DNA from: Poseidonia sp.
Lineage (GTDB): Archaea; Thermoplasmatota; Poseidoniia; Poseidoniales; Poseidoniaceae
Length of the DNA: 42,390 nucleotides
Assembly: GCA_023254355.1 (NCBI GenBank)
Contig: JALRLR010000002.1
Location: 1-42,390 of the forward strand
Reading direction: 5' to 3'
The notes under the pieces were generated by a model. The model did no database searches and had not been told where the DNA came from. It saw only the letters and a list, made by a program, of their open reading frames with translations. This document shows, piece after piece, positions 1 through 42,390 of the stretch; position 1 is the first letter of the stretch; every line of letters starts with the position of its first letter. The position numbers and the translations under genes are program-made.

Positions 1-578
1 GGTCAGTCGATCAGTTCGCCCTGGACGGCAGCGGTCGTCCCTTGCCCTTCTCCAGTTACAACATCGACATGGCAGGCGCCGCGCCCCGCTACGGCGATTC
101 ACTGCGGGGGGCCATCAAGAACGGCGTGCTGACCGAGTACCTGAACCATCGGGAGACCGCTCACCACTTTGACGTGGACCCCAACGGAGGCGCCCGTGCT
201 CAAGACGGCTTGCACCACCCATTGGTCCGAATGTCCAACACCATGATTCAAGGGGGCCATCATGCCGATATGGACGAATTGATGGAGGACATCGAATACG
301 GCGTCTACGCTTGCGGTACTCGCGGGGGGCAGGTCGACACCGGTCGTGGGTCGTTCCAATTCGCCGCTCAAGAAGCTTGGCTCATCGAAAACGGTGAGCT
401 CACCCGGCCGCTGAAAGACGTGAGCGTGAGTGGTTTGACGCTTCAAATTTTGAAGAACGTGGACGGTCTCACCCGAGATGCCATGCTGGCCTCTCCCGGT
501 TTCTGCGGGAAAGGGCAAACGGTCCCCGTTGGCGATGGTGGCCCCGTGATGCGAATTCGTGAAGCGTTGGTGGGATGA
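1..578 (+). CDS. tldD: TldD-family metalloprotease, C-terminal part (5' end lies outside the window)
   Basis: The frame is open from nt 3 with no stop, so the TTG at 42 in the ORF track is not the real start. The tail 'GFCGKGQTVPVGDGGPVMRI..VG' is the conserved TldD/PmbA C-terminus. The stop overlaps the ATG of the next family member (ATGA at 575-578). Confidence 0.75.
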   Translation, partial: SVDQFALDGSGRPLPFSSYNIDMAGAAPRYGDSLRGAIKNGVLTEYLNHRETAHHFDVDPNGGARAQDGLHHPLVRMSNTMIQGGHHADMDELMEDIEYGVYACGTRGGQVDTGRGSFQFAAQEAWLIENGELTRPLKDVSVSGLTLQILKNVDGLTRDAMLASPGFCGKGQTVPVGDGGPVMRIREALVG

Positions 579-1984
579 ACATGCTCCCCGACGGTGCTGA
601 AGACCGACTGTTGGCGAATGCCAAACACCTCGCTGATGTTTGCCGGGCGAGCGGTGTGGACCAATGGGACCTGGTTGGTTTCCAATCCTACGGGCATGAA
701 CTCGACATTGAAGCGGGCAAGATCACCATGGCCGGTGGAGGTGGTGAAGGCGGCTTTGGTGTTCGCGTGGTTGATGGCGGAAGGTTTGGTTTTGCTCACC
801 TTGTTGACGTCTCAGGGGCTGAGCGAGCGGTCCAACAAGCGGTGGCCATCGCCAAAAAGTCCCCTTCCGTGAGCGGCTTTGAGTTGCCGTCCAATCAAGC
901 CGCTGTGGACGTCCCTGGGCGCTTTGACCGCCACCTCCTCGATGTTCACCCTGAAGACATGCTTGAGCAGGCGGACGCCATCCTTTCCGAGGTGGCGAGT
1001 CTTGATTCGCGTGCCGTCGTCACGGGGGGAGGTGTGGGCCTGTCCGCCACCGCAGCCTGCTTCATGAACAGCGAAGGCATCCTCGCCTCGGGCATGACCA
1101 CGTCCCATGGCGTGGGTGTTCAGGTGTCCATTGATGTTGACGGTGAGCTCACCAGTTCGTACCAAGGGGCGTCAAGCCGAACGAAATTGGAGGCCGTTCC
1201 CGATTGCGTTGGACGAGCCGTTCACTGGGCTCAAATCACCCAACAACCCATCGAGGTCCCAAGCGAACCGGTTGACACGCCCGTGTTAATGACGAGCGAA
1301 GGGTTCGCACCATTATTCTCCATGGTCGTCCCACCCGCCATGACGGGAGAGAAAATGGTGCGACATGAATCGTTTTGGTCCGAAAAGCTTGGCCAGCCCG
1401 TGATGAACGAAACGCTCTCCATCCTCGATGACGGCCTGCTTCCTGGCGGCATGTCCTCCGGCTCCCGCGATGCTGAAGGTGTTCCTCGTCGACGGACCAC
1501 GTTGGTCGAGCATGGGCGCTTGGCCACCATGCTCTGGTCAACCCGCGATGCGGCCCAACAAGTGGCTGAAGGCCGGGTTGATGCCGCAGTCTCCACGGGT
1601 TCCGCCGTCGGTGGCGGCCATCAATCACCGCCTTCAACCGGTTGCACCGAATTGTTTCTTACGTCCACCCAAACGGCGGCTTCTTGGGATGGCTTGCTCG
1701 AACGGATGGGGCATGGTTTTGTCGTGAACAGCGTGATGGGCGCGCACACGGCCAATCCCAGCAGCGGCGACTTTTCGGTGACCACGAGTTCAATTTTGAA
1801 AGTTGAAGATGGAGAAGTCGTTGGTGCGCTCAAACAAGCCGGTCTTTCGGGCAACTTGGCCAAGGCCATGAACGGAGATGTTCACTTGGGCGACCATGTT
1901 CGTCGTCAGGGGTCCTACTCATCGGGCAGCATGCATCTTCCTGATGTGTTGTTAATGAGCGGGCTACGCGTCAACCCCGCATGA
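575..1984 (+). CDS. pmbA: PmbA/TldD-family protein (PmbA-like partner of TldD)
   Basis: 469 aa. The C-terminal 'ANPSSGDFSVTTSS..VEDGEVVGALKQAGLSGNL' matches the PmbA/TldD family pattern. It is translationally coupled to the upstream TldD gene. Confidence 0.8.
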   Translation: MNMLPDGAEDRLLANAKHLADVCRASGVDQWDLVGFQSYGHELDIEAGKITMAGGGGEGGFGVRVVDGGRFGFAHLVDVSGAERAVQQAVAIAKKSPSVSGFELPSNQAAVDVPGRFDRHLLDVHPEDMLEQADAILSEVASLDSRAVVTGGGVGLSATAACFMNSEGILASGMTTSHGVGVQVSIDVDGELTSSYQGASSRTKLEAVPDCVGRAVHWAQITQQPIEVPSEPVDTPVLMTSEGFAPLFSMVVPPAMTGEKMVRHESFWSEKLGQPVMNETLSILDDGLLPGGMSSGSRDAEGVPRRRTTLVEHGRLATMLWSTRDAAQQVAEGRVDAAVSTGSAVGGGHQSPPSTGCTELFLTSTQTAASWDGLLERMGHGFVVNSVMGAHTANPSSGDFSVTTSSILKVEDGEVVGALKQAGLSGNLAKAMNGDVHLGDHVRRQGSYSSGSMHLPDVLLMSGLRVNPA

Positions 1985-2144
1985 TGCGTCATCGAACCGA
2001 ACGGCATTCTTTATGACCCGTCGTCCGTAGTTGGACTTCCCATGGAGGTCAAGGGAGTGTCCAATCTTAACCAACCCGCACGAAAGCCCGCCGCCTGTTC
2101 TCCGCACAGGCCACGAATTACAACGCCTGTCGGAGGTCGCATGC

Positions 2145-3839
2145 ATGGCTGAAGCAGCGAAATACGCCGATTACGTTGAGGCCATCCTCAAGGAATGCCC
2201 CGACGCTGATGCGAAGGAGGTTGCCGAAGCCTTTGCCAAGTACGAGGAGGAGTTTTACATTCCTCCCCAAGATGCCATGCGTTCGGTGATGCGCCGATTC
2301 AAGAGTGGACCTTCACCCGGTGGGACCCGTTCCCCCGGTGGTTCGCAAGAGGCACGAACCACCAAGAAAGTGGCCTCACTTTCTGAACTCAACGGTTCGG
2401 ATCGTGATGTTGAATTGGAAGTGGCCATCATCACGCACAACGTTCGTGATCAGGTTATTCGAGGCGAAGAAAAGCAAATCGCATTTGGGATGCTCGAAGA
2501 CAACCCGTGGGAGGAGAACGGTGAACGCATCCGTTGGGACTACAAAGATTGGGGGCCCCACGCCAACTTGGCCGCCGGGAGCATCGTTCGTTTGGAAGGC
2601 GCCAGCGTGAACGAATACAACGGAAAAATGTCGCTCAACATCAACCAATCAACGCGTGTGGTCGTGCTCAAAGAAGGTGTGGCGACCGTGCCCTCATCCA
2701 ACGACCCGCTGGACATTGCCGACATCCCATCCGATGGATACATCTGCGTGGTCGGGCGAGTTCTTGCAGCAAGGGAAGACCAAATTCACCGAAAGGACGG
2801 CTCGGGGTCCATCGATGTCGTCCGAGGGCGGCTTGCCGATGCAACGGGAACCATCGGTTTCCTCTCGTGGGAGCCCTTTGAGCACGAAGTCGGTGCGTTG
2901 TTGAAAATCGACGGGGCTCAGGTCCGTAGTTTCCGCAACACGCCGGAGTTGAATTTTGGTCGGACGACCCGGATTGAGGTGTTCCACGATGCCAATTTTG
3001 CTGATTTGGAAACCTTGTCCACGCAAACCACCACGTCCATTTCCGCCTTCACCGACGGCGCTCGCGACGTCGATGCCGTCGTTCAAATCACGTCTCTTAC
3101 CCAACGGACCTTTGAGCGGGACGGTGAGGAGAAATTCCTCTGGTCGGGCGAAATCGCCGACCCAACCGGACGTTGCCGCATGAGTATCTGGGACGAGTTG
3201 CCCTTCGAGGCCACCAACCTCCCCGTGACGGTTCGTGTAAAGGGCGCTCGGGTGCGAGCATGGCAAGGCATACCGGACATCACGGTTGACCGAACCGACC
3301 AACTTGAGGTCTTGGAATCCCCTCCGTGGGACGAAGGTCTTGATCTTGCCAATCATTCGGTCGAGGTTTCCTTGGCCGAACTGGCTTCGGGACCCAGCCG
3401 TGTTGGCATTGAAACCTCCGGCATGGTCGTGAGCGTGCGCGACGATTCTGGCTTCATCATGCGCTGCACCACCTGTCGAAGGGTGTTGCGTGATGGGGCG
3501 TGTTACGACCACGGTGCCAACGAGGGCGAGGAAGACGTTCGTCTACGGTTGGTCGTGGACGATGCAGGGGCGACCACCGCCGTTCTGGTCAACAAGGAAG
3601 CCTCGTTGGAAGCCTTGTCCCTTTCACCCGCTGACCTGCAAGCCAAGGTGGAGGAACACGGTGATCTTGGATTCGTTCAGTGGGTCCGAGAGCAACTTTT
3701 GGGCCGCTCGGTTGGCGTTCGAGGTCGCACGATTGTCGACGAGCAAGGGGCGATGGTCCTTGCCGAAGGCTTGCAAGTCGTTCAAAGCGATTCACAAATG
3801 CGGGCCAGTGAGTTGCGAGCCTTATGGGGGTGGTCGTGA
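2145..3839 (+). CDS. Replication protein A large subunit (multi-OB-fold ssDNA-binding protein with zinc finger)
   Basis: Repeated OB-like segments, e.g. 'ICVVGRVLAAREDQIHRKDGSGSIDVVRGRLADATGTIGFLSWE' and 'VVQITSL..LWSGEIADPTGRCRMSIWD'. Cys/His zinc motif 'CTTCRRVLRDGACYDHG'. I place the start at ATG 2145, preceded by GGAGGT at 2132-2137. The 38 upstream codons in the ORF track look non-coding. Confidence 0.8.
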   Translation: MAEAAKYADYVEAILKECPDADAKEVAEAFAKYEEEFYIPPQDAMRSVMRRFKSGPSPGGTRSPGGSQEARTTKKVASLSELNGSDRDVELEVAIITHNVRDQVIRGEEKQIAFGMLEDNPWEENGERIRWDYKDWGPHANLAAGSIVRLEGASVNEYNGKMSLNINQSTRVVVLKEGVATVPSSNDPLDIADIPSDGYICVVGRVLAAREDQIHRKDGSGSIDVVRGRLADATGTIGFLSWEPFEHEVGALLKIDGAQVRSFRNTPELNFGRTTRIEVFHDANFADLETLSTQTTTSISAFTDGARDVDAVVQITSLTQRTFERDGEEKFLWSGEIADPTGRCRMSIWDELPFEATNLPVTVRVKGARVRAWQGIPDITVDRTDQLEVLESPPWDEGLDLANHSVEVSLAELASGPSRVGIETSGMVVSVRDDSGFIMRCTTCRRVLRDGACYDHGANEGEEDVRLRLVVDDAGATTAVLVNKEASLEALSLSPADLQAKVEEHGDLGFVQWVREQLLGRSVGVRGRTIVDEQGAMVLAEGLQVVQSDSQMRASELRALWGWS

Positions 3840-4780
3840 TGGAACGTGCACGAATTGCTCGTCAGCCGGCGCATTTGCTTCTGGCCTCGGAATTTGGGAG
3901 TGCGACCCTGCACGAGAAAGGCTCGGGCGAATACGACCCCTCCTTCATCATTACCAAACTGGGAGCCAAAGTCAATCGGGTCGTGGCTGCAGGGTTGCTC
4001 GAACGGCTTGAACAACGGGAAACGTCCAACGGAGCAACCTTGTTCCAGGGTCAACTTCGCGACCCTACCGGTCTTCACTATTTCTCGGTGGGCGATTACA
4101 ACTCCGAAATGATGCGGGAACTCTCCCACCAATGGGTTGAACGACTCGAGGACGGTGAACCGCTTTTGGTGATGATGACGGCCAAAACACGATGGTACCA
4201 AACCGACGAAGGCGCCGTCTATACATCACTTCGACCTGAAGAAGCGTGCGTTGTGTCTCGAGAAGTCTACGCCAATTGGCTGTTGGACGCTTGTGAAAGC
4301 ACCATGCAGCGGATGAATGCCTACACGGCTTCAATGGAAGTTGAGCCGACCGTGGACGCCTTCGCCCGAGCCGAACTCCCAAGCAGCCTCTTGGTAGCAA
4401 GAAACCATTACGGCGAGGTCGATTTGGAACCGTTCAAACTCAACTTGATGCAAGCCCTCGACATCGCCGAAGGACGACTTGAAGCGGCGACCACGCCGCC
4501 TCCAATGATGTCGTTGCCCGACGAACCCGGAACCTCAAGCGAGGCCAGTACAGACGGGGCCGGTGAAAGCGATGTTGGTGACGAAATGGGTGGCTTCCTG
4601 GTTCAAGTGATCGGTCACCTTGACCAAGGCGAAGGCGTTGACTTCGATACCGTTCTCAAGAACGCCGTCGCCCGTGGCTACGTACGAGAGCTGGCGGAAT
4701 CCGTGTTGGATGAGTTGTTGGAATCAGGCCAATTGGAAGAGCCTCGTTTTGGATGGTTCAAGTTGGCCGCTGCTGAATAA
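3839..4780 (+). CDS. RPA32-like / RPA-associated protein (OB fold plus C-terminal winged-helix-like domain)
   Basis: Its ATG overlaps the RPA stop (TGATG at 3837-3841). OB-like core 'ATLFQGQLRDPTGLHYFSVGDY'. An acidic linker leads to the C-terminal 'VDFDTVLKNAVARGYVRELAESVLDELLESGQLEEPRFGWFKL', which resembles the RPA32 winged helix. The call rests on by-eye similarity and operon position. Confidence 0.55.
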   Translation: MERARIARQPAHLLLASEFGSATLHEKGSGEYDPSFIITKLGAKVNRVVAAGLLERLEQRETSNGATLFQGQLRDPTGLHYFSVGDYNSEMMRELSHQWVERLEDGEPLLVMMTAKTRWYQTDEGAVYTSLRPEEACVVSREVYANWLLDACESTMQRMNAYTASMEVEPTVDAFARAELPSSLLVARNHYGEVDLEPFKLNLMQALDIAEGRLEAATTPPPMMSLPDEPGTSSEASTDGAGESDVGDEMGGFLVQVIGHLDQGEGVDFDTVLKNAVARGYVRELAESVLDELLESGQLEEPRFGWFKLAAAE

Positions 4781-4837
4781 ATCGGTCCAACACATTGAAG
4801 TCCTTCTCGTGGTGTGGAAGCCACAGGGGTAAGACAC

Positions 4838-5191
4838 ATGGCTGGAATGGATTTCTTCATCCGTCCCGCAACCGGGACATCGAGTTCGGATTGGGTTCGC
4901 ATTGCAAACGCCGACATGAAAGTGCGGATGACACGCCGCCTTACTCGAACCGTGATTCGTGGCCAGGAAGGCGATGACCTTCACGACGAAGGCTCGGAGT
5001 CCACGCTTTACACGGTTCGAGGCGAACTGTCCTTGGATGAATACAAGCGCATCGTCTCCATGTTCCGAACCGGCCAGCCTTACATTCACGATCCTTTCGA
5101 AGAGCGAGACGTCAAGGTCATCTTCGCCGTCATGGAATATGATAGTTCGAACGAATCGTTCCATTTTGAGTTGCTTGAAGACGTCATTTGA
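4838..5191 (+). CDS. Hypothetical small soluble protein, first gene of the pilus-like module
   Basis: ATG 4838 is preceded by AGGGGT. The stop (5189-5191) lies inside the GAGGTGA Shine-Dalgarno of the next gene, so the two are co-transcribed. No TM segment and no family I recognise. Confidence 0.4.
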   Translation: MAGMDFFIRPATGTSSSDWVRIANADMKVRMTRRLTRTVIRGQEGDDLHDEGSESTLYTVRGELSLDEYKRIVSMFRTGQPYIHDPFEERDVKVIFAVMEYDSSNESFHFELLEDVI

Positions 5192-5200
5192 GGTGAGTGA

Positions 5201-5782
5201 ATGCGGAAGCTGGAGGAAAAGCGCGAACTCCTCTACGTGATTCGCACGATGGATGTATTGATGTCATCGGGTGTTGGTTTGGAGGCCGCCCTTCACACCA
5301 TCGGCCGGGGAGGATACGGCATCATTTCAGAAGATTTTTCGGCGATGATGAAGCGATTGCGGAAAGGCAATTCCAAAGGCCTTGACCGCGAGCTCAAGGA
5401 CCTCATGAAGACCGCCGAATCCGCTGGGTACAAGCGCTTGTTGAACACGCTCTACACGAACGTCACACAAAACACGGACCTGGTTGAAACGCTCAAAAAG
5501 CAAGGGACTCGAATGGAAGAAGAGCGCTCAGAAGAGGTGGAGAAGTACATCGAAGAACTCGGTGGTGTCCCCGAAACGCTGCTGTCAATTGGCATGATTG
5601 GACCGATCATCCTCGCCATCGTCGGCTTGGTGCCTCAACTCATGTCGGGTGACCTTGGTGCGTTCATGTCCTTACCCGATTCTGCCGTCATCAACAGCGT
5701 GGTGAACATGGGTCTCATCATGACGCTCGTCGGCATGGCGCTTATCGGGCTCAAGGCTCACACGAAGGACCCGGGGTTGTGA
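5201..5782 (+). CDS. Type II secretion system F-domain membrane protein (TadB/FlaJ N-half-like platform subunit)
   Basis: A soluble helical domain ('LYVIRTMDVLMSSGVGLEAALHTIGRG..') is followed by hydrophobic helices ('LLSIGMIGPIILAIVGLVP', 'VVNMGLIMTLVGMALIGL'). This is typical of one T2SSF repeat. SD GAGGTGA at 5190-5196. Confidence 0.65.
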   Translation: MRKLEEKRELLYVIRTMDVLMSSGVGLEAALHTIGRGGYGIISEDFSAMMKRLRKGNSKGLDRELKDLMKTAESAGYKRLLNTLYTNVTQNTDLVETLKKQGTRMEEERSEEVEKYIEELGGVPETLLSIGMIGPIILAIVGLVPQLMSGDLGAFMSLPDSAVINSVVNMGLIMTLVGMALIGLKAHTKDPGL

Positions 5783-5786
5783 TTCA

Positions 5787-6518
5787 ATGATCTTTGGAAT
5801 TCTTGAATCGTTCAACGACACGCCGATCCTGCTCTATCTCGTCGTGGTTGCGGTGGCCTGTGTCGGGGGCGGAATTCCCCCCATGCTTGAGCGTCGTCGT
5901 CGTCGCTCAATCGAGAACGAGTTGCCCACGTTCCTCGAATCGCTCTCCGATTCGGTCGGTGCGGGAAGGGGCTTGCAGGAGGCCATGAAGGAACAGTCCG
6001 AAGCGAGCGATTCTCCCCTCGCCATGTTGCTGCGAGAAACCCTCCAGGAAGGTCACGCCTCCTCCTTTGAAGCGAGTCTCTCGGCTTTTGCCGCCAAGAC
6101 GCGATCAAGTCAGGTCCAGCGGGTGATGATGCTCATTGAAACCGCCTTGCAACAAGATTCGTCCTTGCGTGACATCCTGTCGGATTTGAGTCGAGATTAC
6201 GAACGATTGAACGACCTCATGAATCGGCGTGAAGGCGAACTTCAGGGCCGTGGCATGCTTATTATCATCTTTGTAAGCGTTGGCTTACCTGTTCTGATTG
6301 CGTTCATCGTCGGGCTCTTTGCTCCCGCCAGCAAAGGGTTCCAAATCGCTTCGTTCAATCAGACCTTTTCCTTCTTCTTCGCCGCCGCTTCCGCCGTTGG
6401 TGTGAGCGTTTCGGGGCGAATGATGGGACGATTCAAGGACACCTTGTGGTGGCTTCCCTTGTGGATGGCCATTTCCATGGGGTTGTACCTTGGAGCCGTG
6501 AAAGCCGTTGGAGGTTAG
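5787..6518 (+). CDS. Type II secretion system F-domain membrane protein (TadC/FlaJ C-half-like platform subunit)
   Basis: An N-terminal TM segment is followed by the helical domain 'ELPTFLESLSDSVGAGRGLQEAMKEQ', then C-terminal TM helices. Starts 4 nt after the previous stop. Confidence 0.65.
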   Translation: MIFGILESFNDTPILLYLVVVAVACVGGGIPPMLERRRRRSIENELPTFLESLSDSVGAGRGLQEAMKEQSEASDSPLAMLLRETLQEGHASSFEASLSAFAAKTRSSQVQRVMMLIETALQQDSSLRDILSDLSRDYERLNDLMNRREGELQGRGMLIIIFVSVGLPVLIAFIVGLFAPASKGFQIASFNQTFSFFFAAASAVGVSVSGRMMGRFKDTLWWLPLWMAISMGLYLGAVKAVGG

Positions 6519-6521
6519 ACC

Positions 6522-7763
6522 ATGTCAGAACAAATTTTGGAACAATACGGACGCGTGACCATTTACACCGAAGCCAACCACCCCTCCCCCATTTACCATG
6601 TGGAAGGCGAGATTCAAGCCAATCCCTACGGAGATCTTGCGGCCTTGTTTGAAGACGATGCGCTTGAAGAAGTGATGTACAACGGCGGGACGCAATGCGT
6701 GAAGGTGGCTCATCGAAATCACGGGATGTGCCGAACCAACATCTGGATTGATGATGATTCTGGCCTTCAAATCGCCAAGAACATCGCCTCGTTCACCAAC
6801 GTTCCCCTTGGGGACGGACCGGGCATGGTCCCCATCTTTGACGGTCGCCTGCCTGATGGGTCCCGTGTGAACGGCACCATCCCCCCCGTATCGCCTGATG
6901 GCCCGACCCTCACGATTCGAAAATTCAAGGAAGACCCGCTCACCATGATCGATTTGGTCAACTTCGGAACGGTGAATTCCCGTCTTGCAGCCATGATGTG
7001 GGTGTGGATTGAAGGTCTTGACAGCCGACCCGCTAACTTCGTCATCGCCGGCGGAACCGGTTCGGGTAAAACCACCACGTTGAATTGCTTGGGCATGTAC
7101 ATCCCATGGTCTCGTCGCTTGCTGACGGTGGAGGACACCGCTGAATTGCAAGTCTATCACGACCACTGGCTTCGTATGGAAACTCGCCGTGAGCGCCCAG
7201 ACGGGACCTCCGAGGTTGACATGAACGACTGTCTCAAATCCAGTTTGCGTATGCGTCCTGATCGAATCATCGTTGGTGAAGTTCGTGGCCCAGAGTGCGC
7301 CACGCTGTTGACCGCCATGAACACGGGGCACGACGGTTCATTCGGTTCGTTGCACGCGAACACCGCCCAGGAAACGGTGACTCGAATGATCAACCCGCCG
7401 ATGAGTGTCCCTCCCATCATGTTGAGCGGATTGGACCTCATCATCATCCAAGCACGCTTGCACGTGAACGGCAAAACAGCTCGCAAGATCACGGAAGTGG
7501 CGGAGGTTGCAGGCATGGAGGGTGACAAGCCTCGTCTCAATGCGATTTGGAAATACAACGCCGCTACCGACCAAATCGAAGAGACCGGTATTCCCTCAAA
7601 ATTGCGTGAAACGATTTGCAACGCTGCTGGTGTGACGCCCGATGTGTTCGAACGCCACGTGGCCCAACGTCAAGCCATCATTGAGGACCTGTGCTCTCGG
7701 GGCATCTCCGATATCCAAACGGTGACTTCAGTCATTCAGAACTTCTACGCTCAGCAGCACTGA
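6522..7763 (+). CDS. Type IV filament / secretion ATPase (TadA/CpaF/FlaI/VirB11 superfamily)
   Basis: Walker A 'AGGTGSGKTTT', Asp box 'LLTVEDTAEL', Walker B 'RPDRIIVGEVRGPE', His box 'GHDGSFGSLHAN'. GGAGGT SD at 6509-6514. Confidence 0.85.
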   Translation: MSEQILEQYGRVTIYTEANHPSPIYHVEGEIQANPYGDLAALFEDDALEEVMYNGGTQCVKVAHRNHGMCRTNIWIDDDSGLQIAKNIASFTNVPLGDGPGMVPIFDGRLPDGSRVNGTIPPVSPDGPTLTIRKFKEDPLTMIDLVNFGTVNSRLAAMMWVWIEGLDSRPANFVIAGGTGSGKTTTLNCLGMYIPWSRRLLTVEDTAELQVYHDHWLRMETRRERPDGTSEVDMNDCLKSSLRMRPDRIIVGEVRGPECATLLTAMNTGHDGSFGSLHANTAQETVTRMINPPMSVPPIMLSGLDLIIIQARLHVNGKTARKITEVAEVAGMEGDKPRLNAIWKYNAATDQIEETGIPSKLRETICNAAGVTPDVFERHVAQRQAIIEDLCSRGISDIQTVTSVIQNFYAQQH

Positions 7764-7770
7764 GGGACGT

Positions 7771-9459
7771 TCATCCACGCAAGCGGTTGAGCAAGTCGTC
7801 AATTCGGTCAATTTTCCCACGAACACGGTCAACGTTGTTCGAGGCGTCGAGCACCGATTCCGTCATCACGGTTTCTTCCTCAACGGCCTCGTCTGGCGTG
7901 GGCTTGAAGCTTGAAGCCAGCGCTCTGAGTTCGGTCACGATGGCATCGACCTCGGTTTCGGAAACGAGCACGCCAGGGGCGATTCGTGGAATGTCAGCCG
8001 GCGAGAGGTAGCCGAGTTCCGCACCAAGCACCCCCGCACAGGCGAGGACACGAGGGCGAAGGTTGCTGGTGTTGACCTCGTATCCTTTTGATTCGAGGAA
8101 GCGAATGACAAGGGCTTGCTCGGCTTCCTCAAAACCGTGTTCAGACGACTCGAGGACGGTTTGAACCAGTTCCTCAAAGGCGGCGAGGTTTCGCTCAAGC
8201 CGGTCGATGGTCAACTTTTCTCGCTCGTCCATGTGGACCGAGCCGCGATGAAGGATGCGAAGCATCCGTTGTCTTCGTTGGACCACGGGGTCGTGGAGAG
8301 CTTGAGTTTCCGCGATTTCAACGTGAAGATCAAACAAGGCGTGCAGCCGTCCGGAAACGCTGGGGACGCGCAGGTCAAGACCTGCGTCTCGGCCTTCTTC
8401 TTCAAAGGCCATGCGCGCCTTGACCACATCGCCTTGGTGCAACGCGAGGATGTTTTCGAGTCGGTCACGCAACCCGCTGCGAACTTCTTCAAACAGCCGT
8501 AGGGCCTCTCGTTCTCGCCACGATTGGGGCAAAGCGGAGGCTGCAGCCGATTCGTTTTGGATTTGGTAATCGAGTTCCATGATGATGTTGGCCACCCGTT
8601 GATGCACCGGCGGATGGTCGGTTGCGAATCCTTGGTCTCGAAGCGAAGCGATGAAGGCGTTCATGTCGTCTTGGTCCACGGTTGAACTGACCATCAAAAA
8701 GTCACGAGCGAACGCTCGGATTTCGGGCATCCTCTCGTTGAGTTCCATGAGGGCGGTCTCGATTTCGAGGCTGTACACCTCGTTTGAATCAACGTGCTGA
8801 ATCATTGGAGGGGCCGCTGGTTCGGATACGGTGACCATAATCTCTTCCGGGGGTTGGGTCTCGGTCATCGCATCAGCGTCCACCAATCCCCACGCTTCCT
8901 CTTCCTCTTGGGCGAGCAAGGGGGTTTGGTTGTCCCTAGGCGTGGGCATCTCCGGTGGCGGAGACAGGGTGGCTGAGGGAATGGACAACGTTGATTTCGG
9001 CCTTCGTAGACTTTTCTTCACTTTTCCCCAGGCGTTTTCTTGACTCGCCAAGACGCCAGCAACACGGGCCAAAAGGCTCTGTTTGTTGCCGGAAAGCGGC
9101 AACTCGAGGGCCTTGCAAAGGGCGTGCAAGTCCTCCTTCGTGAGGTCGTCCAACGAGTCCGTCGTGAGGTTTTTCGGGTCGTGATTCAAGTGCAGGTACA
9201 GTCGCTGACGGCGAGCTTTGATCGAGCCTGACTTTTTCACACCGAACAAACCGAGAAGTTCTCCCAAGTCGTTGTTTGAAATGGATTTGAGGCCGCTGGG
9301 TGACAGGTCCCATTCGTCAAGCACCAATTCTCGAATCAGTCGTGCTCGCAAAGACTCAACCGGTCCAGATTTTGACAAATGGTGTTCATTTGCCAAAGCC
9401 TTCAATTCGTCAAATCGGGCTTGATAGAGGTTGGCCAACATACCGGACTTGTCCATCAT
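7771..9459 (-). CDS. Hypothetical protein with three N-terminal HeH/SAP-like motifs, an acidic/Pro-rich linker and a large helical C-terminal domain
   Basis: Motifs: 'FDELKALANEHHLSKSGPVESLRARLIREL', 'NDLGELLGLFGVKKSGSIKARRQRLYLHL' and 'KEDLHALCKALELPLSGNKQSLLARVAGVL'. Linker 'PPPEMPTPRDNQTPLLAQEEEEAWG'. The C-terminal ~330 aa looks helical and I do not recognise it. Confidence 0.6.
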   Translation of the reverse strand: MMDKSGMLANLYQARFDELKALANEHHLSKSGPVESLRARLIRELVLDEWDLSPSGLKSISNNDLGELLGLFGVKKSGSIKARRQRLYLHLNHDPKNLTTDSLDDLTKEDLHALCKALELPLSGNKQSLLARVAGVLASQENAWGKVKKSLRRPKSTLSIPSATLSPPPEMPTPRDNQTPLLAQEEEEAWGLVDADAMTETQPPEEIMVTVSEPAAPPMIQHVDSNEVYSLEIETALMELNERMPEIRAFARDFLMVSSTVDQDDMNAFIASLRDQGFATDHPPVHQRVANIIMELDYQIQNESAAASALPQSWREREALRLFEEVRSGLRDRLENILALHQGDVVKARMAFEEEGRDAGLDLRVPSVSGRLHALFDLHVEIAETQALHDPVVQRRQRMLRILHRGSVHMDEREKLTIDRLERNLAAFEELVQTVLESSEHGFEEAEQALVIRFLESKGYEVNTSNLRPRVLACAGVLGAELGYLSPADIPRIAPGVLVSETEVDAIVTELRALASSFKPTPDEAVEEETVMTESVLDASNNVDRVRGKIDRIDDLLNRLRG

Positions 9460-9560
9460 GTCGGCACCTCTTGCCTCTTTGCCGCATTGAAAGCATATAT
9501 GTCTTCGCCGTCCTGTTCGGCCAAGGATACCAGTTCTTGACCCTGTTTTGGCCGCCGAAC

Positions 9561-10700
9561 TCAGTCTTCCTCGTTGAGTTTCATCAGTGCAGGGCTTGGT
9601 TCAGACATCGACGTTGGCAAGCCGGGGATGGTCCGCTTGGAACCCTCGTGGGCCGTGGTCATGATGGTCACCAATTCCATGAACTCCCTCAACAAGTTCA
9701 CCATGCCAACGTGGCTGTCCTCCGGGAGGACGATCCGTTCACAGGAGGCGGTTCGTTTTCCATCAGGGCTGAGGGTTTCAACGATGAGTTCCACCCTTGG
9801 TCCGCTTTTGTAGACGCCCCGTCTTTTGTTCGGGTCAACCAGAGAGTTCAGCAAGGTTTCGTCCCCTTCATCGGTGGCTTTCTTGAGGAACGTGGAAATT
9901 TTCCGCTGTTCGACAAACATTCCCGTGATGTCATGAAGGGTGGGGTCGAGACTCTCCAGCATCGTGAGTTCCAAGCGATAGGCCAGTTCGGCGCTCGGGT
10001 CAATCATGTCCTTCAGTCCAGCTTTTGGAAACCCTTCTCGGGCAACCAGTAAGGTGAACCCATGCAACGGTGGGGGAATGAAGCGCTCTCGTTCGCTTTC
10101 TGACCGATCCCGTTGCAATCCAAGGGTGTGGCGTCTGCTCTTCATGCGATGGCCTGCGTGAATCGCCCGGGGGACAATGAATCCGTCGATGTCACCGTTC
10201 ACGAGTTGTTGTTCCATCCACGGCCAGCGCTCGTCGCTGTCAAGTTGAGAAAAGGCTTCGCTGGCTCCAAGGCGGTTGATGACTTCATCCAACCGCACCA
10301 ACTCAAGGTCTGAACGCATGCGCATCATTTGACGACGGAGCAATTCATGGTCGCAAACGACGACAGACCCGGCTTGGAGATACTCGGGTTTGTCGTTGGC
10401 CACCAACACCCACGTTGGTTCCTTCCGTGGCAAGACGCCGGCGATCATCAACCCAGATACGTCTTCGTTTTGCCAATCAAAAGCGCTCATGGCGACGATG
10501 TCAGCTTGACCATCACGAAGCACTTGAAGCGCCGTGGTCATGTGAGGAACTTGTTTCAGTCGAAGGTCACGGTGGCGCCCGTGGGTGTCCACGGTTCTCT
10601 CAATTTGTTGGCGAACGCCGTCGTCGCGGTTGGGCGTGGTCAAAATCACCATGCGCTCCTGCGTCTCCATTTCATCGCCTCGGTGAGGGTTGTCCCCCAC
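9561..10700 (-). CDS. Divergent porphobilinogen-deaminase (HemC)-fold protein, probably non-canonical
   Basis: By-eye collinearity with HemC. 'GQADIVAMSAFDW..GLMIAGVLPRKEPTWVLV..LQAGSVVVCDHELLRRQMMRMRSDLELVRL' parallels 'ADIAVHSMKDVP..GL.L..I.EREDPRDAFV..LP.GS.VGTSSLRR..QL...RPDL.I..LRGN'. 'PPPLHGFTLLVARE' parallels 'PAVGQGA.GIECR'. The start is uncertain (10700 or ATG 10670). Confidence 0.45.
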   Translation of the reverse strand: MGDNPHRGDEMETQERMVILTTPNRDDGVRQQIERTVDTHGRHRDLRLKQVPHMTTALQVLRDGQADIVAMSAFDWQNEDVSGLMIAGVLPRKEPTWVLVANDKPEYLQAGSVVVCDHELLRRQMMRMRSDLELVRLDEVINRLGASEAFSQLDSDERWPWMEQQLVNGDIDGFIVPRAIHAGHRMKSRRHTLGLQRDRSESERERFIPPPLHGFTLLVAREGFPKAGLKDMIDPSAELAYRLELTMLESLDPTLHDITGMFVEQRKISTFLKKATDEGDETLLNSLVDPNKRRGVYKSGPRVELIVETLSPDGKRTASCERIVLPEDSHVGMVNLLREFMELVTIMTTAHEGSKRTIPGLPTSMSEPSPALMKLNEED

Positions 10701-10751
10701 GGGTCAAGGGCGTTGACGACTGGTTAAGAAGCCCACCGTTGTCCAAGGGGT

Positions 10752-11735
10752 GTGCAGAGCGATGTTGAGCACCTCGGTCATGCGTTGCAAACCATGCGCG
10801 AAGAGGTGAATGTTGCCTTGGCCGACCTCATTGAAGACGAGGTTCAGCGAGGCGCTGGTGAGGTGGCCTTGGAAGCGGGGCGAGTCCTCAATGCGGGCGG
10901 GAAGCGCTTGCGCCCCCTCCTCTTTTTGCTCGCTTATCGTCTGGCTGGGGGCACAAAACAAGACGACGTGATGCCCCTTGCGCTTGCGTTTGAACTGATT
11001 CACACGGCAACGTTGGTCCACGACGACATCAACGATGAGGCCCAGCAACGACGGGGCATCCCCACCATCCATGCCAAAGCAGGTCAAGCCAAGGCGGTTA
11101 TTGCAGGAGATTGGTTGTTCGTCCAGGGATTCGCCCTCGGCGGACGTTATAGCGAGCAAATCGTGACGGTGATTGCTCGCTGCTGCGCCGACATCGCGGT
11201 TTCGGAATTTCATCAACTCGACCATGTGTTGAACTTGGCCACTTCTCCCGAGGACTATCTTTCCATCGTCAAGGGGAAAACCGCCGGTCCCTTTGCCGCA
11301 GGATGTTATGCTGCGGGTCTGGTCGCTGGGCTCCCTGAACCTCAAGCCAAAGCTTTGGAAACCTTTGGAATGGAACTTGGTATTGCGTTCCAACTGGTGG
11401 ATGACCTGCTTGATTTGCGTGGCGATGAACGAATGGGCAAACCTCGTGGAGCCGATGTCTACGAAGGAAAGATGACGCTGCCCTTGATCCATGCCCTGAC
11501 GCTTTCTCACGGCCACCATCGTGAGCGGCTTTCCGAAGTCATCGAACACTTTTCCGACGATGATTTTGATGAATTGATGGCCTTGCTCAATCGCTCCAAC
11601 AGCCTTGAGTACGCCGAAATCCTCGTTCGAACCCACCTTGAACGAGCCCAAGCAGCCCTCGATGCGTTCCCCGATAGCGAAGCGAAATCCATGATGCGCC
11701 ACATCACCGATTTTGTCAAAACACGACATGCTTGA
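10752..11735 (+). CDS. trans-Polyprenyl diphosphate synthase (GGPP-synthase-like)
   Basis: First Asp-rich motif 'LVHDDINDEAQQRRG' and second 'FQLVDDLLD'. Chain length cannot be read from the sequence. The start is GTG 10752 or ATG 10794. Confidence 0.85.
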   Translation: MQSDVEHLGHALQTMREEVNVALADLIEDEVQRGAGEVALEAGRVLNAGGKRLRPLLFLLAYRLAGGTKQDDVMPLALAFELIHTATLVHDDINDEAQQRRGIPTIHAKAGQAKAVIAGDWLFVQGFALGGRYSEQIVTVIARCCADIAVSEFHQLDHVLNLATSPEDYLSIVKGKTAGPFAAGCYAAGLVAGLPEPQAKALETFGMELGIAFQLVDDLLDLRGDERMGKPRGADVYEGKMTLPLIHALTLSHGHHRERLSEVIEHFSDDDFDELMALLNRSNSLEYAEILVRTHLERAQAALDAFPDSEAKSMMRHITDFVKTRHA

Positions 11736-11744
11736 GGGATTGGA

Positions 11745-12890
11745 TTGGCGGTGAAATCGGTAGAGCATCGAACCGTCATCATCGTCGGTGCCGGGCCTGC
11801 GGGGAGTGCGGCTGCTCAACGCCTTGCTGAAGCGGGGATTGACGTGTTGATGCTTGAGCGTCGCCATGTTGTGGGCAATCCTGCCCAATGCGGCGAATGC
11901 ATCCCCAATTGGGGGGAGGTCGTCGGAACCTTCCTTCACTTGAACGACCATGAATGGCTCAAGACCTACTTTGACTTCCCCGAGCGCCTACGCCTTCATC
12001 GATTGGACAACATGCGCGTGTTTCTCCCGTCGGGGAAATCCTACGAATTTGAATTGGACGCTTTTGCAGGTCACCGCCTTCAGTTCGACGGCTACCTTGC
12101 CGACAAAGCCGTCCGAGCGGGGGCCGAACTTCGCGTCAACACGGCGCTGAAGCGTTTGCAAACCCAAAAGAAAGCAGGCAGGGAACTTCTGGTGACCTCC
12201 GAGGGGCGCTTTTCGTGCGATGTGCTCATTGACGCCTCCGGAAGTTTGGCTCACGTGGCTCGGTTGCGGCACGGGCAGGACCGAGCGGTCCGCCCCGATG
12301 ACCAAGTCCCCACCATCTATGCACAGGTCAAGGGTGAGGTGCCCGAAACCTTCGATGTGTTCCTAGGTTCCATCGCGCCTTCGGGATATGCTTGGATCAT
12401 CCCCAAGGGCCCTGGTTTCGCCAACGTCGGCTTGGGCGTACGAGCAGGGAAACTGAAAGGCGATTTGAAAGGTCATCTTGAACAGTTTTGCAAAGACCTG
12501 AACCTGGAGATTCTCTCGATTGGTGGTGGTTGGATTCCGATGGGAGGGCCGGTCAAGCGAATGGTTGACGGTAACACGCTGGCCGTCGGCGATGCGGCAG
12601 GCTTGGTGATGCCAAGCAACGGTGGCGGAATCAGCCAAGCCATCATCTCGGGTTGTTTTGCGGCCGAGACCATCATCGACCATCTGGAACACGGGACACC
12701 CTTGAGCGAATACGAACGACGGGTTCGTGCATCGATGGGCCCGGCCTTGAAAAATTCCTTGCGGACCAAGAACATGGGGTATGCGTTCATGCGAGGCGAC
12801 CTCATGACCGAAGCGATTCTGCGAATTCTCGGGCCAATCGGCGGCATCAAGCGCGCCATGGAATGCGACCGCCCCTTGTGGCTGATTTGA
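11745..12890 (+). CDS. Geranylgeranyl reductase family flavoprotein (archaeal lipid saturation)
   Basis: N-terminal FAD fold 'VIIVGAGPAGSAAAQRLAEAGIDVLMLERR', plus 'GDAAGLVMPSNGGGI' and 'GGGWIPMGG'. Adjacent to the polyprenyl synthase. Confidence 0.85.
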   Translation: MAVKSVEHRTVIIVGAGPAGSAAAQRLAEAGIDVLMLERRHVVGNPAQCGECIPNWGEVVGTFLHLNDHEWLKTYFDFPERLRLHRLDNMRVFLPSGKSYEFELDAFAGHRLQFDGYLADKAVRAGAELRVNTALKRLQTQKKAGRELLVTSEGRFSCDVLIDASGSLAHVARLRHGQDRAVRPDDQVPTIYAQVKGEVPETFDVFLGSIAPSGYAWIIPKGPGFANVGLGVRAGKLKGDLKGHLEQFCKDLNLEILSIGGGWIPMGGPVKRMVDGNTLAVGDAAGLVMPSNGGGISQAIISGCFAAETIIDHLEHGTPLSEYERRVRASMGPALKNSLRTKNMGYAFMRGDLMTEAILRILGPIGGIKRAMECDRPLWLI

Positions 12891-12968
12891 GGTTGGTCGC
12901 TCCAAATCATCGTTGCGACGGGCCGCTTCCATCGGTTGGTTCAAGTGATTTGACGGTGTGGTAAGGGC

Positions 12969-13460
12969 ATGCGAGCGTCCATCCGACGAGACGAGGATGC
13001 CGTCAGCCCGGTCATCGCCACCGTCTTGTTGCTCGCCATCACGGTGATGCTCTCAAGCATGGTCTTCGTGCTCATGCAGGGTGCCTTAACCACCGTTGAG
13101 AAAGCCCCTCCTCAAGCCACCGTCAGTGTGCGAGCCCTCGACAACGGGTTCCACGTGGTTCGCATCACCAGCCTCGACCAATCCATCGACCCTGCTCGCC
13201 TTGAATACACGCTACAACCCGCCAACCGCTCCGTTGCGTTCCCCATGGGTGGCCAAGTCTCGGACGCCGACGTGTACGGCGTGATCGGTTCCAACGTGTC
13301 ATTCCACGACCGTGATGCTGGCTATTCAGTGACCCAAGGCGATTACTTTGTGATCGATTCGGCCACCATCGGCGCCACCGATGGAACTTGGCGCTTCAAG
13401 TTGGTTGAAGAGACGGCCGGTGTGTTGCTGATCGACGTCACCCTTCCAGCGATGCGATGA
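12969..13460 (+). CDS. Archaeal type IV pilin-like protein (class III signal peptide)
   Basis: N-terminus 'MRASIRRDEDAVSPVIATVLLLAITVMLSSMVFVLM'. A charged leader followed by the 'VSPVI..' hydrophobic helix is typical of archaeal pilins and archaellin-like preproteins. Confidence 0.65.
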   Translation: MRASIRRDEDAVSPVIATVLLLAITVMLSSMVFVLMQGALTTVEKAPPQATVSVRALDNGFHVVRITSLDQSIDPARLEYTLQPANRSVAFPMGGQVSDADVYGVIGSNVSFHDRDAGYSVTQGDYFVIDSATIGATDGTWRFKLVEETAGVLLIDVTLPAMR

Positions 13461-13461
13461 G

Positions 13462-14469
13462 CTAGCCGCCGATGAAGGACATCTCGACCTTTTCGCGATC
13501 GGGAGATGCGTGTTGCCGTTCAACGGAATACTGGTCATCTCGCCCACTCCAGATCGTTCGGATCGCCTCTTGGAGGTTCAGGTTGCTAGCCCCCATACGG
13601 AGCATGGACTTGAGGTCGTGTCCACGCGAAGAAAACAGGCAGGTGTACATTGAGCCGTCCGCCGACAAGCGTGCTCTCGAACAATCTCCGCAAAACGGCT
13701 GGGTGACCGAATTGATGAAGCCGAACAACTGGCCCGTTGAGGTGCGGTAGCGCCGTGCGACGTCGTGCTGGTTTTGCCCCTCCTCAGGTTGAAGGGCCCC
13801 GTACACCGTCTCCACGGCCTCTCGGATTTTCCGGCCGCTCACGACTTCGTCCATGTTCCAAGCGTTGGTGTTGCCCACGTCCATGAATTCGATGAATCGA
13901 AGCGGGATGCGACGTTCGGTGCAGGCGTTGGCCAAGGCGAGGACCTCGCCCTCGTTCACCGCCTTTCGCACCACGGTGTTGACCTTCACACCAAGACCGA
14001 CGCCAAGGGCGGCGTCGATTCCTTCAAGGATATCGTCCGGGCCAAAGGCGGTCGTGTCGGCCATCTGCGCAAAGATGGAAGGATCAAGCGCATCCAAGCT
14101 CACCGTGACTCGGCTCAAACCGGCCTCAGCGAGCCTCGCTGCGTTCGCTTTGAGAAGCGCCCCGTTGGTCGTCATCGCCAAGTCCAGGTTTGGTCCACAC
14201 GTTCGCAACATTTTGACAAGCACAGCGATATCGCTTCTCAAAAGGGGTTCGCCTCCGGTGAGCCTGACCTTTTCAAGACCGAGTGGAAGCAACGCTTTGA
14301 CCACCATCACGATTTCTTCGTAAGTGAGCAAGGCCTCTCGGGGCAGAAAAGCATGGTCTTTGCCAAAATGCTCACGGGGCATGCAGTAGGTGCAACGAAA
14401 GTTACAACGGTCGGTGATGGAAATCCGAAGGTCACGCAGCGGCCGGTCACGACGGTCCAGCAGCGTCAT
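13462..14469 (-). CDS. moaA: GTP 3',8-cyclase MoaA (radical SAM, molybdenum cofactor biosynthesis)
   Basis: 'LRISITDRCNFRCTYCMP' radical-SAM CxxxCxxC motif, C-terminal Cys cluster 'CGDCSRARLSADG', and a terminal GG. I prefer ATG 14469. An alternative GTG lies at 14487. Confidence 0.9.
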   Translation of the reverse strand: MTLLDRRDRPLRDLRISITDRCNFRCTYCMPREHFGKDHAFLPREALLTYEEIVMVVKALLPLGLEKVRLTGGEPLLRSDIAVLVKMLRTCGPNLDLAMTTNGALLKANAARLAEAGLSRVTVSLDALDPSIFAQMADTTAFGPDDILEGIDAALGVGLGVKVNTVVRKAVNEGEVLALANACTERRIPLRFIEFMDVGNTNAWNMDEVVSGRKIREAVETVYGALQPEEGQNQHDVARRYRTSTGQLFGFINSVTQPFCGDCSRARLSADGSMYTCLFSSRGHDLKSMLRMGASNLNLQEAIRTIWSGRDDQYSVERQHASPDREKVEMSFIGG

Positions 14470-14498
14470 GGAGTTTCGAGCCTGCACGGGTTCTTGAA

Positions 14499-14507
14499 CC
14501 TATAAGC
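14499..14507. promoter_or_regulatory. TATA-like element (CCTATAAGC) in the 72-nt divergent moaA/aroA spacer
   Basis: It is the only A/T-rich octamer in the spacer. It lies about 36 nt from the aroA ATG (14542) and about 32 nt from the moaA ATG (14469). Confidence 0.3.
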
Positions 14508-14541
14508 AAGGGTTCTTGGCGAACATGCTTCACCTTGTCCC

Positions 14542-15963
14542 ATGGCGAAGCGTTGGGTTGCCCGTTGGGGACCCACTCAACCCGGTGAAAAAGGGAGTTT
14601 CGTGGAGGTCTTGGCGATCCAAGGTAAATCCTCTATAGAAATGATGCATTGGGTGTTGCCGCCCTCGAAAAGCCATGCCATTCGGATGCTCGCGTTGGCC
14701 GCCCAATCTCCCCAATCCACGGTGCTCCACAACATGGCCTTCGCCGGTCAAGACGTGGTTTCCATGCGGCGTTGTCTGGGGCAACTTGGGGTTTCGTTTG
14801 ATGACCTTGACGCCTCGGGCGATGTGCTGCCCCCCGTTGCCAACCGCGACGACCAACCTCACGAAGAGGCGCAGTCTTGGCGAGTTCACGGTGTCGGCCC
14901 GGGTGGGCTTCAACCCCCAACGAGCGTGCTGCATGCGGGCAACTCCGGCACGGCTTTGAGAATCTTGATGGCGCTCGCAGCTCAATTCAGCGTCCCGGTG
15001 ATGTTGGACGGCGATGCATCGTTGCGGTCTCGTTCCTATGCAAACTTGCTCTCTTCACTGCAAGAAGCCGGCGTGAACGTGTCCTACGGCACCGAGCATG
15101 AACGCCTTCCCGTTTTGCTTCAAGGTCCTCAGGTTGCTCACGCGAACGTCACGTTGGATGTCTCGTCCTCCAGTCAGCCAAGCACCGCTTGGTACCTCGC
15201 CACGCCCAGTCTTCAAACGCCCATTCGCTTGAATGAACGAGGCCATGCGGTATCGAGGCGTCATTCGGAGCTCACTCGCATGCTTTGCATGGCCAGCGGC
15301 GCCCCATCCATCGGCGAAGGCGAACTCGTGCCCTGGGTCCCCAACTTTTCTCCCTCCTCGCTTGAGGTTCCACCCGACTGTTCCATGCTGGCGTTTGCGT
15401 TCCTCGCTGCACGGGTCCACGGGTGCCAAGTTGCTCTCGCTCAGTTGCCTCGTCACGATGATGCCTTGGGCCACGAACTCCTCTTCGAACACGCCTCTTT
15501 GCTCGGTGTCAGGGTGGAGGGGAACGTGTTGGTGCCGCTCGATGCCCCGCTGCAGGAGGTTGAATTGGATTTACGGGACGCCAACGATTTGATCACGCCC
15601 TTGGCTGCCCTCATGGCCTTGGGCGGTGGTGGCACCATCACGGGGGCCGCCCATGCTGCCCACAAAGAGACGAATCGGCTTTCAGGCACCCAACGCTTCT
15701 TGGCACAATTTGGTCTTCAATCCCAAGCGACGTCCCAAGGACTTGTCCTTGCCGGCGGGCAACGCTTCGAAGCTCCGCAGGGCGTGGTCGAAACCTACGG
15801 CGACCATCGCATGCAATTGACCGCCTTGGTTCTCGCAAGTTCCTTGACGGCGACCACCTTACTCACTGGCCCTACCTTGCACGGCATCGCCGACCCAGAG
15901 GCCGTTGAGCGCTGGCGAAGGTGCGGCGTTGAGGTGGAAGCCCGCCTCCATGCGACGTGGTAG
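14542..15963 (+). CDS. aroA: 3-phosphoshikimate 1-carboxyvinyltransferase (EPSP synthase)
   Basis: 'LPPSKSHAIRMLALAA', 'AGNSGTALRILMALAA' and 'DHRMQLTALVLA' are hallmark EPSP synthase motifs. ATG 14542 lies about 36 nt downstream of a TATAAG element. Confidence 0.85.
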   Translation: MAKRWVARWGPTQPGEKGSFVEVLAIQGKSSIEMMHWVLPPSKSHAIRMLALAAQSPQSTVLHNMAFAGQDVVSMRRCLGQLGVSFDDLDASGDVLPPVANRDDQPHEEAQSWRVHGVGPGGLQPPTSVLHAGNSGTALRILMALAAQFSVPVMLDGDASLRSRSYANLLSSLQEAGVNVSYGTEHERLPVLLQGPQVAHANVTLDVSSSSQPSTAWYLATPSLQTPIRLNERGHAVSRRHSELTRMLCMASGAPSIGEGELVPWVPNFSPSSLEVPPDCSMLAFAFLAARVHGCQVALAQLPRHDDALGHELLFEHASLLGVRVEGNVLVPLDAPLQEVELDLRDANDLITPLAALMALGGGGTITGAAHAAHKETNRLSGTQRFLAQFGLQSQATSQGLVLAGGQRFEAPQGVVETYGDHRMQLTALVLASSLTATTLLTGPTLHGIADPEAVERWRRCGVEVEARLHATW

Positions 15964-17991
15964 TTATCCGTGCCGACCGAAGTGATGGTCCAAACTGTCA
16001 ACCGGTATCCGGAGGGAGGTCGGTCGACCGTGAACGCACGCCCAAGGGTTGGGAATGCGGCGCATATCATCGAGCAGGCGTCGCATTTCTGCAAGCGTCA
16101 GTGGTTGGTTGGCTTTCACCGCACCGCGGCAAGCGTTCATGAATGCCATGTGGTCCTTCCGGGCCTCGATCGTTTCCAACGGTCCACCGTCTTGCGATAA
16201 ATCCTGGAGAAGGTCGAGGAAGAAAGGACGAATTTCTTGGCCATGCAACAATCGGGGTGATGCGGTGAGATGCCAGTCTTCTTGCTGACGGACGAGGTGA
16301 AAGCCGAGCGAGTGAAGCCGCTCAAGTTGCGCATCCACGATGGCGGATTGTCGAGGGTCCAAGCCAAGATTGAGGGGGTCAAGTCGCTGTTGAGGCTCCC
16401 ACGCTTGTCCGCTGTTGCGTAACCGTTCGTACCGAACCCGTTCATGCAAGGCGTGCTGGTCAATGAGCAGCAATTCGTCTTCTGCCTGAACGAGAATGTA
16501 GGAGTTTGCAAATTGAGCCAGTGGTTCCATCGGTGGTAATTCGTTCAGCACACCCGTCAACGGGTCCTCTTGACTTGGCATCGAGGTGGTGGCCTTGCCG
16601 GCGTAGCGATGCAGGTGGCGTTCGGCCGAAGACAGATGGTCAGCCATGGGTTCCGTACTTTGGTCGGGGAGGACGGCTTGACCCAGTGGCGAGGCGGAAA
16701 CGGGTCGTGATGCAGTGGGTTCCTCAGGTTTCGTCGCTTCTTCTCCCACCAAGTTGAGTTGTTTTCCTGCGGCCACGGCCCATGCAGGCGGGGCGGCGAC
16801 GGCCTTTGTCTCAACGCTCGGTTGGAGGTTCAAGCCTGCGGCCGAATGGAGCGGGAGGGCTGGCTCGTGATCCTTCGTCGCTATCGTTGGTTCTCCGGCC
16901 AACAACGAGGCCACCGATGCGGTGGCCTCAGCGGTTGCCAACCCGCGCAATTCGGGGATGCCACCGGTGGCGTCAGGTTCGGTCGGTACGGATTCCAGGG
17001 TGTAGGCAATCGCCCGCTCAAGACGCTCCAAGACCCTCCACGAGTGGCGTAGTCGAACCTCCCGCTTAGTGGGGTGCACGTTGACGTCAACTTCGTTTGG
17101 TGGGCAGGTGAGGTTGATGACGGCCAAGGGGTGGCGTCCCTGCATCAGGCGGGTCCGGTAGCCCCGACGAATCGCTTGCAAAAACGGTCCAGCCGCAACG
17201 GGACGGTTGTTGATCAGGACGTGGATATCGTCCCCTTTCCCTCGGGTGATGTCGGGTGTGCTGATCCATCCATTCCAACGCTCATCCCCGGGCGCGTCGT
17301 TGTCCGAGGGAGGTTGTTCCAACGGAATCAGCTCGGTGGCTTGGGCGCCCATGATGTCGTACAGGCGGTCGAGCATGTCGTCCGTGGCCGGGACATTGAG
17401 CAGGGTGCGTTCGACGGATTTGAGGTGAAACCCGCATTCCGGGTGGGCAAGCGCATGATTCACCACCACGTCAACGATGCGCGCCGTTTCGGTTTCGGGC
17501 CGCCGTTGGAACGCTAAGCGGGCGGGGGTGTTTTGGAACAAATGTTCCACGCTGATTCGCGTGCCGTCGTGCATGCCGACGGGTTGGACCGGCGATTTGA
17601 CGCCGTCCTCCATCACGATGCTGGCGCCGGCTGCACCGGGCGGTTGGCTGGCCACGGTCAATTTCGAGACCATGCCAATGCTGGCCAGGGCTTCTCCCCG
17701 GAACCCAAGTGACACGATGGAGGCCAAATCTTCCTTGGTGCTGAGTTTGGAGGTGGCGTGACGGTCCAACGCCAAGGGGAGGTCATCAGCGGTGATGCCG
17801 CTGCCGTTGTCTTCAACCACGAGGCGGTCAAAGCCCCCGTTTTCCACCAGAACGGTAATGGCGGTGGCGCCAGCATCGAGGCTGTTTTCCACCAGTTCTT
17901 TGACCACTTGCGCTGGACGTTCAACCACTTCTCCGGCCGCAATGTGGCCGATGGTCGCATCGTCCAATTGGACGATTCGTTGAGGTTTCAT
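15964..17991 (-). CDS. mutL: DNA mismatch repair protein MutL (endonuclease-motif type)
   Basis: N-terminal GHKL ATPase 'IAAGEVVERPAQVVKELVENSLDAG'. C-terminal 'DQHALHERVRYERL' matches the DQHA(x)2E(x)4E endonuclease motif. 'ACVHGRPT' is CPHGRP-like. Its start overlaps the mutS stop by 4 nt. Confidence 0.92.
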   Translation of the reverse strand: MKPQRIVQLDDATIGHIAAGEVVERPAQVVKELVENSLDAGATAITVLVENGGFDRLVVEDNGSGITADDLPLALDRHATSKLSTKEDLASIVSLGFRGEALASIGMVSKLTVASQPPGAAGASIVMEDGVKSPVQPVGMHDGTRISVEHLFQNTPARLAFQRRPETETARIVDVVVNHALAHPECGFHLKSVERTLLNVPATDDMLDRLYDIMGAQATELIPLEQPPSDNDAPGDERWNGWISTPDITRGKGDDIHVLINNRPVAAGPFLQAIRRGYRTRLMQGRHPLAVINLTCPPNEVDVNVHPTKREVRLRHSWRVLERLERAIAYTLESVPTEPDATGGIPELRGLATAEATASVASLLAGEPTIATKDHEPALPLHSAAGLNLQPSVETKAVAAPPAWAVAAGKQLNLVGEEATKPEEPTASRPVSASPLGQAVLPDQSTEPMADHLSSAERHLHRYAGKATTSMPSQEDPLTGVLNELPPMEPLAQFANSYILVQAEDELLLIDQHALHERVRYERLRNSGQAWEPQQRLDPLNLGLDPRQSAIVDAQLERLHSLGFHLVRQQEDWHLTASPRLLHGQEIRPFFLDLLQDLSQDGGPLETIEARKDHMAFMNACRGAVKANQPLTLAEMRRLLDDMRRIPNPWACVHGRPTSLRIPVDSLDHHFGRHG

Positions 17992-20639
17992 TGGCCGTCC
18001 TCCGAGAGCGATTTGAGTTGGTACAGCACCTCAAGGGCTTGGCGAGGGGACAACTCATCGACGTTCGTGTTGTTGAGCACATCGATCAATTCCTTGCCAA
18101 CGGGTTCCACTTCGTCGACGGGTGCGTTGGACGTCATGGCGGCTGCAGCAAAATACCCCATGAGGCTCGCTTGCCCCGCATCGCGTGCCTTGGGGGCGCC
18201 TTGCTCACCGGCTTTGGCGCCACCGGCCTGCTGTTCAAGGAACGCCAGTAAATCCGTTGCTCGTTCAACCACGTTCCGGGGTAAACCCGCCAAAGCCGCC
18301 ACTTGAACACCGTAGGAATCGTCACACGGGCCGTCTGCCACTTGATGAAGAAACTTCAGCTGCCCGTCGACTTGAGCGACCTGAACGTGGACGTTGTGCA
18401 AACCGGGCAGTTCGCCTTCCAGGCCGATCAACTGGTGGTAGTGGGTCGCGAAGAGGGTCCGGGCGCCAAGCCGCTGGCAAATGTCTTCGGTGACCGACCA
18501 GGCAATGGAGAGGCCATCAAAGGTCGATGTCCCTCGGCCAATTTCGTCCAGCAAGATGAGGGATTGGGGGGTGGCCCTTTTGAGAATGTGTGCCACTTCA
18601 ATCATCTCCATCATGAAGGTTGAACGGCCACGGCGAAGGTCGTCACTGGCACCGACGCGAGTGAAAATGCGGTCGACCAAACCGATTTTTGCTTGCTTTG
18701 CAGGGACAAAGCACCCTGCTTGGGCCAAAACGGTCACCAGCGCTGTCGTTCGAAGGTGGGTGGATTTCCCTCCCATGTTCGGCCCGGTGATGAGCAAAAA
18801 GGAGTGTTTTGAGTTCATGGTAACATCGTTAGGAACGTAGCCATGCATGGTTTCCAAAACGGGATGGCGAGCATCAACCAGCGACAACACGGGGTTGTCC
18901 GAAAGGTCGGGTTTGGTCCATTGGCGTTCCCTTGAAACGGTTGCAAAGCATTGGAGGACATCGATGGCAGCGACGCGCCGAGCAATATCGGCCAATTCAC
19001 TTGCCTGCTGGGTGCAATAGGCCCTTAATTCCAAGAACCGCCGGTACTCGAGTTCTTTCAACTTCGAATCAGCGGTCAAGAGGACATCGTCCCGTTCGAT
19101 CAGTTCCGGCGTGGTGTAACGGGAACCGTTTGTGAGTTGTTGCTTACGATGCCAAGATTCCGGCACTTTGTCCACATTTGCCTGGGTCACTTCGATGTAC
19201 CACCCCACTTGGCGATTGTTCTTGACCTTCAACGATGGAATGTTCAATTGTTGACGCAACTCGGATTCAAGCTTGGTGAACCAGGCCTTTCCTTCGGAGG
19301 ACACCTCTCTCAAGGCATCCACTTCTGGGTCGACTCCCGTTCTAAGCAGCCCACCGTCACGGAGCCCAAGCGGGGGGTTGTCCGCCAGCGTGGCGTTGAT
19401 CATTTGTGCCGTTTCGCTCAAGGCGTCGAGGTTCGTGCTCAACAAGTCCAAGAGCGGGTCGTTGGTCTCTTGACACCAACCGATCAAGGCTGGCATTCGG
19501 TCCAAGGCCTCGGCGGTTGCCAAAAGGTCCCTCGCATTGCTGCGCTGATAGGCGAGTTGGGTTGCAAGTCGTTCCATGTCGCGTATGCCCTTCAAAGAGG
19601 TGCGCAAGCCATCCAATCGGCGAGCGGATTTGGCCAAGGTACCGACCGCCCGGTGTCGAGTTTCAATCGAGGCCTGGTCGGCCAATGGGTGAAGGAGCCA
19701 TGTTTTCAAAACACGACGTCCCATGGCGGTTCTGCACTTGTTGAGGGTCGAGAGCAGACTGCCCTCATATTCGCCTGCGAGGGTTGAGGTGAGTTCTAAA
19801 TTTCGAAGCGTGGTTTGGTCGATGAGCAATCGGCCATGTTCTTCAATCACTTCCACATCCTGAAGCGGGATGTCGCTCTGAAGATGAACGGAGGCGAGGT
19901 AATCGGCCGCAAGGCCGGTCGCTGAAAGGGCTAGAGGAGCGTGGTCCAAGTCAAGATGGCCCAAATCCGCTACCTCGAGCATGCTTTGCAGCCGTTGCAA
20001 TCGCTTGGATTCGCTCAGGGTATGTTGACTCACCATCGTTTGGTCGAGCAACAGGAACAAACGCCCCAGAGCTTCGTTTTCTGCATCCCTCGGCGAGACG
20101 ACAAGTTCGTTTGGCTGCCATCGCTGCAAATCGTCCTGTAGCCTGATGAACCGGTCTGCACCTTCGTGCGTGCTGGCCCACGCCTTTCCCGTCGAGGCGT
20201 CGATCACGGCGACGCCCAATTGGTCGCTTCCGAGAGCGACCGCTCCCAACAGGGATTGTTCGTCAACGTCGAGCAAACTTTCCTCAAACAAGCTTCCCGG
20301 CGTGTAGACGCGGGTGACAACTCGCTCGAGCAACTTCGCTCCTTCTCGGAGTTCTTCCTCCTGCTCGGCCACGGTGACCTTGTATCCCGCCCTGAGCATG
20401 GTGCGGAGATGGTCCTCCAGGCCGTGCCAAGGAAAGCCAGCCATGGGCACGGGTTCCTCAGCGTTTTTGTCCCTGGAGGTCAGGGTCAGTCCCAACACTT
20501 CGGCAGCGGTTTCGGCGTCGTCGTGAAAGAGTTCGTAAAAGTCGCCCATTCGGAAGAAAAGCACGGTGTCGGGGTGTTGTTCTTTGATGTCAAAGAACTG
20601 GTCCATCATGCCCCGTTTTGCGATTGTCTTCACCTCCAT
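17988..20639 (-). CDS. mutS: DNA mismatch repair protein MutS (bacterial MutS1 type)
   Basis: 'FFRMGDFYELFHDDAE' mismatch-binding N-terminus, Walker A 'ITGPNMGGKST', 'LLDEIGRGTSTFDGLSIA' and 'LFATHYH'. Confidence 0.95.
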   Translation of the reverse strand: MEVKTIAKRGMMDQFFDIKEQHPDTVLFFRMGDFYELFHDDAETAAEVLGLTLTSRDKNAEEPVPMAGFPWHGLEDHLRTMLRAGYKVTVAEQEEELREGAKLLERVVTRVYTPGSLFEESLLDVDEQSLLGAVALGSDQLGVAVIDASTGKAWASTHEGADRFIRLQDDLQRWQPNELVVSPRDAENEALGRLFLLLDQTMVSQHTLSESKRLQRLQSMLEVADLGHLDLDHAPLALSATGLAADYLASVHLQSDIPLQDVEVIEEHGRLLIDQTTLRNLELTSTLAGEYEGSLLSTLNKCRTAMGRRVLKTWLLHPLADQASIETRHRAVGTLAKSARRLDGLRTSLKGIRDMERLATQLAYQRSNARDLLATAEALDRMPALIGWCQETNDPLLDLLSTNLDALSETAQMINATLADNPPLGLRDGGLLRTGVDPEVDALREVSSEGKAWFTKLESELRQQLNIPSLKVKNNRQVGWYIEVTQANVDKVPESWHRKQQLTNGSRYTTPELIERDDVLLTADSKLKELEYRRFLELRAYCTQQASELADIARRVAAIDVLQCFATVSRERQWTKPDLSDNPVLSLVDARHPVLETMHGYVPNDVTMNSKHSFLLITGPNMGGKSTHLRTTALVTVLAQAGCFVPAKQAKIGLVDRIFTRVGASDDLRRGRSTFMMEMIEVAHILKRATPQSLILLDEIGRGTSTFDGLSIAWSVTEDICQRLGARTLFATHYHQLIGLEGELPGLHNVHVQVAQVDGQLKFLHQVADGPCDDSYGVQVAALAGLPRNVVERATDLLAFLEQQAGGAKAGEQGAPKARDAGQASLMGYFAAAAMTSNAPVDEVEPVGKELIDVLNNTNVDELSPRQALEVLYQLKSLSEDGQ

Positions 20640-20733
20640 GGCTTACGCTGGAGTGTGAGGAAGTTGACGAGGGCACATGAAGGTTCTCGCATCGTCGTTC
20701 CTGCGGGGCAGGTTCGGTGATGATTTCAATCGA

Positions 20734-21993
20734 TTAAGCGGGACGGCGCCATTCAACGATTGCATGGCGGAGCATCGAAGCCATGACGATGCTGCCGACG
20801 ATCAAGTAGAGCAGGTTTAAGAATCCCCGACCGCTCTCTATAGAGCCATTGGCCGTGATGTCAATGGACCATTGGATTGGCTCACCGTTTTCGTTGGTTC
20901 CGTGGACATGGATGTGGTCGGCTTCGGCCCCAACAGCGCTGATGTCAACGGGCAACGGTCGTCCGAGCACGTAGGTGCTGAGTTCCCCGTCGTAGGTTAA
21001 AATCGTCGTGCTGCCCGCTTCTCCGATGAACCAAGCTCGCCCCTCACGGTCGCCGATGACTTGCGAACTACGCACATCAAGGGCTTCAACGTCGTTCAAG
21101 CCGTGAATCAAGAGGCTTTGACCGGTGCCCCCTACCACCACGGTTTCGCCGACCGACGCCATGCTGTGGAACACCCCGCTGTCAAAAGTCTGGACTTTGC
21201 TGACGACCGGGGTGTTGGGCGTTCCATCCCACGCAATCCAGCCCAAAACGGGCCGGGCTTGGGGCGATGCTGGGCTCGAGCCGTCGGCACCAGCGGTGCT
21301 GAAGTGGGTTCCCAGGGCCAGCCAAAGTCCTTCCTCGTACGCCTCAATTTGGTGCCATTGCACACCAAGCGACATCGACATGGGGTGAGTCGGCGTCATC
21401 CCGGAGACCCCACGTACCGACGTGTTGGCGCCTTCTTGGGTAAGCAGAAGTCGATGGGTTTCCCCGCTGCTGGTGTGTTCGGCGACGTCGAGCACCGCAA
21501 ACACGCCGTTTGTGTCAGGATACTCGTAGGTGATCATCGTGTTACCGCTGAGGCCGATGACCTGGTTGTTGTCAACGGCAAACACCACTTCGCCGTCGGG
21601 CATGGTTTTGACAAACCGAACGTCAGCGGCCCTGTCCACCGTGTCAGGGCTGTAGATGTTGGTCACGGTGTTGTCACCAAAGTTTTGGGTGAAAAAGTGG
21701 TAACCTGCATCGGGCGCGTACACCACGGCCGTGTAGGCATCGGACTGCGAGTGGTAGGCGATTTGGGTCACCAGGCCGCCTTCGTATTCAGCGTCGATGT
21801 CCACCACGGAGGCGCCGACGAAATGTTCGGTCGCACCAATCGCAAACGCTCCAATGAGGACGAAGACGAAAAAGACGGCGATGGAAAGCCACTGGTGCTC
21901 GGATTCCTCCTCCAAGAACCGCCGCCAGCCACCAGCCATGCATCGGGGTGGGCACCTCGCATCATGAAGACTTTGCCCGTGGCTTCTTCTCAT
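20734..21993 (-). CDS. Hypothetical protein with N- and C-terminal TM anchors flanking a beta-rich (propeller-like) domain
   Basis: TM segments 'WLSIAVFFVFVLIGAFAIGA' near the N-terminus and 'LNLLYLIVGSIVMASML' at the C-terminus. The middle is beta-strand-like and repetitive. An alternative ATG lies at 21939. Confidence 0.5.
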   Translation of the reverse strand: MRRSHGQSLHDARCPPRCMAGGWRRFLEEESEHQWLSIAVFFVFVLIGAFAIGATEHFVGASVVDIDAEYEGGLVTQIAYHSQSDAYTAVVYAPDAGYHFFTQNFGDNTVTNIYSPDTVDRAADVRFVKTMPDGEVVFAVDNNQVIGLSGNTMITYEYPDTNGVFAVLDVAEHTSSGETHRLLLTQEGANTSVRGVSGMTPTHPMSMSLGVQWHQIEAYEEGLWLALGTHFSTAGADGSSPASPQARPVLGWIAWDGTPNTPVVSKVQTFDSGVFHSMASVGETVVVGGTGQSLLIHGLNDVEALDVRSSQVIGDREGRAWFIGEAGSTTILTYDGELSTYVLGRPLPVDISAVGAEADHIHVHGTNENGEPIQWSIDITANGSIESGRGFLNLLYLIVGSIVMASMLRHAIVEWRRPA

Positions 21994-22030
21994 CGACGCT
22001 GCTCAAGCACGGACAACGGATGCGGAGATA

Positions 22031-22038
22031 TCATAAAG
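22031..22038 (+). promoter_or_regulatory. TATA-like element (TCATAAAG) upstream of rpl10e
   Basis: An A/T-rich box about 38 nt upstream of ATG 22075, in an otherwise GC-rich spacer. Confidence 0.3.
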
Positions 22039-22074
22039 GGAGCATGGGTCGCAGGTGTGCTTGGAGGGTGACCT

Positions 22075-22614
22075 ATGGCACGAAAACCAGCTGTGATGTA
22101 CCGACGCTTGAAGGGACCTGCCTACACCCGCCGTAAGTACATCGGTGGTGTGCCCAACAACCGTATCCATCAGTATCACGTCGGCAACCGCCGGGCGGCT
22201 GAGACCGGTCAGTTCCCCGTCCGCATTGAATTGCGAGCCGATAACGATGTCCAAATTCGACACACGGCTCTGGAAGCAGCTCGTGTCGTCTCGAACTCCA
22301 CCATCCGTAAGCAGGCCGGTGCCCAAGGCTACGCTCTTCGCGTCCACACCTTCCCTCACCACGTCCTTCGAGAAAACAAGCAGGCCACCGGAGCCGGTGC
22401 AGACCGTGTCTCGCAAGGCATGCGCTGCGCCTTCGGCAAGAACGTCGGCACGGCTGCTCGTGTCAAGCGAGGTCAGCGCATCCTCTCCATCCAAGTGCAC
22501 CCTCAGCACTACCTCACGGCCCGTGACGCCTTGCGAAAGGCCAGCATGAAGTTCCCAACCCCGTGCACCATCCGCTTGATCAGCGGTCACGAGCACCTCA
22601 AGGGTCTCATTTGA
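22075..22614 (+). CDS. rpl10e: 50S ribosomal protein L10e (uL16)
   Basis: 'MARKPAVMYRRLKGPAYTRRKYIGGVP' is the characteristic archaeal/eukaryotic L10e N-terminus. GGAGGGTGA SD at 22062-22070. Confidence 0.9.
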   Translation: MARKPAVMYRRLKGPAYTRRKYIGGVPNNRIHQYHVGNRRAAETGQFPVRIELRADNDVQIRHTALEAARVVSNSTIRKQAGAQGYALRVHTFPHHVLRENKQATGAGADRVSQGMRCAFGKNVGTAARVKRGQRILSIQVHPQHYLTARDALRKASMKFPTPCTIRLISGHEHLKGLI

Positions 22615-22636
22615 AACGTTCATCAGGCCGGCGATT

Positions 22637-22653
22637 GGTGGGGACTCCCCACC
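22637..22653 (+). other. Perfect GC-rich hairpin GGTGGGG-ACT-CCCCACC between rpl10e and abcE1
   Basis: A 7-bp stem with a 3-nt loop, read directly from the sequence, 23 nt after the rpl10e stop. Function unknown. Confidence 0.25.
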
Positions 22654-22705
22654 GATGTGCAGGTGAAACAAAATAGCATTGACGACAGGAAGGTTTGGTG
22701 ATTGC

Positions 22706-24484
22706 ATGCGTGTTGCCGTCTTGAAGGAGGACAATTGTCAACCCAAGAAGTGCAACGACGAGTGCCATGACTTCTGCCCACCGGTTCGAAACGGGCAGGA
22801 ATGCATCGTCATGGACGACCAAACGGGAAAGCCGCACATCTCCGAAAGCCTCTGCATCGGTTGCGGTATTTGCATCAACAAGTGCCCGCATGACGCGCTC
22901 ATCATTGAGAATCTCCCCAGTGAGCTGGAAACCGACATGATTCATCGCTATTCCATGAACGGGTTCCGGTTGTTCCGACTCCCAACGCCCTCCAAAGAGA
23001 GTGTCGTCGGCATCCTCGGGCCGAACGGCATGGGTAAATCCACGGCCATCAGCGCCCTTTCCGGTCGCTTGATTCCCAATTTGGGTGATTGGTTGAATCA
23101 AGAGCCCGACTGGGACGACGTGATTCAGTCGGTGCCCAAAGGAGAATTACGCGATTTCTTCATCGCTGTTCAACAAGGCGATGTCAAGGTGGCGGTGAAG
23201 CCGCAAAACGTGGACCGACTCCCCAAGCGGGTGAAGGGTACCGTCAGGGACCTTCTTGCCCGTGTGGATGAACGCAAGATGCTTGACGACATGACGCAAC
23301 GTCTCGGGATTGCTCATTTGTTGGACCGGGAAGTCCACCAGTTGTCGGGTGGCGAATTGCAGCGAATGGCCATTTGTGCGACCATTCTGAGGGACGTTGA
23401 CGTCTACTTCTTTGACGAACCGTCGTCGTATCTTGATATTCACGAACGCATGCGTATCGTCCGAATCATCCAGGACCTCGCCCAAACCAAGCGGGTGATC
23501 GTGATTGAGCACGACCTCGCTGTGCTGGATGTGTTGGCCGACCTGGTCCACATCGTCTACGGGAAGAAGGGGGCGTTTGGAATCTTCACCCCCGCTCGTT
23601 CCACGCGTCAAGCCATCAACACCTATCTCGACGGGTTCTTGCCAGAAGAGAACGTCCGCATTCGGAACAAACCCATCAAGTTCTTGCGCCATCAAGACCG
23701 GGTCGCAGAAATCGGTACGCCGGTGGTCCAATGGGGTGACCTTTCAAAGCAACTGGGTGACTTTCAATTGACGGCGTCAGAAGGGGCGGTCCATCGGAGC
23801 GAAGTGGTGGGGGTGGTCGGAGCAAACGGCACCGGGAAGTCCACCATGATCAAAATCTTGGCTGGGGAACACGAATACGATGAAGGATGGGTCACGGCAG
23901 AAGCGACCATCTCCTACAAGCCCCAACACATCGACGTTGACATTGATGGCTCCGTTCAGCTTTGGCTTGACAGTGAATTGGGCCCAAGATGGCGCAGCGG
24001 AGAGTTCCATGTCAACGTGATCAAAGCGCTTGGAATTGATCAACTTCTTCCCAAACGCGTCAAGAAATTGTCGGGCGGTGAGCGGCAAGCCGTCTCCATC
24101 GCCCTTTGCTTGGGAAGGGAAGCCGACCTTTACTTGCTCGACGAACCTTCAGCCCACCTTGACGCCAGTGCTCGTATGGAGGCGGCGAAGGCGATACGAC
24201 GGACCATGGAAGCGAATGAAAAGTCCGCTTTTGTCATTGACCACGACGTGTATTTCATTGACATCGTCTCGGATTCCCTCCTGGTGTTTGAAGGTCAAGG
24301 AGGTGTTGAGGGCAAGGCCACGGGACCCTTTGATCTGCGAACGGGCATGAATCAGTTCCTGTCTGGAGTGGACGTGACGTTCCGTCGCGACCACGATTCT
24401 CGCCGTCCCCGAATCAACAAGAGCGAAAGTCGAAAGGACCGAGAACAACGAACGAGTGGTGACTATTATTCCTACGATGCTTGA
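22706..24484 (+). CDS. abcE1: ABCE1 / RNase L inhibitor-type ribosome recycling ATPase
   Basis: N-terminal Fe-S domain 'CQPKKCNDECHDFCPP..CIGCGICINKCP', two ABC cassettes ('GPNGMGKST', 'GANGTGKST') and 'LSGGELQR' / 'LSGGERQ' signatures. I prefer ATG 22706 over the TTG at 22679. Confidence 0.95.
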   Translation: MRVAVLKEDNCQPKKCNDECHDFCPPVRNGQECIVMDDQTGKPHISESLCIGCGICINKCPHDALIIENLPSELETDMIHRYSMNGFRLFRLPTPSKESVVGILGPNGMGKSTAISALSGRLIPNLGDWLNQEPDWDDVIQSVPKGELRDFFIAVQQGDVKVAVKPQNVDRLPKRVKGTVRDLLARVDERKMLDDMTQRLGIAHLLDREVHQLSGGELQRMAICATILRDVDVYFFDEPSSYLDIHERMRIVRIIQDLAQTKRVIVIEHDLAVLDVLADLVHIVYGKKGAFGIFTPARSTRQAINTYLDGFLPEENVRIRNKPIKFLRHQDRVAEIGTPVVQWGDLSKQLGDFQLTASEGAVHRSEVVGVVGANGTGKSTMIKILAGEHEYDEGWVTAEATISYKPQHIDVDIDGSVQLWLDSELGPRWRSGEFHVNVIKALGIDQLLPKRVKKLSGGERQAVSIALCLGREADLYLLDEPSAHLDASARMEAAKAIRRTMEANEKSAFVIDHDVYFIDIVSDSLLVFEGQGGVEGKATGPFDLRTGMNQFLSGVDVTFRRDHDSRRPRINKSESRKDREQRTSGDYYSYDA

Positions 24485-24517
24485 CGCCGCTGCGGTTGCT
24501 ACCTGCGAGGTGGTTTG

Positions 24518-26284
24518 ATGCCGGTCGGACTTCCATCACGAGGCGGCCCCATGGGACGAACACGTGGACGTCTTTCGGCGAGCGCCTTGACCACGTACCT
24601 GCGTTGCCCCCGTCAGTGGCTCTTGGGTTACCAAGCCGGCCTTTCGGGGCCGACTCGAACACCGCAAATTCTTGGAGTCGTTCTGGAGGAAGCCCTCTGC
24701 TCCTTGATGATGCATCACCCTCCTGCCGATGTTGCCGGTCGGGAAGACCTGGTGGCATGGGCTGAACCTCATGTGGACCGCTTGGTGGCGGCGGCACTGG
24801 ACGAGGGAAAGGAGGCGTGGGAGGCCAGCTTATGGAAAGCCGACGGAGAATCATGGGCTGATGTTGAGGTTGACGACGTAAAGGGCCGCCTGCTCGGAGG
24901 CCTCTCGCTGTTTTTGGACGAAGTTGAAGCCTGTCATGCTGCGGGAGGCGGTCCATACCTTGACGCCCACCGACGAGGCGAGCAACCGTTCACGGTACCG
25001 GCTCCCTGCTGGGGCTCTGAACCTGTTTTTCCCCTTCCCGAGAAAGTCCCCGACGTTGCCTTGAGACGATGGGATGCCCCTGAAACAGCCACCTGGTCGT
25101 TACCCGGCGAGCCCGTTTGCTGGAACGAGGCGTGGGAATGCGCTCGCCCTTGGTTCAAGGACCCGAGGGTTCACCAGCCTCAGCGGTTGTATCATCCCGA
25201 AGATTGGGCCTCGGGTGAACTCGACCTGGTGTTGCGTTGGGACGGAAACGTTCGAATTGTGGACATCAAATCGGGACGTTCCTCCTCCCCGTTCGCCTCC
25301 TCATTGGAGCATCAACTCCGCTTCTATGCTTGGCTTTGGCACGAGACCCATGACGGTGAAGTCGCTGCTGGGATGGCTGGCTGGTACCTCAATGGGGCCG
25401 AACAGGTGGTTTACGCCCCGCCAACTTCAGACGATATGGTTGGTTTGACCGCCGAATACGCCTCGGTTCACGAAGCCATGCAGTCCATGGTTGAGGGGGT
25501 CATTCCCTTTCCACCTGGCTCTGAAGATGCTTGCAACGCCGACCAAGCCGGATGCGGTTGGTGTGCGGTTTGTTTTGACGAACAGGGCGCATGGTCAGGG
25601 CCCGATCGACTGGCGTGGATGAAGGCGCTGCCAGAAGTAAGTCTTCACTCACCTTATCAACCGCTTCACTCGATTCAGGGTCGAGTGGCCGTTCGTGGAA
25701 GGTTAACCGGTGCATGGGGGCCCATGCCGAACCATTTTGGAGAACCGGTGTTGGGGGCGGTGTTGGTCGTCGGTCAGCAACACATCACGCTTGAAGAGAG
25801 CGAGCCGGGAAGTTTTCCCAACCTTCACGCCTTGCTTGAGAGGGAGGTGGTTCTGCTCGATGCCATGCCAGGTGTGTGGCGTGACCAACCCCGTTTGTAC
25901 GTGGACCAGCGGTCAACCCTCGTTCTTGATGGCGATGAACCCTCTTCATCGGTTGAAGCGAATTTCACCCGTCTGGGGCTTCTGCGAACACGGGCGAACG
26001 TTCAGGGATACGTGTTGTCGCTCTCACGACGCTCGGGAATTCGCGTTGATGGAAAACCTTGGTCGATGGTCTCGTTCATCCTCTGGGACGGTCAACACCT
26101 TGCCGAAACGGTCGCTTTCGGGTCCAGCATCTCCCAACGCCTGCTGGAGTTGATGCCAGGAGACTGCGTCGCCATGACCGGTGTTGAGATCGGTTGGCGG
26201 GGAGGGATTCTGCAACTGAGAATTGACAACCGGAAGACCCGTTTGGAAACCCCACGGACTAAGGAGTCAAACCCCTCTCGGTAG
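24518..26284 (+). CDS. Cas4/Exo5/AddB-like Fe-S PD-(D/E)XK nuclease domain fused to two putative OB folds (paralog A)
   Basis: Residue numbers follow the ORF-track translation (ORF 24515..26284, i.e. +1 versus this feature's ATG 24518). 'LSASALTTYLRCPRQW' carries the N-terminal Cys. 'GELDLVLRW..VRIVDIKSG' gives the D...D-x-K motif and 'QLRFYAWLW' the QxxxY motif. The C-terminal Cys cluster is C340, C347, C350, C353 ('C..CGWCAVC'). Residues ~385-575 show two RPA-like OB patterns, 'VAVRGRLTGAWGP..' and 'NVQGYVLSLSRRSGIRVDGKPWSMVSFILWDGQH..MPGDCVAMTGVEIGWRGGILQLRI'. GAGGTGG SD 4 nt upstream of ATG 24518. Confidence 0.7.
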   Translation: MPVGLPSRGGPMGRTRGRLSASALTTYLRCPRQWLLGYQAGLSGPTRTPQILGVVLEEALCSLMMHHPPADVAGREDLVAWAEPHVDRLVAAALDEGKEAWEASLWKADGESWADVEVDDVKGRLLGGLSLFLDEVEACHAAGGGPYLDAHRRGEQPFTVPAPCWGSEPVFPLPEKVPDVALRRWDAPETATWSLPGEPVCWNEAWECARPWFKDPRVHQPQRLYHPEDWASGELDLVLRWDGNVRIVDIKSGRSSSPFASSLEHQLRFYAWLWHETHDGEVAAGMAGWYLNGAEQVVYAPPTSDDMVGLTAEYASVHEAMQSMVEGVIPFPPGSEDACNADQAGCGWCAVCFDEQGAWSGPDRLAWMKALPEVSLHSPYQPLHSIQGRVAVRGRLTGAWGPMPNHFGEPVLGAVLVVGQQHITLEESEPGSFPNLHALLEREVVLLDAMPGVWRDQPRLYVDQRSTLVLDGDEPSSSVEANFTRLGLLRTRANVQGYVLSLSRRSGIRVDGKPWSMVSFILWDGQHLAETVAFGSSISQRLLELMPGDCVAMTGVEIGWRGGILQLRIDNRKTRLETPRTKESNPSR

Positions 26285-26316
26285 TCTTCAAAAGGGGTGG
26301 ATTTTATCCCCCTTCC

Positions 26317-28170
26317 ATGCCAGTCCATCGTGCAAACCCTGCCACTGACCGAGTGGGGCCATACAACCGACTGTCAGCAAGTCAGGCGAACACCTACAAT
26401 GCTTGCCCACGGCTTTGGTACTACCAACGCGTGTACCGATTCAAAATGCCTCAAATCCCGGTGCTGTTCGTTGGTCGGGCGGTCGAGGAGGCGTTGTGCC
26501 GGGTCTTGCGTGATTCGCCTTCTCTGGTTGTCGGAACGGCACCGGCTGATGTTCTCGGACCAAGTCCATACACCGAAGACGGCGTTCCGGTCCCCAGGGA
26601 TGAGGCCACATGGCCAGCCCATGCCCTGATGCCGTTGTTTCCGCATGAGCGGCCCGATTCCTTGGAGTCGCTGGAAGCTTGGGCCTTTGAGCGCTGCGCC
26701 GTCCACCTCCCGCCATCGCTTGAACGTGCCAAAGAGGTATGGCAGAACGATGAGCGTCGTGCCGGGGATTGGGATGAAGTCGACCCCGAAGCCTGTTTGG
26801 CGATGGTCAAGGCTGGCGTGCGTTTCCATCTCGCCGAGGTTGAACGATGCTTTGGCAACGGAGGGGGGCCCTTCTTGGAGTCATGGCGCCTTGGGGAGCG
26901 TCCTGCTCACCCTTCGCCCGATGGATTTCCGTTTGAGCCGTTCACCTCCCGCCATCCGTTGGCTGCCGATGGAGACGTGACGTGGTTTGAGGCATGGGAA
27001 CTCGCTCGTCCGTGGTTTGTTGACCCCGACGCCCCCGGGTTCACCATGAACGCCATTCACCCCGAACATTGGTTTCAAGGTGAATACGATTTGGTGTATC
27101 GTTGGTCTGGAAAGACGGTGATTGTCGACATCAAAGCCAGTCTCGGAGCGAACGACCGTTCGGGCGATTACGTGACACAAATGAAAGATTATGCCATGCT
27201 TTGGTACGTGACCCACGGACGAAACGAAACGGTTGACGGTTTGGAAATTTGGTACCTCAAACACCCCAGCATCAAGCATGTAGAGGTCCCCACCACGGAT
27301 GAGTTGTTGGCCATTGAAGCCGAGCTGGAATCGATGTGGCAACGTCTTCGTGCCTCAACCCCTTCATTGGAGGCCTGCCCTCCTCAACCCGCACCCATGA
27401 GAGGCTTTGCGCCCGGCGGTGTTGCCACCGAGGCCCCCGAGCAAACGCGTTGCTCCGTCTGTGATTGGCAGGCCATCTGTCCCGGTGGAAACGGTCCAGA
27501 ACGTGTGAACCTTCCAACCACCTACCAACTTCCAGGCTCGCTTCAATCCATGTCCATCGAGCCCATTGGGCCGTTGAATCCACGCATCACGGTTCGCGGC
27601 GAACTGTTCAGCGTGGGACGGGCCTCGGGCAATCGACCTCAAACGATGACGCTTCACCAAGGTCCTCACGCAGCTCAGATTCAAGTGGTGGCCACGAACG
27701 ACAGCGATGGGAGTCCAACCGTGACCGTCGCGCCGGTCAAGGGTCAAGCCGTGTTGGTCCGAGATGCGGTGTTCACCGTGAATTGGAAAGGAGAAATCGT
27801 GTTGAAAATTGACCCGATGGCTCGGGTTGAAGCGGATCAAGGCCCCCACCCGCCCTCAAGCAGTTTGTTTGACGTGCCTGCCAAACACAACATCGGTGGC
27901 ATGGTGATTTACACCTACGAAAAGAACGGGGTCGGAAAAACCGGCAAACGCTGGTCGCGCAAAGGCATGATGATCATGGATTCATCCGGGGCCACGAAAG
28001 TCGAAGGTTGGGCTGATGATTGGAATCCACAGTACGATTTGGCTGAAGTGGGCGACGTGGTCGTCCTCGCCAACGTCGGTTTGGACGCATGGGCAAGCGA
28101 GGTCCGTGCTGATTATACCCGAAATTCAACGCTGCAAATTGTCGCCCGGGTTGATCGGTCAACCGCCTGA
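26317..28170 (+). CDS. Cas4/Exo5/AddB-like Fe-S PD-(D/E)XK nuclease domain fused to two putative OB folds (paralog B)
   Basis: Collinear with paralog A. 'LSASQANTYNACPRLW', 'GEYDLVYRW..TVIVDIKAS' and 'QMKDYAMLW'. Canonical 'CSVCDWQAIC' (C-x2-C-x5-C). C-terminal OB-like segments 'ITVRGELFSVGRASG..' and 'IGGMVIYTYEKNGVGKTGKRWSRKGMMIMDSSGATKVEGW..VGDVVVLANVGLDAW'. Starts 32 nt after paralog A. Confidence 0.7.
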   Translation: MPVHRANPATDRVGPYNRLSASQANTYNACPRLWYYQRVYRFKMPQIPVLFVGRAVEEALCRVLRDSPSLVVGTAPADVLGPSPYTEDGVPVPRDEATWPAHALMPLFPHERPDSLESLEAWAFERCAVHLPPSLERAKEVWQNDERRAGDWDEVDPEACLAMVKAGVRFHLAEVERCFGNGGGPFLESWRLGERPAHPSPDGFPFEPFTSRHPLAADGDVTWFEAWELARPWFVDPDAPGFTMNAIHPEHWFQGEYDLVYRWSGKTVIVDIKASLGANDRSGDYVTQMKDYAMLWYVTHGRNETVDGLEIWYLKHPSIKHVEVPTTDELLAIEAELESMWQRLRASTPSLEACPPQPAPMRGFAPGGVATEAPEQTRCSVCDWQAICPGGNGPERVNLPTTYQLPGSLQSMSIEPIGPLNPRITVRGELFSVGRASGNRPQTMTLHQGPHAAQIQVVATNDSDGSPTVTVAPVKGQAVLVRDAVFTVNWKGEIVLKIDPMARVEADQGPHPPSSSLFDVPAKHNIGGMVIYTYEKNGVGKTGKRWSRKGMMIMDSSGATKVEGWADDWNPQYDLAEVGDVVVLANVGLDAWASEVRADYTRNSTLQIVARVDRSTA

Positions 28171-28359
28171 TGAGATGGTGGTCACCAACAATTCAACCGA
28201 AGCGGTGAGCGGCGTGGCGTGGGGCAGCACCGTGCCTTCGAAGCTGACGATGACCATTGACGGTAGCCAGGGCGTACCTTGGAGGGCTTCTCGGACGGTG
28301 GTCCCGGGCTCAACCGAGACGGTGTGTTCGCCTTCTCTTCCATGGAAGCGTATGTCCAT
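28159..28359 (-). CDS. Small beta-grasp ubiquitin-like protein (ThiS/MoaD/SAMP-like) ending in Gly-Gly
   Basis: The internal ATG (plus-strand CAT at 28357-28359) of ORF 28159..28482 gives 66 aa: 'MDIRFHGREGEHTVSVEPGTTVREALQGTPWLPSMVIVSFEGTVLPHATPLTASVELLVTTISSGG*'. Length, the 'pGtTVreaL' segment and the terminal GG fit ThiS/MoaD-type proteins. The longer ORF version would run through the tRNA gene. Confidence 0.5.
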   Translation of the reverse strand: MDIRFHGREGEHTVSVEPGTTVREALQGTPWLPSMVIVSFEGTVLPHATPLTASVELLVTTISSGG

Positions 28360-28414
28360 GGCACATCTGTGGAGCATCATGCTTATGACCGTCGCGCAAA
28401 AGCGCCATGGCAGA

Positions 28415-28497
28415 GCCGAGGTCGCATAGCCCGGTATTGCGGTGGATTCGAAATCCACTGTCCCTTGGACGCGGGGGTTCAAATCCCTCTCTCGGCG
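28415..28497 (+). tRNA. tRNA-Ser(CGA): tRNA-Ser (anticodon CGA), class II with long variable arm, no encoded CCA
   Basis: Hand-folded. Acceptor GCCGAGG/TCTCGGC (one G-U pair). Anticodon stem GTGGA/TCCAC with loop TTCGAAA. 14-nt variable arm TGTCCCTTGGACGC. T arm GGGGG-TTCAAAT-CCCTC. Discriminator G. Confidence 0.85.
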
Positions 28498-28500
28498 CTC

Positions 28501-28980
28501 TCAACGGACCCAGGTGGTTTGAACAATCTCGCCGTCAAAGTCCCTCTTCGTTGTGGGGTGCCACCCCTCGGGGAGGTCGGCCCCCAGCGTGCCAAACAAA
28601 GGGATGCCGTTGGTGAGCGTCACTGGAATTTTGGTGATGACGATGGTGTCGATGAGCCCCGCTTCAAGGAGACTTGCGTTGAGGTGACCTCCGCCAAGCA
28701 ACCAAATGACGCCTCCTGGTTTATTTTTCAGGGAATGGACCAGGTCCTCTGCACGGCCCGATTGGCGTGAGCACACGTGGCGGTCGTACGCTTCAAAGGG
28801 GTTCTCTTCGAGCGTTTGAGCAACCTCCCAGGTTCGTCGTCCCATCACCACGCAATCCACCGTTCTCATGAAGGCCTTCATCCCGAAATCTTCCACTTCG
28901 TTCGGTTGAGGAAGCCAGTCCAATCCATCGTCCTCGGTGGCGATGAATCCGTCTTCGCTGGTGGCGATGTGCAACACCAT
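28501..28980 (-). CDS. Dihydrofolate-reductase-like / RibD C-terminal domain family protein
   Basis: 'MVLHIATSEDGFIATEDDGLDWL', 'VVMGRRTWE' and 'VIWLLGGGHLNASLLEAGLIDTIVITKIPVTLTNGIPLF' fit the DHFR-fold deaminase-reductase family. I prefer ATG 28980 over the TTG at 28998. Confidence 0.65.
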   Translation of the reverse strand: MVLHIATSEDGFIATEDDGLDWLPQPNEVEDFGMKAFMRTVDCVVMGRRTWEVAQTLEENPFEAYDRHVCSRQSGRAEDLVHSLKNKPGGVIWLLGGGHLNASLLEAGLIDTIVITKIPVTLTNGIPLFGTLGADLPEGWHPTTKRDFDGEIVQTTWVR

Positions 28981-29007
28981 TGGTCGCTGGGAGGTCAAAG
29001 CACCAAC

Positions 29008-29763
29008 TCACATATAGAACGCGTCATGGCTCGCTGTTAACTCCTTCACGAGGTCTTCGTTTGACACCGGCGCCCGCTTCCTCAATTCTTCCTTGAGCCA
29101 TTCGCCTCCACCGGTTGGAATCTGCAAACCCAACGAGAACCAGCGCTCCAAGTGTTCCACCACCCGCTGGGAGGCCAAGGTGTCTTGGCTGCTACCAAGG
29201 GTGGTGGCAATGATGCAAGCCGAGTTCATGTTGTACAGTGGACCGCTCGAGGCCATTAAGGCGGAGAGGCCAACGACGCCTCGCTTTGGCTCGTCTCGAC
29301 GGACATCAACGCCCAAGGATTCCAGGTCGATTCGGAACGAGGCCGAACTGGCGACGGCGAACACTTCCTTTTGCTCGGGAGGAGCGGTTAGCCCGGCAAG
29401 GACCAACAACGTTTCAGCGCCGTGTTTTTCAAAAAATTCGAGAAGTTGCCGAGCGATGATGGACTGGTGAGAAGGCTCGGGAGGCTGATTGATTCCGGTC
29501 AGGGTGAGCAGGGTCTGGCCGGTGGTCGTTTCCGAAATGGAGAGCGAGAAATGCGGTGGCGCAAGCAACCCGTCCTCGTCCAGAAGGGCGAGAGGCGGGA
29601 GGCCATCGGGGTGGAGGCGTGCCAGTTCCGTGGTGTGGTGGAGTTCTCGGATGCTTTCCACGGCGACCTTGCCGATGTTCCCCACTCCGGGGAAGGCGAT
29701 CAGCACGGTGGCCGCCTCGGGGAGTTGTTGGAGGCCTGTTCTCCATTCAACACGAAACGTCAT
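29008..29763 (-). CDS. PAC2-family (proteasome assembly chaperone-like) protein
   Basis: The N-terminal 'ATVLIAFPGVGNIGKVAVESIRE' and the overall ~250 aa layout resemble archaeal PAC2/PbaA-B family proteins. By-eye call. Confidence 0.55.
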   Translation of the reverse strand: MTFRVEWRTGLQQLPEAATVLIAFPGVGNIGKVAVESIRELHHTTELARLHPDGLPPLALLDEDGLLAPPHFSLSISETTTGQTLLTLTGINQPPEPSHQSIIARQLLEFFEKHGAETLLVLAGLTAPPEQKEVFAVASSASFRIDLESLGVDVRRDEPKRGVVGLSALMASSGPLYNMNSACIIATTLGSSQDTLASQRVVEHLERWFSLGLQIPTGGGEWLKEELRKRAPVSNEDLVKELTASHDAFYM

Positions 29764-29788
29764 GAAGTCCGCATCCCGGCGACACGCG

Positions 29789-29796
29789 CTATAATG
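29789..29796 (-). promoter_or_regulatory. TATA-like element (CTATAATG on plus strand) upstream of the PAC2-family gene
   Basis: Lies 26-33 nt upstream of ATG 29763, consistent with a leaderless or short-leader archaeal transcript. Confidence 0.3.
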
Positions 29797-29851
29797 TTTG
29801 ATGCTCCCGTGCCCCTGCGGGCAAGGTTTGCGGCCCTCTCGTTGAGAGCGG

Positions 29852-30088
29852 TCACTCTTCTTCGCCGTCGCCCGACATCATCTCGTTGAGGGTTGGCAAG
29901 GTTGGTAGGGTTGAGGCCCAACCGGGCTCCTCAACGCCGTTCATCTTGCGACGAAGCGCTGCACGATGGTCTTCGGGAGACCACTTCAACGGGGCAGCGG
30001 CTTGGGCCACCGCTCCACACGCCGGGCAGGTGGTCTTGAGCGAGAATGCCTTGCAGGAGAGGCATTGTTGCATGCGTTGGCGGGCCAT
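29852..30088 (-). CDS. nop10: H/ACA RNP protein Nop10 with an unusual acidic C-terminal extension
   Basis: Zinc ribbon 'CLSCKAFSLKTTCPACG' followed by 'PLKWSPEDHRAALRRKM', as in Nop10. It sits directly downstream of aIF2-alpha, as in the conserved archaeal operon. The start is ATG 30088 or 30073. Confidence 0.75.
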   Translation of the reverse strand: MARQRMQQCLSCKAFSLKTTCPACGAVAQAAAPLKWSPEDHRAALRRKMNGVEEPGWASTLPTLPTLNEMMSGDGEEE

Positions 30089-30092
30089 GCCA

Positions 30093-30881
30093 TCACTCTC
30101 GCATGGCCGTGGCCTCGCCACCCGCACCTTTCATGTGATCAAGGACAGCTTTCGTTGCCCGCTCCCACATCGATTCTGCGACCTTGAAATCGGGCGCTTT
30201 CAATTCAAGCCTGTACTGAGGAGCGCCGTCGTAATAGCACTTGACGTCGATCTCCTCCGCTTCGTTGGTCAGGGCTTCGGCCGCTTCAAGGGCTTCCTGG
30301 ATGATGGTGACGCCGTTGGTGTTGTTGATGCTCAAACGAAGGGTTCCACGGACTTCAACAAAGGGAGGAATGATGTTTTCCATCGCCAGTTCAACAAAGG
30401 CTGACAACCATTCCCCTTCGAATCCAGCGTTTTCAAGAGCGGCTTCTTGCATCGCGGCTTCTTCGAACGCCGTGTACAACGTTCCGAACGCTTCAACCAA
30501 CTCTTGACCACGTTCCGCAACGACGGCCTCGCTCCATTCGAGTTTCTCGCCTAACACCTTGAGCAGTTGATGGGCTCGTTGTTCGTTCTTCCATTCCTGA
30601 AGGCGGTCTCGTCGGCGTTCTTCGGAGACCGATTTGAGCGACAGTTCGAGGGAGGTGCCGTCCCGCCGGGTTTTCATCACTTTGCAAATCACTCGCTGCC
30701 CTTCTCGAACGAAGGCACGAATGTTTTTGACCCAACCCGAGGCGATTTCGCCGATGAAAATGAACCCCTCAATGCCGGGGTACTCGTCAAGCGAAACGTA
30801 AGCGCCGTTCTGTTTGACGTTGGTGATGCTGGCCACGACGAGTTCGCCTTCTTCTGGAGTGGCGATGGCGTCGTTGGACAT
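30093..30881 (-). CDS. eif2a: Translation initiation factor aIF2 alpha subunit
   Basis: N-terminal S1 domain 'GELVVASITNVKQNGAYVSLDEYPGIEGFIFIGEIASGWVKNIR', then helical and alpha-beta domains. GGAGG SD immediately after the S27e stop. Confidence 0.9.
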   Translation of the reverse strand: MSNDAIATPEEGELVVASITNVKQNGAYVSLDEYPGIEGFIFIGEIASGWVKNIRAFVREGQRVICKVMKTRRDGTSLELSLKSVSEERRRDRLQEWKNEQRAHQLLKVLGEKLEWSEAVVAERGQELVEAFGTLYTAFEEAAMQEAALENAGFEGEWLSAFVELAMENIIPPFVEVRGTLRLSINNTNGVTIIQEALEAAEALTNEAEEIDVKCYYDGAPQYRLELKAPDFKVAESMWERATKAVLDHMKGAGGEATAMRE

Positions 30882-30896
30882 GGAGGCTCAGCCTCC

Positions 30897-31067
30897 TCAT
30901 TCCAGCGTTTCCACGACGGTGCATCCGACGAGTTGAGCTTTCCCGCCAGCCGGCTTGGTCAGCGTGGCGCTGCACACATCGCAGGCGATGGCGGTGGTGG
31001 CCCGTGAGAAGATCGTGGATTCATTACCGCAATCGCGGCAGCTGACTTTCAAAAATTGGCTGGCCAT
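30897..31067 (-). CDS. rps27e: 30S ribosomal protein S27e
   Basis: 'FLKVSCRDCGNESTIFSRATTAIACDVCSATLTKPAGGKA' is the C4 zinc-ribbon S27e signature. ATG 31067 is preceded by GAGGTG, which overlaps the L44e stop. Confidence 0.9.
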   Translation of the reverse strand: MASQFLKVSCRDCGNESTIFSRATTAIACDVCSATLTKPAGGKAQLVGCTVVETLE

Positions 31068-31077
31068 GTAAAACACC

Positions 31078-31362
31078 TCAACGGTCAATGAGTTCGAATT
31101 TCTTTGCACGCTGGCAAGGGGCGTAGTGGGCCTTGCCCGTTTCCGTGCAGCGGTAGAGGATGTTCACACGCTTGGTTGGTTTTTCTCGGCCATCGGGTTT
31201 GGGACGAGGGAAACCGCGGTACCCCGCCATCACACGTCGGAATCGGCGTTGACCCCAGCGGAGTTCAGACGCTCGCTTCTTTTTCACACGCTCGACGGTG
31301 TGGAGCGTGTGCTTGCCAGCCGAAGGGCTGTAACGCTTGACTTGACGGGGTCGCTTCACCAT
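31078..31362 (-). CDS. rpl44e: 50S ribosomal protein L44e
   Basis: The sequence 'MVKRPRQVKRYSPSAGKHTLHTVERVKKKRASELRWGQRRFRR..GYRGFPRPKP' is typical of L44e (eL42). I place the start at ATG 31362. The longer ORF-track version is an upstream read-through. Confidence 0.9.
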   Translation of the reverse strand: MVKRPRQVKRYSPSAGKHTLHTVERVKKKRASELRWGQRRFRRVMAGYRGFPRPKPDGREKPTKRVNILYRCTETGKAHYAPCQRAKKFELIDR

Positions 31363-31396
31363 GTGAACACCTAAGCGTTCAGCCCACAGAGGTCGG

Positions 31397-31405
31397 GTAT
31401 TTATG
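31397..31405 (-). promoter_or_regulatory. TATA-like element (minus strand CATAAATAC) upstream of the rpl44e-rps27e-eif2a-nop10 operon
   Basis: Lies 35-43 nt upstream of ATG 31362. Confidence 0.35.
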
Positions 31406-31462
31406 CCCTCCGACACACGAATTGCCATCAATCGGAGGACTGCGCAGAACTCCACGGGATTC

Positions 31463-31470
31463 TCTATAAA
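31463..31470 (+). promoter_or_regulatory. TATA box (TCTATAAA) upstream of the membrane-protein pair
   Basis: It ends 22 nt before ATG 31492, implying a leaderless mRNA. Confidence 0.4.
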
Positions 31471-31491
31471 TCTCTCTTCTCTGCAAGGGGC

Positions 31492-32286
31492 ATGGAAGAG
31501 GCGATGCAGGCCTTCGTTTTCTTCTGGTTGGCCGGATTGCTGCTGGTGTTGGGCACCCTTCTCGCCTTCTTCTCGAAGCAAAAGGCCCCTCGGCAAGTGG
31601 GCTTTGCGGCGGCCTTGGTTGGCTTCTTGTCGCTCCTTGCCACGCCTTGGACCCTTTCGTTTTCGCCATCAAGTGCCTTTGGTCATCTGCTGGGGAGTGT
31701 GTTGGGGCCCAGCGTCTTGTTAGCCGTCGGGTTCTATCAAATCGCCTTCTCTGGCCATGTGCCTGTAGGGCGGCTTTCGAAACAAGACCGAGTGCTTGGC
31801 GTGGCGATGGTGGTGGTTGGCGTTGTGTGGTTTGAAGCCATGCACTGGTGGACGCTGACCCCTACCTATCCTTCGGACGTGAATCCGTATTGGCTGATCT
31901 TCTGGCCCACCATGCTCCTGTTTGGCTTCGCCACCGCCACGGGAGCCTACGCCTTTGTTGGTGTTGCGGGGGACAATCGCCTCCGTGAACAGCGATTGAT
32001 GATGGTCGTGAGCGTCTTCTTCCTCGCCCTCATGGTCTTGGGAGCAACCTCGGACGGCCCCCATGTTGACCGAGAACGTTTCATCACCGAGTTGTTGCTC
32101 GCCGCATCCGATTTGTTCGGTGTGCTGGTGGGCGCTGCGGCCGCCGTTCTCTTGTTTTTCCTCGTCGTGATGCTTTACGAGCGGCAGCAGCCCGAACCGG
32201 CCACCTTGCCTCCGCCAACAAACGAGCAACTCGACCAGGCTTCGGCGGTGGTGGCCCACCATCTTGGAGGAGGTGAGGAAGAGTGA
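31492..32286 (+). CDS. Hypothetical polytopic membrane protein (about 7 hydrophobic helices, acidic tail)
   Basis: Repeated hydrophobic stretches ('FVFFWLAGLLLVLGTLLAFF', 'LGVAMVVVGVVWF', 'LMMVVSVFFLALMVLG', 'VLVGAAAAVLLFFLVVML'). ATG 31492 lies 22 nt after a TCTATAAA box. No family recognised. Confidence 0.5.
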   Translation: MEEAMQAFVFFWLAGLLLVLGTLLAFFSKQKAPRQVGFAAALVGFLSLLATPWTLSFSPSSAFGHLLGSVLGPSVLLAVGFYQIAFSGHVPVGRLSKQDRVLGVAMVVVGVVWFEAMHWWTLTPTYPSDVNPYWLIFWPTMLLFGFATATGAYAFVGVAGDNRLREQRLMMVVSVFFLALMVLGATSDGPHVDRERFITELLLAASDLFGVLVGAAAAVLLFFLVVMLYERQQPEPATLPPPTNEQLDQASAVVAHHLGGGEEE

Positions 32287-32744
32287 AGGATTCGTCACCC
32301 GCTCGAACCTTGGTACGCCTCTCGCTCTGGTCGGTCTTGCCAAGTGCGTTGTTGGTCTTGGCAATTTGGTGGGTGTCGGATCCATCCATCGAGGAGGCGC
32401 TCGTCCGATTCGTCAACGCCATGTTGACCTCGTTCACGTTGATTTCGTTCATGTTGCTGGTGGTCTTGTTCACCTACGGCGACGCACGAAAGCGGCCATT
32501 GGCGCCTATCGTGGGCATGTTCTTGCTCGTGTCGATCAGCGTCGGTTTGACGTTGTTCTTCCTGTCCCAAGGCGATTTCTTGATGGAAGCCAACGCTTCG
32601 GTTCGGGCTCAATACCTCTCCAACATCATTCGATTCGGGACCACGGTTGCGGCCGCTTCGGTAAGCTTGGTCGTGGTTGGGGGGACGCTTCTGGCTTCCC
32701 TGCTCAACACCCCGCCAAAGGTCATTCGGTTCGAAGAAGAGTGA
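32283..32744 (+). CDS. Hypothetical membrane protein (about 4 helices, acidic tail)
   Basis: The GTG start overlaps the previous stop (GTGA). Hydrophobic helices 'LSLWSVLPSALLVLAIWW', 'SFTLISFMLLVVLF', 'IVGMFLLVSISVGLTLFF' and 'AAASVSLVVVGGTLLASL'. Confidence 0.45.
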   Translation: MKDSSPARTLVRLSLWSVLPSALLVLAIWWVSDPSIEEALVRFVNAMLTSFTLISFMLLVVLFTYGDARKRPLAPIVGMFLLVSISVGLTLFFLSQGDFLMEANASVRAQYLSNIIRFGTTVAAASVSLVVVGGTLLASLLNTPPKVIRFEEE

Positions 32745-32774
32745 CCTTACACCGCCCGATGCCGTGCCGTTGAT

Positions 32775-32782
32775 TTCATAAG
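32775..32782 (+). promoter_or_regulatory. TATA-like element (TCATAAGG-type) upstream of rpl37e
   Basis: Lies about 36 nt upstream of ATG 32818. The same TCATAAGG core occurs at 41450-41457, and TCATAAAG at 22031-22038. Confidence 0.35.
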
Positions 32783-32817
32783 GGGGAGGTCGGTGGGCAA
32801 GTCGTTCAGGTGAGCGC

Positions 32818-32997
32818 ATGTCCAAAGGTACACCGTCCATGGGCCGTCGTCAAAAGACCACTCACATCCGCTGTCGCCGTTGCGGCCGCAACGCTTACCA
32901 CAAGCAAAAGTCGGTTTGTGCTTCTTGCGGATACGGCGAGACCTCGCGCATGCGCAAGTTCAACTGGTCGAAGAAGACCCACCGTCCCAAGGCTTGA
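32818..32997 (+). CDS. rpl37e: 50S ribosomal protein L37e (59 aa; absent from the supplied ORF track)
   Basis: Hand translation gives '[59 protein letters not shown]'. This has the canonical L37e N-terminus and C4 zinc finger. A TCATAAGG box lies about 36 nt upstream. Confidence 0.9.
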
Positions 32998-33052
32998 TGT
33001 TCCATCGTAACGATAAGAAGCATTCGTCGTATGGTGGAAACGAGGCGAACGC

Positions 33053-34594
33053 ATGTGCGGCATACTTGGCATCGTTGGACGTCAGGGAACGCACATCAAT
33101 CAATTGCTGTATGACGGGTTGACGGTGCTCCAACACCGAGGCCAAGATGCGGCTGGTATTCTCACCGACTTGGACGGAAATTTTCGGTTGCGGAAATCCA
33201 ACGGACTCGTTTCCGATGTGTTCTACAAGCGCCACATGCTTCGGCTTGAGGGAAGCGTGGGAATCGGACACGTCCGCTACCCCACCGCCGGCTCGTCCTC
33301 TCGAGCAGAAGCTCAGCCGTTCTACGTCAACTCTCCTTACGGCATCGCCTTGGCTCACAACGGGAACTTGACGAACGCCGAATCGCTGGGGGCGTACTTG
33401 CGCGACGAGTGCATGCGCCACATCAACACCTCAAGCGATTCCGAACTCCTGCTCAACATCCTTGCGGTTGAATTGGGTCACCGTTCCCGAGCGTTGAGAA
33501 TCGAAGGGAATCCTCACATCAACATCGAAACGGTGTTCGGAGCGGTGGAGGCCGTGAATCAGCGGGTGAAAGGCGGTTACGCTTGTGTATCCGTCATCTC
33601 CGGCTACGGTTTGTTGGCCTTCCGTGACCCCAACGGCATCCGCCCGTTGATCTACGGAAAACGCCGTTCAGAGGACGGGGAGGAGTTCATCGTCGCCAGT
33701 GAATCGGTGGCCATCACGGCGCTCGGCTTTGATGTGGTGCGCGACGTGGCTCCGGGTGAGGCGATCTTCATCAGCGCATCTGGACACTTGTTTTCCCGCC
33801 AATGCGCCCCTGAATCTCCTTACACGCCCTGTATCTTCGAACACGTTTACTTCGCTCGGCCGGACTCCGTCATTGACGGCATGTCGGTGTATCAGTCCCG
33901 TCTCAACCAAGGACAGCGTTTGGCTGAACGGCTGGTGGAGCAATGGCCCGATCATGACATTGACGTGGTCATTCCCATTCCCGATTCGGGCCGCATCGCA
34001 GCGCTTCAAATGGCCAAGGCGCTGAATCTTCCGTATCGTGAAGGCTTTGTGAAAAACCGGTACGTGGGGCGAACCTTCATCATGCCGGGCCAAGCCTTGC
34101 GAGAGAAATCGGTGCGAAGGAAACTCAACGCCATTGAGCACGAGTTCAACGGTAAGAACGTCCTTCTGGTGGATGATTCCATCGTCCGTGGTACCACGAG
34201 TGCTCAAATCATCGAAATGGCCCGCGACGTCGGTGCAAAGAAGGTCTACTTTGCCTCCGCCGCTCCGCCCGTTAGGCACCCGAATGTCTACGGCATTGAC
34301 ATGCCTGCGGTTGACGAATTCATTGCGAACGGGCGGTCCATTGAGGAAATCAACGCCACGATTGGAAGCGACCGATTGTTTTACCAAACCTTGGAGGATT
34401 TGGTGGAGACCACCAAGCAACCCTCCTCAGCGGTTCAAGCCTTTGACTCCAGTTGTTTTGACGGCCATTACATCACCGGTGACATTGACGCCGCGTACCT
34501 TGCGAAACTTGACGCTCAACGCAACGACGGAGCAAAAAACCGTTCCCACCTTGAGGACGCTGTGCTTGAATTGCACAACGACGAGGAACTTTGA
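33053..34594 (+). CDS. purF: Amidophosphoribosyltransferase (glutamine-PRPP amidotransferase)
   Basis: 'MCGILGIVG' Ntn-amidotransferase start with Cys at position 2. '[14 protein letters not shown]' PRPP-binding motif. Confidence 0.95.
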
Positions 34595-34648
34595 ACCCTC
34601 TACACAGTCCGAGCGAGTTCTTTTGAAGCGCGTCCTTCACCTCAAACC

Positions 34649-36283
34649 ATGGTCTTGACGCCCCGGGTGGAAATTCTCGTCCGCCCCGAGGCGAAGGTCC
34701 GTCATTTGGCCCTGCACGATGACAACGCTGTTCTCGCATGGTCGGAAGGCCAACACCGAGTGTGTATCGCCCGTTTTTCAAGCACGGGCGAGCTGGAACT
34801 GACCGGCGTGCTGAACCACCAACACACGGTGTCCTGCCTTCAGTTTCTTGACCAATGGTTGCTCGTTGGAGATGACCTGGAAGGTTTGGTCGCTGTTGAA
34901 CACGACGGGACGGTGGCGGCTTCGGTTGAGGTCGATGGAGGCGTCGCTGCAGGGTTGGTGGCCGACGGTTGCTTTTTCGGCCTCAGCGGCATGGGAGGCC
35001 TCGTTCGTTGGGACGCTCACGGAGCGCTGCAAACGCTGGGTGAACGGCTTGGACTGGATGAAGCGACCGACCTTGCCGCCCACGGAAAACGCCTCTACAT
35101 CGGCTGCCAAAACGGGGACGTGGTGGCCGTTGAACACAACGAGGTCGTTTGGCGTCGGCCCGCACGTGGGATTCATGGTGAGCGCATCACGGCGTTGGGT
35201 ACGACGAGCGCTGGAGCGTTGTTTTTGACGCGTGAAGGCCATGCCTTGGTGGCGGGTGAGGAAGAAGCCATTGAATTTGAACTTTGGAAAAACGATCGAC
35301 TTTTGCTTCGCAATGACCTTCGTATGCGTTTGCTTACTTCCTGTCTTGCTCCCGAAGGAGCCTTGCTTGGGTTCGATGATGGCCGTGTGTCCTTGCTTCA
35401 CGAGGATGGACGGTTTGAAGACGTCATGCACACCAACCATCCCGTGCTCCGGTGCGGTTCACATCAAGGCCATCACGTGGCGAGCTCGTGGTTTTACGTT
35501 CATGGACAAGGACCTGACGGGGAATGGGTGGTTGAACACCAAGGCATGCCCGGGAACCTTGTCATTCGGCGAGATACAGGCCAGGTGGTGTTTGCAGGAG
35601 ACGATCAAAACGACTACACGGCACCCGAACCCATCGGGACGTTCGGCTTGGAGGGTCCCAAAGAGGAGGCTGACCAAGCCGAGTTATCTCTCTGGTTTGA
35701 GGATGACTCCGTCACGCCAGCCCCCTCTGCTGAGGTCTTGTACGGGCAACCCGATGACATGCTTGAGCATTTGACCGAAGGTGAACGAGCCACCTATGGC
35801 CTCGAACAGCCCGACCTCGCCGGGGAGCACGACATGCTGCTTCGGGCCATGGGTGAAGTGACGGCCGATTCTTCGAACGAGGGCACGGTGACCACACAAG
35901 ACCCATCGACTCTGCTCGACCAACTCCAACTCGATGATGCGCTGCTCCACGAGGAACCCGATTCCCTTCTTTCGACCTTGAACGAAGGCATCGTCAGCGT
36001 TGAGCGGCCGCAGGCCTTTGCCGGAGAGGATCAACGGTTGCTCGCTGAGGCCGACGGCTCGGCCTTGGTCCTTCTCGATGGACGGGGGACCCGAGACCCG
36101 CACGGCATGGTCGAAGGGTGGTCGTGGTTGAACCAGCGCGGTGTTGAATTGGCCACCACGCCTCAATTGAAACTCAAACTTCCCATCGGACGTCACGCCT
36201 TCGAACTTCGCGTCGTTGACCGAGAAGGGGCTTGGACCACCGATGGGGTGGTGGTTGAAGTGATTGCATCCCCAACCTCTTGA
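34649..36283 (+). CDS. Hypothetical beta-propeller-like repeat protein with acidic linker and C-terminal PKD/Ig-like domain
   Basis: The N-terminal ~330 aa has repetitive strand patterns (PQQ/WD-like, e.g. 'LYIGCQNGDVVAVEHNEVVWR'). An acidic Asp/Glu-rich linker follows. The C-terminal 'AGEDQRLL..LLDGRGTRDPHGMVEGWSW..LPIGRHAFELRVVDREGAWTTDGVVVEV' resembles a PKD domain. No obvious signal peptide. Confidence 0.55.
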   Translation: MVLTPRVEILVRPEAKVRHLALHDDNAVLAWSEGQHRVCIARFSSTGELELTGVLNHQHTVSCLQFLDQWLLVGDDLEGLVAVEHDGTVAASVEVDGGVAAGLVADGCFFGLSGMGGLVRWDAHGALQTLGERLGLDEATDLAAHGKRLYIGCQNGDVVAVEHNEVVWRRPARGIHGERITALGTTSAGALFLTREGHALVAGEEEAIEFELWKNDRLLLRNDLRMRLLTSCLAPEGALLGFDDGRVSLLHEDGRFEDVMHTNHPVLRCGSHQGHHVASSWFYVHGQGPDGEWVVEHQGMPGNLVIRRDTGQVVFAGDDQNDYTAPEPIGTFGLEGPKEEADQAELSLWFEDDSVTPAPSAEVLYGQPDDMLEHLTEGERATYGLEQPDLAGEHDMLLRAMGEVTADSSNEGTVTTQDPSTLLDQLQLDDALLHEEPDSLLSTLNEGIVSVERPQAFAGEDQRLLAEADGSALVLLDGRGTRDPHGMVEGWSWLNQRGVELATTPQLKLKLPIGRHAFELRVVDREGAWTTDGVVVEVIASPTS

Positions 36284-36305
36284 AGGACCGGGGAGTGCGG
36301 AGCAC

Positions 36306-37070
36306 ATGGGCATTGAGCAACCCTGGATTGAACATTTCTTTGTTGGCCCGCTTCAAATGCGCTGCTCCGTGGTGACCGACCGAGACACTGGGGACACCAT
36401 CATCGTTGACGGAGGTGATGAGCCGGAACGAATCATTGCGTGGATTGAACGCTTTGAGGGTCAAGGTCCAGACTGGACCACTGGCCCCCAATCCAAAGAG
36501 GAGGCTGGCCACCTTCCGGAGCGTCGCGTCGTCGCTTTGGTCAACACCCACGCTCATTTTGACCACAGCGGGTTCATTCCAGCGCTACGAGCCCACTTCG
36601 GTGTCCCATGGTACCTCCATCCCGACGATGATTATCTCCAGACCCTGGCCCAAGCTTCGGGACGGCGATACGGACTCTCGTTGCCCGAACCTGCGGTGGC
36701 CGATGAGGCGTTTGAAGCCAACAGAACGTATGCGTTTGGAAGTTTGGAATTGAACGTGTTGCACACCCCGGGTCACACCCTGGGGGGTTGTTGCCTTCTG
36801 CTGAGCGTCGACGACGGTCCCGACCATGTGTTCGTTGGCGACACCTTGTTTGCAGGCTCGGTTGGTCGGACAGACATTGCCGATTCAGGAGGGGATTTTG
36901 ACCTCCTTGCTCAATCCATTCATACGCAACTTTGGCCGTTGGATGAGGATACCGTGGTCCATCCCGGCCATGGTCCGTTGACGACCATTGGCCATGAGCG
37001 TCGTACCAACCCGTTCGTTGGTGACGCAGCAGGCCCAGGTGGGTCGTTTGGCTTCGGAAAGTACGCTTGA
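36306..37070 (+). CDS. Metallo-beta-lactamase-fold hydrolase (glyoxalase II-like)
   Basis: 'VNTHAHFDHSG' (HxHxDH motif), 'LHTPGHTLGG' and 'GDTLFAGSVGRTD..HPGHG'. ATG 36306. Confidence 0.8.
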   Translation: MGIEQPWIEHFFVGPLQMRCSVVTDRDTGDTIIVDGGDEPERIIAWIERFEGQGPDWTTGPQSKEEAGHLPERRVVALVNTHAHFDHSGFIPALRAHFGVPWYLHPDDDYLQTLAQASGRRYGLSLPEPAVADEAFEANRTYAFGSLELNVLHTPGHTLGGCCLLLSVDDGPDHVFVGDTLFAGSVGRTDIADSGGDFDLLAQSIHTQLWPLDEDTVVHPGHGPLTTIGHERRTNPFVGDAAGPGGSFGFGKYA

Positions 37071-37072
37071 AC

Positions 37073-37999
37073 TCAAGCCATCATGGACTTGAGCGTGTCG
37101 TGCAACACCGGCAACGCCTCTTCCCAAGTGGCCACGATGCCGTAATCGGCGTGTTGGAAGATGGGGGCATCCGCATCTTTGTTGATGGCCACGATGTACT
37201 TGGACGAGCGCATACCGGCGAGGTGCTGAATGGCGCCAGAAATGCCCACGGCGATGTAGAGGTTGGGATTGACGGTTTTGCCCGTTTGGCCAACCTGCAT
37301 GCTGTGCGGAATGGCTTCCCACGTATCAACCGCAGCACGTGATGCACCCACGGCAGCACCGATGGTGTCGGCGATGGCTTCGAGATGGCTGAAGTTCTCG
37401 GGGGACCCCATGCCACGGCCGCCGGAAATCACGATGTTGGCTTCCGCAACGTCCAAGCGCTCCGAAGCACGAGCCATGAATTCAACCACGGAGGTCGCAA
37501 CGTTGCCTTCGGTATCGAGGACCTGGACGTCGGAGGCACCGCCGGTGGCGGCGTTGAAGATGTTCGAACGGACGGAGATCACCGCTGGTCCGTTCAAGGC
37601 CACGGTTTGCATGGCCTTGCCTGAATACACCGGGGAGGTCACCTGTTGGCCTTGAATGGCCACGGCGTCTTGAACCACGGCGATGTTGCGACGTGCAGCA
37701 AAGCGGGCAGCCAGGTCCTTGGATTGGGGGCTGGCGCCGGTGATGATGGTCCCTTGGGGCGTGACCGCATCGAGGGCCGCTGCCCATCCGCTGGCGTCGT
37801 AGTGCGCAAACGCGGACGATTTCGCCGCCAAGATGGAGCCTGCGCCCATGTTCGCTGCCCCATCGGCTGCACTGGCATCCGAGCATGGGACGACGACGGT
37901 CGGTGCGCCCCCGAAGGTCATGGCGGCCGCCACGAGTTCAGCGGTGCTTGGGTGGACGGCGTTGTTGTTCATTTCTGCAATTACGATGGTTTGTGTCAT
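37073..37999 (-). CDS. etfA: Electron transfer flavoprotein alpha subunit
   Basis: C-terminal FAD-binding signature 'YIAVGISGAIQHLAGMRSSKYIVAINKDADAPIF..ADYGIV'. Confidence 0.9.
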   Translation of the reverse strand: MTQTIVIAEMNNNAVHPSTAELVAAAMTFGGAPTVVVPCSDASAADGAANMGAGSILAAKSSAFAHYDASGWAAALDAVTPQGTIITGASPQSKDLAARFAARRNIAVVQDAVAIQGQQVTSPVYSGKAMQTVALNGPAVISVRSNIFNAATGGASDVQVLDTEGNVATSVVEFMARASERLDVAEANIVISGGRGMGSPENFSHLEAIADTIGAAVGASRAAVDTWEAIPHSMQVGQTGKTVNPNLYIAVGISGAIQHLAGMRSSKYIVAINKDADAPIFQHADYGIVATWEEALPVLHDTLKSMMA

Positions 38000-38008
38000 G
38001 GCTTCACC

Positions 38009-38746
38009 TCATAGGACATTGGCTTCATCACGAAGGAGTTGGGCGACTTCAGCCGCAGCGTTGCCACCGTCGTAGGTCTTTCCAGCCGGCTTGGCGGGTG
38101 GGAGTGCGTGGCCGACCAGGCTCACGGAGGACGGCGGGACCTCTATAGAGTGAACATCAACGCTGGCTTTCTTGGCCATCATGATCCCTTTGACGTTGGG
38201 CTTACGAACCTTGAATTCGCCTTTGTCACACGACACAACGGCTGGCAACGGCACGTTGAGTTTGGCATGGCCGGCCCCGTTGGGTCCGATGACCGTCAAG
38301 CCACCGTCAAACGAAGCACCGATGACGTTGGAGGCGGATGCCCAGCCCAATCGTTCGGCAAGGCCTGGGCCCGTTGAGCCTGCGCCGGTATCGGCGGCGG
38401 ATTTCCCACAATACACGACTTCCCCGCCCAGTGCACGAACCGCTTGGGCGAGCACCGTTTGCAGGGCGTTGGAATCCATGTCACCTTCGGCGTCCACCCG
38501 AACGATGTGGTCAACGCCGATGGCCTTGGCGTCTTTGAGGATCTTTTCGGCGGCGGCTCCTCCCACGGTGAGCGCCGTGACTTCGCCTCCGGCCGCTTCT
38601 TTGTGGAGCAGGGCGGTTTCGACGGCAAATTCGTCGTATGGGCTCATCACCATCTTGACGGAAGAAAGGTCAACACGGTCGCCGTTCACGAGGATTTTGG
38701 CGTTGGTGTCGGGGACTTGTTTGACGAGGACAATGATGTTGGGCAT
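38009..38746 (-). CDS. etfB: Electron transfer flavoprotein beta subunit
   Basis: 'IIVLVKQVPDTNAKI..VMSPYDEFAVETAL' is typical of the ETF-beta N-terminus. Lies directly upstream of etfA. Confidence 0.9.
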   Translation of the reverse strand: MPNIIVLVKQVPDTNAKILVNGDRVDLSSVKMVMSPYDEFAVETALLHKEAAGGEVTALTVGGAAAEKILKDAKAIGVDHIVRVDAEGDMDSNALQTVLAQAVRALGGEVVYCGKSAADTGAGSTGPGLAERLGWASASNVIGASFDGGLTVIGPNGAGHAKLNVPLPAVVSCDKGEFKVRKPNVKGIMMAKKASVDVHSIEVPPSSVSLVGHALPPAKPAGKTYDGGNAAAEVAQLLRDEANVL

Positions 38747-38891
38747 GACGATTCACTCCACTTTCAACGCTGACCACCTGCATGCAATTGATGAACCTTG
38801 CCACTTGACCGCATGATTCCGCTCGCCCGTTCAAGCCATGCTGGAGGATGATGGTTAGTGTTATGAACCGTCCCGCCAGGGGAGACACTCC

Positions 38892-39746
38892 ATGCCGCCG
38901 AAGAACGAAGTGGACCTCGACCCGCAAGAACAAGCCCTCCTCCGTGAATGGAGGCAACTGGTGACCGAACACTACGTTGAGGACATCAAGCACCTGGAAG
39001 GCAACCCCGACATCATTCACGGGTTTGAAGTCGAACACGCCATCATTGCCAAGTACGATACCTTGCGCACCGAGTTCCACTTGCGACCCACCATCGTGCT
39101 CCAGTTGGGCACACGGGTGATGAGGGAGCAGTTTGACGAACACATGGTCCGCATGCGCCCTGTGATTCGTGTCGTGGGGCTTGACGAGATGTACCGGCGA
39201 CGCATTGACTCGTTGCGCATGCGCGACCGCAATAAGGTGGTCAGCTTAACCGTCAAAATCAACCACGTTTTCCCACCCTACGGCTGGGTCCAACTTGCGG
39301 TGTACGAATGCAGGGATTGCGGGGATTCCGCTGAAATCAAGCAACGACGGGCGCGTGAACGAGAGAGTCCCGTTCGGTGCGAAACATGCATGGCCAACTT
39401 TTTCGAACGCCTTGAAAACGGGGATGACAATCTGCCCATTCGCCCTCCTCGTCCCAATTTTGTGATGTCGACGGAACATTCCAACTACGAAGACGTGCAG
39501 GACTTGAGCATCTGTCAGGTGGCGTTGAACGAGGACAATCATGTGTTGCACACCTCGGTCAAGGACGACCTCATCGCCACGGTCTCCGACGACCTCGTCG
39601 GTGAGGTTGAGGTCGGGATGTTTGCTCGAATCAACGGCATCGTGCGGGTTCAGCCCTTCCCCAATCGGACCTTCTCAAAGGACACACGGCGAGTCCTCGC
39701 ACTGGACGTCTTGAGCATTGAGCCCATCGATGTTGAGGAGATGTAG
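38892..39746 (+). CDS. Stand-alone MCM N-terminal-domain-like protein (helical subdomain, C4 zinc ribbon, OB fold; no AAA+ module)
   Basis: 'KVVSLTVKINHVFPPYGWVQLAVYECRDCG...VRCETC...FVMSTEHSNYEDVQDLSICQ...DDLVGEVEVGMFARINGIVRV' follows the order of MCM N-terminal subdomains. No Walker A anywhere. The stop lies 1 nt from the convergent tyrS stop. Confidence 0.6.
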   Translation: MPPKNEVDLDPQEQALLREWRQLVTEHYVEDIKHLEGNPDIIHGFEVEHAIIAKYDTLRTEFHLRPTIVLQLGTRVMREQFDEHMVRMRPVIRVVGLDEMYRRRIDSLRMRDRNKVVSLTVKINHVFPPYGWVQLAVYECRDCGDSAEIKQRRARERESPVRCETCMANFFERLENGDDNLPIRPPRPNFVMSTEHSNYEDVQDLSICQVALNEDNHVLHTSVKDDLIATVSDDLVGEVEVGMFARINGIVRVQPFPNRTFSKDTRRVLALDVLSIEPIDVEEM

Positions 39747-39747
39747 G

Positions 39748-40893
39748 TCAGCCTTGGGTGTAGGCGGTGACTTGGTCGAGCAAGTCCGGATGCTGCTCAA
39801 AATAGGCATGAACGCCGGCCAGTCCGCGAGCGAGCCCGTCGGCGACGCCAAACTTCGCGTCAAGGGGGTGAAGGGTGCCGTCCATGACCGCCGTTCGAAA
39901 TGCTTCAAGGCTGGTCCACGTTGACGGTTCCCCAAAACGAGGGTCAGGCGTGACCACGATTTCACCGAATTCCGCGAGCACGATGTGCTGGGCCAACTCA
40001 TACACTGGAGACTCGGGGTCGTCGGGAGAAATGTAGGCTTTTTTCATCTTCTTCCGAATTTCCTCGGCTGAATCATGGATCAGCAACGCACCTTTAGGGT
40101 CGGATTTTGACATTTTGTGGTCAAAGGACTCCATGCGAGCCCCTGAGGCCTTGAGGGAAGAGATGATGGGCGTGTGAAGGCAGGTGGCTTTTTGCCAACC
40201 GTATTTTGATGCTACATCGCGCATGAACATGTGGGCTTTTCGCTGGTCCATCCCGCCGATGGCGACATCGATGTTCATCTCAAAAATATCCGATGCTTGC
40301 ATGGCGGGATAGTAAAATTTCGAGAGGTCATGGTCGGATGACGCTTCATCCCGTCCCATGATGGTGAAGGTCTTCCGAACCATGGCAAGCGTGGCCCCCT
40401 TTGAGCAACGCAGGACACGAGCCCAATAATCGGGGGAGCGCATGAGTTCTGAAGCCCAAACAAACCGAAGTTGGCCCGCCCCCTCGCCTTCAGGGGGATG
40501 GTCAAGGAGGCTTCGGAAGGTCGCTTCCATGTAACGTGCTGTGGTTTGAATGGCGTCCATGTCGCCGTTGAATTTGTCGTTCACCCATGCGTGCCAGTCG
40601 GCGAGGAAAATCATCACGTTGGCCTTTGCCTCGAGCATCCGCTTGCACTGGAGGGCGAGCACCTTCCATCCGATGTGGGCTTTGCCGCTGGGCTCAAACC
40701 CGACGTAACATCGAATCACATCGTCGCCAGCGTGGCTGGAGGCCCCTCCCAGGACCGCCAATGCATGCTCAATACCGACGACTTCTTCTACGGAACCGAC
40801 CATGGTGACCAAGCGTTCTTGAGCCTCGGTATCAAGGGCTTGAAAGGCTTCCATGTCGGCCAATTTTCCGGCAATGTCAGGGTCGACGGACAT
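39748..40893 (-). CDS. tyrS: Tyrosyl-tRNA synthetase (archaeal/eukaryotic type)
   Basis: 'CYVGFEPSGKAHIGW' (HIGH region), 'YYPAMQASDIF..IDVAIGGMDQRKAHMF' and 'KMSKS'. Collinear with archaeal TyrRS. Confidence 0.85.
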   Translation of the reverse strand: MSVDPDIAGKLADMEAFQALDTEAQERLVTMVGSVEEVVGIEHALAVLGGASSHAGDDVIRCYVGFEPSGKAHIGWKVLALQCKRMLEAKANVMIFLADWHAWVNDKFNGDMDAIQTTARYMEATFRSLLDHPPEGEGAGQLRFVWASELMRSPDYWARVLRCSKGATLAMVRKTFTIMGRDEASSDHDLSKFYYPAMQASDIFEMNIDVAIGGMDQRKAHMFMRDVASKYGWQKATCLHTPIISSLKASGARMESFDHKMSKSDPKGALLIHDSAEEIRKKMKKAYISPDDPESPVYELAQHIVLAEFGEIVVTPDPRFGEPSTWTSLEAFRTAVMDGTLHPLDAKFGVADGLARGLAGVHAYFEQHPDLLDQVTAYTQG

Positions 40894-40902
40894 TCCGTTC
40901 CC

Positions 40903-41427
40903 TCAGAACAAATCGTTGAGTTTCTTGACTTGAGTTTCCGTTGGGAGGTTGCCGGCCTCCATGATGGCTTCGAGGTTGGCGATCATCTCAAGGGCGCTGT
41001 CCACGGTTCCTTGGTCCAAGTTTTGCATCATCTCCATGGATTTGTGAGCCATTTTGATAGCGGATTTGGCCTTTGAGAGTTTCTTGGCGTCCTCTTTGGC
41101 CTTGTCGCCGCGTTGTTTGGCGTTGTAACCCGTCGCCTCGTCCAAAAAGGCCGACCATCGCTTTCTGGATTCCATGGCTTGTTCGCGACCGTTTTCGCTG
41201 TCAAGGAAGGCAGCAAGGTCAGCGCCTTTCAATTGTTCAACATCAACGGCCAGTTTTCCTGAATCGTCATAGGACCCTTCGACCTTGACCATCAAACCGA
41301 AACCACCGGTGAACACGCCATCCCCATCAACGTTGATGTTTTCGAAGTATTGGGTCGCCAATTTAGCCAAGCCAGCGTTTCCACCCATGCTTTTGATGAG
41401 TCCTCGTTTAACAGCGAATCGCTCCAT
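40903..41427 (-). CDS. Conserved-looking hypothetical protein co-oriented with tyrS
   Basis: ORF 40903..41508. I prefer ATG 41427 ('MERFAVKRGLIKS..'), which leaves room for a divergent promoter (TCATAAGG at 41450-41457). The C-terminal half is Lys/Glu-rich and helical. Family not recognised. Confidence 0.45.
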   Translation of the reverse strand: MERFAVKRGLIKSMGGNAGLAKLATQYFENINVDGDGVFTGGFGLMVKVEGSYDDSGKLAVDVEQLKGADLAAFLDSENGREQAMESRKRWSAFLDEATGYNAKQRGDKAKEDAKKLSKAKSAIKMAHKSMEMMQNLDQGTVDSALEMIANLEAIMEAGNLPTETQVKKLNDLF

Positions 41428-41529
41428 GGGCGTGGCACCTGTTCCCGTCTCATAAGGCTCACCGTAGCAATGATTGGCTGGAGGCCCATCAAGGGGAGGT
41501 GTTTTCATGCCCGTCGATGTCGCCGAAGC

Positions 41530-41766
41530 ATGCGAACACGCACGCTGATGGCGTTGGTGCTCACCTCACTGATGCTCGTGCCGATGGCAGGAGCCGAAGA
41601 GCTCGTCACCCGCGTGGCACTCTCCGATGAGGGCGCGTTGGGCGAGAACGACCTCGGCATCCGTGCAGGGGCCGTCTCGCCAGCAGGAACCGATGTGCTC
41701 GTGGTGGGCATGGAGGGTTTCGCTCGATTGATTTCCGCCGATGATGCCGGCAAAGCCTTGTGCTGA
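41530..41766 (+). CDS. Short signal-peptide ORF, probably the truncated 5' part of a secreted protein
   Basis: 'MRTRTLMALVLTSLMLVPMAGAEEL' is signal-peptide-like. The ORF stops after 78 codons, exactly where composition changes (see finding on 41740-42390). Confidence 0.35.
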   Translation: MRTRTLMALVLTSLMLVPMAGAEELVTRVALSDEGALGENDLGIRAGAVSPAGTDVLVVGMEGFARLISADDAGKALC

Positions 41767-41819
41767 GGGCGTTTTTTCTCCACCATCTCAGTTCATTCTG
41801 ACCAAAGAACCTCAACTGC

Positions 41820-42390
41820 TTGAACGACGCCCCGCTGGGACTGCTATTTTTATCACTCGCCATACTGATACTGATCTCGGGATTTTTCTCTAGCTCCGAG
41901 ACCAGCATGATGTCCCTCAACCGGTATCGGCTGAAACACCTTCGCTCTCAAGGCCACCGCGGCGCGCGACGTGCTAGCCGCTTACTAGAGAGGCCGGACC
42001 GCCTCATTGGTCTCATATTGATTGGCAATAACCTAGTCAACATCCTGGCCTCTGCTATTGCTACTGTCATTGCCATTCGCCTCTATGGAGATGCGGGGAT
42101 CGCCATTGCCACGGTTCTTCTTACGATTGTCGTATTGATCTTTGCAGAAATTACCCCGAAAACTATCGCCGCCCTTCATCCCGAGCGTCTGGCCTTTCCG
42201 TTCAGTTTTATTCTCGTCCCCCTGATGCGACTGTTCCTGCCTCTTGTCATGGCCATCAACGCCGTGACCAATGGCATTCTCAAACTGATGGGATTCAAGC
42301 CGGACATACAGGAAGGCGAGGCCCTGTCACAAGAAGAACTGAGAACCATCGTGACCGAATCGGGCAGCATGATTCCCGGTCGACACCGGC
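41820..42390 (+). CDS. corB: CNNM/CorB-family Mg/Co efflux protein (DUF21 transmembrane domain), 3' end outside the window; proteobacterial-like
   Basis: Hand translation from TTG 41820 gives '(M)NDAPLGLLFLSLAILILISGFFSSSETSMMSLNRYRLKHLRSQGHRGARRASRLLERPDRLIGLILIGNNLVNILASAIATVIAIRLYGDAGIAIATVLLTIVVLIFAEITPKTIAALHPERLAF..'. It is open to the window end. It is not in the ORF track because it has no stop. It closely resembles enterobacterial YfjD/CorB as I remember that sequence. Confidence 0.85.
   Translation, partial: MNDAPLGLLFLSLAILILISGFFSSSETSMMSLNRYRLKHLRSQGHRGARRASRLLERPDRLIGLILIGNNLVNILASAIATVIAIRLYGDAGIAIATVLLTIVVLIFAEITPKTIAALHPERLAFPFSFILVPLMRLFLPLVMAINAVTNGILKLMGFKPDIQEGEALSQEELRTIVTESGSMIPGRHR

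What the first reader, a model, noticed from the sequence alone, without database searches (positions are those of the whole stretch)
24518..28170. Tandem paralogous Fe-S Cas4/Exo5-like nuclease::double-OB fusion proteins: a candidate two-subunit ssDNA nuclease with no known partner genes
SEEN: two same-strand ORFs (589 and 617 aa in the ORF track) lie 32 nt apart and share a collinear motif set. The shared motifs are 'LSAS..TY..CPR.W', 'G..(V/L)EEALC', 'GGGP(Y/F)L', 'EAWE.ARPWF.DP', 'HPE.W..GE.DLV.RW.G...IVDIK' and 'Q...YA.LW'. Each also has a C-terminal Cys cluster. In A this is C340/C347/C350/C353. In B it is the canonical C379-x2-C382-x5-C388. ESTABLISHED: a D...(D/E)-x-K motif, a QxxxY motif, one N-terminal Cys and three C-terminal Cys together mark the 4Fe-4S branch of PD-(D/E)XK nucleases (Cas4, the AddB nuclease domain, eukaryotic Exo5). 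Both copies keep the catalytic residues. SEEN: the last ~200 aa of each protein contain two segments with the strand pattern of RPA-type OB folds. Compare the RPA gene at 2145-3839 in this same window. INFERENCE: they form a heterodimeric, ssDNA-tethered Fe-S nuclease. At ~360 aa, the nuclease module is much larger than a minimal Cas4 and closer to Exo5 in size. I see no CRISPR array, cas1/cas2, helicase or HerA/NurA-type ATPase nearby. It would therefore be a Cas4-family enzyme working outside CRISPR adaptation, for example in end resection, flap processing or an unrecognised defence role. The pair sits between abcE1 and a tRNA-Ser gene.
Basis: partly seen in the sequence, partly recalled or inferred. 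Interest (0 to 1): 0.85.

Follow-up and report, generated by a model that had tools for sequence, protein, structure and literature searches.

The report
Paired iron-sulfur nuclease–OB-fold fusion genes
Two neighbouring, related genes of a marine Group II archaeon (Poseidonia) each fuse a Cas4/RecB-type iron-sulfur DNA nuclease to two RPA-like single-strand-binding domains; this uncharacterised pair is kept side by side in every relative examined and is probably a housekeeping DNA-end or flap-processing enzyme, not a CRISPR or defence part.

Summary
Genes A (24518-26284) and B (26317-28170) are true full-length paralogues (BLASTP E 3e-42). Both pass Pfam PDDEXK_1. In ~133 orthologues of each, the catalytic E/D…D-x-K and Q…Y residues and four cluster cysteines are essentially invariant. 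AlphaFold models (pLDDT 86-88, pTM 0.82-0.86) plus Foldseek show that the last ~200 residues of each are a tandem OB fold of the RPA70 DBD-A/B type. The N-terminal ~350-390 residues align with phage RecB/Cas4-family exonucleases.

The pair is a core feature of Poseidoniales. A sat directly upstream of B in all 79 species-representative loci with enough upstream DNA, always downstream of ABCE1, with short gaps. Every full-length relative is clearly A-type or B-type. The only outgroup is a rare, partly planctomycete-labelled single-gene family with one OB.

It is not Cas4 proper: it falls below the model cut-offs and there is no CRISPR or cas context. It has no helicase and matches no Exo5 model. 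It was absent from viral contigs and from the literature I could search.

The heterodimer idea is plausible but untested. My best reading is a constitutively expressed, two-nuclease, self-tethering ssDNA processing enzyme, a new variant of a known kind.

The parts
24518..26284 (+). Gene A: 588-aa Fe-S PD-(D/E)XK nuclease fused to a tandem OB fold (A-type paralogue)
   Evidence: ORF. Start ATG 24518 with a GAGGTGG box upstream. Pfam PDDEXK_1 E 5.2e-20. 281 homologues at E<=1e-3. AF2 pLDDT 87.7, pTM 0.86.
24569..25576 (+). A nuclease domain (model residues ~10-345): N-terminal Cys helix, helical insertion, PD-(D/E)XK core, C-terminal Cys cluster
   Evidence: Pfam match in two stretches. Secondary structure from AF2. 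hhalign against the outgroup family, probability 100.
25217..25327 (+). A catalytic motifs: GELDLV…IVDIK (E226, D228, D241, K243, numbering from nt 24542) and QLRFY (Q258, Y262)
   Evidence: E226, D228, D241 and K243 are each 133/133 in A orthologues. Q and Y are invariant in alignment A2.
25532..25564 (+). A C-terminal cluster cysteines: C340, C347, C350 of the 589-aa ORF (C331/C338/C341 in model numbering). The N-terminal ligand C31 is at 24605-24607.
   Evidence: 126/133, 132/133 and 130/133 conserved. The fourth Cys of the window protein (C353) is not conserved.
25685..26248 (+). A tandem OB folds (OB1 ~25685-25927, OB2 ~25991-26248)
   Evidence: All-beta barrels in the AF2 model. Foldseek PDB hits: RPA70 4gop_C E 9.5e-10, plus 1jmc, Teb1, HIN-200 and P. 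abyssi RPA. Many conserved W/F/R/K residues.
26317..28170 (+). Gene B: 617-aa Fe-S PD-(D/E)XK nuclease fused to a tandem OB fold (B-type paralogue)
   Evidence: ORF. Pfam PDDEXK_1 E 7.1e-13. 469 homologues at E<=1e-3. AF2 pLDDT 86.0, pTM 0.82.
26368..27486 (+). B nuclease domain (residues ~18-390), including a B-specific ~45-residue insert (res ~69-113)
   Evidence: BFVD Foldseek aligns ~400 columns to phage RecB-family/Cas4 exonucleases (A7XX28 E 5.5e-6; R4TI04 TM 0.60 normalised to the target).
27082..27192 (+). B catalytic motifs: GEYDLV…IVDIK (E256, D258, D271, K273) and QMKDY (Q288, Y292)
   Evidence: All six residues are 134/134 in B orthologues.
27451..27480 (+). B canonical C379-x2-C382-x5-C388 cluster motif. 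The N-terminal ligand C30 is at 26404-26406.
   Evidence: C379, C382 and C388 are 134/134. C30 is 131/131 among non-gap rows.
27583..28146 (+). B tandem OB folds (OB1 ~27583-27834, OB2 ~27883-28146)
   Evidence: AF2 strands. Foldseek 4gop_C E 6.1e-10, 1jmc, 8aaj. The sequence profile hits P. abyssi RPA OB at E 2.8e-4.
22679..24484 (+). ABCE1/RLI gene directly upstream on the same strand (33 nt before A's ATG): conserved context and probable co-transcription
   Evidence: Pfam ABC_tran, Fer4_RLI. The ABCE1→A→B order is kept in all loci, including the deep lineages L089 and L090. Measured gaps 8-99 nt.

Best explanation
A and B are two constitutively co-expressed, catalytically competent [4Fe-4S]-type RecB/AddB/Cas4-superfamily nucleases. 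Each carries its own pair of RPA-like OB folds.

Shown:
- The domain architecture.
- Conservation of every catalytic residue and every cluster residue in both paralogues.
- Strict tandem co-occurrence and an ancient duplication.
- A fixed core-genome position.

Inferred:
- The OB pairs grip single-stranded DNA and feed or position a free end or flap at the nuclease active site. In known members of the fold, that site sits beside the Fe-S 'staple'.
- The enzyme therefore trims ssDNA ends or flaps during chromosomal replication or recombinational repair in Poseidoniales. This would be a cis-tethered equivalent of the Dna2-RPA or EXO5-RPA partnerships.
- The two paralogues most likely work together as an A-B heteromer with two active sites. 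That follows the logic of the two-nuclease AddAB/AdnAB machines but without helicase modules, so any unwinding would be supplied in trans.

It is not part of CRISPR adaptation or of a mobile defence island.
For: - Paralogy over the full length: E 3e-42.
- PDDEXK_1 is above its cut-off in both proteins.
- E/D/D/K/Q/Y and the four Cys are ~100% conserved in 133 A and 134 B orthologues.
- The AF2 models are confident and their high pTM fits a compact multi-domain fold.
- The tandem OB matches RPA70 DBD-A/B, Teb1, POT1 and archaeal RPA with Foldseek probability 1.0. OB2 matches P. abyssi RPA by sequence profile at E 2.8e-4, with the RPA Trp column (RVVLW) aligned to an aromatic column.
- The nuclease part matches phage RecB/Cas4 exonucleases.
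- A lies immediately upstream of B in 79/79 informative species-representative loci, and also in the deepest lineages, where B is only 28-36% identical. In L090 the A stop overlaps the B start.
- A-B gaps are 16-118 nt.
- Every full-length relative among 1.84 billion representative proteins is clearly A-type or B-type.
- The neighbourhood is housekeeping, with no CRISPR, cas genes or repeats.
- No relatives were found in IMG/VR viral contigs.
- Precedent: EXO5 is an Fe-S ssDNA exonuclease whose 5'-3' polarity is enforced by RPA, and DNA2 is a related PD-(D/E)XK nuclease (PMC8710748).
Against: - No experiment exists and no multimer prediction could be run, so the A-B complex is inferred only from tandem conservation and paralogy.
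- The mirror-tree partial correlation for A-B (0.54) is no higher than for B-eIF2alpha (0.65).
- The substrate (DNA versus RNA), polarity and pathway are untested.
- No helicase or recombinase is linked.
- The only conserved same-strand neighbour is a translation factor (ABCE1), which gives no support for a DNA role.
- No PIP-box-like PCNA motif was found.
- The OB domains reach no Pfam threshold and show no direct BLAST similarity to the window's own RPA.
Confidence: 0.55

Rival explanations
1. A and B are subfunctionalised paralogues that act independently as monomers or homo-oligomers, for example with opposite polarity or different substrates. They stay adjacent only because they arose by tandem duplication in a genome with very stable synteny.
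For: - The whole 15-kb neighbourhood is syntenic across Poseidoniaceae, so adjacency alone is weak evidence for a complex.
- Both proteins keep complete active sites and complete OB pairs, so each looks self-sufficient.
- The single-gene outgroup shows that the module can work alone.
- The mirror-tree test did not single out A-B.
Against: - Adjacency, order and short gaps survive in lineages where the upstream context has been rearranged and B is only 28-36% identical.
- No genome examined has lost one copy.
- A stop/start overlap occurs in L090.
- A and B evolve at equal rates, with mean distances of 0.53 and 0.55.
Confidence: 0.25
2. The pair acts on RNA rather than DNA, as a single-strand RNA nuclease tied to ribosome recycling, mRNA surveillance or RNA processing. 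This would explain why it is embedded with ABCE1, L10e, PAC2, Nop10, eIF2alpha, S27e and L44e.
For: - ABCE1 is the only neighbour kept on the same strand, at 8-99 nt, in every lineage, even where MutS/MutL and L10e are no longer nearby.
- The flanking genes are all translation or RNP genes.
- OB folds of this type can bind RNA (general knowledge).
Against: - Every characterised member of the Fe-S branch that I know of (AddB, Cas4, Dna2, Exo5) is a DNase (Cas4 review PMC5704561; PMC8710748).
- The best structural and profile matches of the OB pair are ssDNA binders: RPA70 DBD-A/B, Teb1, POT1 and archaeal RPA.
- Archaeal 'superoperons' commonly mix translation genes with unrelated genes (general knowledge).
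Confidence: 0.1
3. It is a defence or CRISPR-related 'solo Cas4'-type or DruK-like nuclease.
For: - Weak hits to Cas4 and Druantia DruK models (PADLOC E 6.6e-9 to 1e-2; TIGR00372 27.9/20.4 bits).
- Some JGI records label orthologues 'Cas4 (RecB family)'.
Against: - Scores are far below the Cas4 cut-offs.
- There are no repeats or cas genes in the window.
- The position is fixed in the core genome in >80 species, not in a variable island.
- No viral homologues were found.
- The outgroup genes also sit in housekeeping contexts.
Confidence: 0.04
4. It is the excision nuclease of the bacterial-type MutS/MutL mismatch-repair system that Poseidoniaceae encode four genes upstream.
For: - mutL-mutS lie 4-5 kb upstream in the window and in all Poseidoniaceae loci.
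- MMR needs ssDNA exonucleases (general knowledge).
Against: - The mutS/mutL genes are on the opposite strand and separated from the pair by three other genes.
- In the deep lineages L089 and L090 the pair is kept but MutS/MutL are not in the neighbourhood.
Confidence: 0.06

Closest known systems
Pfam PF12705 PDDEXK_1 / COG2887 'RecB family exonuclease' (AddB-type and phage Cas4-like Fe-S nucleases)
   Same: Both proteins score above the family cut-off. They share the D…(D/E)xK and QxxxY motifs, one N-terminal plus three C-terminal cysteines, and structural alignment to phage RecB/Cas4-family exonucleases.
   Different: The nuclease module is ~350-390 aa rather than ~250-280, owing to a helical insertion. 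It is fused to two OB folds and occurs as an obligate tandem paralogue pair. The 2017 survey of PF12705 contexts describes UvrD and COG1205 helicase links and phage members, but the text I searched and the section I read contain no OB-fold fusion (PMC5704561).
CRISPR-associated Cas4 (TIGR00372 / PF01930; structures 4ic1, 4r5q)
   Same: Same superfamily fold and the same Fe-S plus RecB-motif arrangement. Among genuine nucleases, Cas4 gives the nearest solved-structure sequence hits (4ic1 E 0.027, 4r5q E 0.13-0.2).
   Different: Scores are far below the Cas4 cut-offs. There is no cas1/cas2 or array. The proteins are three times larger and carry OB domains.
AddAB / AdnAB two-nuclease end-resection machines
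   Same: Two different subunits are encoded side by side, each with a RecB-type nuclease, and an Fe-S 'staple' is present as in AddB.
   Different: There are no SF1 helicase or translocase domains at all. ssDNA handling would rely on OB folds, and no Chi-scanning module is present.
Eukaryotic Dna2 and EXO5 working with RPA
   Same: Both are Fe-S PD-(D/E)XK ssDNA nucleases whose action depends on RPA-type OB folds (Dna2 also has its own OB domain, from my own knowledge). RPA enforces EXO5's polarity (PMC8710748).
   Different: No Exo5 or Dna2 Pfam model is hit, and there is no helicase. Here the OB folds are fused in cis and the enzyme is duplicated.
Archaeal RPA / replication factor A (e.g. 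P. abyssi RPA 8aaj; the window's own RPA-like gene at 2031-3839)
   Same: The C-terminal tandem OB has the RPA DBD fold. OB2 matches the P. abyssi RPA OB by profile with the typical β1 'V-x-V-x-G-x-V' and 'D-x-x-G' pattern.
   Different: No Pfam OB family reaches its threshold. There is no zinc-ribbon OB and no direct BLAST similarity to the resident RPA.
Rare single-gene outgroup family (429-477 aa; e.g. P0426, 'hypothetical protein [Planctomycetes bacterium]')
   Same: It has the same enlarged nuclease with the same motifs and the canonical CxxCx5C, followed by an OB that aligns with OB1 (hhalign probability 100, E 2.4e-42).
   Different: It is a single gene with only one OB, lacks the extra conserved cysteines (B C61/C178), and has no ABCE1 context.

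Membership tests
PD-(D/E)XK superfamily, PDDEXK_1 (PF12705) | Profile score above the curated gathering threshold | tested here: met
   A scores 72.9 bits and B 49.5 bits against a cut-off of 22. Divergent orthologues and the outgroup also pass.
PD-(D/E)XK superfamily, PDDEXK_1 (PF12705) | Catalytic D…(D/E)-x-K plus the QxxxY motif | tested here: met
   B: E256, D258, D271, K273, Q288 and Y292 are 134/134. A: E226, D228, D241 and K243 are 133/133, and Q258/Y262 are invariant.
Fe-S branch (AddB / Cas4 / Dna2 / Exo5 type) | One N-terminal Cys plus three C-terminal Cys (canonical C-x2-C-x5-C) | tested here: met
   B has C30 plus C379-x2-C382-x5-C388, all ~100% conserved. A has C31 plus C340-x6-C347-x2-C350 (altered spacing) in Poseidoniaceae, and canonical spacing in deep A-type lineages.
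Fe-S branch (AddB / Cas4 / Dna2 / Exo5 type) | Actual binding of a [4Fe-4S] cluster | not testable with these tools
   This needs purified protein (UV-vis at ~410 nm, EPR).
Cas4 (CRISPR adaptation nuclease) | Score above the TIGR00372 / PF01930 cut-offs | tested here: not met
   TIGR00372: 27.9 and 20.4 bits against 65. PF01930: 12.2 bits against 22.7 for A, and no hit for B.
Cas4 (CRISPR adaptation nuclease) | Genomic association with cas1/cas2 and a CRISPR array | tested here: not met
   No tandem repeats in the 42-kb window. No cas domains among the window genes or in the related loci inspected.
Exo5 | Sequence match to the Exo5 family profile | tested here: not met
   The Pfam-A scan at E<=1 returned only PDDEXK_1 and, for A, Cas_Cas4. 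The nuclease-only profile found no Exo5 chain in the PDB at E<=10.
AddAB / AdnAB / RecBCD helicase-nucleases; Dna2 | SF1 helicase/translocase domain(s) fused to the nuclease | tested here: not met
   No helicase or P-loop family in the Pfam scans. The AF2 models consist of nuclease plus two OB barrels only.
RPA-type OB fold (ssDNA-binding domain) | Five-stranded OB barrel(s) structurally matching RPA DBDs | tested here: met
   Foldseek against RPA70 4gop_C gives E 6.1e-10 (B) and 9.5e-10 (A). 1jmc, 8aaj, Teb1 and POT1 also match, at probability 1.00.
RPA-type OB fold (ssDNA-binding domain) | Sequence-profile membership | tested here: inconclusive
   The A1 profile hits P. abyssi RPA at E 2.8e-4 for OB2 only. 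No Pfam OB family reaches its threshold. A divergent orthologue gives tRNA_anti-codon at 25.1 bits against a cut-off of 27.
RPA-type OB fold (ssDNA-binding domain) | ssDNA binding | not testable with these tools
   This needs EMSA or fluorescence anisotropy on the isolated C-terminal halves.
   79/79 informative GTDB species loci, plus the deep lineages.
   No multimer prediction was available. The mirror-tree surrogate was non-discriminating.

The most novel reading that the evidence does not exclude
A-B is a helicase-free, self-tethering two-nuclease 'resectosome'. In this reading, four OB folds hold the unwound strands while two Fe-S nucleases cut strands of opposite polarity. This would make it the functional counterpart of AddAB/RecBCD or Dna2-RPA in the abundant marine Group II archaea. 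It would have been assembled from a rare one-OB nuclease that today is otherwise seen only in a few, partly planctomycete-labelled, sequences. Alternatively, its order-wide operon link to ABCE1 could reflect a real coupling between ribosome recycling and nucleic-acid cleavage.
Probability: 0.15. Interest if true: 0.75.

Novelty: new variant of a known kind. Interest (0 to 1): 0.55.

Why it matters
Poseidoniales (Marine Group II) are among the most abundant archaea in the surface ocean. They are uncultured, and I found no paper describing their DNA-end processing enzymes.

This pair is a universally retained, lineage-defining component with a domain combination I found described nowhere: a Cas4/AddB-type Fe-S nuclease fused to two RPA-like OB folds, duplicated into two always-adjacent genes.

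If it is an end- or flap-processing enzyme, it shows a third way to couple ssDNA handling to an Fe-S nuclease: OB folds in cis, rather than a fused helicase (AddAB, Dna2) or free RPA in trans (EXO5). It also gives a compact, expressible target for biochemistry.

It is a further clear example of a Cas4-family enzyme recruited to a non-CRISPR, core-genome role.

Tried and rejected
1. Single-sequence PDB searches of A and B found nothing meaningful.
2. A nuclease-only profile (A4) against the PDB gave only sub-threshold Cas4 hits (4ic1 E 0.027, 4r5q 0.2, 9iac 0.089), ranked behind spurious designed-repeat proteins. There were no AddB, Dna2 or Exo5 hits.
3. In the Foldseek PDB lists, all 50 rows shown for each model are OB proteins, so the nuclease domain's PDB neighbours could not be read. 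The BFVD search supplied the nuclease-domain matches instead.
4. A mirror-tree / partial-correlation test for A-B co-evolution gave r = 0.96 and partial r = 0.54. B-eIF2alpha gave 0.65, so the test does not discriminate and I draw nothing from it.
5. My automated gap measurement gave artefactual values (~1.8 kb) for the ABCE1-A gap in 8 loci and a negative A-B gap in 1 locus. In the ~1.8-kb cases the tblastn coordinates suggest intact ABCE1-A adjacency, so I attribute them to partial ABCE1 matches rather than inserted genes; the loci were not individually inspected.
6. PADLOC and PHROGs gave only generic Cas4/DruK/exonuclease hits.
7. The IMG/VR scan found no relatives.
8. The sigma-70 promoter and intrinsic-terminator scan is not informative for an archaeon.
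9. A PIP-box regex search found no motif.
10. BLAST of B's OB region against the window's own RPA found no similarity.
11. Literature searches for the family, for Cas4-OB fusions and for Poseidoniales repair nucleases found no description.
12. MutS/MutL linkage was considered and downgraded, because it is lost in lineages L089 and L090.

Full report
**1. Observation**

- A opens at TTG 24515. Its orthologues begin MPVG…, so the start is ATG 24518. A GAGGTGG Shine-Dalgarno-like box lies 5-11 nt upstream. A ends at 26284.
- B runs from 26317 to 28170 (617 aa). The A-B gap is 32 nt.
- The two proteins align end to end, C-terminal halves included, with BLASTP E 3e-42 and 26% identity. They are real paralogues, not a chance resemblance.

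**2. Nuclease half**

- Both proteins exceed the Pfam PDDEXK_1 threshold (72.9 and 49.5 bits against 22). The match comes in two stretches separated by an insertion.
- Cas4 models are hit only weakly. TIGR00372 gives 27.9 and 20.4 bits against a cut-off of 65. PF01930 gives 12.2 bits against 22.7 for A only.
- No Exo5, Dna2 or helicase family appears.
- I aligned 133 A-type and 134 B-type full-length orthologues.
  - The acidic/lysine triad and the preceding Glu are invariant: B E256/D258/D271/K273 and A E226/D228/D241/K243 (A numbered from nt 24542).
  - Q…Y is invariant in the B set (Q288/Y292) and in the 52-sequence A/B alignment.
  - B keeps C30 plus the canonical C379-x2-C382-x5-C388 in all sequences.
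- A keeps C31 plus C340, C347 and C350 (ORF numbering).
  - Deep-branching A-type proteins still show the canonical C-x2-C-x5-C, so the C-x6-C-x2-C spacing is a derived Poseidoniaceae state.
- Neither paralogue is a degenerate scaffold.
- Additional conserved cysteines (B C61, C160, C178; A equivalents of C61 and C178) have no counterpart in the outgroup. They remain unexplained.

**3. Structure**

- With 52-sequence alignments, AlphaFold2 gave confident models. B has pLDDT 86.0 and pTM 0.82; A has pLDDT 87.7 and pTM 0.86.
- Each model has three parts: an alpha/beta nuclease region with a long helical insertion, a short linker, and two all-beta barrels.
- In the Foldseek PDB search, all 50 rows shown for each model are tandem-OB proteins. 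They include RPA70 DBD-A/B (4gop_C at E 6e-10 and 1e-9; 1jmc), Teb1-AB, POT1, P. abyssi RPA and HIN-200 domains, all at probability ~1.
- A sequence profile of the family independently hits the P. abyssi RPA OB at E 2.8e-4 to 6.4e-4, with the characteristic strand pattern. The RPA Trp column (RVVLW) aligns with an aromatic column in the A1 profile.
- Against predicted viral structures, the N-terminal ~400 columns align with phage RecB-family, COG2887 and Cas4 exonucleases (Thermus phage P23-45 at E 5.5e-6; HCTV-1 at TM 0.60 normalised to the target). The C-terminal part aligns with baculovirus LEF-3 and phage SSBs.
- The OB domains are rich in conserved aromatic and basic residues, especially in A.
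The 'Exo5-like size' remark is not supported: the extra length is a helical insertion that the outgroup family also has.

**4. Distribution and synteny**

- Both proteins have large orthologue sets (469 and 281 hits). These are labelled only 'PD-(D/E)XK nuclease family protein', 'hypothetical' or occasionally 'Cas4 (RecB family)', and come from Poseidonia, Poseidoniaceae, Poseidoniales or Thermoplasmatota MAGs.
- The window itself is ~95% identical to a Poseidonia sp. MAG contig (L006).
- A scan of one genome per GTDB species found 432 encoding stretches. The 80 best loci are all Poseidoniales, apart from one contig in a bin labelled Verrucomicrobiales.
- In every locus with enough upstream DNA (79 of 80), A lies directly upstream of B. 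The gene order is mutL←mutS←hyp | L10e→ABCE1→A→B | ←PAC2←Nop10←eIF2alpha.
- An exhaustive HMM search of 1.84 billion representative proteins returned 530 hits. Every full-length one is clearly either A-type or B-type, down to 28-35% identity, so the duplication predates the radiation of the group.
- In the most divergent lineages (L087, L089, L090; ABCE1 64-66% and eIF2alpha ~50% identical; GC up to 70%), the mutS/mutL/L10e block is gone. ABCE1→A→B…←PAC2←eIF2alpha persists, and in L090 the A stop overlaps the B start.
- A-B gaps are 16-118 nt (median 47). ABCE1-A gaps are 8-99 nt where my automated calls were sound.
- No relatives occur in IMG/VR viral contigs.
- The window has no tandem repeats or CRISPR array, no cas or helicase genes, and no Rfam hit other than the tRNA-Ser.

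**5. Origin**

- The only relatives outside the A and B clades are nine proteins of 429-477 aa. One is labelled as from a Planctomycetes bacterium, and one lies on a contig with bacterial-type genes (ATP-synt_I, FtsX). They are encoded as single genes in housekeeping contexts.
- They share the enlarged nuclease, all motifs and the canonical CxxCx5C. Their ~110-residue tail aligns with OB1 (hhalign probability 100, E 2.4e-42, coverage ending at B residue ~500).
- The simplest scenario is a one-OB ancestor shared with this small group, whose one source-named member is planctomycete. It then gained a second, RPA-like OB and underwent tandem duplication at the base of Poseidoniales. The direction of any transfer is not established.

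**6. Mechanism**

Shown:
- Two intact Fe-S-type RecB/Cas4-superfamily active sites.
- Four RPA-like OB folds in total.
- Obligate tandem retention.
- Probable co-transcription downstream of an essential gene.
- A core-genome rather than island location.

Inferred:
- The OB pairs bind single-stranded nucleic acid, most likely DNA, given that their best matches are ssDNA binders and that AddB, Cas4, Dna2 and EXO5 are DNases (PMC5704561; PMC8710748).
- The OB pairs deliver an end or flap to the adjacent active site.
- EXO5, whose polarity is set by RPA, and Dna2 (which by my own knowledge has its own OB domain) are functional precedents (PMC8710748). Here the RPA-like module is fused in cis.
- Two non-redundant, always-paired subunits recall the two-nuclease AddAB/AdnAB design. 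An A-B heteromer with two active sites is therefore my preferred model, but it is untested. I had no multimer prediction, and the mirror-tree surrogate was uninformative.
- The pathway (end resection, flap or fork processing, or mismatch excision) cannot be assigned from the context.

**7. Rivals**

- Independent subfunctionalised paralogues: about 0.25.
- An RNA-directed role linked to ABCE1 and the translation gene string: about 0.1. It is kept alive by the depth of the ABCE1 linkage.
- MutS/MutL-coupled excision: about 0.06. It is weakened by loss of linkage in the deep lineages.
- Defence or solo-Cas4: about 0.04. It is contradicted by the fixed core position, sub-threshold scores and absence from viruses.

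**8. Known or new**

- Literature searches found no description of this family or of a Cas4/RecB-OB fusion.
- The 2017 Cas4 phylogenomics paper discusses PF12705 members fused or linked to UvrD and COG1205 helicases and phage members. The text I searched and the section I read contain no OB fusion.
- No solved structure is a significant sequence relative of the nuclease half.
- I classify the pair as a new variant of a known kind. The catalytic and binding modules are familiar. The architecture, the obligate paralogue pair and the order-wide housekeeping status are not.
- Interest is moderate (0.55). It is an attractive and tractable biochemical target in an ecologically dominant, uncultured archaeal order. 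Its function is still inferred, and the component domains are ordinary.

Noticed in passing
window 28159-28359 (-): A 66-aa ORF ends in …SSGG*. It is convergent with gene B and overlaps its last 12 nt. Its orthologues in L004/L005 have a weak ThiS Pfam hit, and a ~66-aa gene is called immediately downstream of B in L003-L005, L089 and L090 (same strand as B in L089; homology between them not tested).
   Followed up: partly
window 20734-21993 (-): A 418-aa conserved hypothetical protein is encoded immediately upstream of mutS-mutL on the same strand. It has no Pfam, NCBIfam, PADLOC or PDB sequence hit. It is syntenic in all Poseidoniaceae loci (30-68% identity) and is a possible unknown partner of the bacterial-type mismatch-repair genes.
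   Followed up: partly
window 15964-20639 (-): Complete bacterial-type MutL (674 aa) and MutS (882 aa, domains I-V) genes are present in an archaeal genome and are conserved across Poseidoniaceae loci.
   Followed up: partly
It matches NCBIfam PRK07218 'single-stranded DNA binding protein' (E 6.7e-77, below the cut-off) and weakly matches solved Ta0387/SSB chains, so it is a divergent RPA/SSB.
   Followed up: partly
window 38892-39746 (+): A 284-aa protein matches only the MCM OB/zinc-ribbon region (Pfam MCM_OB E 2.3e-5), with no ATPase part. It is a stand-alone MCM N-terminal-like protein.
   Followed up: no
window 26317-28170 and 24518-26284 (B C61, C160, C178; A C62, C140 in ORF numbering): Extra cysteines outside the canonical four-Cys cluster are conserved in ~90-100% of orthologues but absent from the planctomycete-type outgroup. 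They could form a second metal site or a disulfide.
   Followed up: partly
L012 (NZEQ01000046.1): A contig in a MAG labelled 'Verrucomicrobiales bacterium' carries the typical Poseidoniales MutS-L10e-ABCE1-A-B-PAC2 block. This is likely bin contamination.
   Followed up: no
window 5201-7763 (+) and 12969-13460 (+): An archaeal type IV pilus/archaellum-like assembly set is present: two T2SSF-domain proteins and a T2SSE ATPase, plus an archaeal type IV pilin N-terminal domain protein a few kb away.
   Followed up: no
window 28501-28998 (-): A RibD_C-domain gene lies between B/tRNA-Ser and PAC2. It is present in only a few relatives (the window, L006, L038, L040, L042), so it is a small variable insertion in an otherwise rigid gene order.
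   Followed up: partly
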